Source: Squalus acanthias (lineage: Eukaryota). From it: 64,000 bases of DNA. The stretch spans positions 75,642,001 to 75,706,000 of the forward strand of contig CM059432.1 in the NCBI GenBank assembly GCA_030390025.1, in the 5' to 3' direction. Below, in pieces: positions 1 through 64,000 of this stretch. Within the stretch, counting starts at the first letter, position 1; each line of letters begins with the position of its first letter. The notes beneath the pieces were generated by a model. The model made no database searches. It was not told the origin of the DNA and worked only from the letters and a program-made list of their open reading frames with translations. Position numbers and translations under genes: made by a program.

Positions 1-1135
1 ACAACACCAGCAACACCAGCAGGAGCAGCAGCAGTCTTCTCCTCTAACAGGAAAGAGGGGATGAGCAGAGGGGTGCACCTCACAGGAGGCAATACCCCCA
101 ACACAGGGTATATAGGCAGAGGATCAACTTCCTGGACACGACTGAACAGCAGAGCCTCAGGAGGCTCAGGCTATCGCGTCAGGTCATGGCAGACATTTAT
201 AGCCTGCTGGAAGACCTGCTGCCACGTGGACCTGGTGGACACGCCTTACCAGTGACTGTCAAACTCAACACCGCCATCAACTTATTTGCCTCAGGCTCCT
301 TCCAGGGATCTGCAGCAAACATTTGCAGGATCTCGCAGTTGGCCGCCCACAAATGCATTACCAAGGTGACTGATGTCATGTTTGACAAGGCAGGCACTAA
401 TGTACAATTTGCCACTGATGAAGCCAGTCAGACTGAGCGGGCGCTCGGCTTTGCGGCTCTGGCTGACTTTCCACAGGTGTAGGACGTCATCGACTGCACA
501 CATGTGGCCATCAAGGCACCCCATCATAACCCAGGAGTGTTTGTGAACTGCAAGGGTTTTCTCTCCATCAATGTGCAGCTCATCTGCAACCACAAAAAGA
601 TCATAATGCATGTGTACGCCAGATTCCCAGGGAGCTATCATGATTCATTTGTCCTGCGCCAGTCTTCCCTCCCTCAGCTCTTCGCACCTCTGACCAGACA
701 TACCGGCTGGCTGCTTGGGGACAAGGGGTAGCCACTGAAGACGTGGCTGATGACACCCTTGAGGAGGCCAAGCAATGAGGCCGAAGATCACTACAATCAA
801 AGCCAAATGACGATGAGATGTGCAATAGAGCAAGCAATCGGAATGCTAAAAATGTGCATCAGATTCTTGGACAGATCTGGAGGAGCCCTTCAATACACAC
901 CAGCCAGGGTCTCCCGAATGATCGTCGCTTGCTGCATGCATCACAACAGAGCACAGCAGCGAGGATTGGAGCTGCAGGAGGAACAAGGCGCAGAGCGCAG
1001 AGCCTCTTTGGAGGAGTAGGAGCAGGAGGAACACGAGGAGGAGGAGGAGGAGGAACCTGAAGTGGACATGACACCAGCAGTGGCGCACACTGCTTCCCGG
1101 GAGGCCCAGGATGGTCTCATAATGGCATGATTTAG
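1..1135 (+). pseudogene. Harbinger (HARBI1-like DDE) transposase pseudogene
   Basis: Pieces [28 protein letters not shown] and IEQAIGMLK, separated by in-frame stops (ORFs 186-482, 504-731, 750-1019). Confidence 0.92.
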
Positions 1136-1546
1136 TTACGTTGCATCAGTGCACCCATATGACACCCATATGCTGAACCAACATCCCCCCCACACGCCTC
1201 CCCACCACAAAGCAGTCCTAATGTCCAAACCATTCCAGTCACACACATCCATTGCTTGAGGTTAAGTAATGTCTTACCATTCACATCAACTGACAAGGCC
1301 ACTTGCCAGGCAGCAGGCAAAAATGGACAAGACTAGAAGGTTGTGCAAAGAAATAATTTTACGTGGCACAAAAAGTAAACAGAAACTTAACGATCTAACA
1401 TTTTATAATACACCCATGTGCATACCCTTGTGCATCTACAATTGTTTAATCTTTCTCTCCCTACAATTCCTATGCCATGCAACACCTGTGGCTTCAGCAG
1501 AGGTAGAGGCAGGCTGCTCACTTCCCTGCTCTGACTGTTTAGATAC

Positions 1547-4500
1547 TTTTTTATTATTTGTTTATGGGATGTGGGCGTCACTGGCAAGGCCAGCATTTAT
1601 TGCCCATCCTTAATTGCCACCTTCTTGAAACGCTGCAGTCCATGTGGTGAAGGTACTCCCACAGTGCTATTAGGGAGGGAGTTCCAGGATTTTGACCCAG
1701 CGATGATGAAGGAACGGCGATATACTTCTAAGTCAGGATAGTGTGTGACTTGGAGGGGAACTTGGAGGTGGTGGTGTTCCCATGCATCTGCTGCCCTTGT
1801 CCTTCTAGGTGGAAGAGGTCGCGGGTTTGGGAGGTGCTGCCGAAGAAGCCATGGCGAGTTGCTGCAGTGCCTCTTGTAGATGGTACATACTGCAGCCACG
1901 GTACGCCGGTGGTGGAGGGAGTGAATGTTTAAGGTGGTGGATGGGGTGCCAATCAAGCGGGCTGTTTTGTACTGGATGGTGTCGAGCTTCTTGAGTGTTG
2001 TTAGAGCTGCACTCATCCAGGCAAGTGGAGAGTATTCCATCACACTCCTTACTTGTGCCTTGTAGATGGTGGAAAGGCTTTGGGGAGTCAGGAGGTGAGA
2101 CACTCGCCGCAGAATACCTAGCCTCTGACCTGCTCTTGTTGCCACAGTATTTATGTGGCTGGTCCAGTTAAGTTTCTGGTTAATGGTGACCCCCCAGGAT
2201 GTTGATAGTGGGGGATTCGGCGATGGTAATGCCATTGAATGTCATAGAAACATAGAATCTAGGAGCAGGAGTAGGCCATTCGGCCCGTCGAGCCTGCTCC
2301 GCCATTCAATACGATCATGGCTGATCATCCAAATCCAGTACCCTGTCCCTGCTTTAATCCCCACAGTACACATATCCCACCCTACCCCCGTAACCCCACG
2401 TATTTAATTCCCCCAACATATCCCATCCTATCCCCATAACCCCACATATTTAATCCCCCCTAACACTAAGGGTCAATTTATCATAGCCAAATCAACCTAA
2501 CCCACACATTTTTGGACTGTGGGAGGAAACCGGAGTACCCGGAGGAAACCCACGCAGACACGGGGAGAATGTGCAAACTCCACACAGACATGTCATGGGG
2601 AGGTGGTTAGACTCTCGCTTGTTGGAGATAGTCATTGCCTGGCACTTCTGTGGTGCGAATGTTACCTGCCCCTTATCAGCCCAAGCCTGAACATCAGGTC
2701 TTGTTGCATGCGGGCATGGACTGCTTCATTATCTGTGGAGTTGTGAATGGTGCTGAACACTTTGCAGTCATCAGCGAACATCCCCATTTCTGACCTTATG
2801 TTGGAGGGAAGGTTATTGATGAAGCAGCTGAAGATGGTTGGGCCTAGGACACTGCCCTGAGGAACTCCTGCAGCGTTGTCCTGGGGCTGTGATGATTGAC
2901 CTTCAACCACCACAACCATCTTCCTTTGTGCTAGATATGACTCCAGCCAGTGAAGCGTTTTCCCCCTGATTCCCATTGACTTCAGTTTTACTAGGGCTCC
3001 TTGATGCCAGACTCGGTCAAATGCTGCCTTGATGTCAAGGGCAGTCACTCTCACCTCACCTCTGGAATTCAGCTCCTTTGTCCATGTTTGGACAAAGGCT
3101 GTAATGAGGTCGGGAGCCGAGTGGTCTTGGTGGAACCCAAACTGAGCAAGTGCCGCTTGATAGCACTGTCGATGACACCTTCCTTCACTTTGCTGATGAT
3201 TGAGAGTAGACTGATGGGGCGGTAATTGGCCAGGTTGGATTTGTCCTGCTTTTTGTGGACAGGACATACCTGGGCAGTTTTCCACATTGTCGGATAGATG
3301 CCAGTGTTGTAGCTATACTGGAACAGCGGCTAGTTCTGGAGCACAAGTCTTCAGCACGATAGCCGGGATGTTGTCGGGGCCCATAGCCTTTGCTGTATCC
3401 AGTGCGCTCAGCCGTTTCTTGATATCACGTGGAGTGAATCGAATTGGCTGAAGAATGGCTTCTGTGATGATGGGGACCTCGGGAGTAGGCCAATATGGAT
3501 TATCCACTCGGCACTTCTGGCTGAAGTTGGTTGCAAACGCTTCAGCCTTGTCTTTTGCACTCACGTGCTGGGCTCCACCATCACTGAGGATGGGGATATT
3601 CTTGGAGCCTCCTCCCGTTAGTTGTTTAATGGTCCACCACCATTCACGACTGCAGAGCTTTGATCTGATCCGTTGATTGTGGGATCGCTTAGCCCTGTCT
3701 ACAGCATGCTGCTTCCGTTTTTGAGCATGCATGTAGTCCTGTGTTGCAGCTTCCTCAGGTTGGCACCTCATTTTTAGGCATGCTCTTTTACACTCATTGT
3801 TGGTCCCCTGGCTTGGTGGTAATGGTAGAGTGAGGGATATGCCGGGCCATGAGGTTACAGATTGTGGTGGAATACAATTCTGCTGCTGCTGATAACCCAC
3901 AGCGCCTCATGGATGCCCAGTTTTGAGCTGCTAGATTTGTTCTGAATCTATCCCATTTAGCACAGTGGTAGTGCCACACAACACGATGGAGGGTGTTCTC
4001 AGTGTGAAGACGGGGACTTTGTCTCCACAATGACTGTGCGGTGGTCACTGCTGCCATGGACAGATGCATCTGCGACAGGTAGATTGGTGAGGATGAGGTC
4101 AAGTAGGTTTTTCCCTCTTGTTGGTTCACTCACCACCTGTCGCAGGCCCAGACTGGCAGTTATATCCTTCAGGACTCGGCCAGTAGTGGTGATGGACATT
4201 GAAGTCCTCCACCCAGAATACATTCTGTGCCCTTGCTACCCTCAGTGCTTCTTCCAAGTGGTGTTCAACATGGAGGAGTACTGATTCATCAACTGAGGGA
4301 GGGCAGTAGGTGGTAATCAGCAAGAGGTTTCCTTGCCCATGCTTGACCTAAAGCCATGAGACTTCATGGGGTCCGGAGTCAATGTTGAGGACTCACAGGG
4401 CCACTCCTTCCCGACTGTATACCACTGTGCCACCACCCCTGGTGGGTCTGTCCTGCTGGTGGGACAGGACATACCCAGGGATGGTGATGGAGAAGTTCAG

Positions 4501-4902
4501 GACATTGACTGAAAGGTATGATTCTGTGCGTATGACTATGTCAGGCTGTTGCTTGACTAGTCTGTGGGACAGCTCTCCCAATTTTGGCACAAGTCCCCAG
4601 ATGTTGGTGAGGAGGACTTTACAGGGTTGACTGGACTGGGTGTGCCGCTGCCGTGTCCATAGCCGGTGCTGAGGTCGATGCCGGGTGGTCCGTGCAGTTT
4701 CATTCTTATTATTTTGTTTCATAGCAGTTAGTTACAACTGAGTAACTTGCTAGACCATTTCGGAGGGCAGTTAAGAGTCAACCACATTACTGATACTAGC
4801 TTTTTATTCCAGATTTATTTAATTAACTGAATTTAAATTCCCCAGCTGCCGTGGCCTCTAGGATTATTAGCCCAGTGACATTACCACTACGCTACCGTTC
4901 CC
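1547..4902 (-). mobile_element. Full-length but decayed single-ORF LINE (APE endonuclease + RT, CR1-group-like) with tRNA-derived 5' head
   Basis: EN motifs LLTNIWGL, PDIVI.TES and DRPTRGGG (4393-4722). RT motifs NYRPISLLS, LDIKAAFDRVWHQG, GVPQGSVLGP and FADD (2662-3287). C-terminus at 1597-2235. A-rich 3' tail at 1547. The 5' end reads GGGAACGGTAGCGTAGTGG from 4902. Confidence 0.92.
2246..2589 (-). mobile_element. 5'-truncated V-SINE (HE1-like) with CR1-type tail, inserted in the LINE
   Basis: V-domain GGTTTCCTCCGGGTACTCCGGTTTCCTCCCACAGTCCAAA on -, CR1-type tail GGCCGAATGGCCTACTCCTGCTCC. TSD ATGTCAT at 2239-2245 and 2590-2596. Confidence 0.85.
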
Positions 4903-5939
4903 ATATGTGATGTGTGAGACACCAGGTGACAACACTACTTTCTCACTTAGTGGACCCACCGACGTGTGTGTATCGGCGCTGGTGCTTGGTCTGCATGGAT
5001 CGTGTGATGGTGCACCCTCAGAGTCCGTGACCTCCTCTGAGGAGTCGTCTTCCTCCTCTGGCTGGACAGTGGGGGGGACATTTGATGGGCCTGTGGGAGA
5101 GTAAAGACATGAATTAGAACTGTTATGATAAGAATGTTTTAAGTTACCATTATGCAAATGATCATATTTCATTGGCTGCTGACATCAAGTCAACATGAGT
5201 GACTGTTGTATGTCATGTGGCTGTGTGATATTTAATTCTGTTGCTAGGTAGCTGGGAGTTCCCCCTCTCTCCATCTCCCACCACCAGCAGCTCCGCCACT
5301 CGGCTCAGCTCCAGCACCTCCTCCTCTGCTGAAGTGAATGGTGTCATGACTGGAGGTGCACCAACAGTTCGCTGCCTCTCCCAGGTGTTCTGTGCTCTCT
5401 CTCCTACAAGGAGGGAAACAAGAGATCTTTGAGTGAGAGTCATGGAATGAGTGGCAGGGATGGATGGGTAACACCTGTTGAGAGTGACTATGAGGAAGAG
5501 GCGTAACATTGCTTTAAGATGAGGGTGAGTGTCAGTGGTGGATGGTCAGATCGGGATGTGAATAAATGCATAGACAAGGAGGGATGGGTGCACCTGTAAG
5601 GTAGGTTAGTGTGAGGAGTGATGTGCAGGAGTGGGCTTGGGAAGGCAGAGTGAAGGGGTTGGGGTGACACACACATCAGGATGTAGGGCAATGTGGCATT
5701 GTACTCACCTTTCCTGACCTCATGAGGCCATTAAATGCATTTTTGACACTGTATCCAGGTCCTACCAACAACACTCCTGCTGCTCACTTCTTCAGCGATC
5801 TCCAGCCATGCGTTCTGTGTCTGGCCAGCTGGCCTCTTCCTCCCATCAGCAGGGAAGAGGATGTCCCTGACACTTGGAGTAATATCTCCAAGGAGGCATT
5901 GCTAAATCTTGGGGCTGTTTTATGTCTTTGAGCTTGCAT
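4903..5939 (-). pseudogene. Harbinger Myb/SANT-like partner gene, three exon remnants
   Basis: MQAQRHKTAPRFSNASLEILL starts at 5939. Donor AAG|GTGAGT at 5709/5708, acceptors at 5403 and 5090. Homologous to 41274-42890. Confidence 0.8.
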
Positions 5940-8289
5940 ATTTCAGGTTAGACCGTTGTCAAATTTTTACCACACAACCAACTCACTATTCCCACAACCT
6001 GTCTTCCACCTCCACCAGCCTTCAAGTGACATCTGTGCATTGTTCCTTTAAATAGTGCAGCTGAAGTAGAGTCATACGTGATGTCATTGGACCCACTTCA
6101 GTTAATTGGTCGGGAAACCCGGAAGTCTGATTCAATCGCAAAGCCACTGCAAAACGCGCCTCTCCAACATCCGGGATCCCGACACAATCCACGGCCCCCT
6201 CCCGCCCCCGCTGCCATCGACACTCAAAGGTAAAAATTCAGCTCAAGGTGTTATTGAGTCCTCAGGAAAGCCCCAGATTCCTGGCCTGTGCTGAATTGAC
6301 TGATTTCAGCTGAGGTGGCAGTGCGCATCCTACAGTTGGGTTTAGTACGTCAAGCTATGAAGTCATGGATGATTCTTGCCCTGATGCCTATTGAATGACC
6401 TCGGCTGGAAGTGAGGATAGGGTTAGGATTGGTTCTAATGCTATCTGCTTCCCTCCTCCCTTATAAATAGCACAACAAAATTCCCTATCTAGACTAATGC
6501 ATGCAGAATAGGTGATAAACCAAAGAGTTACCAGTGCCAGTGGAACTGTATCACTGCAGGAGTTTCCATCTGGGAAAAAATGGAATGAATAAAGAGACGC
6601 AGATAAAAGCAGCTGAGACCTAGAACATATAACCTGAAGTATTACAGGAGACCATCCTTTGATCATTAAAACTTGTGGAATAATTTTGCCATAATTTCTG
6701 GGCTGAAGGGCACTATAAGAGAAACCAACTGAGTTTTTCTGACTCCCACTGGGAGCGTATATCAGAAATTCCAATGCTCACGGTATGCCCACATTTCCGA
6801 CAGGCAAGGCCCCCTGCTGGGATGCCAAATTCAGAAAATAACCCCAAATTTTTTGATGAGTTACAATTCAAGTTGTATGTCTGCCAATTTGTGAGTCATG
6901 TGGTGTTGGGCATGTACTTGGCCATTGAAAGATGTTGTGTATTTCATTTCATGGATTTTAGTACCCCCGAAAAATTGACCCTAATCTCCAAGTGGTATCA
7001 ACTGCTCCCCACCCTTCCGAAGACCATGGCAGCCTTATAAATATTGTAATGTTTGTAAAGTTTGTCTGCTCTCTGTCAGTTCCTGAACAATACATCAATG
7101 AAATTTGCATCTTTAAATTAAATGCAAGGAATTCAGTGACAGCAGCAGCACATATTACTGGAGATGAAGTGCAGATTTAACTGTCCAATAGCTTGTATTA
7201 TGCAGGAAAACATGATACACCAACTGCAGCCTGTTACAAATAAATATCTCTTATGAGCTAGGGGATGGACTGACATGCTAATAATATAAGGTACCTTCTC
7301 CTGCTATAGGCTTGCAAAGATAAATGCACTCTATTCTGCAGATCACTGAGTAGGGAAACATGGAGGGCTGCCTTCATTCTTTGTAACAACGTTGAGCATT
7401 CATCATTTGGGTAGATAACCAAATGTCATCTTGTGCATTGTGGTGACAGATAGCAGGAGATTGCTATAAGTGGCACAGTAAATAATTGATGAAATTAGAT
7501 ACGCTACCTCTTTTGAGTGACTACTGGCTCCTTCAATCTAATGCTTCTATGGAAATTCATAAGTTGAGCTGCCCTCACATTACAGTGCTCAGCAAGCAGT
7601 GAAGGTAATGGGGGCGTCTTAAAGAATCCTTCTTTTGTCTCTGACAAAATTGATTACACACGGCGACTTTGCAAGATTTGTTTTAATGTTAGCAAGCGGC
7701 AGAAGCTGGTGAGTTTGCTAAAATATAATAAATTGCTGAGGGAGGACGCAGCTGTACCCTAATGCAGTGTGATGATGTATATGCTACTGTGACCCCTTAC
7801 AGCCTGCAGGCTTAGATGAAGGCTGTCTGAAGATATGGTTAATGGCCTGATTCTTTTCTTCCACCTTTTCCAGAAAGCTGGATACTGTAACATTAATATG
7901 CAGCCTTTTCTAGATGCTTGATATCTATCTCAATATTTCCTTTTATTTTGTGTACTTACAAACTTGTGTCCCACATAGTGTATTCCAACGACTATTTGAA
8001 ATGTGCCTCATCCTTGGTGCAGTATATCATCACTTCATTTACATATTCACATTCTAATTGTACGAGAAATATGAGCTTTTCACTTGAGATATTTCCGATA
8101 GTTGCACATGGGGATAATGGATGGCTGGTATGTCCATGAGCAATGTGACCATTCTGCACATGTTTTACACATTTTCTCCCGTTTAATATTATTTAACTGT
8201 ACTTCCAGAAATATGATTGCCATTTTTGTGATCTGTACTAGTTTGCATTGCAAATATTTTTCCTCTCCTTTGCTGAAGGCTCTGTCTAA

Positions 8290-8500
8290 TGGATCATATC
8301 CCCATTTGTTGCATTTTTATAGTGCTTTATCGCATTGTCCAAACACCTCAAAGCTTTTTACATAATGAATCGTTTTTTGAAGTGCACTGGGTGTTATATA
8401 GGCAAATATGGTAGCATTTTGCCACGGCAACATTCCACAAACAGCAACGAGATGAATGACCAATTAGGTGTCAGCCTTGGCTCAGTGGTTGCACTCTCTC
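8290..8500 (-). mobile_element. Degenerate Deu-domain SINE fragments
   Basis: Reverse-complement similarity to the tail of 37990-38458, followed by a short + strand head piece TCAGCCTTGGCTCAGTGGTTGCACTCTC. Confidence 0.55.
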
Positions 8501-8922
8501 ATCGTGGCTTCACCACCAGGCCAATTTGATGACAATTGGATCCAGGGCCAGAAGAGGCCCAGAAAAGTAAGCCATTTTAATTTTTTTGTTTCCTCATAAG
8601 GTGGAGCAGGAGTGTTCCTCTGGGCTCCCCAAGGAAAGCTCCCCTACCACAGACTTCCTTCCTCCACCTCGACCATGATACCCTCCTGAACCCCACTCCT
8701 AGGCACTTACCTGACTGTTATGGACTGTTCGTTCTGGCCGCTGGTGGCCTCCTGCCGCCCAAAACCGCACTTCCCACGGGGTTGAGCAAGAGACTGACAT
8801 AGCCCATGTAGGTGAGGCCCTGGAGTTAGAACCTCTCAGGCCTCACCCTATGGAAGGCCGGATGGTTTCCCAATCCCCTCAGCCCCCGCCCACACCACTC
8901 CTGCCAGCAGTTAAAATTCGAG
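8500..8922. mobile_element. Harbinger-type MITE fragment
   Basis: GGAGCAGGAGTGTTCCTC motif shared with 13870-14372, 31613-32190 and 37593-38682. Ends in GTTAAAATTCGAGC, which resembles a TIR. Confidence 0.5.
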
Positions 8923-9868
8923 CTGATGAGTCAGAGAGTCAGGGTTACTGTCTTGCAGTCCTATCTCCTATCCATGCTTTCTTTGAGCATAGCTACCCCA
9001 TGGAGAGCACAGGATCATGGAATTCACACTCCTTCTCTCAGGCATTTAATACATGTCAGCTGTGATGGCATAAAGTAGCACAAGCTACATCATTTGACTC
9101 ACTTATTCTTTTTGAAATCATCTACATTATGCTGGAAATAAAGCAACAATTTAGAACCATGATGCTACTGTGCACTAAGGTAATTTCTTCTCAGGTAGAA
9201 CTAGCACTGTAGAAAAATAAAATAGGGCCCATTGACTCCAAGTTAAGAAACCTTTTGTGAACAGTTCTGATATAAAACATCCTCTGAAGTGCAGCTAGCT
9301 TGGGGACTTGGGACTAAAGAAGGCCAACAATTATAGTGCAGTTTACAAATAAAAGATGAAGTTAGAAAAAAATGCTGCAGTATGCATGTTTTAGAGTTCC
9401 TAGAGGAAGAATTGTTAAAAAAAAACCAAATGTATTGTAAATTAACTCCTTCAGCTCAAAGAAAGACCCTATCTTCATATATTTAAAAAATAAAATCTCA
9501 GATTTTTTATGGGTGTGATTTCTGTGTTTTCTACTTAGAAATTGTCCTGATTGTTATCAAAAGATACATTTTCACAATATGTAGCTCAATGCAGAATTGG
9601 ACTTTACTGACCCTCAAATATAACATTATAAATTATATAAATTAAAACATGCACAATGCCATTTTCATGTGTGTGTCATAGAGATATGTATGTACAGAGA
9701 GCACAATGGTTCTCTATGCATCCACATTGCCACTTAATTTTAATTATTATTTTGTAAATAGTCTGTTTCCCTTGTAGTAGAAAATGGAGAAACAGCTCGT
9801 CCCTGACATTCTAGTTCTGACAGTTTTGCTGCTCCCTCACACTCGTCAGGAGGCAATAGAGCACCAAG

Positions 9869-10614
9869 GGGGAAAAATTTGGTTGCTTTGCGCCTCCCAT
9901 TAGCGCCCTAGAAGGTGCTAAGGGGGCGCAAAGCAACTAGCGCCCAGGTGCGGTGCCGCCAACATCTCCCGCGAAATTTAGTGGGAGCTTAGCGGCGGCA
10001 CTAACCGTTAGCACCCCGCGGCGCTGCGCTGCTGGCGATGGCGTCATCGCCGTGCGTAGTGCCCCACTCGCGCCCCGGCCATGATCTTCAGTAATGCCCC
10101 CTGACTTACCGCCGGACGCTATGTCCGACGGGGTCGGGGGGGGGCCTACCTGCGGACGGGGCGGCGCTATTTAAAGGCGAGGTGCTGGGCGGCCATTTTT
10201 GTTGCTGGCCACATGCCAGCACCTGCCTCCGCTCCCATCCCCGGCCTCCTTACCTGCCCTCTCGCGGAGTGCCGGCTGCGCTCCATGAGCCTGGCACTTC
10301 TCTTGAGTGCCGGGCTCTTTTGCCAGCACTCCTGATCCCTGGGGGCCCAGCTGGGCCCCGGGTCGCGCTGCGCAAGTCCTCTTCACTTCACTTTAAGAAG
10401 GGGAGGAAGGCCTGCAATACTGCGGCACATAGCACCGTGATATTCCCTCGCAGCACCCAAGAGGGAGGTGGGTGCTTCCAGTAGCGCCCCGCTTCCCTCT
10501 TGGGGCACTACCACTCAATTTCGGTCGCGGGGGCGCTAATTTTTCCAGGGCGCTAAAAGTAGCGCCCTGGCAAAGTTAGCACCCCAAAGGGGGTGCGACT
10601 CAATTTTTCGCCCC
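9869..10614. mobile_element. Non-autonomous Harbinger (MITE)
   Basis: Ends GGGGAAAAATT and AATTTTTCGCCCC, AAG on both sides, many TAGCGCC/GGCGCTA subterminal motifs. Related to 48172-49064. Confidence 0.8.
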
Positions 10615-11020
10615 AAGAATCAAGTAATCCTCATTTCATTAAACTGGTAAGAATTCCACACCCCATTCCAAATTCTTGCAAAGTGTACTTCCGTGTCTTA
10701 GACACGGCTAGTTACTGGAGGAGTTAAACTTCTGGACCAAGAGTTGAGCGCAATCAGCGATCCGGGTGCAGAGTGCACCTAAAATTGAGCTAATTTTCAG
10801 AAGTGATTATTTTGCTCAAGTTTCTGCTCAAACTCATTTGCATATCGCCGAATGTAAACTCTTCCATGAACCAGCGCAATCGGGCAGCGTTTAGAATGTA
10901 ATTATTTTTTAAATTGCATTAAAAAATTCCTTGATATATCTAAGAGTGATAACCTGGTGCAGTTTTATTAATACCGCTGAAAATGGGTTTATCACAAAAA
11001 AATAAGCATTTTTAATCAGA

Positions 11021-12867
11021 GGCCTAGAAAAGCGATATCAGTAAACACCTGCCGGTGCCACTACGGGCCGATTTTAACAGCTGCCGAAAATGATGCCGCT
11101 GGCAGGACTGGTAAATTGATGCTGGTGGCTAATTAACATTAGCCCAGCGCTAAACTTATTGCGCAACGCTGTTCTGGTGACATTAGTCCTGGCCACAGGT
11201 CCCAATGTAGCGTGGCCAGTAGCATCATTGCAGCAAGAACAGCCTGATCTTAAAGCAAGGCTGTCATTTCAGAAAGCAGTTCCCCTTAAAGAGGAACGAC
11301 CTTTTGAAATGAAAAAAATTAAAATCATGTAAGAATAGGCAGTTTTTAGCCCTTACAGCTCAACTTATGAAAAAAATAACATTAAAAAAATTCCCAAATG
11401 GGAATCTTTAGCTCTTAAAGCTAAATTGCCTTCTACACCTAAAAAAATGCAAAAGTGCTTCAGCACTAACACAAATGCCTCAGTAAGCCAGGGAAGGGGC
11501 ACCCAGGGTCTCGCACGCAGCACTCCAGCTTTGTGCAGGGGATCAACACTGCAAGAGAGGTCCTCTACCCACAGAGGCCAGGAGGCTCTCCAGAAATAAC
11601 AATGTGGGACCAGATCACCGAGTACTTCACTGCCAGCAATGTCACCCCCACCACCTGGCTCCAGTGCCCAAAGAAGCTTCATGACCTCAGACCAGTGGTC
11701 AAGGTCAGTGAATGCATCTTCAAAAGCCGTCTCCTACCAACTGCATCACTAACCTCATACACTTCTCAATGCACGACTTCCCCCCCCCCCCGCCCCCACC
11801 TAAATCACTCACCTACCAACAATCTGTACCAAACATGAGGCACATCTCCCATTCCTAGCTTCACCTCACCCCTTTGGAGGAGACAGTACTGACCATTCTT
11901 GCATGCACCTCTTGCTTTCCCTCCCTCCCTCCCCTCACCATAACTCCACCCTTGTGCCTTCCTCAGTTGATTTCTTGATGTCACATTGGATGGATAGATG
12001 TAGAAAGTTGATTGTGAAGAAAGCTTTGTGGTGGCTTTTATTTCAGCATTGTGGCCAAGAGGACACTGTGATGGTAAAAGAAGGAAGGTAAGGTGTGAGA
12101 CAAATGTTGAAAGGGGAATTGGGGTTGTGGTCACTGGTACCACAGGCGGATGATTCCATCCCGGATATCCTGGCCAGAAAGGGGCTGTCTGAGTTGCATC
12201 CTTCCTTCTGTTTCCTCCTCTTCTGTGTCTTCCTCTTCTGCACCTTCCTCTTCCCTCTGCGAGCGGATGCTGGAAATCTGAAATAAAAGCATAAAATGCT
12301 GGAAATACTCAGCAGGTCAGGCAGCATCTTGATCTGAGATGTGAACTCTGTTTCTCTCTCCACGGATGCTGCCTGGCCTGTTGAGTATTTCCAGCATTTT
12401 CTGTCTTCTTAGAGGCCTTCCTTTACTATCTGAGGCCTTGCAAGCATCTAGCAGCACTGCCTGCACATTTAAAAAACTTTAACCATGTATTGCACCAAGG
12501 CACTACTTCAATAAAATATTAAAAATCCAGTCCAAAAGCTTAAATGCAAACTTACCTGAAAGATGTGTGTGTCAACTTTAAGAAGTACTGACAGCATTTC
12601 TGTCAATCTGCTACACGCTCGCTTTTCAGAGCTTAGGACCCAGCACTAAACTCAGCGCTAAGGTCGAAGTTCGCAGTGCACGCCGACTGATGTCAAACTC
12701 TCCCTATTTGCATCTCCGGGGCCAGCGCTGCTATCGGCAGTGCTAAGGCCCTCACCAAAATGGCGGCTGCCGAGTCCCACGCCAGAGAAGGGCATTAGAG
12801 TGGCGGCTGCCATTTTTCGCTTGGATTCAGTGCTAATGGGTGGCGATAAGTAGCCCATTTCTGGGCC
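11021..12867 (-). mobile_element. Internally deleted Harbinger, inverted relative of 26586-28685
   Basis: TIRs GGCCTAGAAAAGCG and GGCCCAGAAATGGG, flanked by AGA/AAA. Myb exon remnant on + (AREVLYPQ...WLQCPKKLHDLRPVVK|VS, 11475-11703). Confidence 0.8.
12262..12406. repeat. Penelope-like terminal fragment forming a short inverted repeat
   Basis: AAAATGCTGGAAATACTCAGCAGGTCAGGCAGCATC followed by its reverse complement GATGCTGCCTGGCCTGTTGAGTATTTCCAGCATTTT. Same sequence at 21380-21510. Confidence 0.6.
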
Positions 12868-13869
12868 AAAGTGCCTGGTCCACCACCTGTGAGTAACCCG
12901 ATTTAAATAAGTGAAAATGACATTAAAAAACTATACAGAACCTCTACTAATTGCATTGGTGTACAGTAGTCAGTTTGTTAAAAACATTTTAAAATTAAAA
13001 GGTGCCTATTAGTGCCCTTGTGCCTAAAAAAAAAGCTTAATTTTAAGAGCCTCCTCGAAGGCCCGCAAACAGTCGCATTAGTGGAAACTCGTCATGGTGA
13101 TTAATTTGTTTTGAGGGCGTGGTCAGTTTTGTGGGCAGAGCCGGCTTCCAGCACAATATTTTTTAAACAAACACAAAAGTTTGCGGAAACGCAATTTGCA
13201 CTGGGCGTAATATGCGCTTGAAGTTCCTCGATCTTTTGCGCTGGTTTGGCCAATTACAGGCAAATTGTGCTGGAATACCAGCGCTACCTAGCGGAAACTT
13301 CAGGCCCTGATTCTTCATGGTTAATTAGGTTGAGGTGATGTATAAGTTTCACCACTTCCTGTTTCTATTCAGTGTCCAACAATTCTTAATTTAAAATGCA
13401 TAGATTCAAATTTCATTTCAGGATTTCTGTTCTGTTGATGGTATGACATGCTGCTGAAGATAACTAAGAGGCCTAAAACTGAATTGAGCACATATCGAGT
13501 ATCTTTTCTGTGTGTGAGAAATGTTTAATGAAAATCTATCTAAAATGTGTTAAAGTTTTATGTCTGTGTGCACTTCCTGTCCGCACCATTTGACTTTCTG
13601 TTGTCATGTTTTTGTCAGATGTTTTATATCAACTTTTTCCATTATAAATTCCTATATTCACATTTATAATGGAAACCATGTATGTAAACTTGTCACTCTG
13701 TGCAATTTGCCCAACCACAATTCTCAAAATGCAATCTGAATTTTTTTTCCGTCTGTCATTATTAGCAAAATTAAAATGACAAAAGTTACATATTTTGCAA
13801 TAACATGATTAAGTTCTTCTATCAAATTGCCTTTGTGCCTTTTAATACTTTTGTTCAAGTTTTTAAGTT

Positions 13870-14372
13870 AAAATCCTCAGCTTCTCAAAAACCTGGGCTT
13901 GGAGGAACAGGAGTGTTTTTAGTCTCGGGGATAGCACGTGCCACAGGGGGCCTCATTAATATGCAAAAGTTGCAATTAATACTGCGACACGATTTTAATT
14001 CCTGATCGTGGAAGCTGTACATAGTGCCGAACCCGCCAGTGAAACCTGACGCAAGCAGTAGTGGGGCCAGAAGAGGCTCAGGATGGTCTGTATTTTAAAT
14101 TTTATTATGGTTTAGAAGGAGCAGGAGTGCTCCTCTTGGCCCCACAAGGAAACCTTGGGCTTCCCCTGTCACTCCCTCGACCACAAACCCCTTCAGACCA
14201 ACTCCCGGTCACTTACCTTCGTACCAGGAACCATTACCTGGCAGTCCGACATCAGACAAATGAGGCCCAGGATTTAAAATCTGACCGGGCTTCACGCAAC
14301 GTCATCATGGGCGCTTCCCGCCCATTCCAGCCCCCGCACATCACACTTGTGCTGAGAAGTTAAAATTGGGTG
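13870..14372. mobile_element. Harbinger-type MITE fragment
   Basis: Shared GGAGCAGGAGTGCTCCTC motif and GTTAAAATTGGG end. Confidence 0.5.
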
Positions 14373-14419
14373 TAAATTTCTGCTAGTAGAGCCAATTTTG
14401 TTTACTTTTCTGCACTAAT

Positions 14420-14810
14420 TTTTTTTTAAATTCATTCACGGGATGTGGGTGTCACTGGCAAGGCCAGAATATATTGCCCAATGCTAATTGCCCTTAACTG
14501 AGTGGCTTGTTAGGCCATTTCAGAGGGCAGTTAAGAGTCAACCACATTGCTGTGGGTCACACATGTAGGCCAGACCAGCTAAGGGTATGAAATTTCTACA
14601 GGGCATTAGAGAACCAGATGGGTTTTTATGATAATCATTTCATGGTCACCATTACTGATACTAGTTTTATTTTATTCCAGAATTATTAATTAACTCAATT
14701 TAAACTCCACAGCTGTTGTGGTGGGATTTGAACTCAAGTCCCTCAGCATTATTAGTCCAGGTCTCTGGGTTGCTAAGTCCAGTAACATAACTACTACGCT
14801 ACTGAACCCC
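14420..14810 (-). mobile_element. tRNA-derived SINE made of the 5' UTR and 3' UTR of the tRNA-headed LINE
   Basis: A-box-like TAGCGTAGTAG and B-box GAGTTCAAATCCC on -. 14496-14810 matches LINE 5' ends (4735-4902, 37362-37590). 14420-14495 matches LINE 3' tails (1547-1617, 17345-17417, 35098-35167). Confidence 0.88.
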
Positions 14811-15730
14811 AATACTAAATGCTGGTTATAAAATAAGCAAAGGACCCGACTGTACACAGGACTATATGTGTATATTGTAAAATAAGAAGTGAGTTGCTAA
14901 CAGAAGGTTTTATTGTGAATTTACTTTGACTGAGTCCTAGTGCTAAATACTGAAGGCAAAAGGCCTTTCAAAGCATTCATTTGAGATTAACATCAGCTGC
15001 AGGGAACCTGGGGAGATTTGTTTCTGGATGAACACAGTGTTTTTTTTAATGTTGGGGGTGTGCTAGCAAAACAAAGGGTGCAAACTTTACTGTAAAATAA
15101 CTAGTGCCGATCTAAAGGTGGGCACCCTTAGAATTAGTTATTTTTTAGTTAATAAGCTCGCACTTTTTAGAAGGAAAGTTTGTTTCACAATTGATAATAC
15201 AAGAGAACTAATTAATTCTAGCTCATTTTGCGATGCTTTCACCTAAAGCAGTATTTATCATACCTACCCCATAAATTTCCCTTAAACTGTACATAAAATT
15301 GGGGTGCAATTACCCCCAATCAGATCTGCGTTAGTGTGCTATTTTTTAAATTGTCATCTGCTTCAGGACTCCACGGAAAAAACCCCATTACAGTTAACCA
15401 TGATAAAGAGATAGACACACATAGGTGACCTTCAGCAAAGGATATTCCCTTGCAGTGAGCCCATTTATCAGAAAAAAATGGAGACTTGTTTTGTTGACAG
15501 TATGACTATAGCCTTTATTTACAGTAAAGCAAGAATACAGTTGTACACTGGTTTATTTATTGGCAGAGTTGCACTTTACAGAATTTACTGAATTTACAGA
15601 ATTTACAGAAAATTACAGAGAATTTACAGAAAAATACATCAATATAATGAGTCTGTCAGCCTAATTGGGCATATTGGTACAATAATTTTATGCACTTCAA
15701 AATCAGGGTAATTTACTTATTTTTAAGATT

Positions 15731-15992
15731 TTTTATGATGTTAAAGATCATCTCAGCAAAGATCATCTCAGTGGGGTAATGAAAAGACATTGAAAAATAC
15801 AAAGAACAAACAAATAACTAAGACAGATGAGAAAATGGGGGAAATTAGAAAAATAACACACAAAGGTTGCAGATACAGATCTGAAATGCTGAGAAACAAA
15901 TAGTGCGTATGTCAGTCCCACAAGGAGATAAAAGAGGCCGACACCAAAGGTGCAGCCCCACCCTCCAACTATCAGAACTGTATCTGACAAAG
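15731..15992 (+). repeat. Diverged direct repeat, copy A (copy B at 17967-18203), possibly Penelope-derived
   Basis: Shared blocks AAAGATCATCTCAG, GAAATTAGAAAAATAACACACAAAGG and AACTATCAGAACTGTATCTGACAAAGGG. Confidence 0.8.
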
Positions 15993-17344
15993 GGGGGGAA
16001 AATTCGTCCCCTTAGCGCCTCCCGTTACCGCCAGTAGATGGCGCTAATGGGCACTAGACCAGTATTGCCGGGGTGAGGCGAATCCAGCGCCGCACGGCAA
16101 ATCCTATCCCCCCATAGCGCCACCAGTAAGAGCTATCGCCGGGAACGTCAACACCAGGTGGATCGTGATGTCAGTGAGCATGCAACGCTCATTGACTGCC
16201 CGATCTGCTAAGTTGATTCTCACCACTTACCTTAGCGCCTGGATTAAACACTGACAGGGCGTGAAGCACCAGGAAGCCGGCTCCAGGGACGTTATTTAAA
16301 GGGATCATCAGTAATCACTCGCAGCTGTCAGGTTAGTGCAGTTTCAGTGGTTTCTTGTCAGTTTCACGTACCGCAAGTTTCATTCAGTAATTTCAAGGTT
16401 CTTTTGTATCAGGAGTCTTGTGGCAACTAAAAAGTAGTTACATTTATTCTTCAAAGAATCAAACTGCTACAATTGGTAACATTAATGGGGGCTATACTGG
16501 CAGTCAACTTCGCCCTCCAGGATCTACGGCGGAGGGAGCATAGGCAGCGAGAAAGACGGGAACATGTGCGCAGAGGGATGAGGAGGGACATCAGGGCTCT
16601 CACCAGGAGGCCTTACCCTCTGAGGGTATTCCGAGAGCACTTCTCCTACCTTCAATTAAGTGAGGCGCAGTGTATTAGATGGCTCCGCTTCACCAAGGAG
16701 GTGGTCACAGAACTCTGCCACCTCCACCAAACAGACCTCCAGCCTTACACCAGGATGACTTAAAGCCCAGATCCCCTTTGCTCATCACATCCCCATCATT
16801 CCATCCGTCTTGCAGGCCATATCACAGTGCAAAGCTGAAATGAGACACACCACAAAAGAATGGTAAGTGAATTAATAAATTTATCAAAAATCAGTGAACA
16901 CATTTTTACACAAAAATATGAACTATTCACCCTTGTGAAATCCCTTAGTGCCTGTCATTACTGTGCCTTTGCCTACTCTAGTGCTCCTACGAAGCGTTGG
17001 CCCACTGGCTGCAGCACGGTCGGTGGAAGGCTGCTGAGTGTCCGTGGGGCAGACTTCAGATGGCCTTGCAGGACGCCCTCGACCAGCTCTGGACCTGGAA
17101 GGCCCGGCTGTAGACTGCACCACCTCAGCATGGGCGGCAGCAGTCTGGGCTGGCTGGATGACAGGCAGCGACAAGGGCAATGGCTGAGTGCCAGTGGTGG
17201 GAGCAGGAATGCTGTCATCCTGAGACAGGACAGCAGGTTCCTGTTCCACTGGCTCACCCTTATCCACCCTGCTCGTTACATCCTCAAAGAACTCCAGCAA
17301 ATTTGGGTTGCATAACCTGCATGCATAAATGCAAAGCAGGAGAT
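15993..17344 (+). mobile_element. Truncated Harbinger of a distinct family
   Basis: Left TIR GGGGGGAAAATTCG after AAG. Transposase N-terminus RRPYPLRVFREHFSYLQLSEAQCIRWLRFTKEVV (16473-16763). Myb-partner C-terminus on - (16923-17245). Confidence 0.8.
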
Positions 17345-17972
17345 TTTTTTTTATTCGCTTATGGGATCTGGGCGTCGCTGGCAAGGCCAGCATTTATTGC
17401 CCATCCCTAGTTGGCCTTGAGAAGGCAGTGGTGAGCCGCCTTCTTAAACTAGTGCAGTCCGTGTGGTGAAGGTACTCCCACAGTGCTGTTAGGTAGGGAG
17501 TTCCAGGATTTTGACCCAGCGACGATGAAGGATTGGCGATATACTTCCAAGTCAGGATTGTGTGACTTGGAGTGGAACTTGGAGGTGGTGGTGTTCCCAT
17601 GCGCCTGCTGCCCTTGCCCTTCTAGGTGGAAGAGGTCGCGGGTTTGGGAGGTGCTGCCGAAGAAGCCTTGATGAGTTGCTGCAGTGCATCTTGTAGATGA
17701 TACACACTGCAGCCACGGTACGCTGGTGGTGGAGGGAGTGAATGTTTAAGGTGGTGGATGGGGTGCCAATCAAGTGGGCTGTTTTGTCTTGGATGGTGTC
17801 GAGCTTCTTGAGTGTTGTTGGAGCTGCAATCATCCAGGCAAGTGGAGAGTATTCCATCACACTCCTGACTTGTGCCTTGTAGAAGGTGGAAAGTCTTTGG
17901 GGAGTCAGGTGGTGAGACACTCGCTGCAGAATACCTAGCCTCTGACCTGCTCTTGTTGCCACATTATTTATG
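17345..17972 (-). mobile_element. 3' fragment of the tRNA-headed LINE family
   Basis: Near-identical to 1547-2155; RAGQRLGIL and YKAQVRSVMEYSPLAWM. Confidence 0.9.
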
Positions 17973-18240
17973 ATAGAAAAGATCATCTCAGTAAAGATAT
18001 CTCAGTGGGGTGATGAAAAGACTTCTAAAAAGTATGAAAGAAAGAAAATTACTAAGACAGTGGGAATACCCAAGGAAATAAGTGAGAAAGTGGGAGAAAT
18101 TAGAAAAATAACACACAAAGGGTGCAGATACAGGACTGAAATACTGAAAAACAAATAGTACGTATATCAGTCCCGAACTATCAGAACTGTATCTGACAAA
18201 GGGTCTTCACTCTGAATATCAACTTGTCTCCCTTCTCCCC
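17967..18240 (+). repeat. Diverged direct repeat, copy B
   Basis: Homologous to 15731-15992 and carries the empty site of the 15993 Harbinger insertion. Confidence 0.75.
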
Positions 18241-18765
18241 TCTGACACATCCACCTCCCCCCACAACTGTTTGCTTTAATAGGGATATAGCTACAGTGTG
18301 AATTTACTGAAGAAAAAAATGTGCAAATTGCTAAGACTGTGGGCCTCTTAAAATGATATGCACCTGTCAGACCTGAATCTAACTGCTGCCTCCAAGCTCT
18401 GCACACGAGCAATAAAATTCAGTGACGTACTGCCCAAATGGCAGTTAAATTTTTAATTTTAAGTAGATAGCTGCTTAATTTCTTAAGATTCTTAAGAATT
18501 TCTGAAGATTCACTTTGCACTGCAGCTAATGTGAAGTCAAAGTGATGATGAACTACATCATCGAGGTGATGTCACATATGATCTGACCAACATCACTCTG
18601 AGTTATATTACACTACTGTTTGTGTTGCTGTTTTGGCCTTAAATCAAAACTATGTTGTATAACTGCCCTGTTAAAACAATAATGGGCTTGTTTTCTTTAC
18701 ATTAACTAGTGACTAGGAAAAAATGCTTTTTATCTGAAGAAATTCTAGCAAAATTTTGTCTTTCG

Positions 18766-19051
18766 GATGAAACGTTAAACCGTCTGCTCTCTCAGGTGGA
18801 CGTTAAAGATCACATGGCACTATTCGAAGAAGAGCAGGGGAGTTATCCCCGGTATCGTGGCCAATATATATCCCTCAATCAACATCACTAAAACAGATTA
18901 TTTGGTCATTATCACATTGCTGTTTGTGGGAGCTTGCTGCGTGCAAATTGGCTGCCACGTTTCCTACATTACAACAGTGACTACACTTCAAAAGTATTGG
19001 AATGTCCGGTGGTCGTGAAAGGCGCTATATAAATGCAAATCTTTCTTTCTT
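18766..19051 (+). mobile_element. 5'-truncated Deu-domain SINE
   Basis: AAAGATCACATGGCACTATTCGAAGAAGAGCAGGGGAG...GGCGCTATATAAATGCAA(TCTT)n; matches 38136-38458. Confidence 0.85.
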
Positions 19052-20807
19052 CAAAACAATTTTTTTATAGACCAACCATATTAAGTTTGTATTTGCGGTG
19101 CTAGAAGAAATAGCTGAGACCAATTTTTTTCATCCGATGAGGGGATTTAAAATAACATTTTTTAGAGACTATAGATTTTCCAAATCAATGGAATTGGGGG
19201 TAGCTGCGTCTGCAAGCTGCGCATTTAGAGAACCTGCGGCATGCTGCCTTTGATTTTTCAACCATTTATTTTAATGAACAGAAAATCATTGTTAAGACGC
19301 CCACAGTTTCCCAATATCCATTCCTGATGTGCATGACCAGCATGCAAGGTGACCCACTAGTAGCGCACATTCATAAATTATAATTTTATTACATTTCATT
19401 TGGAGGTGCAGTTATTATTTATTTCATACTGTTACATGCCACACACACAATGACATTTCAATGTTAACTTTGTTTCTACAACCATATTTATACTTAATAT
19501 ATGAAAAAGATCTACACTGTCGATTTTGATTAATTTATAATTTTACACTTCAAACTTTTTCTAGCATGATAAATATAAACAAACTTGACAGTATTTAGGT
19601 TCAAGCACACAACACCTTTTCTGCTAGTTAGTGCCTTAAATGTGAAAGCACTCGAGGCTCACACAGCCCACTAGCATTGTCTGTCATGCCTGAGAATCGT
19701 TTGCTACGAATATGAAAGGACTGTTATACAGACCCACTATAACATTTGTCCAGTCAGCAAGTCATTAAGTCCAAATTGAAAGTCTTTTGATGTATCAGAA
19801 AGTGTCTGGAAGTGGCAGTGTCTCCCTAAAAGCTTTGTGCTTAAAAATCCACAAAAGTAACCAGTGTACACAGATGGTGCAGATCTGTGGCCCACAGGAG
19901 AAGGGTTGTTCACTTGGTGTCTCCCCATATTAGAGGAAGTGTCGCTATTGATGGATGATGTCTCTCCACTCTGGGGGAGGGGTAGTCACAGAAGGCAGAA
20001 TAAGTGATCTGGGTCGAGGAAACAGCCCTTTAGGATTTTCCATAGGGACCTATTAAAAACCTATTTTCCTCAGCCTCACTTTGGGGAATTTGAAACTGAT
20101 GTTGGGAAATGTAGTTTTTAATAAGGCAATTTTTCATGTGAAATATGTGAAAAATTATGATGTCATGAAATACTCAATATAAAACAATACAATACTTCAT
20201 TTCCAACAAAAATATAAAACACAAAAGTGCTGGAAATACACCACACAAAATACAGAGAAATCTGACAAAGAGGGGCTAATTTTCAACTTCACCCATTGTA
20301 GAACCTGCCAATTTTCACCCCTTTGATTTCAGTTGAAATGTTAACCTGCCATCTCATTTTAGAGCTGATGGAGCTGCTATATATATATAGGAGAGCTTAA
20401 CTAGCCTAACAGCAAAGCACACCAATGGCACACAATGTATTTGTTTTGTAGAGAGGTAATAATTTTATAGCAGATTAGTAGTAATCAAATGATTTTTCAA
20501 AGCCTGCTGGAGATGGAATGGCCATCAAGGCCTCTCAGAACAGCATTCCATGAACACAGTGTTCCACCTTCGAGCATGGGATGACTGTCTACTGTCAGCT
20601 GATAGTTGTAAAGAAACTTGTGACCTAGGATTTTTTGTTAGCCCTGCACCACATGCCTCTTTTGTGGCTAAAGGTGGTGATTTAGAGGCAAGAAGTCATC
20701 ATGGGGGGAAGGGTACATTTGGAAAAATAGACAGAACAAATCAAAATAAATCAATCTTTTGTTTCTATATACCCAGCTGGCTCGAGTTCAGTGTTATGCT
20801 GAGGAAC

Positions 20808-21340
20808 CATAGAACATAAGAACATAAGAAATAGGAGCAGGAGTAGGCCAATTGGCCCCTCGAGCCTGCTCCGCCATTCAATAAGATCATGGCTGATCTG
20901 ATCCTAACCGCCAATCTACTATCACAGAGCCATCTCCTGAATCTAACAGAATTGGACACACGAAATAGGAGCAGGATCAGGCTACACGGCCCCTGGGCCC
21001 GCTCCGCTACCCACAGGGCCATGACCGATCCGAACCTAGACTCATGTCCAAATTCCTGCCCGCTCCCCGTAACCCTTAATTCCCTTTACTTCTAGGAAAC
21101 TGTCTATTTCTGTTTTAAATTTATTTAATGATGTAGCTTCTACAGCTTTTTGGGGCAGCATATTCCATGAACCTACCACCCTCTGAGTGAAGTAGTTCCT
21201 TCTCATCTCAGTTTTGAAAGAGCAGCCCCTTATTCTAAGACTATGTCCCCTAGTTCTAGTTTCACCCATCATCGGGAACATCCTCCCCGCATCCACCCGA
21301 TCCAACCCCTTCACAATCTTTTATGTTTCAATAAGATCTA
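20808..21340 (-). mobile_element. CR1 LINE 3' fragment with doubled 3' UTR
   Basis: MKGLDRVDAGRMFP...TRGHSLRI...FTQRVVGSWNMLP (21042-21314) and (TTCTTATG)n tail. Confidence 0.9.
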
Positions 21341-21379
21341 CTCACATTGGGCAATATTTTAAAAACACTAATATGAAAG

Positions 21380-21510
21380 CAAAATACTGCGGATGCTTGA
21401 AATCTGAAATAAAAATAGAAAGTGCTGGAAATACTAAGCAGGTCAGGCAGCATCTATGGGGAGAGAAACAGAGTTAACGTTTCAGGTCAATGACCTATCG
21501 CCAGAACAGT
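21380..21510. repeat. Penelope-like terminal fragment with degenerate hammerhead-like core
   Basis: Matches 12262-12330. The minus strand reads CTGGCGA-TAGGTC-ATT-GACCT-GAAA. Confidence 0.55.
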
Positions 21511-21530
21511 TTCTTAGATGTTTACAACAT

Positions 21531-22212
21531 GTGCCGGGAATTTCCTTTGGGCTTCTCCTGCTTCGTCGCCATAACTTCATCGGAAATTTGGCATTAACCC
21601 CACTTACTTGTATCAACGGGTTATCTGCCAAACTTCCACCGCAGTTATAGTGATGAAGGAAAAGAACCCCGAGGAAGTTCCCGGTGATAGTGTTTAGCAA
21701 GATTTGGTTTTTAGGACATTCGGTAGAATACCCATTGTAACCAGCAACTTTTTTATTTAGTGCAATGCCAATATAATTTCTTCAGTGTAGTTTATACAAT
21801 ATGCTCATTGTTCCATGCTGGGCATCATATTGAATGTATTGAAGAAACAAAATTCCTCATGCAGGAAATTATATAGAATTGAGTTTATATAATTAATTTT
21901 GTCGAACAACACATTGCATACACTGAAAAAATAACAATGTTGGGTGTCATGCATGTACTGAAGAGACAAGGTTTCTCGTACTCGACATTGTATTGAATTG
22001 GGGAATGTGGCCACTTATGACATGCAGATCGACAATTCAGAAAACATGGCTCCAAAGAAGGTTATTGCCTGGAATTTCTTCAGGTGTTCTACTGATCGGA
22101 TACTGTAACTTTGGCAGAAAATCGGGGAGAACCTCATTTACATGGTTTATCTGGGATTTACGCCAAAGTTACAGCGGCCAATTGGGAGAACTGTGAGGAA
22201 GTTGCCAGTGTA
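21531..22212. mobile_element. Old MITE with long degenerate inverted ends and AT-rich core
   Basis: GGGAATTTCCT...CGCCATAACTTC at the left end mirrors AAAGTTACAGCG...AGGAAGTTGCC at the right end. Confidence 0.5.
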
Positions 22213-23153
22213 TATATTAAAAACCTGTCATGATGGAGATGCAAACAGTAGGTTTCTCAAAAACCTGAACTGTGGGTGAAGCAGTAATCTGTAATGATAT
22301 ATATAAAAAATAGTGATTGGTCTCCAGATTCTAATGGTACTGCACAGGTTTAACCAAGAGCAGGAATCGGGTAGGTGGGGTTGGGGTTGGTGCCAGGCGA
22401 TTGCCAAACTCCACCAAACTTGCCAGCATGAGGCAATTTTTACTTCCGGGACTCATCTACATGCTGCCCGAAACGGAATTTTGGTTGGCAGCATGGGAGG
22501 AGCCCGGGCAGAGGAGGCCTAAAATGTTCTTATGGGGCGCGAAGGATATTAGGTTTGAGAGAGAGAGAAGGGAGAGTCACAAACAAAAGTTTTAAATTTA
22601 AGTAGGGCAAACTTCGAAGGGACTAGAAATGAATTAACTGGGCTGAATTGTTAGTGGGTAAAACTACAGACAAACAATGGCAAGTATTCAAAGTCGTATT
22701 TTGGTGCAATACTAAAACCAGGACATTTTATACGGTTCCACACAAGAGATTATTAGCAAAAATAAAAGTGTATGGAATTGGCGGTAACCTTATGACATGA
22801 GCTGGTAATTGGTTGGGAGATAGGAGACAGAGAAGGGATAAAGGGAATGTTCCCTGATTGGAGGGATGTGACAAGCGATGTTCCCTAGGGATCTGTACTG
22901 GGGCCTCAGCATTTCAGCATATATATTAATGACTTGTATGAAAGAATAGAGAATTGTATATCCATGTTTTCAGATGACACTAAGTTAGGAGGCACAGTAA
23001 GTTGTGTAGATGAGAGTGGGATTTTATAAAGCAATAGAAACAGACTAAGTGAGTGGGAAAATCTATGGCAGATGGAGTTCAATATGGGGAAGTATGAGGT
23101 CATCCACTTTGGATGTGAGAAAAACAAATATTTTCTCAATGGTGAGAGACGAG

Positions 23154-25276
23154 GTGGGCGAAATTCGGTTGGTTAGCGCCTGGCGGCAGGAACGACAGCT
23201 ACAGGGGGACAGTGCACAGTCGGCTGGGAGCTTGGGGAGCACTATTTAATGGCGCGCACGTCCTACGTTCTCCCATCAGCAAACTATTCTGCCTATGCAC
23301 GCTGAGAGGAAGAGAAGCGTTTGGAGGGACTTCACGCTTCCACACTTGAGGGACTATTGGTCGGCAGAGAAACTTATCAGTTTCTCATTTCTGTTACCTT
23401 TGCTGCAGCAACACTTTGAAGATTTAATGGGGGCTCCTTGCTCGAGCTGTGTGAGCGGCTGCAGCTCTGCCTGCCCGCCTCCCATGCGCTGCTGCTCCCT
23501 CCTGTTGTGGGCCAGCTTGGCCTGCAAGAAAAAGGACAACGTGTGAGTGATTCTGCAACCATGTGTTTGCCACATGTGCCTACCATAGTTGAATAGCTGT
23601 TAATGTCTGCGGGGTGTGAGATGTGGATGTGACATTTAGTAGGTGGGCATAGTTGGTGGTTGTGCTTTGGGGATATGGCAGTATATACAGTCTGTGCACA
23701 CAGTGGGGTTGGGATGGTGGAATGAAGAGGTTTTTGAAGCATGTACTCACCCTGACCACCCGAGTGAGGTCGTTGAACTTCTTCTGACACTGGGTGTTCA
23801 TTCTTCCCACCACACTTCTGGAGGAGACATACTGGGCCACCTCCCTCCACAGCCTTGAAAATTCCCGGGGCAATGGCCTCTTGTCAGTGTTTGGGAACAG
23901 CAGTCCCCATCGCCATTCGACTGCCACGACCAGAGCCTCCAATGCCTGGTCACTGAAGCAGGCTCTCTCCCTAGGCCCCCAATGCCTGGTCACTGAAGCA
24001 GGCTCTCTCCCTAGGCCGCCAATGCCTGGTCACTGAAGCAGGCTCTCTCCCGAGGCCCCCAGTGCCTGGTCACTGAAGCAGGCTCTCTCCCTAGGCCCCC
24101 AATGCCTGGTCACTGAAGCAGGCTCTCTCCCTAGGCCCCCAGTGCCTGGTCACTGAAGCAGGCTCTCTCCCTGGGCCTCCAATGCCTGGTCACTGAAGCA
24201 GGCTCTCTCCCTGGGCCTCCAGTGCCTGGTCACTGAAGCAGGTTCTCTCCCTGGGCCCCCAATGCCTGGTCACTGAAGCAGGCTCTCTCCCTAGGCCTCC
24301 AGTGCCTGGTCACTGAAGCAGGCTCTCTCCCTGGGCCCCCAATGCCTGGTCACTGAAGCAGGCTCTCTCCCTGGGCCCCCAATGCCTGGTCACTGAGGCA
24401 GGCTCTCTCCCTGGGCCCCCAGTGCCTGGTCACTGAAGCAGGCTCTCTCCCTGGCCCCCAGTGCCTGGTCACTGAAGCAGGCTCTCTCCCTGGGCCCCCA
24501 ATGCCTGGTCACTGAGGCGGTGGGCTCTCTCCCTGGGCCCCCAATGCCTGGTCACTGAAGCAGGCTCTCTCCCTGGGCCTCCAGTGCCTGGCCACTGAAG
24601 CAGGCTCTCTCCCTGGGCCTCCAGTGCCTGGCCACTGAAGCAGGCTCTCTCCCTGGGCCTCCAGTGCCTGGTCACTGAAGCAGGCTCTCTCCCTGGGCCC
24701 CCAGTGCCTGGTCACTGAAGCAGTGAGCTCTCTCCCTGGGCCTCGAATGCCTGGTCACTGAAGCAGGCTCTCTCCCTGGGCCTCCAGTGCCTGGTCACTG
24801 AAGCAGGCTCTCTCCCTGGGCCCCCAATGCCTGGTCACTGAAGCAGGCTCTCTCCCTGGGTCTCCAATGCCTGGTCACTGAAGTGGTGGGCTCTCTCCCT
24901 GGGCCTCTGCAATGCCATCACTGTCTCAGTGCAAGGTTTGAGGCTCCCTCCAGGACCAGGTCACAAGCAGCAATGAGAAGGGTGCGGCTGTGCAGGATGC
25001 TTGAACCTCCCCTTTAAGAACTGGTAGGTGCCGCCGGTATGTCTGATTAGTTGTGATTCACAGCCCCTGGCCTTGGGTAGCGCTCTGAGGCAGCGCCCCG
25101 CTCCCCGACGTTAGCGCCCTAAATGGGGTGTGTGGCACTTGATTTAGTGCTGCAGTCACCTCCAGGGGCGTTGGAGGAGAATATCGCAGAGTCCGGCGAT
25201 AATTCTCGCCAGGTGTTAATGGTTGCGCCCGGCCAATGTTAGCGCCCCAAAATGGACGATACCGAATTTCTCCCCC
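23154..25276. mobile_element. Internally deleted Harbinger containing a minisatellite
   Basis: TIRs GTGGGCGAAATTCGGT and GGGGGAGAAATTCGGT, TSD GAG. Myb exons on - (FSDQALEALV...WREVAQYVS...QCQKKFNDL; AKLAHNRREQQRMGGG). Confidence 0.9.
23936..24907. repeat. 40-bp minisatellite, about 24 units
   Basis: Unit (A/C)A(A/G)TGCCTGGTCACTGAAGCAGGCTCTCTCCCT(A/G)GGCC(C/T)C in head-to-tail array, with one 39-bp and three 43-bp variants. Confidence 0.97.
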
Positions 25277-25529
25277 GAGGTGTTGTGGAGAATCAAATGG
25301 ATTTGTGTGTCCATGTACACAGATCACTAAAAGGCGAATGGAATATTGGCCTTTATCTCAAGGGGGCTGGAATTCAAAAGTGAGGAAATGATGCTTCAGT
25401 TGTACAGAGCCTTGGTCAGAACCCATCTGAAGCATTGCATTCTGTTTTGGACACCGAACCTCAGGAAACATATATTGGTCTTGGAGGTGCTACGGCGCTG
25501 ATTTACCAGAATGATACCAAGACTTAAAA

Positions 25530-25950
25530 GGCCCCTCTCCTCTCCCCTTTTCGTTACCAACCCCATTCCCTCTCTCCCTCCCATTCTGCCCTCACATTTT
25601 CCCCACACTGAGACCAAAACTATCACCTCCCCTTACCCCGTTGAGGCTAAAATAGTCCACCCTCGAATGAGAGAAAAATATACTGTAGACACAGTGTCCT
25701 CCCACTCCAGCTAAGACAAGCTCCCCCTTGCCTCTTACACCTCCCTTCTCTTTGTCTATTCCCCCACGCTCTCCTCCCTCTCCCTCCCCTCACTCCCTCC
25801 TCCCTTGCCCTCTCCTCACTCTCCACTCTGCATCCTCTCCCCCTGCCCCTGCCTGTCCCCCTTTCCCTATCCCCTCCCCTCCATCCACTCCCCTCTGCCT
25901 TCCTCTTTATCCTCTCCTCCCTTTTCCTCTGCTCTCTTCTCTCCTCTTAT
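25530..25950. repeat. Pyrimidine-rich low-complexity tract
   Basis: C/T-dominated sequence; continues at 26155-26245. Confidence 0.8.
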
Positions 25951-26150
25951 CATAGAATCATACAGCACAGAAGGAGGCCATTTGGCCCATCATGCCTATG
26001 CCTGCTCTTTGAAGAGCTATCCAATTATTCTCACTCCCCTGTTCTTTCTCCATAGCGCTACAAATTTTTCCTTTTCAAGTATTTATCCAATTCCCTTTTG
26101 AAAGTTACTATTGAATCTGCTTCAACCACCCTGTTAGGCAGTGCATTTCA
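25950..26150 (-). mobile_element. CR1 3' tail fragment
   Basis: ATCATAGAATCATACAGCACAGAAGGAGGCCATTTGGCCCAT, reverse complement of the tail type seen at 53600-53650. Confidence 0.8.
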
Positions 26151-26585
26151 ATTATCCTCTCCTTTCCTCTCCTCTCCTCTGATCTGTTCTTACCTCTCCT
26201 CTCATCTCCTCATTCTTATGTCTCCTCTTTCCCCCTTCTCTCCTGATAAATGTCTTTGGTCTTGACTCCCCATATGCAATATTACATGAGCTCGGCTAAC
26301 TTATTTTGTCATCTTTGAGAGAGGAAATCTTTAAAGCCATTATTACATTTTCTTTTGCTCCACATCCTGCACTGTTGAACATTCTTAGTTGGCATCAGAT
26401 TTTAAGATTTGTATGTAAACACAAGAGAAGGGCTCAAACTGCACGTCATGCTGGATGTATGAAACAAGTAGATTCTTTGCTATTGCAACTGGCCTAGTTC
26501 TGTTTCTATTATTAGTTTGATTATTAGTGTGTAATTTGTACAGTAGACTGAAGCTTAGCAGACACAGTGGGCAGCAAATTACTAC

Positions 26586-28685
26586 GGCCGCGAAATTCGA
26601 TATTGTAGCGCCGGCTGGTAAGGTCAGTTTTGTTGAAAAAATGGCGGCCACCTCGCCTACTTCTGGCGCAGAACATGGCGGCCGCCATTTTGGAGAGGTC
26701 GGCAGCGCTGCCGTTGCCTGCGCTCACCTCTTCCATGTAAATATGCAGATCGTGTCGTCAATCGGCGTGCAACGCCTGAATTGACGCGCGACTGCAATTT
26801 TGGACATCGCCGCTCTCCACACCGCCCTCTCCTAGCCACGCACGGAAGAACGTGCATGCAACAGTTGTACAGAGACACTGTCAGCGCTTCTTAAAGGGAC
26901 ATACACATCTTTCAGGTAAGTTTCAATTTCAGCTTTTGGAGTTTTTTTATATTTTATTGGAGTTGTGGCTTGGTGCAATACATTTAAAAAGTTGTTAAAG
27001 TGTACAGGGAGTGCAGGGAGTGCTGCTGGACGCTAGCAAGGCTTTGGATGTTAAAGGAAGGCTTCTGAGAAGACCACTTGCTCACAGTCCTGCGGGCTCT
27101 ATTGGTCCCCCTTGGGCTGCAACATCACGTGGAGATAAAGCAGAGGCAACAAAGAGGACAAGCTGCTTGCAGAGGGAAGAGGAAAAAGCAGAAGAGGAGG
27201 AAGCAGAAAAGGAAGCCCCTTTCTGGCCAGGATATCCAGGATGGAATCATTCACCTGCGGCACCAGTGACCACAACCCCAATTCCCCTTTCAACATTTAT
27301 CTTACACCTTACCTTCCCTCTGTTACTGACCATCACAGCATCCTCTTGGCCACAATGCTGAAATAAAAGCTACTACAAAGCAAATTTTCCAATCCAACTT
27401 TATCCATGTATGCATCCAATATTACATCAAAACATCAACTAATCAGCCTTGTGCATTCCCTTAGCGAGTGACTTGCGTCTGACTTTGCCTATCCTACTAA
27501 TGTCACACAGTGCTACCCCAGTGGCTGCAGCATGGCTGGTGGAAGGCTGCTGACTTTCAGTGGTGAACACTGCAGATGGCCTTGCAGGAGGACCTCGAGG
27601 AGCTAGTGGCTGGGGGTGTGAAATCGAGTGACAGTGTTTCTTCTTCTTCTTCTTCTTCACTCTTCTCTCCCTCTTCTTGGTCAACCACTGGCTGGGCAGG
27701 CTGCATTTCTTGGGTGTCTGAAATGAGGAAGGTACAATGGTAGGGTTGTGATGAAGGGAGGGGGCGTAAAGCAAGAGGTGCATGCTTACACCATGTGCAG
27801 CTTGTACAACAGAAGAGATTGTGGGATGAGGGGGAAGTGGGATGTGAGAAGGAGGATAATGTATGAGGATACTGGCATCTTGTATTCTTTCAGCCCCGCC
27901 GCTGGCCAAGGGCTCAGCCATGCCCCTGCCAAGAATGGCCAGCACTGTTTCCTCCAAGGGGGGGTGAGGTGAAGCTAGGAATGGGAGGTGTGCCTCATGT
28001 TTTGTAGAGATTTTTGGTAGGTGAGTGATTTGAGTCGTGCATTGAGCAGTGTGTGAGGCTAGTGGTGTAGTTGGTAGGAGACGGCATTTGAAGATGCATT
28101 CACAAACCTTAAACACTTGTCTGAGGTCATGAAACTTCTTTGGAGCCAGGTCCTGGGATCGACAATGCTGGCAGTTACGGCCTTGGTGATCTGGTCCCAC
28201 ATCCTTCTTTCTGGAGGGCCCCCTGGCCCCTGTGGGTAGAGGACCTCTCTTGCAGTGTTGACCCACTGCACAAAGCAGGAGTGCTGCATGCAAGACCCTG
28301 GGTGCCCTTTCCCTGGCCTGTTGAGCCATTTATGTTTGTGCTGAAGCACTTTTACCATTTTTTATGTGCAGAAGGCAATTCTAGTTGGAATGATTTTTAA
28401 TGACTTTTTGCAGAAGGCAGTTGAGCTTTAAGGGCTCGAGACTGCTTTCAAAAGTGACAGCCTTGCTTTAAGAGAATGCAGCGTCTCTACAGCAACACAG
28501 CATTGGGCCTCCTGCTGATCGCACAGCCTGAAGCCGCATGATAGTCACTGGGCTGTGCGCTAAAATCATTCAAATTTGTATGCAGCACCAAATTAACGTG
28601 CTGCCTGCGCTTTCTAAACGGGCGCAAGCAAATCTTGCCCCACGGTGTCACTGCCGGTTTTTGGGCCTTATCGAATTTCATCCGC
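26586..28685 (+). mobile_element. Internally deleted Harbinger (2100 bp)
   Basis: TIRs share GAAATTCGATA, TSD TAC. Transposase N- and C-terminal remnants fused near 27130. Myb gene remnant on - from 28329 (MAQQARERAPR). Confidence 0.85.
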
Positions 28686-29321
28686 TACATGTCTTGCTGG
28701 TAAATAGAGTTGTGTTTATTTTTTGAATACTTCTAATACCCACATGTTTAGATTTACTATCAGAAACAGTTTTCCTTGACTTCAATGGAAATGATAATCG
28801 CTAGAGGTGTTTAACGGGTGGCCGAGCCAATATTTCACCTTTTACACTATCGTCAAAAGTCGAAATTACCCCCAGTTAGTACAGGTGAGGTGCAGTTGCT
28901 TCTATCAAATTCCACTAACCATATAACCGTAATACTTTCTAGCCACAAAGCAGTGAGGAAAGCTACATTCACAGCAGGCCTTTACTCTTGATGTTGGTCT
29001 GGGTTATGATTCAACCTTTCTAATTGAATTTTTGACCTTTCACTGTTGAAGGTATCTTCTGTGAATACACACCAGACTAAAGCTGGTGTCCAAACCCATT
29101 GCTGTTGCTCTTGGTTTGCTTCCATTACATTCTTTATCTTGCAGCTGAGGAGGTTTGGACACAGACTGTTTTCAAAAGATACATATTTAATGTGCCAGAG
29201 AAAATTGTGAAAATCCTCTTTGTTGAATTGCTTCTTTGTATGCAGCTTTTTAAACTTTTTGAATACAAAATATAAGAGATAGTAATGCCAGGTTTGACTG
29301 TGAAGGTGTGTATTTTTAAAA

Positions 29322-30388
29322 GGCCGTAATGTTCCCAGTCCCGAGCGTGCAGGGTTGGGGGCGGGTCAGCAGTAAAAATCGCGGAAATTGCCAGCGCTTC
29401 GGTAACCCGCCCTCATCCCACCGACTTCCGCATTTAAATCGTGCGCGTTTCCCAGCCACCACGGACCCGCTCGGGAGAGGCGGGCAACCTCATTGAAGTA
29501 CTTAAATACGGACACTTAAGAGGCTTTTTAACATCAGGTTTGGCTTTAACTTCTTGAGCACTGAATTCACGCACCTCGGGAACCTCACCTGTGAAGGGAA
29601 GGCGGAAGCTCAGTGGCCATTGTGCGAGTTTATTAAGTGACAGCTGGAAAAAGCATATAAATACACACACATTACACCTGCTTCCTTGCCTAAGGGAAAG
29701 GTTCTTGCTGACTCCATTTTGTGCAGAGATTTAGCTGTCAGCAGTTTGCTGGTCATTTCTGCAACCTCGGAAGCCACTCTCACCACATTGCTAGTCACTG
29801 TCAGAACATTGAGGGATTGTGCCTCTGATCGCCACTTTACCTGCCATCTATTAGATCAGCATGCTTATGCTGTATCACCTTGGACCACAAAATTGGATGA
29901 AGGTGAGCCCCAGCACTAACACCAGCCACACCAGCAGTAGTAGCCACAACACCAGCAGCAGCAGCAACTACAACAGCAGCCTTCTCCTCAACGACCTGAT
30001 GCTACACAGGAGAGAGGGGATCAGCATAGGGCTGCACCGTGCCGGAGGCGATACCCACAACACAAGGTATACAGGCAGAGGATGAGCTTCCTCAACATGA
30101 CTGAGCAGCAGTGCTTCAGGAGGCTCAGGCTATCGCGCCAGGTCGTCGCAGACATTTGTAGTTTGCTGGAACAAGACCTGCTGCCCAGAGGACCTGGTGG
30201 ACATGCCTTACCAGTGGCTGCCAAAGTCACCACCACCCTCAACCTCTTTGCCTCAGGCTCCTTCCAGGGATCTGCAGCAGACATTTGCAGGATCTCGCAG
30301 TCGGCCGCCCACAGTTGCATCACCCAGGTGACCGATGCTATTTTTGACAAGTCAGCCAATTATGTCAACTTTGCCACTGATGAAGCCA
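29322..30388 (+). mobile_element. 5' part of a Harbinger (family of 55958-59867), truncated
   Basis: Left end matches 55958 onward. Transposase [19 protein letters not shown]...FASGSFQG...VNFATDEA, then abrupt break. Confidence 0.9.
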
Positions 30389-30399
30389 AAAAGAACAAA

Positions 30400-31210
30400 C
30401 TAATCAGGTGCCCAGATAGATTGCAAAGTTGGACTGAGAAATGACAAATAAAATTCATTGATGACAAGTGCAAAGTGACGAGACTAAGGAAAAAGTAAAC
30501 ATTAGAACTATAGACAAGTTGGTGTTAGTCTGCACTGAACAAGGATTTTGGGGTACTTGTGGACAGATCTGCATCTGCACACCGTGTGGCAGCAGTAAGT
30601 AAGTAGACAAATGGGTTCATTGATTGTTTAGTAGGTGGAATAGAACACTAATCACAGAACATGATACTGAGCCTATGCAGGACATTGGTTCATCCCCATC
30701 TGGAGTACCTTGTGCAGTTCTTGTGTAACGTTACAGGAAGGACATCATGGCACTGGAAAAGGTATAGTTGAAGTGTCTGCTGCCAGGTATCCTATTAATA
30801 GCCTTTTGCTGCAAAGAGAGACTCCAGCAGCTGAGTTTATTTATGCTAGAACTGAGATGACCAAGAAAGGATCTAAATGAGGTAGTCAGTATCCTTAAAG
30901 CTAGCGACAAGTTGAATCCTGAGACTGCTTAACAAGGCCTTTAGAATAATGAGAGGTTATGGAATTAAGCACAGTAGAGGGAAGGTAAATCGACAGAACA
31001 GATATAACTACTTCACAGGGAGGGTTGTGAATGTTTGCAATTGACTTTCCAGGGAGGCAGTCAAGGTTGATAACATAAGTAATTGTAAGGAGAAGTTGGA
31101 CAGACGTTTGATAAGAAAATCAATTGAAGAGTATAGGTAATGAACCATGCATTCTGCTTTCAAACTCTGAAGCCAGTCAGATGGACCATAAATGGTCTTG
31201 TAATTTTTAT
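30400..31210 (+). mobile_element. Highly decayed CR1 3' region
   Basis: Remnants of DLGVLVD, LVHPHLEY and FTGRVVNV with many stops. Confidence 0.65.
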
Positions 31211-31612
31211 ATTGCTAAATACCCATGCTCGTTAACATAAGAAAACATCATAACTGCTATATGTACATCCAACTCTACCTCTATGCCTCATCATTGACGC
31301 TAGTGCTATTGCTGTACTATCTGTCTCACATCAAGTCAAAGTGTCCATGTGTCTGTTCCTATTAGATTTCAAGGGAGGAGGAGAGAAATTTCTGTCTGCA
31401 AAGAAAGGATGGAATGAGAAAAAGCACATCAAGTTCCCTGCTTCCACAGACTACGTACAATCTACCCATTCATGGGCTTATTTAATCCCTTAGGGAAAGT
31501 TCTGCAAAATTCTTCCCCGAGCTCCCTAAATAATTGAGCAAATCTCCATGATATGTCTCTACACTTACCCCTCCAAGATTCAAATCTGGCTAGTTGCCTT
31601 CCATACACAACA

Positions 31613-32190
31613 GGGGTAGTTTTAACCCCCAAAAATGGGTGGGTTGGGGTTGGGGAGATGTTAAAATTTAAAAAAATCTCAAACCCGACCCCAGCCCGCC
31701 TCCAACCCGGTTTAAAGGAGGTGAGACAGGGGGCGGGCAGCCAACCTGCTCCCAGGAGGCGGGGTGGCTATTTAAATATTATAATGAGGTTGAGAGCCTC
31801 ACATTTAACATGTTTTACAGGTTTAGTCCTGGATGGCTGGGTTTTCCAGGCCTCAAGGAATTTGGCAGCCCAGGGGAGACGAGGACAGCTTTGGGGAAGA
31901 GGTAAGTGCCCTTACAGCACTGCTGGTGGGCCAGGAGGAGCTGAAGTGCTTCTCCCCAGCCCCCTAAGCTTACCTCCTTCCCTGAGATCGGACCCACCAA
32001 CCTCATGAGACCCCACCCACATCCAAAGATCACAACCACCACCCCCCCCCCCCACCATGATAGGGAATTGAACCCCCCCACCCCTCCCGGGTCGAGGATC
32101 GGACTCCCGCCCCCCCCATGCTCCCAGTAGCAGCTGCAGGCTCCTTACCTGTATTTGCGGCCTGCCCCGGAGAGTGCTCCCCGCTTTATT
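31613..32190. mobile_element. Harbinger-type MITE, right end lost
   Basis: Starts GGGGTAGTTTTAACCCC; CCCGCC subterminal motifs and shared GGAGGAGC..AGTGCT motif. Confidence 0.55.
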
Positions 32191-32919
32191 TGCAGGATTT
32201 AATCAACATAATATTAACTGGGATGTCTGAATAAGATTTATCTTGCCTTCAGTATTGTGTGACAGGAATGAAGTGGAAATATTCATCATGTGTAATCAAT
32301 GCATCAAGAAACTCTTTCAGCCTGTAAAATAGAGATTTACCTCACGTGGGGTGTCGTAGCTGTGAAAATACTCTCCACCTCTGTGCAGCGATGGAATATT
32401 CAAGCTGTTATGCATCACTGACACAATACACAGAACACACCAAACATAGTGGACGTGAATACAAAAGGACATCACACGGTAAAAGAATTGAATGACAAAT
32501 CAATTATTTTTTCATTTGTGATGAAGTACCACTCCATGGACTGTAACGCAGTGAATATTTTCATACATCATATCACCACACTGAAGTCACCTCTATTTAT
32601 TAAATTTTTGTGGAGAAATACCAGTTACAATGAAAATCGTATTTCCACTGGTACTGCTTCACCAATGACAAAATTACACAATTGATCAGTTTCCTATGAT
32701 TTTCTTCAGTTTAAAAAAAGTGAAAAAATGCTCTTTAAAGTTCAGAATGTTTTCATCTGAAAATTTACTACAGAACATGTTTTATCGATAGAATACATCC
32801 TGGCTGTTAGTATGTGAGGATTTTTATTTCCATTTGAGAAACCAACCATTTCTCAGTGGCTGAAGTAAAATTCAGAATACACAAGTAACTGTGAAGATTT
32901 TATATCACAACGATGTCTT

Positions 32920-34284
32920 GGGGGTGATTTTCTGACGTCGGAGGAGACGGGTTTGGAGGCGGGAAAGGCGGGAAAATCAGATTCAAAGAGGTCGGGTTTG
33001 GAACCCGCCTCCAACCTGCCTCCGTGGGATTTTGCCGGTTCCGGTTTTGGAGGTCGGGAAACGCTCCCGCCTCCAGCTGGCCATTGCGTTATTTAACATC
33101 CTTAAATGCTCGTTAAGGACCTCTCTAAGCCTATTTTGAGAGGCCCTCGTGATTTTTCCAGCTTTTCGGTGTGATCCACGCACCTCCTAAACCACGCCAG
33201 GTAAACCTGGCGGGTTGACTCGTGGGTGGCCTCCTCACTGCTGCAGGTCTAACAAGACATCGTTTATTGCAGCAAGGATTACTTGCAGGTGCCAGACCTT
33301 GGCTTTAAAAGGTCTCTGAGCACTTTTAGAAGGCCTTCCGAAGTCGGAGGTGCTGCAGCTTGACTCCATCAACTGTGGGACCTCCTTGGAAGACCCTCTC
33401 CCCGCTTGCAATGAGCGCTTCCCCAAAGGAGGCATCTACAAGCAGCATGGGAACCATTCGTTTTCTTTCTGCATGGACCTCAGATGAGGATGAGGAGGAG
33501 GAGGATCTGGAGGAGGAGGAGGAGGAGGTCAGAGCCCAGGATGCAAGGGATGAACTTATCATGTCCAGATTTGCATAGGTTGCCCAAGTTGGCACATGTC
33601 CTTTGCTCCATCCTAGGACATCATTGACAGTGGACTCTCTGGCCTCCTTTCACTCAGGCCACCAACCTGACAACACAAGTGTGGCGGTGCCCGCAATGTG
33701 GAGCTGCCTAAGGCGAAAGAACAGATGGCATAACGCCAACATTTTGGCTTCAAATCATTTTAATGCTTTCCAACAGGGATGGCATTTCATCAATACACAG
33801 AAACAGTCTCCCAATCTGCACACAGATCTGGAGGTTATATCCCTTGCCAGCTGTAACAACGCAGCCTTGGTTTCTTTGGCAGGCCTCTTCCTCCCAGATG
33901 AGTGGAAGAGCACCTCCCTGCTAGCTGTCACCCCCTCCAACAACATTTGCAGCGCCTCATCCGAGAGCCTCGGGGAGGCCCTTGCCTTGGAACTGGACAT
34001 AGTGGTTTCTCAAAAGATGTTGGAGGTGGTGCAGGAGACGCAGAAATGCTGTGGAATGAGCCAAGGGAGCAAGAAGCCATAAAATCAGACTGGAAAAGTG
34101 CTGTCAACAGAGGCGAGTTTCAGTCCCAAAACACTAATTGAGCAAGGGCATCCCACACCTCTGAAATCAAGTGGCCAATCATGGGAAAATCGCAAATTTT
34201 TTAAACCTATTAGTGGAGGCGAGTTTGAAACCCACCCAAACTGAAACCCGCCTCCATCTCACCTCCAGTGGGAAAATCGCCCCC
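32920..34284 (+). mobile_element. Internally deleted Harbinger (1365 bp)
   Basis: TIRs GGGGGTGATTTTC and GGGGGCGATTTTC, TSD CTT. Transposase C-terminus SDEDEEEE...ARDELIMSRFA* and Myb exon 1 on - (MSSSKARASPRLSDEALQML, from 34000). Confidence 0.9.
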
Positions 34285-34555
34285 CTTATCTCTAAAGTAC
34301 ATGTTTTAGCAAAAAGAGCCCCAGAAACCCTCGGCTGCCACATCCCAGCGTAAGTGCCAGGATGCGTCCGCCTGGGACCTCTGCTGCTGTCCCAGACAAA
34401 ATCCACAAAGTCGGGGTCCCTTAACTCACATATGAATGGTGGGCGCCCGGACCCCAAGAGGAATGCTACTTGTTCCGGTGGGAGTGCTGGGATTTCCCTC
34501 CCAGGAAGAAGCTATTGGCTCCTTTTGTAAGGGGTCTAAAATATTTTGAAGAAAA

Positions 34556-34615
34556 ATTTTCTACATTCAGGGATCCAAGCCAGGAGCACAGCCTGGATCC
34601 CTGAATGTAGAAAAT
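34556..34615. repeat. Perfect 22-bp inverted repeat (hairpin)
   Basis: ATTTTCTACATTCAGGGATCCA, 16-nt spacer, TGGATCCCTGAATGTAGAAAAT. Confidence 0.95.
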
Positions 34616-34618
34616 GCT

Positions 34619-34903
34619 CAGATAATCTGTTTTAGTGATGTTGGTTGAGAGCTACAGATTGGCCAGGATAACTGGGGAGAACTCTCCTGCTCTTCTTCGG
34701 AATAGTGCCATGGAATCTTTTATATCTATCTGAGAGGGAAGACAGGGTATCGGTTTAACATCTTGTCCGAAAGACAGCACCTCCGGCAGTGCAGCACTCC
34801 CTCAGTCAGCCTAGATTTTGTGCTCAAGTCTCTGGAGTGGGACTTGAACCCACAATCTTCTGACTCAGAAGTGAGAGCTCTACCCACTGATCCACAGTTG
34901 GCA
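34619..34903 (-). mobile_element. Deu-domain SINE, 3'-truncated
   Basis: tRNA head TGGATCAGTGGG...GGTTCAAGTCCC on -, body matches 37990-38290. Confidence 0.85.
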
Positions 34904-34904
34904 C

Positions 34905-37590
34905 GGAAGGTGGTGGTGGGCCTTCTCCTTAAACCACTGTAATCTTTGTTGTAATGGTGCTCCTACAATGGCATTAGGTAGGAAATTCCATGGTCGCTGG
35001 GTCAAAATCCTGGAACTCCCTACCGAACAGCATTGTGGGAGTACCTTCACCACATGGACTGCAGCGGTTCAAGAAGAAGGCTCACCACCACTTTCTCAAG
35101 GGTAATTAGGGATGGGCAATAAATGCTGGCCTTGCCAGCATCGCCCACGTCTTGAAAATTAAAAAAATACTGACCCAGCGATGATGAAGGAATGATGGTC
35201 AGTATATGCCCAAGTGTGTGACTTGAGGGAAACTTGCAAGTGACGGTGTTCCCATGATCTTACTGCCTTTATCCTTCTTGGCAGTTGCAGAGCTGGGAGG
35301 TATTATCATAGTAAGCTTAATGAGTTGCTGTAGTGCATCTTGTAGATTATACATATTGCAGACACATGGTGGAGGGGGTGGATATTGAGCTTAGTGTCCA
35401 GGGCACTGATCAAGTGGACTGCTCTGTCCTGGATGGTGTTGAGCTCTTTGAGTATTATGGCTGCACCTAACTGGGCGCGTATTCCATCACACTTCTGACT
35501 TGAGCCTCATAGATGGTGGAGAGGCTTTGAGGGGTCAGGACGTGAGTCAACCGTTGCAGAGTACCCAGCATCTGCCCTGCTCCTGTAGCCACAGTGTTGA
35601 TATGGCTGGTCCAGTTCAGCTTCTAGTCAATGGTGACCCTCAGGATGTTGATAGTTGGGGACTTAGTGGTTGAAGGTGGAGGGCTTTAATTTGGCATTCT
35701 CTTGTTGATGGTCATAGCCTGGCCCGAATGTTACCTGCCTCTTGTCAGCCCAATCCTGGATGTTGTCCAGGTCCTGCTGTAGATGGGCATGGCCTGCTGC
35801 ATTATTGGAGGAGTTCTAATGGGAACTGAGCACTGTGGAATCATCAGTGAAGAGTTCTAATCCTGACCTTGTCCTGACCGAGGGAAAGTTATTGATGAAA
35901 CAGCTGAAAATGGTTCGACCAAGAGCACTGCCATTAGAAACATCTACATCAATGTCCTGGGGCTGCAATGATTGGGCTCCAGCAGCCACGACCATCTTCC
36001 TGTATGTTAGGTATGACTTCAGCCACTTTATCTCAGTTTTGCTAGGTCTCCTTGGTACCATACTCGGTTGACTGCTGCATTGATGTCAAAGGCAGCTACT
36101 CTGCCTCTCCTCTGGAATTCAGCTCTTGCATCCATGTTTGGATCAAGGTTGTAATAAATTCAGCAGCTTAACGGTTCTGGTGGACCCTGAACTGAGCACC
36201 AGTGAGCAGGTTATTGGTGAGTAGATGCCACTTGATGGTGCTATTGGTTACTTCCTCCATCGCTTTGCTGATGGTTAGGAGGAGGATGCTAGGGTGATAT
36301 TTGGCCAGGTTAGATTTGTCCTGCTTTTCTGTAGATAGGATATAGCAGGGCAATTTACCACATTGTCAAGCAAATGCCAGTATCATAGCTGCCTTGGAAT
36401 AGCTTGGTTAGGGATTGCCTAGTTCTGGCATACTTCAACACTACAGCCCAGATGTTATCAGGACCCAGTGCCTTTACTACGTCTTATATTCTCAGGTGCT
36501 TCTTAATATCATGTGGAGTGAATCAAATTGGCTGGTTAATGGCATCTATGATAGTGGGGACCCCAGGAGGAGGCCAAGTAGGATCATCCACTCAGCACTT
36601 TTGGCTGAAGACACTTTGCAAGCATGTCAGCCTTTTCCCGTAGACTCACGTATTGGGCTCCATGACGGTTGAGGATGGAGATATTCATGAATCCTCACCT
36701 TCCCGTTAGTTGCCTGGTTGTCCAGCACCATTTTTGATTTGGATGTAGTAGGGCTACAGAGATTTGCTCTGATCCATTGGTCATGGGACTGCTTAGCTCT
36801 GTTTGTAGCCTGGGGCTTTTGGTGTTTTGCATGCAGGTAACCTTGTGTTGTAGTTTCACTAGATTGGTCGCTCATTCTAAGGTATGCCTAGTGCTGCTGA
36901 TGGCACGCCCTTCTGTACTCTGGATTGAGTCAGGGTTCATCTCTAGTCTAATGTAAATGGATGAGTAAGGGATGTGCTGGGTCATGAAATTACAGCTTGT
37001 GGTGGTGTATAATTCTGCTGCTGTTGATGGCCCACAGTGCTTCATGGATGCCTAGATTTGGGTAGCTGAATCTGTCGCTACCTCTAATGGGTCTATTCTG
37101 CCATTGGTGACTGGGTACTCCCAAGTAATATTATGGAGGACTCTGGGATATTGGCTGATAGATATGATTCTAAGAGAACAACTGTGTCAGACTGTTGCTC
37201 GATTAGTCTCTGGGACAGCTCTCCCAGCTTGGTAAGAGGGCTTTGCAGCGTTGACTGGGTTAGAATTTCCGGAGTCTTGTCTTGATTTAATGCCTAGGTT
37301 GTTGCTGATAGGTTTGTCCGATAATTCTCTTATTGTTCCAATAATGTAGAAACTGTTTTACAACTGAATGGCTTGCTGCAGAGGGCAATAAGAGTCGACC
37401 AGATATTGAGTCACATGTAGTTCAGACCAAGTAGGGGTGGCAGGTTCCCTTCCCTGAAGGACATTATTGTATCAGTTGGGGTTTTACGACAATCAAACAG
37501 TCCCCATGCTAATTTTTCTGGTGCTAGCCTACAGATTACCAGAATTATCAAATTTAGTTTCCCAACATCCCATGGTGGGAGATGAACTTA
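34905..37590 (-). mobile_element. Second, older copy of the tRNA-headed single-ORF LINE
   Basis: Collinear with 1547-4902 (KQDKSNLAKY, TIFSCFINN). 5' region 37362-37590 matches the SINE body and B-box. Probable A-box remnant beyond the MITE at 38685-38718. Confidence 0.85.
34995..35167 (+). mobile_element. Younger 3' fragment of the same LINE inserted antisense into the older copy
   Basis: AGSKSWNSLPNSIVGVPSPHGLQRFKKKAHHHFLKGN*, then 3' UTR and A-tail. Confidence 0.85.
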
Positions 37591-37592
37591 TT

Positions 37593-38682
37593 GGCCTTGA
37601 TTTAACACCAACCCCCCACCCCCAACCCCCCGCCGCACCCCTTGACAGGCGGGAGTGGGTCGGGAGGGTTGGTTAAATATCAGGATCAGGCAATGTGACC
37701 CCCTTCCCACCTCTTTAAATTTTGAAGTGCAGAAATCAGGCAATGTTTGAGGCTCCCGCAAAAGGCAGGCTAGGGCCTAATTAACATACAAAAGTCACGG
37801 CCTGATGACATATTCGGAGGTGCGACTTACATTTCACAGTAAGTGAGGGGGAGGCCCAAACTGAGGGATTCCTGGCAGCTGATCCGAGGCGGGAGCTGCC
37901 CCCTCTCCAAGGGAAGTGGCTCTTTTAGCATTCCTTGTGGGCCTTGTGGAGCAGGAGTTCTCACCCCAGGCACCACCAGGAAGCCTTCAGTGTCAGCTGT
38001 GGCTCAGTTGGTAGCACTCTCGCCTCTGAGCCAGAAGGTTGTAGGTCCTGGGTACCACTCCAGAGACTTGAGCACAAAAATCTAGGCTGACACTCCAGTG
38101 CAGTACTGAGGGAGTGCTGCACTGTCAGAGGTGCCGTCTTTCAGATTAGCCATTAAACCAAGGGCCCGTCTGCTCCCTCAAGTGGATGTAAAAGATCCCA
38201 AGGCACTATTTTGAAGACGAGCGGGGGAGTTATCCCAGGTGTCCTGGCCAATATTTATCCCTTAATCAACATCACTTAAAAAATAGGTTATCTGGTCATT
38301 ATCGCATTGCTGTTTTTGGGAGCTTGCTGTGCGCAAATTGGCTGCCGCGCTTCCTATATTACAGCAGTGACTACACTTCAAAAATTACTTCATTGTCTGT
38401 AAAGTGCTTTGGGACGTCCGGTGGTCGTGAAAGGTGCTATATAAATGCAAGTCTTTTTTCATCCTCCTCCAGCCTCAATCGCCAGCCTCCCCACAGCCCT
38501 ACCGATCTCAAACCTCCGCCCAGCCCTCCTGCCGTTAGTGTTCCCTCCTGGCTTCCGGGCGGGAGGCAGCCTTACAATATGCTAATGAGGACCTGCTGTT
38601 AAGATTGGCAGATCCTCTACGTCCCCAGCCTGGCCGTGTTCCCTATGCCACTGCGCTTCCTCGCACCCTCCCCGTAAATATC
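37593..38682. mobile_element. Harbinger-type MITE interrupted by a Deu-SINE
   Basis: Starts GGCCTTGATTTAAC; shared GGAGCAGGAG motif and GC-rich subterminal boxes. Right end degenerate. Confidence 0.55.
37990..38458 (+). mobile_element. Full-length tRNA-derived Deu-domain SINE (SacSINE1-like)
   Basis: A-box TGGCTCAGTTGG, Deu core GATGTAAAAGATCCCAAGGCACTATT...GGTGTCCTGGCCAATATTTATCCC, tail GCTATATAAATGCAAGTCTTT. Confidence 0.88.
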
Positions 38683-39455
38683 TATTATTGCTAATCATAA
38701 GCACCAGGCTACTACACCTTGATTTCTGTCTGCAGCTTCTGTGAATTTGAGCGAGTGATGATCAGCTTCAGGACAGGAAATAAATGCTGTTGAAAAATGT
38801 AGGAAATCCTTGAAATGGCTAGAATGTGACAGGAGAGTTCAACTGTTGTGTCGGTTTGATTTTGAGGCTTTTTGAAATTTGGTATGGATAGCCCACATCA
38901 AAGAATACAAAAGCACGTGCATGTGTACACAGACACACACTGAAAGAATTTAGTTTCTCTGACCTTGACTCTACAATTAAAGTAAACAGGAAAAATACAT
39001 CAAAAGCAGCACTTATTGATGAGGGCTGACTGGAGCTTAGGGAATTTGCAGTAGCAGGTTATCAGCAGAGCGCTGAGGCTTGCTCGAGTTTTCTTCTGCT
39101 CTCTCAGTTTATCGGCCGTCAATCTCCCACCTCTCCCACTGCTCAATTGGTAGAAATCTCACACTAATGGAAGGTGGATGCTTAATTTCTATAATCTGCC
39201 CAGACATCAGATTTAAATAAATCGAATGAAATTATCAAAGGTACTCTTTTTACCAGTTTGCACATCAGTTTATTGTATATGGGTTTAAAACCAGATATTT
39301 GTGCATTTCAAATATAACAAAAGCAGCTCTTTAAAGAAAATAAAGTTCCCAAGACTCATTTCACACTACATTTTAATCACAAAATATGTATGTTCAGGAA
39401 AAAATGGTGCATGATTTGCAGAGCAAATATTTATACAGGTTATTGTATTAAAATA

Positions 39456-39768
39456 CAGGTTGAGCGTCCAAAATCCGGCGTCCTGGAATCCGGAATGTTC
39501 CGGAATCCGGACTCCGGGACGATTGGTGGCAGGGTCGTCTGGAATCTGTAAAATGTTCCGGAATCCGGACACCCTGTCAAACTGGGCCTGGGCCCAGGCA
39601 TTTCCGGACTCGGAACGTGTTTCTGATGTCCGAAGTCCGGAAACGCCCAAGCCCAGGTTGCGATATTTCCGAACTTCGGACATCAGAAACACGTTCCAAA
39701 GTCCGGAAAAACAGGAAAACTGGCTCGGCCTCGGTCCCGAGGTTGCCGGATTCAGGACGCTCAACCTG
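39456..39768. mobile_element. Tc1/mariner (pogo/Tigger-like) MITE
   Basis: TA TSD. 24-bp TIRs CAGGTTGAGCGTCCAAAATCCGGC and CAGGTTGAGCGTCCTGAATCCGGC. Internal inverted repeat at 39601-39708. Confidence 0.92.
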
Positions 39769-40329
39769 TATTCCATTTATTAAAGGCGTAATTTCCCATT
39801 GCTTTCTCTGTGAGTTATTTGCTTAAATAGCACACACATAATTCATTGATAATTATTTTCATTTTAGTGATAGCTCAGAATTTAACTTTTTGTTTTCTCT
39901 GCTTCATTTAAACCATTGTTTCTTCCAGCTCTGAGTACCCTATGTATTGCACCATTCCCTGACTGAGGGCAGGCTGGTGACATGCTCCAAGGCCTCTGCC
40001 TATGCCCAACTGTGACCATCTGTTAAGAGGTGTGCATGAGTAGCCCTAGGGTGATTTAATCGCCAGTTTTCCCTCCGTTACTGTAGATTAGGTCTTCTGG
40101 TGACACAGCCAAGTTCAGACCCTTACTGGATGGGGTATTGAAGGAATGCAGTCTTCTCCCTATGATACTATGGCACAGTATATTGGAACATCACACCACA
40201 CTGTTAGCATGTAGCTCAAGACTTTTAATGGACACCAATTATTTTGCTTGGTTTACTTTCTGATTTCAAATCAGCTTAACAATTATCTTTTGGAGAAAGC
40301 ATTGTCACTGTGAATTATGTTTACCCTTA

Positions 40330-40477
40330 TATGGATATGCACTTGAAGTGCTGCAACCTACCAGGCAACGGACCAAGAGCTAGAAAGTGGGATTAGGCTG
40401 GATAGCTCTTTTTCAGCCGGCAGACACAATGGGCCGAATGGCCTCCTTCTGTGCCGTAAATTTCTATGATTCTATAT
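40330..40477 (+). mobile_element. CR1 3' tail fragment
   Basis: ATGGGCCGAATGGCCTCCTTCTGTGCCGTAAATTTCTATGATTCTAT. Confidence 0.8.
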
Positions 40478-41273
40478 GTTTCACTGGGTTAGTGCTTAAT
40501 AGATTCATACCTTTGCAAAGTAATTGTGTTGAAAGATTCACCAGAAGTTCAGGGTTGAATAACGAGATGTGAGGATGGATAAACAGTGGAGATGTGAAGG
40601 TAAATGACCAGTTTGGATTTTGCCCAGTTACCTTTGGGGATCAGAGATTTTAATGCACAAATTTCCTTCTGTCGTTGCGGAGTCCGTGATAGAATACATT
40701 GCACGTGGAAAGAGTAGACATGATGGGCAAATGGGCATTTTTTTCTGGCTACTGTTTTATATTCTTATGTAGAACCCAAGAACCAGATGTTTTCATCCAA
40801 TCAGGACTGAGGCAGATAAATTTGACTGATGTTGGGTAAGCAATTTCAGTCGAGGGTTCTCTGTTGACCACCATTGACTCTTAGGAAGCTGATCTTTTTA
40901 CTGGCTGGGATTAACTTTTCATTTTAACACAGTCCTCATTTAGCAAAGGAAATGTAGAAATCTGTGAAACAATTCCACTTGATCTAAAACAAGGGGTTGG
41001 ATTTTGCCAGTGTGGGCGGGCTGGGGCGTTTCAGGTGGTTTCCCTGTCAGGACCCCGACTCCGATGTGATGTGGGAAAAAAGTGTGATTTTCCCCTAATT
41101 GGGCATTTAAGTTCCAGCGTGTGGGAACCCCTGGCCCAATTAGTCTTTCCATCCAGAAAGTCACCTCCGATGACGTCATCAGTGCTGCTGCTTTTAAGGC
41201 CTGCAAGCAGCCTTGCTTCTTCTGGAGACTGCAATCTTTATGCTGATTGTACTGAGGAATTTATTGTACGAAT

Positions 41274-42890
41274 ATGTCCACCAGCAGGCAAAAATGTGCT
41301 CCACAATTTGATGAGCCCTCCCTCCAAGCTCTGGTGGAGGGAGCAAGAACCAATAAGGAGGTGCTCTTCCCTTCCTCAGGGAGAAAAAAGCCACCACAAC
41401 AAACTAAAGCTGTGTGGCTGCAAGTGGCCCGGGAGGTCAATGCCATCTCTATGTTCCGCAGAACCTGGCTGCAGTGCAGGAAGAGGTTTCATGACCTTCT
41501 CCGAACAGGAAAAGTGAGTATGACTTTCCCATCTCCCTCAATCTCATCCCCATCGCCTCTCCTCACCAGCACTCTGCTTTGCCAACCTCTTCCTCCACAT
41601 CCCACTTGACACTGACATCCCTGCACCCTTACCCATTCCCTCTCTCTCTATGGTCACATTCACTTAACTATTCGACCATTCACTTAACTAGCCCTCACAC
41701 TCTCTATCACTGTGATGCAATGACAACAACTTACAACACACAGGGAGGGCGCTTGGTATCTTTCTAAGCATCTATGCTATGGATTCTCTTCACTCACTCC
41801 TTCATTCTCACTCAAACTCCACTTCTGTCCCTCATTGCAGGAAAAGAGAGCACACAATAAGAGGGAAAGAGGGAGGACAGGAGGAGGGCCACCCTCAGTA
41901 GCCCAGCTCACCATTTCGGGGGAGGCGGCCCTGGAAATCGCCGGGATCGAGGAGGATTCCCAAGTAGGGGACGGACAGGCGGGCGCATCACAGCAAGCTG
42001 GTGACAGAATAGTTTGGCATCTCTCTCATTGACATTGCATGAGTCACTGATAATGAATCTGATGCTCTAACACATTGACTTATGATCATCTGCACTATTC
42101 AATGTGCATGTAAGGTTGACCTCACAGCTCTAACTCTTTCCTTTACTCCCCCACAGGACCATCGAGAGCCCCCGTCCCCACTGTCCATGAGGAAGAGTCT
42201 GAGCTTCCAGACTCCTCAGAGGAAGCTGCAACCTCTGAGGGCGCTCCGTCACCAGAATTAAGTGCACACATCACCAGCGTAGACACTCACACCTCGGTGG
42301 GACCTTCGGGACATAGAGTAGTGTTGTCACCTGGTGTATCACAGGTCACAAGTGAGTATCAGCAGATGGTGGAGACAGGGACAGCAGTGGAGAGTCCTCG
42401 TCGGAGGGCGCAGGACTCTGCCAGCTCGGCTCAGCTGCATGTCGACCCTGTGCCTCCGGGTCCATCCAGAAGGAGAGCGGTGCTGGAACTCCAGGAACAG
42501 GTGCAGGAGTCTCTGTCAGGTTTTGTCTCCAGGGTCGCTGCGAGTGTCGAGCGAATGGAGGAGTCCAGCGCGAACATGAGCAGAGCCTTTGTGGAGGCAT
42601 TGGCGCATGAACGCATCACCATGGAAAGGATGGCAACCTCCGTGGAAAGGATGGCTACAGTAGAGGAGAGGATGGCTATGGCCATGGAGGAGCTAAGTCG
42701 CCAGAGTGTAGAAAACATGGTCATTGTTCAGAATAGACTGGCATCTCTTGAGGAGCGATGGTCAGCTATTGAGCATAGAATCCAGACCTTCATGGAAGTC
42801 CTCTGGAGTCGGACTTCCAGTGCAGAAACGGGTCCTCATGGCCCCCCTGCAGTGCTGTCCAGCCACTTGCTAGCTCTGAAGTGGGGCTGA
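41274..42890 (+). CDS. Harbinger Myb/SANT-like DNA-binding protein, spliced (41274-41513, 41841-42000, 42157-42890; 377 aa)
   Basis: Myb/SANT motif W..VAREVNA...RTWLQCRKRFHDL. GT-AG introns of phase 0 and 1 keep the frame open. Coiled-coil-like ERMAT repeats. The homologous C-terminus continues out of frame to 43189. Confidence 0.85.
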
Positions 42891-43455
42891 CCCATGAGAG
42901 GGATGTTGGTGGCAGACAATAAGGAAGTGGGGGCTCCTCTCCAAGCGCTCACACAACCATGCCACTGCAGAGCCCTCGGTCAGAGCCCCACCAGAGTCCA
43001 CACCCAACTGAGATCGGCGTCTCAACCCCTGCACAGCCGCAGGAGCAGCAGACTGTTGCTGAGCCCTCACAGGCTCGCAACCCCAGAGGATGCCTGCCAA
43101 AGGTGTCGAAGCAGGAGCAGCAAGAGAGTGAGCTAGGGGCCTCCACTTCTGCTGAAGCCACAGGGGAAGCACGTGTAAGAGGAAGATAATGCACAAGTAG
43201 TCACAAGGGTAGTCACTTGGGTGTAATGCGTTTAATTTTGAAAAGCCATCAGGTGCTTATTGTCATAAAAAATTCTGATGGCAAACTGTTGCAGTTGTGG
43301 CGTATGTCATTTAGCTAATGGGACTTCCACATTGAGGGCTTAGGGTGACTTGCAATTGTCAGTATGGTGGTCAGAGTGATAGGAATCCGCAGGTTCATGG
43401 CCATTGTCGATGCTCTGGTAAGAGGCTGCGAGGCAAAAGTGCTTGATTGGCTAGG

Positions 43456-44457
43456 CTAAACAAATCTGACCAAAATGAGTGCATCCCTTGCATCCCGGCC
43501 AGCAATGTGCTCGCGTGCTGCTGCCGCTGGTTGATGCGCACCTGCAAGCTGTTCGTTGTCGCGCTCCTCCTCCTCCTCATCTGAGGAGGCTATGTGATGA
43601 GTCACTTGTTCCTCAGGCATCTGCAAGCCACGATGCTGTGCCATGTTGTAAAGTACACAGCAGACCACGACGATTCTGGAGACCCTAGCTGCTGAGTACT
43701 GCAGGGCTCCACCTGATCTATCAAGGCATCTGAAGCGCATCTTCAGCAAGCCGATGGTTTGTTCGATTATGTATCTGGTGGAAATGTGGCTGGAGTTGTA
43801 GCGCTCCTCAGCTTCGTTGGATGGGCTCATCAACGGCGTCATTAGCCACGTCTTCAGGGGATAGCCCTTGTCTCCAAGTAGCCATCCAAAAAGTTGGTCT
43901 GGCGGACTGAAGAGCGGAGGCACACTAGGCTGGCGCAGGATGAAGGAGTCATGGCAACTGTCAGGGTACTTGGCGCAAGCATGCAAAATTTCCTTCTTGT
44001 GGTCACACACCAGCAGTACGTTGAGGGAGTGGAAGCCCTTGCAGTTAACAAAAATACCTGGATTGTGATGGGGTGCCTTAAGGGCCACATGTGTGCAGTC
44101 AATGACACCCTGCACCCTTGAAAAGCCTGCCAGTTTGTCAAACCCAGCCGCACGCGCGGTTACACTGGCTTGATCCTTGGAGAAATTGATGTAATTGTGA
44201 GCGATGGCAAAGAGGGCATCGGTTACCTGCGTGATGCAAGTGTGTGTGGCCGCCTGGGAGACGCCGCTGATGTCTGCTGCTAATCCCTGGAATGAGCCTG
44301 AAGCAAAAAAGTTGAGTGCGGTGGTGACTTTGACGGCCACTGGTAAGGGGTATCCACCCGCTCCTCTGGGCTCCAGGTCTTGTTGCAGCATTGCACAGAT
44401 GTCACCCACTACCTCTCGCGAAAGTCGGAGCCTCCTTTGGCACTGCTGCTCAGTCAT
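43456..44457 (-). CDS. Harbinger DDE transposase (HARBI1-like), 333-aa open core; N-terminus 44450-44731 is offset by one base
   Basis: [23 protein letters not shown] and [16 protein letters not shown] are all intact; acidic C-terminus. Confidence 0.93.
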
Positions 44458-45461
44458 ATTGAGGTAGCTGATCCTCTGTCTGTAGACCCTGTTTTGGGGG
44501 GTATCTCCTGCGCCGACGGGCTTCCATACACTGGCGCCTTCTGGCCTGTGCAGCTTCAGGTGGGTGAGCAGCAGCTTGGAGCTCCTGCTGTTGCTCCTGC
44601 AGTTGGTGCTGCTGTTGTTCAGGGTTCTGCTGCTGCCGCGGCTGGTCTTCGTCCGAATCTGATGTCCAGGAGGAAAGGAAATAAATAGTTCCCATTCTTC
44701 TGGTATATACCTCAGTTGAGGAAGCGCTCATTCAAGTTGGGGAGAGGGGTTTCCCAGGAGGTCACACTGGAGATGGGTGTCAGGCTCCAAACTTCCAGAA
44801 CATTGAGTAGGCCTGCTAAATGTTCCCCCAGACCTGAGACAACAAACTGCAAATGATGATTGCTGAAAACTCCTTTTTAATGGGGGAGCTGCAGCTGTTA
44901 GTAAGCAGTCAACTTGTGATGCCGCCAGGATTCACTGGCATGTTCCAGAGGAGACGTGCAGCATGTGGGAAAAGTGTTAAAATCAGAAAGGCCTCTCAAA
45001 AATGGGATAATAGAGGCTAGTAACTGATTGTTAAGGGCCTTAAGGGCCTATCCCGCCTCTTGGAGGCGGGATGGAAATGGGGTCAGAAAACACGCATGTG
45101 GGAAAATTGCTCGGAGGCGGGATGGAGGCGGGATCGGGCCCGCCTGCCATTTTTGGCGATTTTAACAACTCCCACGCCTCCAATCCCGCCTCCTCGGGCC
45201 TGGCAAAATCCAGCCCAAGGTGTGCATTCCATCTTGGCACTACTTACCTTGCAGTATGGTTTTTTGTTATGTGTACACCCTTGTAAATAAAGTTGTGGAA
45301 AATCCCTATGCACTTATCAAGATGACAGTGTTTGTTTTTGTTAAAAATAAACACCTTTCCAGTTGCATGTGCAGTTTGTTAGCATAATGTTATCAGTACT
45401 ATACTGCTGCTGTTGGGATTTCAATTTGCAGTTGAATGAAAAAGAGCCTTGAAAACCCATA

Positions 45462-46082
45462 GGGCTGGATTTTCATTGACCCGTGGAGGTGGGCTTGGAG
45501 GCGTGTGGGGGGTTAAAATTGCGAAAACTGGCGGGCGGGCACAAGCCCGCCTCCATCCCACCTCCACGCAATTTTAGAGGCGGGATAGGCTGTTAAGGCC
45601 CTTAACAAGCACTAAATTGCCTCTATAATGCCATTTTGAAAGGCTTTTGTGATTTTAACCCTTTTCTGTGTGAAGCACACCTGTTCTGAACCACGAATGT
45701 GAAACCTGGCAGGGAGCACAGGCTGGCTGGCTATGTGGAGGAGACATATTTAGGAGTGGTGGTCTAAAAATATCTGGGAGCAGTGGTGTAAAAATATCTG
45801 GGAGCAGACTTAGGGCTGCTGCTGCTCATTTTGCATCCAGGTCCTCTCACAGCAAAGGCCAGCCAGTCCTTACAGACCTTCAATGCAGCAGCAATGATGA
45901 CATCATCAGAGGCGACTTTCAGACTGAAAACACTAATTGGTTCATGGGTTCCCACATGCTGGAACTCAATTGCCCAATTAGGTGAAAATTGCATCAATCT
46001 CCCACATCCAATTGCAGTCGGGTGGATAACACGAAAAGTGGATGACATGACCCCAACCTGCCACAGTATCAAAATCCAGCCC
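45462..46082. mobile_element. Harbinger MITE related to the adjacent autonomous-type element
   Basis: Perfect 12-bp TIR GGGCTGGATTTT, TSD ATA. Both subterminal regions resemble those of 40994-45216 in inverted orientation. Confidence 0.92.
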
Positions 46083-46494
46083 ATAGTGTCATGAGTTTGA
46101 CTTTTTAAGGTCTCCTTATAAATTCAGATCATTTTTGCTTCATATTGCCCGTCACTTTAAAAAAATAGTATTTTGTACTGCAGAGTGGTACGATGCACAT
46201 TTATCCTTGTGATCTTAGCCATGCCATCAGAGAGAACATTAGAGAAAAGGGAGGTTCTTTTCTAGAGGAGCTAGGTAACATCAGAGGCTAGTTAACAGCA
46301 GGCTGCTTTTAAGCAGTTCCCATTACCTGGTTCATGAACAGCACTGGCACAGGCTGGTCACTGAACATGCATGGCTCAAAGAGCAAAGAAATCTAATTTT
46401 AAGGGATAAATCTAAAGTAAGTTTCATTAGACTTGCTTACTTAGATAGACCTTAAGATTTGACAAGCAAATGTTCACATTTTTAGGCATATAAA

Positions 46495-49400
46495 GCCAAA
46501 ATGTTAAATCCAGTTTTCCTCAGTTCAAGTACATTTTGTATTTATCAGTACAGTACTGCTATGTGGTCTCATTGAAATGATTGAGCATACTCACATTAGA
46601 AGTAAGACTGGAAAATAAAGATGTTCCAGAATATACAATGCATACTGTCCTGGACATGCCTTCAGGACACTTATTGAAGTGCATAAGAAGCAAAGCTTTG
46701 AAAAATGGCTAGCCAATAATATAAGGCCGCGTCTATTTGCAACACCAAATTTCTGATTGGTCCCCTTGGAGGACAACACATACCCAACAGTTTGTCTGGA
46801 ATGTGTAATTTGATCCTGCCTGTTGTAGACAACCCTGCAATGTGTAAATTGATACATTATACAAAATGTGGAAGTCTAGTTAGCTTTGTGAAGATCCTCT
46901 GTTAATAGTATTCTGCAATTGTAATTATAGTTGTCCTTGGCTGGTAAAATAAAAGACTTTAAACTCTAATTAGTGGGTTAGTTAATTCTTTGGAGTTTTA
47001 TGTTTTTTTTTCCTTCTGGAAGTGATAAAACTTCTTTAATTCTGAAAGAAGGGACCATGTGTGGGGTCCGTTTGTGTGGTGTGTGGGTGTTTTGCTCATA
47101 AATGCTGCTCCTAAGGTTTCCCCAGAGTTTGTAGCTCTGGATTGTTGCAGATTGAACTGCAGGTTCAGGCCAGAACCTTGTGAGGGAGCCGAGTGCGGCA
47201 CAGACGGAGCGCTGAGCTTTTCTTTCCAGTAATAACATATGAAAGTATTCTTGTCAGTTTGAAACATATGGAAGTAATTAAGTGTTTCAGTATCAAATGA
47301 ATCCTTACACCTTGAGAATTAAAGCCTTATTCACTCAGAACACATTTAAGTCTTTTAATTTGTGATGGCCCATTTCAAAGCTCTCTGTTTAAACCTAACC
47401 TATAGTAAATAATATGTTGTTATTGTGACTTTCTGTTTATCTCAGGGGACAGGTCTGTACAGGTGGGTAATGCAAAAACAGCATTGCTGGCTTGTGTGAG
47501 TGCGCTGCAAGTTCAACTTGCCCAGAACAAAATGGCATAAAGCATTCAACATAACCAATGGCATCTATTTATGTTTGTCTCTCATGTCTCCGCACCACCT
47601 CCTGTGTGGAAGAAACTAAGATTTCCCAATTCACAAACTTTGGGCTTTTGATTTGATTTTAATCTTGCTATCAGTAGCAAACCCCTGCCCCTGATCTTTC
47701 AGAAGGCCAAAATTCAAAATCCAGTTTTCCTCAATTCAAATACATTCTGTATTTATCAGTACAGTACTGCTATGTGGTCTCATTGAAATGATTGAGCATA
47801 CTCACATTAGAAGTAAGACTGGAAAATAAAGATGTTCCAGAATATACAATGCATACTGTCCTGGACATGCCTTCAGGACACTTATTGAAGTGCATAAGAA
47901 GCAAAGCTTTGAAAAATGGCTAGCCAATAATATAAGGCCGCGTCTATTTGCAACACCAAATCTCTGATTGGTCCCCTTGGAGGATAACACATACCCAACA
48001 GTTTGTCTGGAATGTGTAATTTGATCCTGCCTGTTGTAGACAACCCTGCAATGTGTAAATTGATACATTATACAAAATGTGGAAGTCTAGTTAGCTTTGT
48101 GAAGATCCTCTGTTAATAGTATTCTGCAATTGTAATTATAGTTGTCCTTGGCTGGTAAAATAAAAGACTTTGGGGTAAAAATTCACTTGGTTGCGCCTCC
48201 CGTTAGCGCCTTAAGAGGGCGCTAATGGGGCGCAAAGCCGCTAACGCCCGGGCGCAGCGATGTTTGCGCCGCTCGAGAACTTAACTTGAGATTGTGCGGC
48301 GGCGCTAAAACTTACCGCTGCGACCACCTGCGCGCGCAGATTGTGACGTCATTCCATGGTGCAACGCCCTTGTGGCGCCCCGTAGCGGAAATTGAGTGGC
48401 GCCCCCTGCCTTACCACCTGGCGCTTCCAACGACCGGAAGACTGGAACGCTATCAATCGCTGTGGGGCTGGGGGGGGCGCTATTTAAAGGGGGCCTCTTC
48501 CTGTCTTTTATTGTTGGTGGCATTTTTGAACTACGCATTCTGAGAGAGAGAGGGAGAGACTTCTGGAGAGATTCAATGTTGTGTGAAGGAGTTTTGGGTA
48601 CTGAGCAGCACTTTGCAGGTTCATTTTGATTTGCCATTCCTTGTATCGATTTAGCAGAGACTGTGGGAGCTGCACTCTGAGCTCTTTGCCTGGTACTCTC
48701 CATTGTTCTTTCCAGCACATTTGATGTGCAAGTCTCTCCAGGCCGAGATTCAAGGCAGCAATGAACAGGATGTGGATGGAAAGCAAGATTAACCATCCCC
48801 TTTAAGAACTGGCCCGTGCCATTGTGTGTGTGTTCCATTGCTGACTGACATTACATGAGCTTCGCCAGCGCTCCGAGTTAGCGCCTCACTGCTCGGCCTT
48901 TGCGCCTTAAGAGAGGTGTGCAGCGCCTGCTTTAGCGCTCCACTCACCTCCCGGGGCGGTAAAAGTGAAGTTTCCTGTCAGTGCCGATAATTAGCGCCAG
49001 GTGCTAATATTTGCGTCCAGACGATATTTGCGCCCCAAATGGGGCGCGACCTAATTTCTACCCCTTTAGATTCTAATTAGTGGGTTAGTTAATTCTTTGG
49101 AGTTTTATGTTTTTTTTTCCTTCTGGAAGTGATAAAACTTCTTTAATTCTGAAAGAAGGGACTATGTGTGGGGTCCGTTTGTGTGGTGTGTGGGTGTTTT
49201 GCTCATAAATGCTGCTCCTAAGGTTTCCCCAGAGTTTGTAGCTCTGGATTGTTGCAGATTGAACTGCAGGTTCAGGCCAGAACCTTGTGAGGGAGCCAAG
49301 TGCGGCACAGACGGAGCGCTGAGCTTTTCTTTCCAGTAATAACATATGAAAGTATTCTTGTCAGTTTGAAACATATGGAAGTAATTAAGTGTTTCAGTAT

Positions 49401-49812
49401 CAAATGAATCCTTACACCTTGAGAATGAAAGCCTTATTCACTCAGAACACATTTAAGTCTTTTAATTTGTGATGGCCCATTTCAAAGCTCTCTGTTTAAA
49501 CCTAACCTATAGTAAATAATATGTTGTTATTGTGACTTTCTGTTTATCTCAGGGGACAGGTCTGTACAGGTGGGTAATGCAAAAACAGCATTGCTGGCTT
49601 GTGTGAGTGCGCTGCAAGTTCAACTTGCCCAGAACAAAATGGCATAAAGCATTCAACATAACCAATGGCATCTATTTATGTTTGTCTCTCATGTCTCCGC
49701 ACCACCTCCTGTGTGGAAGAAACTAAGATTTCCCAATTCACAAACTTTGGGCTTTTGATTTGATTTTGATCTTGCTATCAGTAGCAAACCCCTGCCCCTG
49801 ATCTTTCAGAAG
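46495..49812. repeat. Recent 1211-bp tandem duplication (46495-47705 and 47706-49812, the latter carrying a MITE)
   Basis: Near-identical sequence with offsets of 1211 before the MITE and 2107 after it (paired ORFs 46591/47802 and 46978/49085). Confidence 0.97.
48172..49064. mobile_element. Harbinger MITE (893 bp)
   Basis: TIRs GGGGTAAAAATT and GGGGTAGAAATT. TTT TSD confirmed by the empty site at 46958-46960. Confidence 0.95.
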
Positions 49813-50988
49813 GCTTTCGATAAGGTCCCGCATAAGAGATTAGCATGCAAAGTTAAAGCACATGGGATTGGGGGTAAGGTACTGATTTGGATAGAGAACT
49901 GGTTGGCAGACAGGAAGCAAAGAGTTGGAATAAACGGTTCTTTTTCCGAGTGGCAGGCAGTGACTAGTGGGGTACCACAGGGATCGGTGCTAGGACCCCA
50001 GTTATTCACAATATATATTAATGATCTAGACGAGGGAACTAGATGTAATATCTCTAAGTTTGCAGACGACACAAAGCTGGGTGGGCGTGTGTGCTGTGAG
50101 GAGAATGCAGAGAAACTCCAGTATGATTTGGACAGGTTGGGTGATTGGGCAGATGCATGGCAGATGCAGTATAATGTGGATAAATGCAAGGTTATCCACT
50201 TTGGTGGCAAAAACAGGAAGACAGATTATTATCTGAATGGCAATAGATTGGGAAAAGGGGAAGTGCAACGAGATCTGGGAGTCCTTGTGCACCAGTCGCT
50301 GAAGGTAAGCATGCAGGTGCAGCAGGCGGTTAAGAAGGCAAATGGTATGTTGGCCTTCATAGCGAGAGCATTCGAGTACAGGAGCAAGGTTGTCTTGCTG
50401 CAGTTATACAAGGCCTTGGTGAGACCACACCTTAAGTATTGTGTGCAGTTTTGGTCACCTTATCTGAGGAAGGATGTTCTTGCCATGGAGGGAGTGCAGC
50501 AAAGATTTACCAGACTGATACCTGGGATGGCAGGAAAAACGTATGAAGAGAGATTGGCTCGATTAGGCTTATATTCGCTAGAGTTTAGAAGAATGAGAGG
50601 GGATCTCATTGAAACTTATAAAATTCTAACAGGACTAGACAGACTAGATGCAGGAAGGATGTTCCCGATGGCGGGGGAGTCCAGAACCAGAGGTCACAGT
50701 CTAAGGATAAGGGGTAAGCCATTTAGGACTGAGATGAGGAGGAATTTCTTCACCCAGAGAGTGGTGAACCTGTGGAATTCTCTACCACAGAAGGCAGTTG
50801 AGGCCAATTCATTAAATATATTCAAGAAGGAGAGAGATATATTTCTTAATACTAAAGGGATCAAGGGATATGGGGAGAAAGCAGGGACAGGGTACTGAAT
50901 TTGGATGATCAGCCATGATCTCATTAAATGGCGGAGCAGGCTCGAGGGGCCGAATGGCCTACTCCTGCTCCTATCTTCTATGCTTCTA
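49805..50988 (+). mobile_element. Young 5'-truncated CR1 LINE with open RT C-terminal frame
   Basis: FQKAFDKVPH...SGVPQGSVLGPQLF...FADDTKL, open to 50898 (331-aa ORF). Conserved 3' tail. Candidate TSD TGATCT. Confidence 0.95.
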
Positions 50989-51034
50989 TGATCTCCTTGT
51001 ATAGTCAGGTTGGAGAGCGCGAGAGGCGGCAGAG

Positions 51035-51405
51035 CGAGCAGGGCCCCGAGCCCCAACTCCACTAAATCCCAGGATCCTCACATACTCGCCAAGTCCGCAA
51101 GATGGGCAAGCTCACCCGGGTGAGTGGGGCTTTAAACATCGGGGCCTGAGCCCAGGCCGGGATTCGCCGTTGGTCGATTCTCGTTGGGCTTGGCCTGGCG
51201 TCTTGAAGCCCGGCCCAGGGTGGGGACCAGACTCAAGACTCTGGGCCAAACCCAGCGAGAATCAGCCGAGGGCGCAAACCCAGCCCGGGCCCAGGCCCCG
51301 ATGTTTAAAGCCCAGCTCACATGGTCGAGCTTTCCCATCTTGCGACCTCGGCGAGTGTGTGAGGATCCCAGGGTTTGGTAGTGTCGCGGCTCGGGGCCCT
51401 GCTCG
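51035..51405. repeat. GC-rich long imperfect inverted repeat (arms of about 170 bp)
   Basis: 51035-51206 is the reverse complement of 51233-51405, e.g. CGAGCAGGGCCCCGAGCC and GGCTTTAAACATCGGGGCCTG. Confidence 0.9.
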
Positions 51406-51699
51406 GGTTTCCGGCCTCGGCTGATTCTCGCTGAGTTCGGCCCAGAGTCTTGAATCTCTGGCCCCACGGCTGCAGAGCCTGAGTCTGGTCCCCACACCCA
51501 GACTCCCACCCCGAGGCCACGGCCTACTGCTGAGGCCTGCGCCTGCCAGCCTGCCCCGGAGAACACTAGCGATGGTCTGACAAGGGCCCTCCGATGTGCA
51601 GTTCTGGTGGAGGCGGGATGGTGTTTAGGCCATGCCCCCCATTCGGGCACGTGAGCAGAAGGACGAAACCACTGTGCAAATAATCTAAGTGATAATATA

Positions 51700-53654
51700 T
51701 ACAAAATTGTCTAAGTGACAGGAAACTGAGAGTAGTGGTGAACGGTTGTTTTTCGGACTGGAGGATGGTATACAGTGGTGCTCCCCAGGGATCAGTACCA
51801 GGACCACTGCTTTTCTTGATATATATTAATGACGTGGACTTGTGTGTACAGAGCATAATTTCAAATTTTGCAGATGACACAATACTTGGAAGTATAGTGA
51901 ACAGTGAGGAGGATAGTGATAGACTTCAAGAGGACATAGACAGGCTGGTGAAATGGGCAGACACGTGGCAGATAAAATTTAATGCAGAAAAGTGCGAAGT
52001 GATACATTTTGGTAGGAAGAACGAGGAGAGGCAATATAAACTAAAGGGTACAATTCTAAAGTGGGTGCATGAACAGAGAGCCCTGGGGGTACATGTGCAC
52101 AAATCGTTGAAGGTGGTAGGGCTGGCTGAGAAAGCGGTTAAAAAAGCATATGGGATCCTGGACTTCATAAATAGAGGCATAGGGCTCGATTTTACTTACC
52201 TAGATGAGTTGGGGGTGGGACTGCTGCCTTCTGGGTTCTAGTCCCGCACCCAACGGCATCTGACGAACAGACGCTATTTTGCCCTGATTGGCCTTGTTAA
52301 GCCCGCCTGCGGGCTTGCCGGCCAATTAAGGGAAAGCCAATGTGAGATGATGTCTGTTGATGACGCTTCATCTGCCGGTTTTCTTAAAGGCATATGCACC
52401 ACACTTGTTTGACAGATGAATTGTCAGTGTTTGACAGCATTGAGGTGCTGTCAAACACTGACAATCACTGTCCAAAGGTGAGCCCTTGCACCCAGGCTTT
52501 CTAATTACTCTCTCTTTAGGATAAAACAGATGACAGCTGCAGCTGAGATTGCAGAAGCCATCTGTCACTTCTCCCGAAGAGATGAGTCTACACACTTCAC
52601 AGCTTGTCACCTGCAGAAAAATCTAATCACATTAAAAATTTAATTCACAACATCTCCTTACCTCTGATACTAACCAGTGTCCCATTGCATCCTTCACACC
52701 ACTTCTGCAGCTGTCATCCAAACACCAACATAACAACTGACCCATAGCATGCCTCACTTACCCTGGCGGGGTTCCCCGATGTCGGGAAGCCTGCAGCAGC
52801 AGTTGAAAAATTGGGAAAAGCCTCTTAACTGTCTGTTAACTACCTGTTAACAGGCAGTTAAGTGGCTATAATCCTCTTCCCGCCGTTAGGAGTAGGGTCC
52901 CTGCGCAAATCGGGGACCCGACTCCTGGGAAGATTGGTTGGAGGCGGGTTGGGAGCGGGTTCAGGACCCGCTCCCATTCTTTTTGACTTTCCCAGCAGTC
53001 CCGCCTCCAAACCCGCCTCCTCAAGGCTGGTAAAATCCAGCCCATAGAGTACAAAAGCAAGGAAGTTATGATGAACCTTTAAAAAACACTGTTTCGACCT
53101 CAACTGGAGTATTGTGTCCAATTCTGGGTACCCCACTTCAGGAAGGATGTGAAGGCTTTAGAGAGGGTGCAGAAAAGATTTACAAGAATGGTTTCAGGGA
53201 TGAGGGACTTTAGTTATGTGGATAGACTGGAGAAGCTGGGGTTGTTCTCCTTAGAGCAGAGAAGGTTGAGAGGAGATTTGATAGAGGTGTTCAAAATCAT
53301 GAGGGGTCTAGACAGAGTAGATAGAGAGAAACTGTTCCCATTGGCAGATTCGTCAAGAACCAGAGGACACAGATTTAAGGTGATTGGCAGAAGAACCAAA
53401 GGCAACATGAGGAAAAACATTTCTACGCAGCGAGTGGTTATGATCTGGAATGCACTGCCTGAAAGGGTGGTGGAGGCAGATTCAATCATGGTTTTCAAAT
53501 GGGATTTGGATAAGTACCTGAAGGAAAACATTTGCAGGGCTACGGGGAAAGGCCAGGGGACTAGCTGAAGTGCTCTTGCAGCGAGCTGGCATGGGCTCGA
53601 CGGGCCGAATGGCCACCTTCTGTGCTGTAACCATTCTATGATTCTATGATTCTA
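51700..53654 (+). mobile_element. 5'-truncated CR1 LINE split by a Harbinger MITE
   Basis: SGAPQGSV...FADDT...FINRGI | EYKSKEVM...LERVQKRFTRM, followed by (ATTCTATG)n tail. Confidence 0.93.
52182..53043. mobile_element. Harbinger MITE (862 bp)
   Basis: TIRs GGGCTCGATTTTAC and GGGCTGGATTTTAC, TSD ATA. Removing it restores the CR1 frame. Confidence 0.93.
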
Positions 53655-53689
53655 ATATAAAAGGAAACAGCAAAGACTTTTATTAACAT

Positions 53690-55920
53690 ATAAAAAAATA
53701 AAGGAAGAGTGAAAGAGTGCATAGGACCACTCTAGATTGAAGGAGGTAGTCTAATTTTAGAAGATCAAGATATGACAGAGATAATAAATAAATATTTTGC
53801 ATCTTTTTTTTACAAATGATGGTGCAAGAGAATGTAGGTTTACTAATGGAACAATTGTTAGAGATAGCTTTAGAAGAGGAATGGATTCTGGAAAAATAGC
53901 ACAACTCAAGTGGGTTAAGTCACTGCTCCCTGGTGGCATACACCTTAGGTTGTTGAAAGAAGTCAAAGAGGATTGTTTGCCCACAACTTGTCAGTCCTCT
54001 TTAAACATACACATTGTATCATGGGACTGAAGCCAATCTTACACCTTTGTTCAAGAATGGAGCGAAGGGTAAACCAAGTAACTATAGACCAGTTAGTCTA
54101 ATGTCAGTTGTGAACTAACTCTTGGAATACATAATTCAAAATGAAATTAGTGAGCATTTAGAATTGCAGGGTTTAATCAAGGACAGATGGCACTGATTTG
54201 TTGAAGGCAAGTAATGTTTGACAATATTAATATAGTTTTTCTGAAGAAGTGACTGATATCATGCAGTGGATGTACCTGGATCTTTAGACGGTCTTCAGTA
54301 AGGTGCCTCACAAGAGGCTTGTTAGAAAAATTCAAGTGTATGGTGTAAAAGGAAATGTCGCAGTAGGGATAGAAAGCTGGTTGATGGACTCGAATAAATG
54401 TGTTCGGGTAAATGGGCATTTATTGGATTGGAGAAGCATTGAAGTGATGTATCGCAGGGGTCAGTGTTGAAACAACTTTTGTTGTCAGTATATATTAATG
54501 ATTTGGACTTGGGAACACAATCTTAAACCAGAAATCCCAAGTGAATGATCCTTCTCGGCCTCCTCCTGAGAGCCCCACCATCACAGTGGCCAGTCTTCAG
54601 CCAATTCAATTAATTCCTCGTGATATCAAGAAACGGCTGAGCACACTGGACACAGCAAAGACTATGAGCCCCAACAACATCTCGGCTATGGTGCTGAAGG
54701 CCTGTGCTCCAGAACTAGCCAGGCCTCTAACCAAGCTGCTCCAGTACAGCTACAACACAGTCATGTGGAAAATTGCCTAGCTTTGTCCTGTCCACAAAAA
54801 GCAGGACAAATCCAATCCACCCAATTACTGCCTCATCAGCCTACTCTCAATCATCAGCAAAGCGAAGGAAGGTGTTGTCGACAGTGCTGTCAAGCATCAC
54901 TTATTCACCAATAACCTGCTCACTGATGTTCAGTTTGGGTTCTGCCAGGACCACTCGGCTCCAGACTTCATTACAGCCTTGGTCCAAACAAGAGCTGAAT
55001 TCGAGAGTTGAGAGTGACTACCCTTGACATTAAGGCAGATTTCGACTAAATATGGAACCAGGGAGCCTTAATAAAACTGAAGTCGATGGGAGCCAGGTGG
55101 AAAACTTGCCAGCGGCTGGAGTGATACCTGGCACAAAGGTTGTGGTTGTAGGAGGACAATCATCTTAGCTCCAGAACATTGCTGCAGGAGTTCCTCAGGG
55201 CAGCGTCCTAGGCTCAACCATCTTCAGCTGCTTCATCAATGACCTTCTCTCCATCATAAGGCCAGAAGTGGGGCTGTCTACTAATGATTGCACAGTGTTC
55301 AGCTCCATTTGCAATTCCTCAGAAAATGACCTGGACAATATCCAAGCTTAGGCTGTTAAGTGGCAAATAACATTCGTGCCACACAAGTGCCAGGCAATAA
55401 CCACCTCCCAAAGCCTCCCCACCACCAAAAGGCACAAGTCAGGAGTGTGATGGAATATTTGCCTGGATGGAGGCTCGACACCAGGTTGATTCCATGGATT
55501 GGAAACTATAGTTAAAAGGAAAGATTTAAGATGTTGGGATTATTTCCACTGGAGCAAAGAAGGCTAAGAAGAGATTTTATAAAGGTTTTAAAAATTAGTA
55601 TTTTGATACAGTGAATACAGATTTGTTTAGTTGGGGAATCAGTAGCAAGAGGTCATTAATTTTAAATTGTTACGAGGACAAAGGTTACGAGAAATTCCTT
55701 TATGCAGAAGATTGTTGGTTTTGCCACAGGGAGTGGTTGAGGCAAAGACCATTGCATCTTTTAAGGGAAAGTTGTATAAATATTTGAAGCAGAGGAAGAT
55801 ACAGAGCTATGGGGAAAACATGGAGCACTGGGATTAGTTTGTGATTGCTCTAGCAAAGATCTGGCACAGACACATCGAGCCAAATGATATCCTTTAGTTC
55901 TGCAAATCTCTATGGTTGTA
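53690..55920 (+). mobile_element. Old CR1 LINE relic interrupted by another LINE
   Basis: KPSNYRPVSLMS and QGSVL remnants (54060-54520); 3' region resumes at 55485-55920. Confidence 0.75.
54530..55482 (+). mobile_element. Internal RT fragment of the tRNA-headed LINE family
   Basis: PRDIKKRLSTLDTAKTMSPNNISAMVLKACAPELARPL and GVPQGSVLG; collinear with 2040-3510 reversed, with deletions. Confidence 0.88.
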
Positions 55921-56504
55921 TGGAGTACCCATTTGCTTCACATGAACCTGAAACCTTAGCCGGAATTTTCCCGTTGCTGAGCGTGCAGGTTTGGGGGCGG
56001 TTCAGCATTAAAAATCCCGGAAATTGCGAGCGTGTCAGGAACCCGCCATCATCCCGCCACCTCGCGCATTTAACTTGGGCAGCTTTGAAGGCGCGACAAG
56101 GACCCGATCGGCAGAGGTGGGCGACCTCATTGAAGTCATTAAATGCTTGTTGAGAGACCCTTAAGAGGGTTTTTAATGCCAGCTTTTGACTTTTACTGCA
56201 GGAATACGGAATTCACACAGCTCGGGTACCTTGCCTGTGAAGGGGAGGCGGAAGCTCCGTGGCCATTGGTGAGTCCATTCATTGAGAGCTGGGAAAAGCA
56301 CATAAATACTGCAACATTACACCTCATTCTTGTCTCATGGAAAGGCTCTCGCTGACTCCATTTTGTCCACAGATTTTGGTGTCAGCAGTTTGCAGGTCAT
56401 TTCTGAAACTTCGGAAGCCACTCTCACCACATTGCTACTCACTTTCACAACGTTGAGGGATTGTGCCTCTGATCTTCACTCTACCTGCCATCGACTACAT
56501 CAGC

Positions 56505-57727
56505 ATGGGTGCCGCTTATACTGTCTCACCTTGGTCCTCAGAATCGGACCAAGGTGAGCCCCACCACCAACAACAACAGCCACATCAGCAGCAGCAACCA
56601 CAACAGCAGCTTTCTCCTCAACAACCTGATGCTCCACAGGAGAGAGGGGTGCACCACAGGGCTGCAGTGTGCCGGAGTCGATACCCCCAATATAGGGTAT
56701 ACAGGCAGAGGATGAGCTTCCTGGACATGACTGAGCAGCAGTGCTTTAGGACACTCAGGCTATCGCGCCAGGTTGTTGCAGATATTTGTAGCTTGCTGGA
56801 ACAAGACCTGCTGCCCAGAGGTCCTGGTGGACACTCCTTACCAGTGGCTGTCAAAGTCACCACAGCCCTCAACTTCTTCGCCTCAGGCTCCTTCCAGGGA
56901 TCTGCAGCAGACATTTGCAAGATCTCGCAGTCGGCCATCCACAGATGCATCACCCAGGTGATCGATGCCATGTTTCACAGGCACTTATGTACACTTTGCC
57001 ACTGATGAAGCCAGTGTTACTGAGCGGGTGCTCGGCTTTGCGGCTTTGGCTGACTTCCCACAGGTGCAGGGTGTCATCGACTGCACACATGTGGCATTCA
57101 AGGCACCCCATCATCACCCAGTAGTGTTTGTGAACCACAAGGGCTTCCACTCCCTCAAAGTGCAGATCATCTGCAACCATAAAAAGATCATTATGCATGT
57201 GTGCGCCAGATTTCCTGGCAGCTGTCCTGACTCTTTCGTGCTGCGCCAGTCCACCCTCCCTCAGCTCTTCGCACCTCCAAACAGACTTACCGGCTGGCTG
57301 CTTGGAGACAAGGGCTATCCACTGAAGACGTGGCTCATGACACCCCTGAGAACGCCAAGTACTGAGGCCGAGGAGAGATATAATGACAGCCACATCTCCA
57401 CCAGATGTGTCATAGAGCAAGCAATAGGTATGCTGATGCTTTAGATGCCTTGACAGATCTGGAGGAGCCCTTCAGTACGCACTAACCAGGGTATCCAGAA
57501 TCATCGTCGTTTGCTGCATGCTGCACAACATAACGCAGCAGCGAGGATTGGAGCTGCAGGAAGAGCAAGGTGCAGAACGCACAGCCTCTTCAGAGGAGGA
57601 GGAGGAGAAGGAGGAGCAGGTGGAAAACGAGGGGAAGGAGGAGGAGGAGGAACCTGAGGTGGAGATGGCACCAGCAGCGGTGCACATTACGGTCCAGGAT
57701 GGCCTCATCATGGCCATATTTACTTAA
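56505..57727 (+). pseudogene. Harbinger transposase with two frameshifts
   Basis: ORF pieces 56463-57005, 56965-57444 and 57518-57727 carrying [16 protein letters not shown] and VIEQAIG. Confidence 0.92.
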
Positions 57728-57994
57728 CTTGCTCCAATGCAGCCACAAGGCCGCCACATGCTGTACTAAGTCCCCCCCCCCACCCGCCCCCCCCCCCCAA
57801 TAACACCATAAAGCAGTCCTACAATGACTAAGCCATTCCTCTCACCTAAACCCCAGGTTCTCGAGGTTAAGTAATGTCTCTCCATTGACAAAGCCACTTC
57901 CCAGGTAGCAGGCAAGTATTGAAAAGATTTATGTGTGTCAACAAAATAACTGAAACTTAACACTAACATTTGTTCATACACCCATGTGCAGACC

Positions 57995-59576
57995 CTTGTG
58001 CATCTACTTTTGTGTAATTTTTCTTTTCCAAGTGCTTCTACAAGGTGAAACCCCTGTGGCTTCAGCAAAGGTAGAGGCAGGCTTCTCACTTCCCTGCTGC
58101 AACTCGTTAGACACTTTTGGTGGGTGTCCTCTGGGTTTTGGAGCTTGTGAGGGCCCCGCCAAAGTCTGCTCCTCCTACAGCTGTGCAGGAGCAGACTCGG
58201 CCATCGGGATCCGAGGAAGCATGTGGGGCTCTGACTGAGGAGGAGGCAACGGGGGAGAAGTGGGAGCGCTTTGAGAAGAGCCCCAGTTACATGTGCCCCC
58301 TCACCATCATCCCTCTCGTGCTACCCGCACATTCCTGCTAGCAAGGAGCTGGAGAGCACCTTGCTGCACAGCAGTGGGGCGATGAACGCCCAAGTCTACA
58401 TTTATATCCCTCCTAGAGAGGAGGTCTATGAGTGCCTGCCATCTGTTGTCCACAGCAAGCATGTGCTCATTAGCTGCTCCATGCACGTGGCCATTCTTTC
58501 AATGGAACAGCACATTGTCGCCATCGCCTGTGACATGGTGCTGCTCATGTTGGAGATGGACTCCTCCATTCTCTGATCATTTGCAGACATCGCGGCTGCA
58601 AAAGCTGCCAGAGCCTCCTGCAATTGTTGCTGCCCCTCCAAGATCGCCCTCTTTCTCAATGGCCTCCGAGGCGCAGCGTCTGCATGCAGCTCAGCAGAGC
58701 TTGAAGCACCCTGTGCCCTCCAGCGAGCAGTCTCCACTTCTGTCCCTGTCAACACAATCTGCTCTTGCTCACTTGTGCAGTGTGAGGCACCAGGTGACAA
58801 CACGACTCTATCTCACACAGGACCCACCGAGGTGTGCGCATCTGCGCTGGTGCTGGGTGCGCTTGGGTCTGCTGACGATGCACCCTCAGAGGCTGGAGCT
58901 TTCTCTGAGGAGTTGTCTTCCTCCTCCAGCTGGACAGTGGGGGGACACTTGATGGACCTGTGGGAGACCTCCAGTTCTCTTTCTCTCCCGCATTTTTTTA
59001 GGCTCTTTTCTCCTGCAAGGAGGGAAAGAAGAGAAGTTTGAGTGAGAGTGAAGGAATGAGTGTAAGGAATGGATGGGCTACATCTGGTAGAGGGTGACTA
59101 TGAGGGAGTGGCATGATATTGCCAAATGTGGTGTTACTTGCTATGATTGCATTAGGATGAGGGTGAGTGTCAGAGGTGGTTAGTCAGATGGGGATGTGAG
59201 TAGGTACATAGAGAGGGATGGGTGGTCGTGCAAGGTATGCTGGTGTGAGGAATGATGTGCAGGAGTAGGATTGGGAAGGCAGAGTGATGGGGATGTGGTG
59301 ACAGGCACATCAGGACGTAGGTGATTGCACTCACTTTCCTGATCTCATGAGATCATTGAATCGTTTCTTGCACTGGATCCAGGTCCTCCTCACCACATCC
59401 CTGCTGCTGACCTCCTCTGCTGTATCCAGCCAGGCTCTTTTGGTCTTTTTTGGAGGTCTCCTTGGCCTATCAGCAGGGAACAGGATCTCCCTGCGTGCTC
59501 TGACTTCCTCCACCAGAGTATGCAGGGATACATCGGAAAACCGTGGTGCAGCCCTCTGCCTTTGGCTATCCATCAT
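57995..59576 (-). pseudogene. Harbinger Myb/SANT partner pseudogene
   Basis: Exon 1 MMDSQRQRAAPRFSDVSL...WIQCKKRFNDLMRSGK is intact (donor at 59334). Exon 2 has a stop and is truncated by a deletion. Confidence 0.85.
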
Positions 59577-60136
59577 TGCTGGTTTAGAAGAGTACTCAGC
59601 CCTTTGGATTTCAGCTTCCACCCTCCTCTAGCAACCTTGAAATGAGTTGAGTGCAAGGCTGCTTTAAATATCGGCGCTGGAAACAAGTCATCGATGACGT
59701 CATCAGACTTGCTCCATTTAACTGGGCCGGGAAACGCGCAGGACTGCTTTAAGTGGGGCCATTAAGTGAAAGTCACCCTGAAGAATGCGCACAGCAGAAC
59801 ACTGCGTTCCCGACTCGCTACACGGCCCGCATGCACCTGACCCGACTCCTTGGTAAAAATTCCAGCCCTTGTGACAGCTACCATTGCATTTTATGAACAG
59901 GAAAATTGAAAGTGTGTTGATTGGTAGTGCCTTTATACAGCCATCATTAGGTGTTGCTGTGCTGATACCGCTCCCAGTCACTAAGACAAGTGCACCCTAG
60001 ATTGCTTTTCACTAAATAATAAACAAATCTCCACTTTATACATACTGAAAAGCTCTCTGAAGTGTCCAGATCTGATTCCACATTTGCACACCCACCGATT
60101 TCTCAATCTGCAATAAACAAATTACAATTTTTTATT

Positions 60137-60893
60137 GAGGCAGAAATTCCGTTCCCTACGGGTGTGTACATGCTGTGTACTCACCCGTAGGGCCAACGGA
60201 AATGCCGGTTTTAGGCATGCACTGCGCATGCGCTGGAAACCGGCATTTCCGATCTGTCAAGAAAGCTCTTAACAGATCCTCCGGCTGCCCGGGAGAAGGG
60301 CCTCTGCGGGGGGAGAGTTCCGTTTTTTGGAGACCCTCCGCCCGCAGAAAACACTTACAATTCTTGCGCCTGGAAAAGCAGGCATAAGGCCTGCTTTTAC
60401 CAGGTTAAGAGTTGAAAAAAAGTTTAAAAAAAACGTTTCCACTGATTTATCATTTTAAAATACTTTAAAGAAAGGTAAGTTTATTTTTAGCCCCGTTAAA
60501 AACTTTAATTATTTTTTTCAAAAAATAAAATTTTTGTTTAAAATACTTAATTTATGTAATTTAAAGTCATTTTTAAAATGTGATTTAAAAAAAAAAATTA
60601 TTTAAAGTTTTACTATGTTTTGGGGGTGATTTCCATTCATATATTTGACAGGTCTTCCTGTCAAATGTATGAAGGGAGATTCGCTTCTCTGATTGGCTCC
60701 CCATGGCCCACGTGATCCCAGGGACGCTGCGAACCGCCTGCGCCTCTGGAATACGTGGACCCTGCGCACCGGCAGTTTGAAGAGGCCCAGCAACGGAACT
60801 CTGCGCCTCCTGGGAGCCCTCCGGTCTAGTCGCAGATTTTTCCAGATCGCAGCCCTCCGCCCGCGGGAGGCCTGCGAACCGAATTTCTGGGCC
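60137..60893. mobile_element. Harbinger-type MITE with AT-rich core
   Basis: Ends GAGGCAGAAATTCCGTTC and GGCCCAGAAATTCGGTTC, flanked by ATT/ATG. Confidence 0.7.
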
Positions 60894-61321
60894 ATGGTGT
60901 TTAAGCAAGGTCTTGTGTGATTGAATCCCTGTACCAGTACTCAAATGGTTACAAGCAAAATACTAGTGCCATGTATCAGCTTGAAGAATGGATCTGTCAA
61001 TGTATTACCAGAAATGGAAATATTTTCACATGACAATATCTGCTCAGTTTTGAGGCCTATTGGGATTATGTGTTTTGTCAAGCGTGTCTTCAAATTTCTA
61101 CTTCTTTGCCGAAAGGTTTTCAACTCAGAAATGGGAAAAATTGATTAAGATGTCATGATAAAGTAGGAGCATGCGGTACAGAGAGGCTTCTGTTTTTGAG
61201 AAAATGGGTAACTTTTGTCTCCTGCTCCGCTCAAAATATACCAGCAAACCCATCAAAATATGTCAGGCTAATTTGTTTTCTTACTGCTTTCATTTTCCTT
61301 TTTTTAATAATAAATTCTTCC

Positions 61322-61460
61322 CCAAGGGATTGGGTTACAGAGTGGTCATTTCAACTCTGAGATCTGAGTTTAAATCCAGCTCAGACTGATCAATGAAGCT
61401 CACCTCTCTCTCTGCTGGCTCGAACCCCTTTGTGAAATGAGAGTCTCAACTTGGATGTTT
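61322..61460 (+). mobile_element. Ancient tRNA-derived SINE relic (LF-SINE-like)
   Basis: GGGATTGG...TTTCAACTCTGAG...GAGTTTAAATCCAGCTCAG...TGTGAAATGAG resembles the recalled LF-SINE 5' part. Related minus-strand relic at 62265-62568. Confidence 0.45.
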
Positions 61461-62264
61461 GCCAATGGCACATAACTACCACTAAATGAGCAATCTTACT
61501 CCGAGAACCAACAAGGATGGCTGTAAGTGTCACCCTGGTGCAGTACAAAGTACTCTTCTGGAACTGGGGTTAATACATATGGTTGGATAGAGCACAAAAA
61601 GTTTATTTTGTACCTGACCTGGAAGTGCTTCCTGTTGACATAGGCAATCTGAAATGGGAAAATGTTAATTTCCAGTGTGCTGCCATACCTCTTCTCAATG
61701 AGCAAAATATAAAGTAAAAATTCCTGTATGGGGGAAGATTTCCTATTTACACGAGAATAAATTTGGTAATGCCTGCATTGTCAGCCTTGCACATAGCCAG
61801 CCCAAATCAAAAAATCGTGGGCAGCATGCCCGTAATTTTCTGGTACGTTGGCTGCATTAAGGTCTTGCCAGCACTGCACGGAATTTATCATCGTAGTGCA
61901 TTTATAAAGAACAGGTGCAGAGCTGGAATCTTCCGTCTATGTGTCAGCTTGTATCTTGCACCATTTACTTAGCAAGGAAACAACAGAGCAATCTGGTCCC
62001 AGGTCAGTGACAATGCCACTCTTGGAGGCCAGCAGGAGGTGAAGCCCTTTGAATTTCTCCCCCTTCTCTTGATGGCGGAGCTGAAACTGGGAAGTTATTA
62101 GTTGAGTAATTAATGGCCCACACCCATATCATACCTTGGTACAATGGAGTGTCACTAAAACTGACCGATTTTTAAATTTGGGCCATCTTAAAGGGTTTAT
62201 GTTTATGAAGGTCAGGGATGTTAGTGCTGGAGAATAAAACACTTTCTAACTTTTTTGAATATAT

Positions 62265-62568
62265 TGTCAGTGTCAAGCAATCCCAGGTCAAATATGCGAT
62301 GGGTTAAATGTAAGCTCTCTCTGCACTACCCTAACAAAGTGCCTTAAATTCAACTTCAAACGCGGCCAGCCTCCTGTATCAGTGTGATAATTCTCACACC
62401 AGCCAATCTCGTGACCTCTCTGAGTGACACTGGTGATTTAGTACCAACCTAGAACCAAATTATGTGTAATTATGAGCACGCCAAATTCATTTCATTGAGT
62501 ACCTTTAAAATCGGGGAAACTTTCACTCCATCAGTCCAGGCTGGATTCAAACCCAGGTATGAAATGAT
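62265..62568 (-). mobile_element. Ancient SINE relic (LF-SINE-like)
   Basis: Minus strand has B-box GGGTTTGAATCCAGCC, then ATGAAATGAA and CTCAGAGAGG blocks. Confidence 0.45.
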
Positions 62569-62964
62569 AGTGCAATAAAACTCTGTATTACGCAGTCCTC
62601 CTTTAATGCTTTTAAAATAAGTACCCTAGATAGCAGCCTGGGGCAATAGCAAAGAAAATTAAATACTCTAGATAGAAAATTCAGTGATGTGACTGAGCAG
62701 GCCTGACTGAGTTAATTTTCGAACTTTAACTTCAGTATTGATGTACATCTAGAGACAGTTCTACTTCGCAGTTCTGCCTATGCAATCTACAGTACTAAAC
62801 CAAAACTGAATTGATTGATATCCTCAATCAATGACAAATGCAATGATGTCTACCTACCAAAGGAAAACAAAATCCTATTGCAGAGGACAGAAGACAATAT
62901 TCTGACAGACTCAAAAGAAACCAATTACATTCAGCTGCTCTCAGTCATTTTCCTACATGTTAAA

Positions 62965-63400
62965 GCTTCCCTGATGGCCCAGCAAGTTTATCTGATGTTC
63001 AAGTGAGCTTGACAAAGCAGGAGGTTTCCAGGTTTGTGCTACATTAGCTGTTCTCAGCCAAAAGGTGCTATAATTAAGCTGAAAGTTAGTGAGAGGGAAG
63101 GTCCCAGCTTTGATCTGTAGTTTGTGTTAAATCAGCTGATCTGAACGGGGAGGGGTTCATTTCAATTGACCTCAGTATTTTGGAAAAAAATCAGCTGGTG
63201 TTTCCACTCCTGATCATTATCCAGTAACGTCTGCTGGAAGTGCACATGAATGGACATCAGTTGAAAACGGAAACGGGCTTATTATGATGTCCCTGCAGCG
63301 GAATAGCCCACTAATTGTCATTGTCAAGACAAATAAAAAATTACACTTGCACAAGGTACTGGAGGGCAGCTGGCACTCAAGGAGCAGCATTCTCCAGCAA
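62965..63400 (+). mobile_element. Ancient SINE relic (possibly UCON3-like)
   Basis: TGTGTTAAATCAGCTGATCT...AAAATCAGC...CTCCTGATCATTATCCAGT; a similar block lies at 6265-6345. Family name from memory only. Confidence 0.35.
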
Positions 63401-64000
63401 TTTAGTGGCCTCTCTGAGTGAGACTGTTAACTTAGTACCAATATCGAGGCGAGGAGGGAAATGATGAGAAGAAAAAATGACCTTGATGTGCCTGTTACCT
63501 TTGAAGAACCCTTTACAGCACAATCTATGCATTTAAGAGGTGACAATCCTTTCTTTTCTAACTTCAGCAATGAAGTAAACAGTGTAGTTGGCACTTTTTA
63601 CTCATGTCTACTTTTTCATTCAAATTAATGAAGACAGAAATTTCACCCTCTTGGTTGGAAAGTACCTTTTAATCCCCTGATTAATTTTAAACTTGTGCTG
63701 TTAGAATACAAAAATAGATTCGAAGACTTTTTATCTTGGAGACCTAAATGTATTATTAGGCTGTCAGAGTGAGCAGCCCAAAGTCTGTGAACATTTTTCT
63801 TAAATCTAATAAATATTAAAAGCACATGGAGGATATATAACTGCATTGCTTAAATGTACCACTATGGTTCAAGGAATTTCTGTCGATGGATTAGTCTCTC
63901 AAAGATGACCTCTAACCATCTGCCCTGATAAACAGGCCTGAGATACAGGATTGCTATAATATTCTGAGAAGACTTTCCCTGTCACAATGTTAACTTGTAT

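Follow-up and report, generated by a model that had tools for sequence, protein, structure and literature searches.

The window analysed in this study is a 64,000-nt stretch of Squalus acanthias DNA (contig CM059432.1). At 1547-4902, its minus strand carries a 5'-complete, decayed member of a LINE family, sharing 97% identity with the family consensus over the aligned columns. The initial annotation had placed the start of this element at an A-box-like sequence. Both parts of that claim were confirmed: the same first base, position 4902, was found in independent copies with unrelated flanks, and positions 4894-4884, starting at the ninth base of the element, exactly fit TRGCNNARYGG, which we take to be the consensus of the A-box of type 2 Pol III promoters. 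The head, corresponding to the 5' UTR (4732-4902), contains this tRNA-like start and a remnant of a conserved central region. The frame that continues into the endonuclease opens at 4731, which leaves 171 nt to the start of the element, close to the 180 nt described previously; an intact head has 329 nt, and the short head of this copy is an artefact of two deletions, one of 38 nt (4856/4855), which takes out the B-box, and one of 121 nt (4790/4789). Since the stop-free frame begins after only 171 nt, there is indeed no room for an ORF1.

Downstream of the head, the minus strand encodes a basic N-terminal stretch and an APE endonuclease (4014-4731; Pfam PF03372 weak, E 0.019, with the catalytic motifs mapping here), a linker and a reverse transcriptase (2598-3801; Pfam RVT_1, E 1.8e-21 on 2662-3141), and finally the C-terminal part of the ORF followed by a short 3' UTR and an A-rich tail (1547-2246), with AATAAA at 1601-1596. 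A later insertion of 351 nt on the same strand (2247-2597) belongs to a different repeat, similar to a 5'-truncated V-SINE and also found at 50871-50991 and 20815-20898. Compared with the consensus, the copy has lost sequence in 13 deletions, which measure 3-121 nt and mostly show 2-5 nt of microhomology. The single endonuclease-RT ORF reported at this locus was recovered as one open frame in the family consensus only; in the focal copy it is interrupted by stops, by the 13 deletions and by the 351-nt insert. The focal copy is dead; lacking a B-box, it cannot be the active unit. The element is itself nested in a Harbinger-like element, which lacks about 650 nt here when compared with its paralogue at 58119-58773.

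Other members of the family were found in the window. A second, older copy (35171-37590, minus strand) is 68-73% identical to the consensus (68% over consensus positions 174-626) and retains a B-box remnant, the central region and the junction between head and endonuclease, as had been noted for a more diverged copy with the same head. Its probable A-box remnant (38696-38712, minus strand, 3 mismatches in 17) is displaced by about 1.1 kb of sequence, the putative MITE of the initial annotation; the window contains three matches of this type, where 0.13 would be expected, and both of the others belong to family heads. A genome search for relatives of this copy returned the main family only. Within its end lies the 3'-end fragment of another copy in the opposite orientation (34994-35151, plus strand). 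A 5'-truncated copy lacking the head (17344-17972, minus strand) shares 95% identity with the consensus 3' end, and an internal fragment of an older copy (54522-55457, plus strand) is 80% identical. Finally, a short SINE-like element of 390 nt (14416-14805, minus strand) consists of a complete head, both A- and B-box included, that passes directly into the last 65 nt or so of the LINE and an A-tail.

The majority consensus, for which 54 copies were used in the 5' part and as many as 15 pieces in the 3' part, is 3,307 nt long (about 3.3 kb), and copies, chosen for high score, are on average 96.9% identical to it. It comprises a 329-nt head with an A-box at position 9 and a B-box at position 74, followed by a single stop-free frame at 330-3251 (973 codons) in which the catalytic motifs of both endonuclease and RT were found; matches of the ORF protein in PDB were L1 ORF2p and R2. 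No ORF1 exists in the consensus, where only the 329 nt precede the frame, with stops in all frames. The first methionine is codon 287, and the frame itself has no AUG before the endonuclease. This feature, as well as the presence of the same head in many short elements made of head and tail, had escaped the initial annotation. An A-rich stretch just beyond the junction may be a former SINE tail that now encodes the first residues of the protein.

Linkage between head and LINE body was analysed with a DNA query restricted to the endonuclease (window 4200-4700), for which the best 40 of 5,160 candidates were scored and 30 loci returned. Head sequence lay directly upstream in 27 of the 30 loci: 13 copies reached the first six bases of the head (12/29 without the focal copy) and 14 ended within it, at 13 different points; the remaining 3 stopped below the junction. 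No alternative shared 5' end was found among these 30 loci, the upstream flanks of which share scattered unrelated repeats only. All 20 young heads inspected (rows 2-21 of 40) ran past the junction, 15 of which did so up to the end of the retrieved sequence, and none jumped to the tail. Exact-pattern searches allowing one mismatch gave 17,698 genomic matches for the A-box motif, 10,954 for the junction between head and LINE and 90,143 for the tail motif, with no match for reversed-pattern controls. Related sequence also spanned head and body in assembled contigs from sequencing runs labelled as four organisms, none of the runs listed as containing it being recorded as RNA.

These data bear on a rival explanation, in which there is no chimeric unit and an ordinary LINE repeatedly inserts at one site of a pre-existing SINE, or in which the two copies of the window are nested by chance. 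Target-specific LINEs do exist in the Tx1 group (PMC4494074, in the part available), and stand-alone short elements with the same head are found here. Against nesting, however, the endpoints of 14 of the 30 copies are scattered within the head; beyond the A-tail, the six copies that retain both ends are flanked by unique sequence and by no SINE remainder; the truncated window copy at 17344-17972 has no head; and many short forms retain a few LINE-side bases beyond the junction. This explanation is already largely refuted and we regard it as extremely improbable. The argument against a chance SINE insertion, made earlier from two copies, now extends to 27/30 loci selected by the endonuclease and to 10,954 junction matches. 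The data supported the conclusion that an APE-RT element with a single ORF has this head as an integral part, at its 5' end, and it is practically certain that the head joined to one APE and RT ORF is the architecture of the family.

The family combines properties of two classes of retrotransposons. Like a LINE, it has APE and RT domains (Pfam RVT_1 and an open consensus frame with both sets of motifs), interspersed and 5'-truncated copies (90,143 tail versus 10,954 junction matches) and an A-rich 3' end, with A-tails at 35 of 40 sampled ends. No evident target-site duplication was seen in the six copies with both ends (6/6) or in the focal copy; in the CR1 group, such duplications are commonly short or missing. 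Like a SINE2, it starts with a tRNA-like head containing an A- and a B-box and lacks internal oligo-T (no TTTT or TVTTT in 3,307 nt). SINE2 elements are short and non-coding, a description that fits the short derivatives only and not the 3.3-kb coding element. An exact-word search of published supplements on the SINE central domains (CORE, V, Deu, Meta and UCON3) did not find short motifs of the head central region, and a literature search with short motifs gave irrelevant primer matches only. The family is an abundant, protein-coding LINE that starts with a tRNA-like promoter typical of non-coding SINEs.

The preservation of this promoter was assessed in heads matched by regular expression: 17 of 22 kept a B-box 44-57 nt after the A-box motif, and the common first base was sharp, 8 nt before the A-box. 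Similarity to tRNA was weak; an intact head (L009) scored 25.6 bits (E 0.027) against the Rfam tRNA model, the gathering score of which is 29, and ARAGORN called no tRNA in 7 intact heads. Two AATAAA motifs lie within the head, at 121 and 132, and would be awkward for a Pol II RNA. Folding of the head showed no excess stability (z 0.30), so that no IRES-like structure was demonstrated. The main rival to transcription by Pol III is that a SINE was captured as a 5' UTR and that Pol II makes the full-length transcript, either by reading through from host genes or from a promoter lying in the central region, the A- and B-boxes serving the short forms only. This is the less probable reading. LINEs are regarded as Pol II transcripts in the available text of PMC5786205, and the similarity of the head to tRNA is weak; the sharp first base shared at a fixed distance from the A-box and the retention of the B-box in 17/22 heads count against this reading.

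If Pol III reads the whole element, its terminators matter. The shortest ones are TTTT and TVTTT, according to the portion of PMC8466645 available, and these two motifs were counted as minimal terminators. The sense strand of the consensus contained none of them and its antisense strand 20; 6.9 sense motifs were expected after base shuffling (P=0.001), and 4.2 in the ORF when the amino acids were kept fixed in a codon-aware null (P=0.006), with none observed. The depletion affected T runs in general: the consensus has no T4 run as compared to 14 A4, 11 C4 and 9 G4 runs, 5 T3 runs versus 15.6 expected (ratio 0.32; 0.55-1.34 in relatives), and a single T-rich pentamer versus 12.6 expected, the A, C and G equivalents being at or above expectation. 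T4 taken alone (none versus 1.6-1.7 expected under codon-aware nulls, P about 0.16) was not significant, and the P values depend on one another, several related statistics having been tried. As a control we used 62 related ORFs of at least 500 codons from 80 fetched metagenome loci, 18 shorter ones having been dropped. All 62 contained terminators, at a density of at least 2.48 per kb and with observed/expected ratios of 0.47-1.63 (median 1.01). In raw copies of the family (132.6 kb) the density of T4 was 0.07 per kb, versus 3.95 per kb in a host CR1-like ORF represented by 19 segments (8.1 kb). Phenylalanine accounts for 1.85% of residues, a lower share than in any of the 102 long homologues compared (lowest 2.51%). 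The T content of the element is low (19.6%), and only 4 of the 62 control ORFs are equally T-poor, which counts against the argument. Shared variants that would create a terminator occurred at 0/77 sites versus 51/2367, numbers too small for significance. The depletion is confined to T and to one strand, the sense strand, and is not found in the host CR1 or in 62 relatives.

If the full-length element were a Pol II transcript, the depletion of T runs could reflect the avoidance of U-rich processing signals or of splice acceptors, or be a relic; the host CR1 and the 62 relatives, which are under the same Pol II constraints, do not show it. The available text of PMC4494074 rules out Pol III transcription of SINEU by its internal oligo-T, and the argument made here for the headed LINE is the reverse of that logic. 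Transcription by Pol III is indirectly supported by the retention of the boxes in most 5'-complete copies and by the strand-specific absence of terminators over 3.3 kb, and it is somewhat more likely than not that this polymerase transcribes the full-length element.

The 3' ends are less clear-cut. AATAAA is located 39 nt before the A-tail. Of 40 tails sampled and assessed by eye, 35 could be scored: 21 had a single T before the A-tail and 14 had two T or more before the A-run, 7 of them with a minimal terminator; genome-wide, 8,345 3' ends had one T and 682 had four. One sampled tail had a T-run inside the A-run. T-runs at 3' ends may stem from changes after insertion. An AATAAA upstream of a tail mostly preceded by one T is an argument for Pol II. 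Pol III SINE RNA can also be polyadenylated in an AAUAAA-dependent manner (PMC8466645, in the section available).

Excluding CpG sites, pN/pS, based on rough site counts, was 1.16 for singletons, 0.9 for variants in two copies, 0.36 in 3-4 copies and 0.64 in at least 5, supporting purifying selection on the ORF in source copies. None of the 68 top-scoring copies (the best protein matches) had a stop-free full-length frame, the longest stop-free frames being 693-844 codons, and for this reason the family may have died out in this genome. How the protein would be made is the weakest step of the proposed life cycle. Nine AUGs are found in the first 360 nt and none enters the frame without a stop, so cap-dependent scanning fails to explain translation. 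A cap would make translation easier, a point in favour of Pol II; since none of the nine AUGs leads into the frame, scanning of a capped RNA is no explanation either. Efficient translation of a Pol III transcript devoid of AUG is unusual. One candidate for the start codon is the ACG found at codon 4. A frameshift start from a short upstream ORF at position 358 was rejected as a general solution, its AUG being missing in 10 of 70 scored copies, mainly older ones. The ATG found at codon 4 of the focal copy was also set aside as the source start: it is a minority allele (13/51 copies) at a CpG and was treated as decay of ACG because it is as frequent as decay of the neighbouring CpG (14/51). Both changes exceed the median CpG rate of 0.12, and ATG could still have been the source allele.

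A split life cycle would avoid part of this difficulty: Pol III would make the RNA that is copied, and the protein would come from Pol II read-through of intragenic copies, acting in trans via the conserved 3' tail. The avoidance of terminators would then be explained without the translation of an uncapped RNA, and the 90,143 tail matches together with the abundance of short forms bearing the tail indicate that the protein is able to work in trans. However, an ORF kept under purifying selection is easier to understand when the RNA that is copied also codes for the copying protein, and the lack of AUG would be left unexplained. We consider this scenario improbable.

We favour a model in which a single RNA serves both functions. 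Pol III factors would bind the internal A- and B-boxes, and the polymerase would read the entire element and stop at a T-run at or just beyond the 3' end. A poly(A) tail would be added via the nearby AAUAAA, as in T+ SINEs, and the uncapped RNA would be translated in a cap-free manner, beginning at a non-AUG codon close to where the frame opens. The protein would copy its own RNA by target-primed reverse transcription, often yielding 5'-truncated copies. Since promoter and tail are both internal, a deletion of the middle of a headed LINE would give a ready-made SINE, which would explain the many elements consisting of head and tail. Taken as a whole, an autonomous coding retrotransposon with a polyadenylated 3.3-kb Pol III RNA, translation without cap or AUG, a coding sequence remodelled as far as its amino acids by the avoidance of terminators, and SINEs spawned by internal deletion has, in our estimation, an even chance of being correct in every part.

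The junction of the short window element at 14416-14805 had 272 genomic matches. Classed by eye, the first 40 A-box matches on one contig comprised 14 that enter the LINE, 21 that jump to the tail and 5 that are interrupted; with the older head as a query, the 20 matches were divided into 11 long and 9 short ones. On either side the breakpoints are variable but recurrent, with entry into the tail near positions 3170, 3200, 3206, 3216 and 3240. One variant adjacent to the A-box was found in 18 short and 3 long forms, as compared to 3 short and 11 long forms otherwise (Fisher P=0.0003), an association indicating that short forms make up lineages of their own. Repeated internal deletion from headed LINEs fits these observations best, and some short forms may be deletions that occurred after insertion.

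Relatives were identified at several distances. Proteins of Heptranchias, Pristiophorus and Heterodontus contain pieces 52-85% identical to the ORF, suggesting that the family is common to several sharks. The closest full-length proteins are 34-37% identical and are mostly found on 3.2-4.8-kb contigs, with lancelet and moth proteins in addition. In an RT tree of 58 rows, with an uncertain root, the element falls among single-ORF marine homologues (support 94/87), near P0005 but not in one supported clade with it, and outside the 98/98 group that contains the turtle CR1-like protein P0094. This position makes 'Zenon-like' a lead, the tree being without a named Zenon reference. No tRNA-like match to Rfam was found upstream in 14 metagenome loci of distant relatives, and ARAGORN called one antisense tRNA (L111) in 44 relative loci, a program that also misses the heads of the family itself. 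The only relative fetched that was both fairly close and 5'-complete (L090) has no tRNA head and a different leader of about 1 kb with T-runs. This one example suggests that the head was gained in the shark lineage. It seems rather likely that a Zenon-like autonomous non-LTR element of the CR1 group took over a tRNA-derived SINE, which became its 5' end and serves it as a promoter.

In the usual division, LINEs code for protein and use Pol II, and SINEs are non-coding and use Pol III. If our reading is correct, a high-copy vertebrate family with a SINE promoter, an intact RT frame and no Pol III terminators would break this division and offer a natural system to ask whether a long, uncapped RNA made by Pol III is translated, and by what means. 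For annotation, repeat masking would label thousands of these heads as SINEs and treat the attached bodies as LINEs of their own. In the open-access literature searched, no description was found of an autonomous LINE transcribed by Pol III or of the head of this family.

One of the closest structural parallels is Zenon. In the available text of PMC6740152, lepidopteran CR1-Zenon elements likewise have a single endonuclease and RT ORF, with no ORF1, and a poly(A) end, and Persaeus, an internally deleted derivative, is a short form made of 5' and 3' ends like the short elements described here. Unlike the shark family, the 5' end of the Zenon-derived element is described there as having no tRNA homology or Pol III promoter. 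The moth protein P0007 is 33% identical to our element, and its close relative P0005 also lies outside the turtle CR1-like RT group; judging by taxon and structure, and not by comparison with named Zenon sequences, both are presumably Zenon. A 'CR1-Zenon like' class is listed for the whale shark in the accessible part of 10.1101/443036. The architecture is not wholly unprecedented, since a LINE whose tRNA-like sequence matches many families of SINE2, RTE-1_DAn, and elements related to it (Repbase) are mentioned in one sentence of PMC5786205, the only paper searched to name it; this sentence gives no position, promoter use or terminator content. In contrast to the shark element, RTE-1_DAn belongs to the RTE clade and to another host. 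B2, Dip and Ves, which are T+ SINEs, also have a Pol III head, AATAAA, a T-run of variable length and poly(A), as presented in the available part of PMC8466645. They are short, non-coding and mammalian, whereas the shark family mostly has one T before the tail and a terminator at this position would be putative. Finally, Bov-tA, SINE2-1_ACar and the hagfish SINE2-9/10_EBu (PMC5786205, PMC7245038 and PMC4494074, each in the portion available) are composed of a tRNA head followed by pieces of the 5' and 3' ends of a LINE, like our short forms. In those bipartite SINEs the head joins an already deleted, non-coding LINE, whereas in the shark family a full-length coding element bears the head, and short forms can therefore arise by deletion alone. 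If this is true, SINEs born by deletion from a headed LINE would take their place beside the head-addition model given in the available text of PMC5786205.

Harbinger-like elements formed the insertion surroundings of both the focal tRNA-headed LINE (window 1547..4902, minus strand) and L009, a genomic copy of the same family with an intact head. Several copies of this DNA transposon, which we presume to be Harbinger-like on the basis of its motifs, were present in the window (1-1550, 4906-5870, 29323-30388, 42120-44727 and 55959-59493), and one of them retained a transposase frame open over 423 codons (43456-44727).

The focal copy and the copies at genomic loci L001-L060 carried many short deletions with 2-5 nt of microhomology. 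They suggest that microhomology-mediated deletion is frequent in the Squalus acanthias genome. Once joined, loci L052 and L066 showed one full-length member of the family inserted, in reverse orientation, within the 3' part of a second member.

Pieces of the LINE ORF, with 52-85% identity, were found inside the annotated shark proteins P0003, P0012, P0016, P0017, P0021, P0163 and P0164. These proteins are probably gene-model errors arising from intronic copies; exonisation is possible. Outside the family, L090, a metagenome contig with a single-ORF relative, displayed a leader of approximately 1 kb (positions 1-1000) with a duplicated motif of approximately 55 nt. This leader may also contain a structured RNA; an Rfam search with it returned no match. 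On another metagenome contig, L111, a tRNA-Ile on the opposite strand (1965-2039) overlapped the start of a LINE-like ORF.

The window also contained a tandem array of approximately 24 copies of a 40-nt unit (23935-24916) and local duplications with 98-99% identity (46492-46960 with 47703-48171; 46957-47707 with 49064-49814), reflecting either recent duplication or an assembly artefact. CR1-type LINE fragments (49759-50898, 51696-52241 and 53083-53568), one with an RT frame open for 379 codons, served as the host control in the T-run (Pol III terminator) comparison. Another SINE-like repeat was present in three copies (18757-19052, 34604-34918 and 37971-38463), one of which lies between the older LINE copy (35171..37590, minus strand) and its probable A-box remnant (38696-38712); we take this repeat to resemble a Deu-domain SINE.

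Follow-up and report, generated by a model that had tools for sequence, protein, structure and literature searches.

A LINE family represented in the 64,000-nt window of Squalus acanthias DNA, the whole stretch analysed here, combines a tRNA-like head, a structured 5′ region, an endonuclease–reverse transcriptase ORF and a tail. These parts move as one unit, and their arrangement is the same in a young and an old subfamily. In the family majority the sense strand is free of runs of four T, and the endonuclease is encoded without an AUG start. Judging from these sequence patterns, Pol III probably transcribes the master copies from the A and B boxes of the head through a terminator-free body.

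A single-ORF LINE of the CR1 group

Copy 1 of the family occupies positions 1547–4902 of the window, with the minus strand as its sense strand. Searches of the 3.7-Gb genome, in which about 30,000 first-look candidates arose and the best 40 were scored per search, returned many near-full-length copies of the same family. The majority sequence built from 55 young copies is 3279 nt long and contains 19.4% T, and the young copies diverge from it by 1.8–5.1%. It carries one open frame of about 963–965 codons and no ORF1. The corresponding ORF of copy 1 (1612–4725, minus strand) is broken; it comprises an Arg-rich extension, an APE endonuclease and a reverse transcriptase (RT), and both PF14529 and PF00078 scored above the Pfam cut-off on the family protein. 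The copies are dispersed and 5′-truncated, with a shared 3′ end and an A-rich tail. The element is thus an APE-type non-LTR retrotransposon (LINE) with a single ORF, and belongs to the CR1 group. Its 3′ UTR and tail (1547–1611, minus strand), with AATAAA at 1601–1596 and an A-rich end, are common to the SINE described below. Copy 1 is dead: its B box is gone, little of its structured region is left, and it carries an insertion of ∼350 nt (2245–2589, minus strand), visible as an alignment gap. The insert is the 3′ part of a V-SINE-type element, so labelled from the V-domain motif as printed in the consulted part of the supplement to PMC4824008, and its CR1-type tail matches the CR1 at 50871–50991.

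A second, older subfamily is represented in the window by the copy at 35170–37588 (minus strand), which has the same head and ORF layout and differs by ∼25% from the young majority. When two older copies of the window served as queries, only young-family sequences came back, and the old subfamily was found through its own junction alone; it was sampled at 20 genomic places in addition to the window copy. Its majority covers 3019 of the 3279 positions and differs from the young majority by 12% overall and by 20% at third codon positions. The window also holds two 3′ fragments of the young family (17345–17972, minus strand, and 34989–35147, plus strand) and an internal fragment (54517–55457, plus strand) that is 10–17% diverged. 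The element, and the internal join that defines the SINE described below, are both present in sequencing runs (three contig sets that are RNA or guessed to be RNA, and possibly DNA, and one DNA read set), which show neither start site nor strand nor level.

Close fragments are labelled Heptranchias (82–89% identity) and Rhincodon (72%), so that this is a shark family. In an RT tree, the family protein grouped with lepidopteran, amphioxus and crustacean proteins (98/99 support), apart from the two-ORF CR1 of the same genome, to which it is 31% identical. The element is therefore not a member of the canonical two-ORF vertebrate CR1, as it has no ORF1 and lies on a separate branch. It resembles instead the single-ORF LINEs of the CR1 group, lepidopteran Zenon and bivalve CR1-Zenon, which likewise have one ORF with APE endonuclease and RT and no ORF1; the grouping is with a lepidopteran single-ORF protein, in a tree that held no named Zenon reference. 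It differs from such relatives in that most of them have an AUG and many TTTT. The cited passages of PMC6740152 describe Zenon as single-ORF and report neither tRNA homology nor a Pol III promoter at the 5′ end of the Zenon-derived Persaeus.

Depletion of T-runs on the sense strand

A sequence-only reading of the window had noticed that the sense strand of the family is nearly devoid of TTTT, the terminator of Pol III, and had proposed that the coding sequence was selected to be read through by this polymerase. Its counts were reproduced. Copy 1 contains no T4+ run between 1560 and 4902 on the sense strand, where A runs are common, as claimed (16 A4+ runs). TTTT is likewise missing from the fragments 17345–17972, 34995–35167 and 54530–55482 and from the SINE at 14416–14800, and the old copy (35170–37580) has one, at 35907–35910; these fragments share one master lineage and are not independent observations. 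The ordinary CR1 pieces of the window do carry sense TTTT (2 and 9 runs), and the expectation of roughly 4–6 runs was close to the mark: when the bases of copy 1, minus the insert, were shuffled, the mean was 4.2 with P(0) = 0.01. Among the 60 best-matching genomic stretches (3 of which repeat a place), 42 lack TTTT and the others have one or two.

The majority of the 55 young copies contains no TTTT, and no TVTTT. Across the whole element its triple runs number 7 for T compared with 45 for A, 52 for C and 38 for G. The old-subfamily majority also has no TTTT, with four TTT and two TVTTT, both of the latter at a depth of 4. TTTT density rises with the age of the copies, from 0.05 per kb in those less than 3% diverged through 0.18 and 0.30 to about 1.1 in those 20–40% diverged, and its absence is therefore a property of the masters. 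In the tails, T4+ precedes the A run in 30 of 151 cases and a single T in 77. These tail T-runs vary per copy and look post-insertional, and we do not take them as a terminator of the master.

How strong the depletion is depends on the null model. The probability of finding no TTTT in the young majority was 0.02 with base-composition shuffles and 0.25 with a first-order Markov null. Synonymous-codon shuffles of the ORF predict 1.6 TTTT against the zero seen (P = 0.17), so that TTTT alone does not stand out from its codon-shuffled controls. Broader measures do: the ORF has 5 TTT runs versus 11.1 expected under codon shuffles (p = 0.003), 1 stretch with four T in five nucleotides versus 5.5 (p = 0.011) and, counting TTTT and TVTTT together, 0 versus 3.2 (p = 0.023). 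Over the whole element the combined count is 0 versus 6.7 under base shuffles (p = 0.0007). TTTT and TVTTT are the minimal terminators measured for SINEs in the consulted part of PMC8466645. The A, C and G runs of the ORF agree with their shuffles, indicating that avoidance is specific to T, and at Phe codons TTC is preferred, as the sequence-only reading had suggested should be checked (TTT:TTC = 3:15).

Could the absence of TTTT be an accident of one ancestral sequence, with no bearing on mechanism? All copies share ancestors, and the codon and Markov nulls allow a zero count with probabilities of 0.17–0.25. Against this, the shortage extends to TTT, four-in-five T and TVTTT but not to runs of A, C or G, and the second subfamily is also without TTTT. 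We consider chance a very unlikely explanation.

For comparison with related elements, 160 loci were collected from host DNA in metagenomes and MAGs. The 122 with a long RT frame were used, and 38 were excluded because they had no open RT frame of 450+ aa or contained N. All 122 ORFs hold at least one TTTT, none is as TTT-poor as the family, and their summed TTTT count (2181) is close to the shuffle expectation (2177). Two depleted relatives, L273 (1 TTTT versus 8.5 expected) and L258 (4 versus 11.7), are both truncated at the 5′ end, where a head would lie. The clade-mate L222, whose 5′ end is cut off, has an AUG start, 20% T and 2.2% Phe, and contains one TTTT and five TTTT/TVTTT. Controls gave 9 TTTT at 21% T in a Tx1/L1-like ORF2 and 6 in a Harbinger-like ORF; the Tx1, RTE and Harbinger labels of the controls, and the esterase label for CR1 ORF1, are names we take to apply. 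The two-ORF CR1 of this genome, which has no head, shows depletion in its ORF2 as well, with TTTT at 3 versus 8.9 (p = 0.005) and TTTT/TVTTT at 9 versus 16.4, although it retains T6, T5 and T4 in ORF2 and T6–T8 in its 5′ repeats.

The partial depletion of a CR1 that has no tRNA head bears on an alternative in which Pol II is the polymerase, with the head used as or within a Pol II promoter, or with masters read through from host Pol II promoters. T-poverty would then reflect the low-T, low-Phe composition of the clade together with selection against U-rich splice and polyadenylation signals. Low Phe (about 2%) and low T in clade-mates that do have an AUG, the modest 1.6 TTTT predicted from the family's own codon usage and the single AATAAA at its 3′ end are all compatible with this explanation. 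The depth of the depletion speaks against it, being for TTT the deepest among the 123 ORFs. With the evidence from the 5′ end given below, we judge transcription by Pol II unlikely. As to transcription by Pol III, the T-specific depletion fits the proposed selection for read-through and adds modest weight to it. It is not independent proof, given the two-ORF CR1 and L222, and the earlier interpretation is thus supported in part.

The tRNA-like head and a derived SINE

The 5′ part of the tRNA-like head lies at 4853–4902 (minus strand), with the A box at 4894–4884. Copy 1 lacks majority nt 50–85, including the B box, and so could not use the promoter itself. Among 27 full-length copies the B box is identical in 24, and both boxes match the familiar consensus. 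The Rfam tRNA model scored 14.5 and 21.1 bits on intact heads, under its 29-bit cut-off, and ARAGORN found no tRNA in the window. An nhmmer search for head-like sequence in the loci of the 160 relatives found none (best E 1.1).

The 5′ ends were compared in 75 young copies in which the beginning of the endonuclease is present. As many as 44 reach nt 12 or earlier, a share inflated by the inclusion of the head in some 5′-end queries; 14 end inside the head, 6 later, and 11 are cut by the edge of the locus. The 75 copies have no shared alternative 5′ end. The clustering of 5′ ends at the tRNA +1 position, with the B box intact, argues against Pol II and is consistent with initiation by Pol III.

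A SINE at 14416–14809 (minus strand) contains the head and the structured region through the hairpin described below and then the tail, majority nt 1–325 being fused to 3216–3276; it has neither the GCU codon discussed in the following section nor the ORF. We infer that this SINE is an internal-deletion form of the LINE. Like tRNA-derived SINEs (SINE2), the family has a head with A and B boxes, a start at tRNA +1 and a LINE-type tail. It also recalls the T+ SINEs (B2, Dip and Ves) in its AATAAA near the end and in the longer T-runs that precede the A tail in the same 30 of 151 cases, a lengthening described for T+ SINEs in the cited passages of PMC8466645. Unlike SINE2 elements, the LINE encodes a 963-residue protein and measures 3.28 kb, and is short and non-coding only in the deletion form at 14416–14809. 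In the sections of PMC5786205 cited here, SINEs are said to be unable to encode protein and LINEs are treated as Pol II transcripts.

An open reading frame without an AUG start

Met first occurs in the ORF at residue 282, downstream of the endonuclease motifs, and the nine upstream AUGs open frames of 1–48 codons only. The endonuclease therefore has no AUG start, whereas a Met precedes the endonuclease motif in 27 of 33 relatives. A capped Pol II transcript would have to pass these nine AUGs, as well as two AATAAA in the head, which is a further point against transcription by Pol II.

When the young majority is set against the old, change of the coding type is seen from a GCU codon onwards (4723–4725, minus strand), which is in frame with the ORF and lies 37 codons before the endonuclease motif. 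Over the 36 codons from GCU, 9 changes are synonymous and 12 are not, compared with 1:18 and 2:17 in the other frames, and the first three changes after GCU are all synonymous. An additional base separates the loop of the adjacent hairpin from GCU in 10 of 13 old copies, and in the young family a stop lies in frame just upstream of GCU, so that the frame does not continue 5′ of this codon. What is new here is the AUG-less endonuclease and, just before the point where coding-type conservation starts, a hairpin whose anticodon, AGC, can read GCU.

A candidate IRES with an anticodon-arm-like hairpin

Copy 1 keeps a remnant of the structured 5′ region at 4738–4854 (minus strand), without majority nt 156–268. 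Within it lies a hairpin (4738–4763, minus strand) shaped, by the usual rules for anticodon loops, like a tRNA anticodon arm. Its 7-nt loop CUAGCAA (4753–4747), exact in 38 of 63 young copies, presents the anticodon AGC, which can read the GCU codon just downstream, and the hairpin is a candidate PKI. When the upstream 155 nt were shuffled 20,000 times, 5 shuffles produced an anticodon-arm hairpin able to read a codon at −1, 0 or +1, in a test defined after the hairpin had been seen. Three of five PKI-like pairs are possible in the young family and four to five in the old, in which the two bases before GCU add one or two pairs and in the young family none. Further upstream, three nested helices make up a proposed hairpin, two pairs of which differ in both bases when the subfamilies are compared.

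Across 17 decayed copies, covariation of the proposed structure was not above shuffles (307 of 500 reached the score), the anticodon–codon helix showed no covariation, and RNAalifold predicted no pairs in the decayed copies. The head has an MFE z-score of −0.56. In a rival helix the same bases pair with an upstream GGUUG. Rfam IRES models had no match in the family at E ≤ 10, and searches of viral contigs with the protein, the alignment and the head motif had none either. The head holds two further anticodon-like hairpins, and the third, the candidate PKI, may be a duplication relic.

The arrangement is similar to that of type 6 (dicistrovirus IGR) IRESs, 6a–6f, which also place a non-AUG start beside an anticodon-arm mimic with a long irregular hairpin upstream, in a region of about 150 nt. 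According to the cited parts of PMC12221177 and PMC10275262, type 6 IRESs start mostly at GCU and also at ACA and ACU, ACA being common in type 6f. The candidate described here differs in lying in a genomic retroelement of a vertebrate and not in an RNA virus, and PKII, PKIII, SLIV, SLV and L1.1, motifs of type 6 IRESs, were not identified in its 5′ region. By analogy, translation from a factorless IRES with an anticodon mimic is a serious possibility, held with slightly more doubt than belief.

Alternatively, Pol III transcription may be right and the start of translation different, by scanning to a near-cognate codon, by re-initiation following a short upstream frame or by a frameshift out of the 48-codon frame that begins with AUG-358; the hairpin would then act as a recognition signal or derive from duplication of an anticodon arm. 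This would suit an anticodon–codon helix that lacks covariation and has only three pairs in the young family, and most young copies retain this AUG (majority nt 358). Other LINEs are known to re-initiate independently of an AUG, namely L1 and, as far as the consulted text goes, SART1. On the other hand, the old subfamily lacks AUG-358, three synonymous changes lie upstream of this AUG, and the near-cognate codons differ between the subfamilies, ACG in the young and ACA in the old. Such a start, which overlaps with the main reading as far as Pol III is concerned, seems to us rather unlikely, and we retain initiation at or near GCU as the working model.

A model for expression of the element

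In the proposed cycle, Pol III would start at the head and continue until it meets a T-run, the first one within or beyond the A tail. An internal terminator would remove the 3′ tail required for reverse transcription, so that masters acquiring one would die out; this loss may be the reason why T-runs are avoided. The RNA would have no m7G cap and would depend on cap-independent translation, for which a factorless IRES at GCU would provide an explanation. The 5′ structure would bind the ribosome, the anticodon-arm hairpin would pair with GCU in the manner of PKI, and decoding would begin from GCU or just after it. The resulting protein would copy its own RNA by target-primed reverse transcription and would mobilise the SINE too. 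The joint reading, that is a 3.3-kb uncapped Pol III RNA with a terminator-purged strand, a dicistrovirus-like IRES and a SINE that is the same RNA with its ORF deleted, is put forward only tentatively.

If true, a long-lived, high-copy family with a Pol III head and a protein-coding ORF would break the rule that LINEs are transcribed by Pol II and that SINEs are non-coding products of Pol III. It raises two questions: is Pol III able to express a protein of 960 residues in an animal, and do factorless type 6 IRESs occur outside RNA viruses? Should the joint reading hold, a vertebrate autonomous retrotransposon would skip the whole mRNA pathway, and the body of one SINE or more would be what is left of the IRES of a LINE. 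Where the conserved middle regions of SINEs come from and what they do is described as unknown in the consulted part of PMC11481361; derivation from the 5′ translation element of a LINE would be a concrete answer. The cited passages of PMC3894237 do no more than speculate about IGR IRESs in non-LTR elements, and the word 'retrotransposon' is absent from two recent IRES surveys. We found no description in the literature of a tRNA-headed coding LINE or of a type 6 IRES in a retroelement, and the consensus may already be catalogued in Repbase or Dfam.

Relation to shark SINEs with conserved middle regions

Another element close to the family is the shark DeuSINE SacSINE1, which is also tRNA-headed and has a conserved middle region. 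With SacSINE1 given as 463 bp, the LINE is about seven times as long. Compared by eye, the Deu alignment in the consulted part of the supplement to PMC7245038 is unlike the head of the family, and a Deu domain in the middle of the head was ruled out on this basis. The UCON3 domain was considered for the middle region as well, and its published alignment, again compared by eye, did not match. The Deu alignment does resemble, by eye, a different SINE of the window, at about 37971–38463.

TTTT runs in control and related LINEs

As a control from the same genome we considered a CR1 element whose 5' UTR tandem repeats and ORF1 lie at L371 841-1077 and L372 1-414, with ORF1 downstream of the repeat-bearing 5' UTR. 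Each of the ∼73-bp tandem repeat units carries a T6-T8 run, and despite this T-run-bearing 5' UTR, sense-strand TTTT, the Pol III terminator-type run, is depleted in ORF2 of the control (3 observed versus 8.9 expected from synonymous shuffles). In other animals, ORFs of related LINEs are strongly depleted as well: L273 4001-6035 has 1 run against 8.5 expected, and L258 3905-5987 has 4 against 11.7. Both loci are 5'-truncated and their ORFs contain ∼29% T. Copy 1 of the tRNA-headed LINE carries the 3' part of a V-SINE-type element, including a CR1 tail, as an insertion in the same orientation (window 2245-2589), and this insert too is free of TTTT on the copy 1 sense strand.

Bacterial MAGs contain, as host contamination, many eukaryotic LINEs that carry 2A-like NPGP motifs (L224, L226, L227, L229, L231, L233 and others).

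Structure of family copies and other repeats

In the young head the anticodon arm is duplicated in tandem (nt 26-66 of the majority sequence of young copies; for example, the L002 and L046 heads), and the loop CUAGCAA also occurs in the heads of the SINE and of several old copies. Three family copies on different contigs (L333, L335 and L343) share a breakpoint at majority position 2662, and a long tandem repeat adjoins their 5' ends; they are possibly duplicated segments.

A second SINE lies at window 37971-38463. Compared by eye, the published Deu domain matches its middle, and this SINE is probably SacSINE1-like; further copies lie near 18757-19052 and 34604-34918. Several copies of a transposase ORF that we take to be Harbinger/PIF-like (window 43456-44727, 1-1550, 29323-30388 and 55959-58118) served only as a control. 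A tandem array with a period of ∼80 bp occupies window 23935-24916. Elsewhere, L331, L332, L334, L339 and L340 represent a young, L1/Tx1-like family with two ORFs, in which ORF2 is intact at 1306 aa; among the matches listed, copy pairs are spaced ∼7.2 kb apart, which suggests tandem arrays.

Follow-up and report, generated by a model that had tools for sequence, protein, structure and literature searches.

A SINE/LINE pair of sharks and rays, HE1 and HER1, was reportedly described by Ogiwara in 1999, and HER1 is a CR1-like element. The two have a 3' tail in common (available text of PMC3747384). SINEs are considered chimeras, made of LINE-derived parts that received a small-RNA head, and where their bodies come from has been called 'enigmatic' (PMC5786205). 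Bipartite non-autonomous LINEs are represented by RIME from Ingi, Bov-A from Bov-B, the RTE-N and Vingi derivatives and the R2 derivatives (Kojima 2018, PMC5786205), and the SINEs Bov-tA, AfroSINE and SINE2_Gav were built on such elements (PMC5786205). The only producers of bipartite derivatives named in that paper are RTE, Ingi, Vingi and R2, and 5' parts entered SINE bodies only from RTE and Vingi (PMC5786205). One sentence of the same paper assigns to RTE-1_DAn, relatives included, a tRNA-like sequence matching many SINE2 elements, matches which the authors left out of consideration (PMC5786205), and a term search of the available part of its supplement did not return the name RTE-1_DAn. 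Retrotransposons with a small-RNA-derived Pol III promoter have been described as TRIMp3 (Cassandra, Helenus and Ajax), and Pol III was argued to limit their length, which reaches up to about 1.3 kb (Kojima 2024, available text of PMC10886601). The known shark SINEs added to the repeat library of PMC10468316 were, according to its available text, only HE1 and SacSINE1.

In this study, we analysed a window of Squalus acanthias DNA (the whole stretch, 64,000 nucleotides) which contains a SINE together with pieces of its partner LINE. The SINE appears to be a real two-part derivative of a LINE with a putative tRNA head, formed by the bipartite route, with the head unusually placed on the autonomous element. 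Like bipartite LINEs, it has the 5' and 3' ends of an autonomous single-ORF partner with the ORF removed; in the SINEs built on bipartite LINEs, however, the tRNA head joined later than the deletion and the LINE does not carry it (PMC5786205), whereas in the shark it sits on the LINE. Since the head is on the LINE, deletion alone would give a complete SINE. The shark LINE has a reverse transcriptase (RT) that groups with amphioxus- and wrasse-labelled single-ORF elements, in a tree without an RTE or Vingi reference. RTE-1_DAn is, like the shark LINE, an autonomous LINE with a tRNA-like sequence, but it belongs by name to another clade, and PMC5786205 gives no position, promoter role or derived SINE for it. 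SacSINE1 and the Deu-SINEs, with the L2-2_CM tail, resemble the present SINE as tRNA-headed SINEs of cartilaginous fish with a LINE-derived tail; for SacSINE1 the tail alone was reported as common with a LINE, in contrast to head, body and tail here (available texts of PMC5499810 and PMC2746220). The TRIMp3 elements are short, non-coding LTR elements, whereas the headed shark LINE is about 3 kb long and coding (available text of PMC10886601). HE1 is a V-SINE, and the RT of the headed LINE falls outside the starred group with bird CR1 and the CR1-like element of the window. Our literature search, conducted outside Repbase, Dfam and most subscription papers, found no account of the headed shark LINE or its SINE, and motif searches in the available parts of paper texts and supplements gave no match; the family may already be catalogued under some name.

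Structure of the SINE

The A-box consensus is TRGCNNARYGG and the B-box consensus is GTTCRANNC. The pattern of both boxes was matched once in the whole window, by the SINE, and in 0 of 100 shuffles. As in SINE2 elements, the internal Pol III A and B boxes lie at the 5' end and the 3' tail is common with the partner LINE and A-rich at its end; as in bipartite non-autonomous LINEs, the element joins the two ends of an autonomous LINE without the ORF. By sequence comparison, the SINE combines the 5' and 3' ends of a single-ORF endonuclease/RT LINE which itself starts with that head, and contains nothing else. The coordinates of all features are listed in Table 1.

Table 1. Positions in the window of the SINE and of the pieces of the LINE family
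Feature	Position	Strand	Description
SINE	14418..14810	-	G-rich start, A and B boxes, body, LINE-type tail, A-rich end
SINE A box	14791..14801	-	one mismatch to TRGCNNARYGG
SINE B box	14725..14733	-	matches GTTCRANNC
SINE body	14496..14724	-	homologous to LINE 5' UTR up to junction base 14496
SINE tail	14418..14495	-	last three LINE codons, stop, 3' UTR with predicted nested stem-loop, A-rich end
LINE copy A	1547..4902	-	head start and A box, junction base 4736, ATG 4722, decayed APE-RT ORF, tail
LINE copy B	34920..37591	-	5' UTR with a B-box remnant and the whole body, junction base 37362, no tail
Possible A-box half of copy B head (weak)	38688..38718	-	beyond nested insertion of about 1.1 kb
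LINE 3' fragment, 5'-truncated	34987..35167	+	last codons at 35098-35109; 180 bp
LINE 3' fragment, 5'-truncated	17343..17973	-	ORF end intact, and tail
LINE copy C, internal RT fragment of the headed-LINE family	54517..55473	+	

The head had been regarded in the sequence-only reading as a tRNA head common to SINE and LINE. The homology stood, while its tRNA nature is suggested by the A and B boxes and their position, with no tRNA fold detected: ARAGORN at default settings found no tRNA at the SINE head, and a search of the head against Rfam gave no match with E up to 5. Relaxed ARAGORN settings gave a match at the head, which is worth little because 138 unrelated loci yielded 48 hits even under a stricter setting. 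Between the boxes (14739-14782, minus strand), the head contains two units of about 22 nt, each starting with CTGGACT and 11/22 identical in register, compared with one such unit in the head of LINE copy A; they are possibly a duplicated anticodon arm. Folding of the SINE body gave no signal (z 0.40 and 1.80). The nested stem-loop of the tail was predicted in 3/3 LINE tails, while the SINE's own tail folded no better than shuffles (z 0.44) and no compensatory changes were seen in the 16 pairs of the stem.

Junction of the SINE

On the minus strand the SINE reads ...GCCACTCAGTT followed directly by AAGGGCAATTAG, where the last T is base 14496 and the first A is base 14495, as had been claimed. 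LINE copies A and B both leave the SINE at base 14496 and continue with GTAA, while the SINE continues with AAGGG. From 14495 on, the SINE consists of the last three codons of the LINE, its stop and its tail, with zero SINE-specific bases. The sequence AAG GGT AAT TAG at 35098-35109, previously taken as the end of the LINE ORF, was confirmed as such and lies in the 180-bp 3' fragment on the plus strand. The description of the ORF as cleanly removed is approximate, since 13 nt of the 5' UTR were lost as well and three codons and the stop were kept; the start codon is no more than 13 nt, and the end of the ORF no more than 12 nt, from the join.

The window contains one copy of the SINE. A full protein scan with the SINE translation gave four matches, two of them real (P0190 and P0193); P0191 and P0192 were dropped as repetitive chance matches. 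P0193 is a protein from a 589-bp ENA contig. Its residues 43-60 match SINE positions 14550-14497 (17/18), and residues 61-71 follow with no gap and match the LINE tail at 35096-35128 (9/11). Read off the translation and not from DNA, this implies that P0193 carries the SINE junction with one extra base, and a single T at the join that could come from either side. P0190, a whale shark gene model, contains the body up to the junction region and is silent on the join. Outside the window, the SINE body was seen only in these two records. A word-index protein search with the SINE translation returned no candidate, and DNA pattern scans of viral and metagenome contigs and prokaryote genomes, collections that hold little shark DNA, returned 0 matches. 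The junction, which should not vary between copies according to the sequence-only reading, was the same within one base in P0193, the only other copy seen. Because P0193 is an independent record with this junction, the SINE is probably a family, represented by two copies, one in the window and one as a translation.

LINE copies in the window

With the SINE as nhmmer query, the window gave seven matches with E under 1e-8 and one weak match (E 0.28). The matches were the SINE itself, three LINE tails, two 5' pieces of copy A and one 5' piece of copy B. The left part of the SINE had been said to match the LINE 5' UTR up to the junction, and this homology, including that of the head, held under formal alignment with both copies. 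Against SINE positions 14802-14496, copy A is identical at 141/158 bases aligned in blocks (145/165 with other gap settings) and has deletions of 22, 19 and 105 nt, of which the 19-nt deletion takes out the B box. Its A box at 4884-4894 is a full match to the consensus, and a G run 8-9 nt ahead of the A box opens both the SINE and copy A. The first 43 nt of the SINE head scored 36 against copy A, compared with a maximum of 22 in shuffles (0/2000). Copy B (37591-37362) matched SINE positions 14737-14496 with nhmmer E 8.5e-14; it is identical to the left part at 156/205 bases, with a score of 120 against a shuffle maximum of 61.5 (500 shuffles). Copy B is older and about 69% identical to copy A in the ORF. 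Its B box is degenerate (12/2000 shuffles scored equally well), and its possible A-box half is weak, since 24/2000 shuffles and 9/1132 window tiles scored as high. An intact head is found on none of the LINE copies of the window, copy A being without a B box and copy B having a degenerate one. The tail of the SINE is identical to the three LINE tails at 52/63, 52/66 and 51/63 positions.

After the junction, copy A has an in-frame TAA and then the first in-frame ATG, 13 nt past the junction, which leaves no space for an ORF1 between head and ATG. The ORF is single, decayed and of APE-RT type (RVT_1, E 7.4e-22). Pfam called no domain on its 106-aa N-terminal piece, which is 36% identical (E 2e-22) to the endonuclease part of the related protein P0169. 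With endonuclease and then RT in one ORF and a tail with an A-rich end, the partner LINE fits an APE-type non-LTR element. The ORF ends with KGN before the stop, and the shark gene models P0149 and P0150 end with LLEGN and LRKGN. The best-named protein matches of the LINE are gene models from Heterodontus, Mobula and Heptranchias. LINE or body pieces also lie inside predicted genes of Heterodontus, Mobula, Heptranchias and Rhincodon (P0001, P0087, P0149, P0150 and P0190); these are likely annotation artefacts and show the range of the family. In a sequencing-run word index, 14/24 rows contained at least half of the words of the copy A region; three runs guessed to be RNA contained about 0.4 of them and were not counted as expression evidence. 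Just before the junction, a mini-frame of start codon, one codon and stop is present in the SINE (14510-14518, minus strand) and in copy A (4750-4758, minus strand), where it shares the frame of the main ORF; copy B has lost this mini-frame through a deletion.

Relatives of the LINE and placement of its reverse transcriptase

In nhmmer searches with E up to 2, the SINE matched none of 138 related LINE loci on contigs of marine invertebrate type. Most of the loci are 28-40% relatives of the query, and the closest group (45-48% identical) comes without upstream DNA. Two of the loci matched the pattern of A and B boxes, in each case downstream of the ORF only. Because none of the 138 loci matches the SINE, the LINE lineage seems to have gained its head later. 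We considered the lack of an ORF1 as a scar of head capture and rejected this, since several of the fetched relatives also have one long ORF with the same basic N-terminal extension.

Five relatives on different contigs (L002, L006, L007, L010 and L082, among 74 loci with upstream DNA) have a conserved block of about 200 nt in the 5' UTR, possibly a promoter or a structured RNA. An origin of the SINE body from this block was rejected: its profile found nothing in the SINE, copy A or copy B, and the best match in the window (E 0.44) lies elsewhere. This rejection covers the 74 loci with upstream DNA, with the closest relatives (45-48%) outside. Fifty-eight loci (L081-L138) are LINEs of animal type inside prokaryote genome bins, mostly symbiont bins, probably as host contamination.

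The RT motifs of the LINE look like those of the CR1/Jockey group. The RT tree had 38 rows and 151 columns, with no row for the CR1-like element at 49762-50898 and none for a named element of L2, Crack, Daphne, RTE or Vingi. In this tree, the sister of the shark RT (86/79, unstarred) is a starred group that includes proteins with Branchiostoma and Xyrichtys labels. The shark RT lies outside the starred sets which hold bird CR1, Jockey and the RNase H-bearing rows. The LINE differs from the CR1 clade proper in that its RT is outside the starred set of bird CR1 and there is no space for an ORF1. The relative P0169 returned only generic RT clusters in the ESM Atlas.

T runs and possible Pol III transcription of the LINE

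Sense-strand T4 runs were counted in four pieces of the LINE family (6817 nt), which are related and not independent. One run was observed, while 11.8 were expected by base shuffle (0/1000 as low) and 6.2 by dinucleotide shuffle (11/1000). T3 runs, pooled over the same-family pieces, numbered 29 against 53.5 expected. Under the dinucleotide shuffle no single copy was significantly depleted of T4 (copy A, 59/500), and copies A and B together gave 58/1000. A3 runs were likewise low in the LINE pieces (98 vs 121, 5/1000). The three closest fetched relatives had 12 T4 runs against 12.6 expected, without depletion, and the CR1-like elements of the window had 9 against 5.7.

The T4 depletion would fit Pol III transcription of the LINE, without showing it. 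The earlier designation as a Pol III LINE is kept here as a conditional one: judged from the sequence, we give transcription of the headed LINE by Pol III a little over an even chance. The LINE may instead be a Pol II element, transcribed by read-through or from an internal promoter, in which the tRNA-like head is a passenger and only the SINE uses Pol III; we regard this as a real though rather doubtful possibility, and it can hold together with an origin of the SINE by deletion. Pol III RNA has no m7G cap, which speaks for the Pol II element, as does the weakness of the per-copy T4 depletion under the dinucleotide control. Furthermore, non-LTR retrotransposons are described as transcribed by Pol II and Pol III products as short (available texts of PMC10886601 and PMC5786205). 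Against it, the pooled T3/T4 depletion is absent from the closest relatives and from the other retroelements of the window, and the element starts where Pol III would be expected to start, just ahead of the A box.

Origin of the SINE

The sequence-only reading had left two alternatives, namely that the SINE arose by internal deletion of the LINE or that the LINE captured the head of the SINE. The two are not exclusive, because the LINE lineage must first have gained its head from a tRNA or an older SINE. We consider it probable that the LINE gained the head first and that an internal deletion then produced the present SINE. Deletion is favoured over capture because nothing at the seam is private to the SINE; deletion would yield the exact seam by itself, while capture would need a break exactly at the seam of body and tail.

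According to the deletion model, a single-ORF LINE lineage would have acquired the putative tRNA-derived head together with the body, the donor being either a tRNA gene or an older SINE. The headed LINE would then have been transcribed by Pol III from the internal boxes, with selection against T4 terminators over 3 kb. Its uncapped RNA might be translated, as a guess, through cap-independent entry provided by the body or the 13-nt spacer. Next, the ORF would have been lost in a deletion with at most 1 nt of microhomology, caused by DNA repair or by a template jump in reverse transcription; promoter and RT-recognition tail would have stayed, giving a ready-made SINE. The SINE would finally be copied in trans by the LINE enzyme through target-primed reverse transcription using the common tail stem-loop, a process which is established for other SINE/LINE pairs.

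If instead the SINE were older, the LINE would have captured its head and body by a template switch in reverse transcription, which we think unlikely. The head must have been gained at some point, as the invertebrate-type single-ORF relatives are without it (0/138 loci), and template switching of SINE/LINE modules has been described (available texts of PMC5499810 and PMC4824008). Capture is also compatible with the three-way comparison of the SINE, copy A and copy B (14, 5 and 3 private changes in 92 columns), which places no root. The divergence of copies A and B by codon position (23/22/30%) points to mostly neutral decay and is uninformative on direction. On the other hand, no SINE-only bases are left, and neither LINE copy has tail bases in its 5' UTR. 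The SINE is close to copy A at both ends (145/165 at the 5' end and 52/63 in the tail); with its 5' part 88% identical to copy A and the head already on the old copy B, there is little room for a long independent evolution of the SINE.

That the element is no SINE family, and that one decayed LINE copy suffered a deletion once, is very improbable in our view. The 64-kb window has just a single such copy, a clear target-site duplication was not observed, and old copies collect many deletions here, as copy A shows; but the independent record P0193 has the same junction within one base, and the join lies as near to both ends of the ORF as given above. The head of copy A itself could come from recombination with an upstream SINE, because the host has lost about 650-750 bp where copy A is inserted. 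In favour of the deletion origin, the host element stops at 4906, right at the head of copy A, and resumes at 1550.

With the deletion origin preferred here, the body of this SINE has a known source, the headed LINE. As head, body and tail are all on one autonomous LINE, the birth of a SINE would be possible in a single deletion. If Pol III reads the LINE, this polymerase would make a protein-coding transcript of about 3 kb and the LINE would be a rare kind of coding element; if this is true, one could test directly whether a retrotransposon ORF is translated independently of a cap and whether terminators are selected against within coding sequence.

Surrounding repeats

The element into which copy A is inserted is presumably Harbinger-like, to judge from its ORFs, and its paralogues near 42 kb and 58 kb have the 650-750 bp that it lacks at this site. 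The ORF of copy A is interrupted in the RT C-terminal region by an unrelated repeat of about 360 bp, whose end matches repeats at 20815-20898 and 50871-50991. This repeat looks like a V-SINE (HE1-type); the SINE gave no nhmmer match to it.

A second SINE family of the window, of Deu type, occurs at 37990-38460 (plus), 34586-34908 (minus), 18757-19048 (plus) and 8309-8465 (minus), and is probably SacSINE1-type. The Deu text printed in the available part of the PMC5786205 supplement matches this family by eye, from 38131, and an identity of the present SINE with SacSINE1/Deu was rejected; the Deu-type family has no nhmmer match to the SINE region 14412-14812. Positions 34586-38700 form a nested stack, in which copy B is interrupted by a younger 3' fragment from its own family in inverted orientation and ends at a Deu-type SINE, and the GC-rich insertion in its head contains another Deu-type SINE. 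The window also contains a minisatellite at 23935-24905 (40-bp unit, 24 copies, 93% matches) and a recent local duplication, in which 46492-47707 is 98-99% identical to 47703-48171 and 49064-49814.
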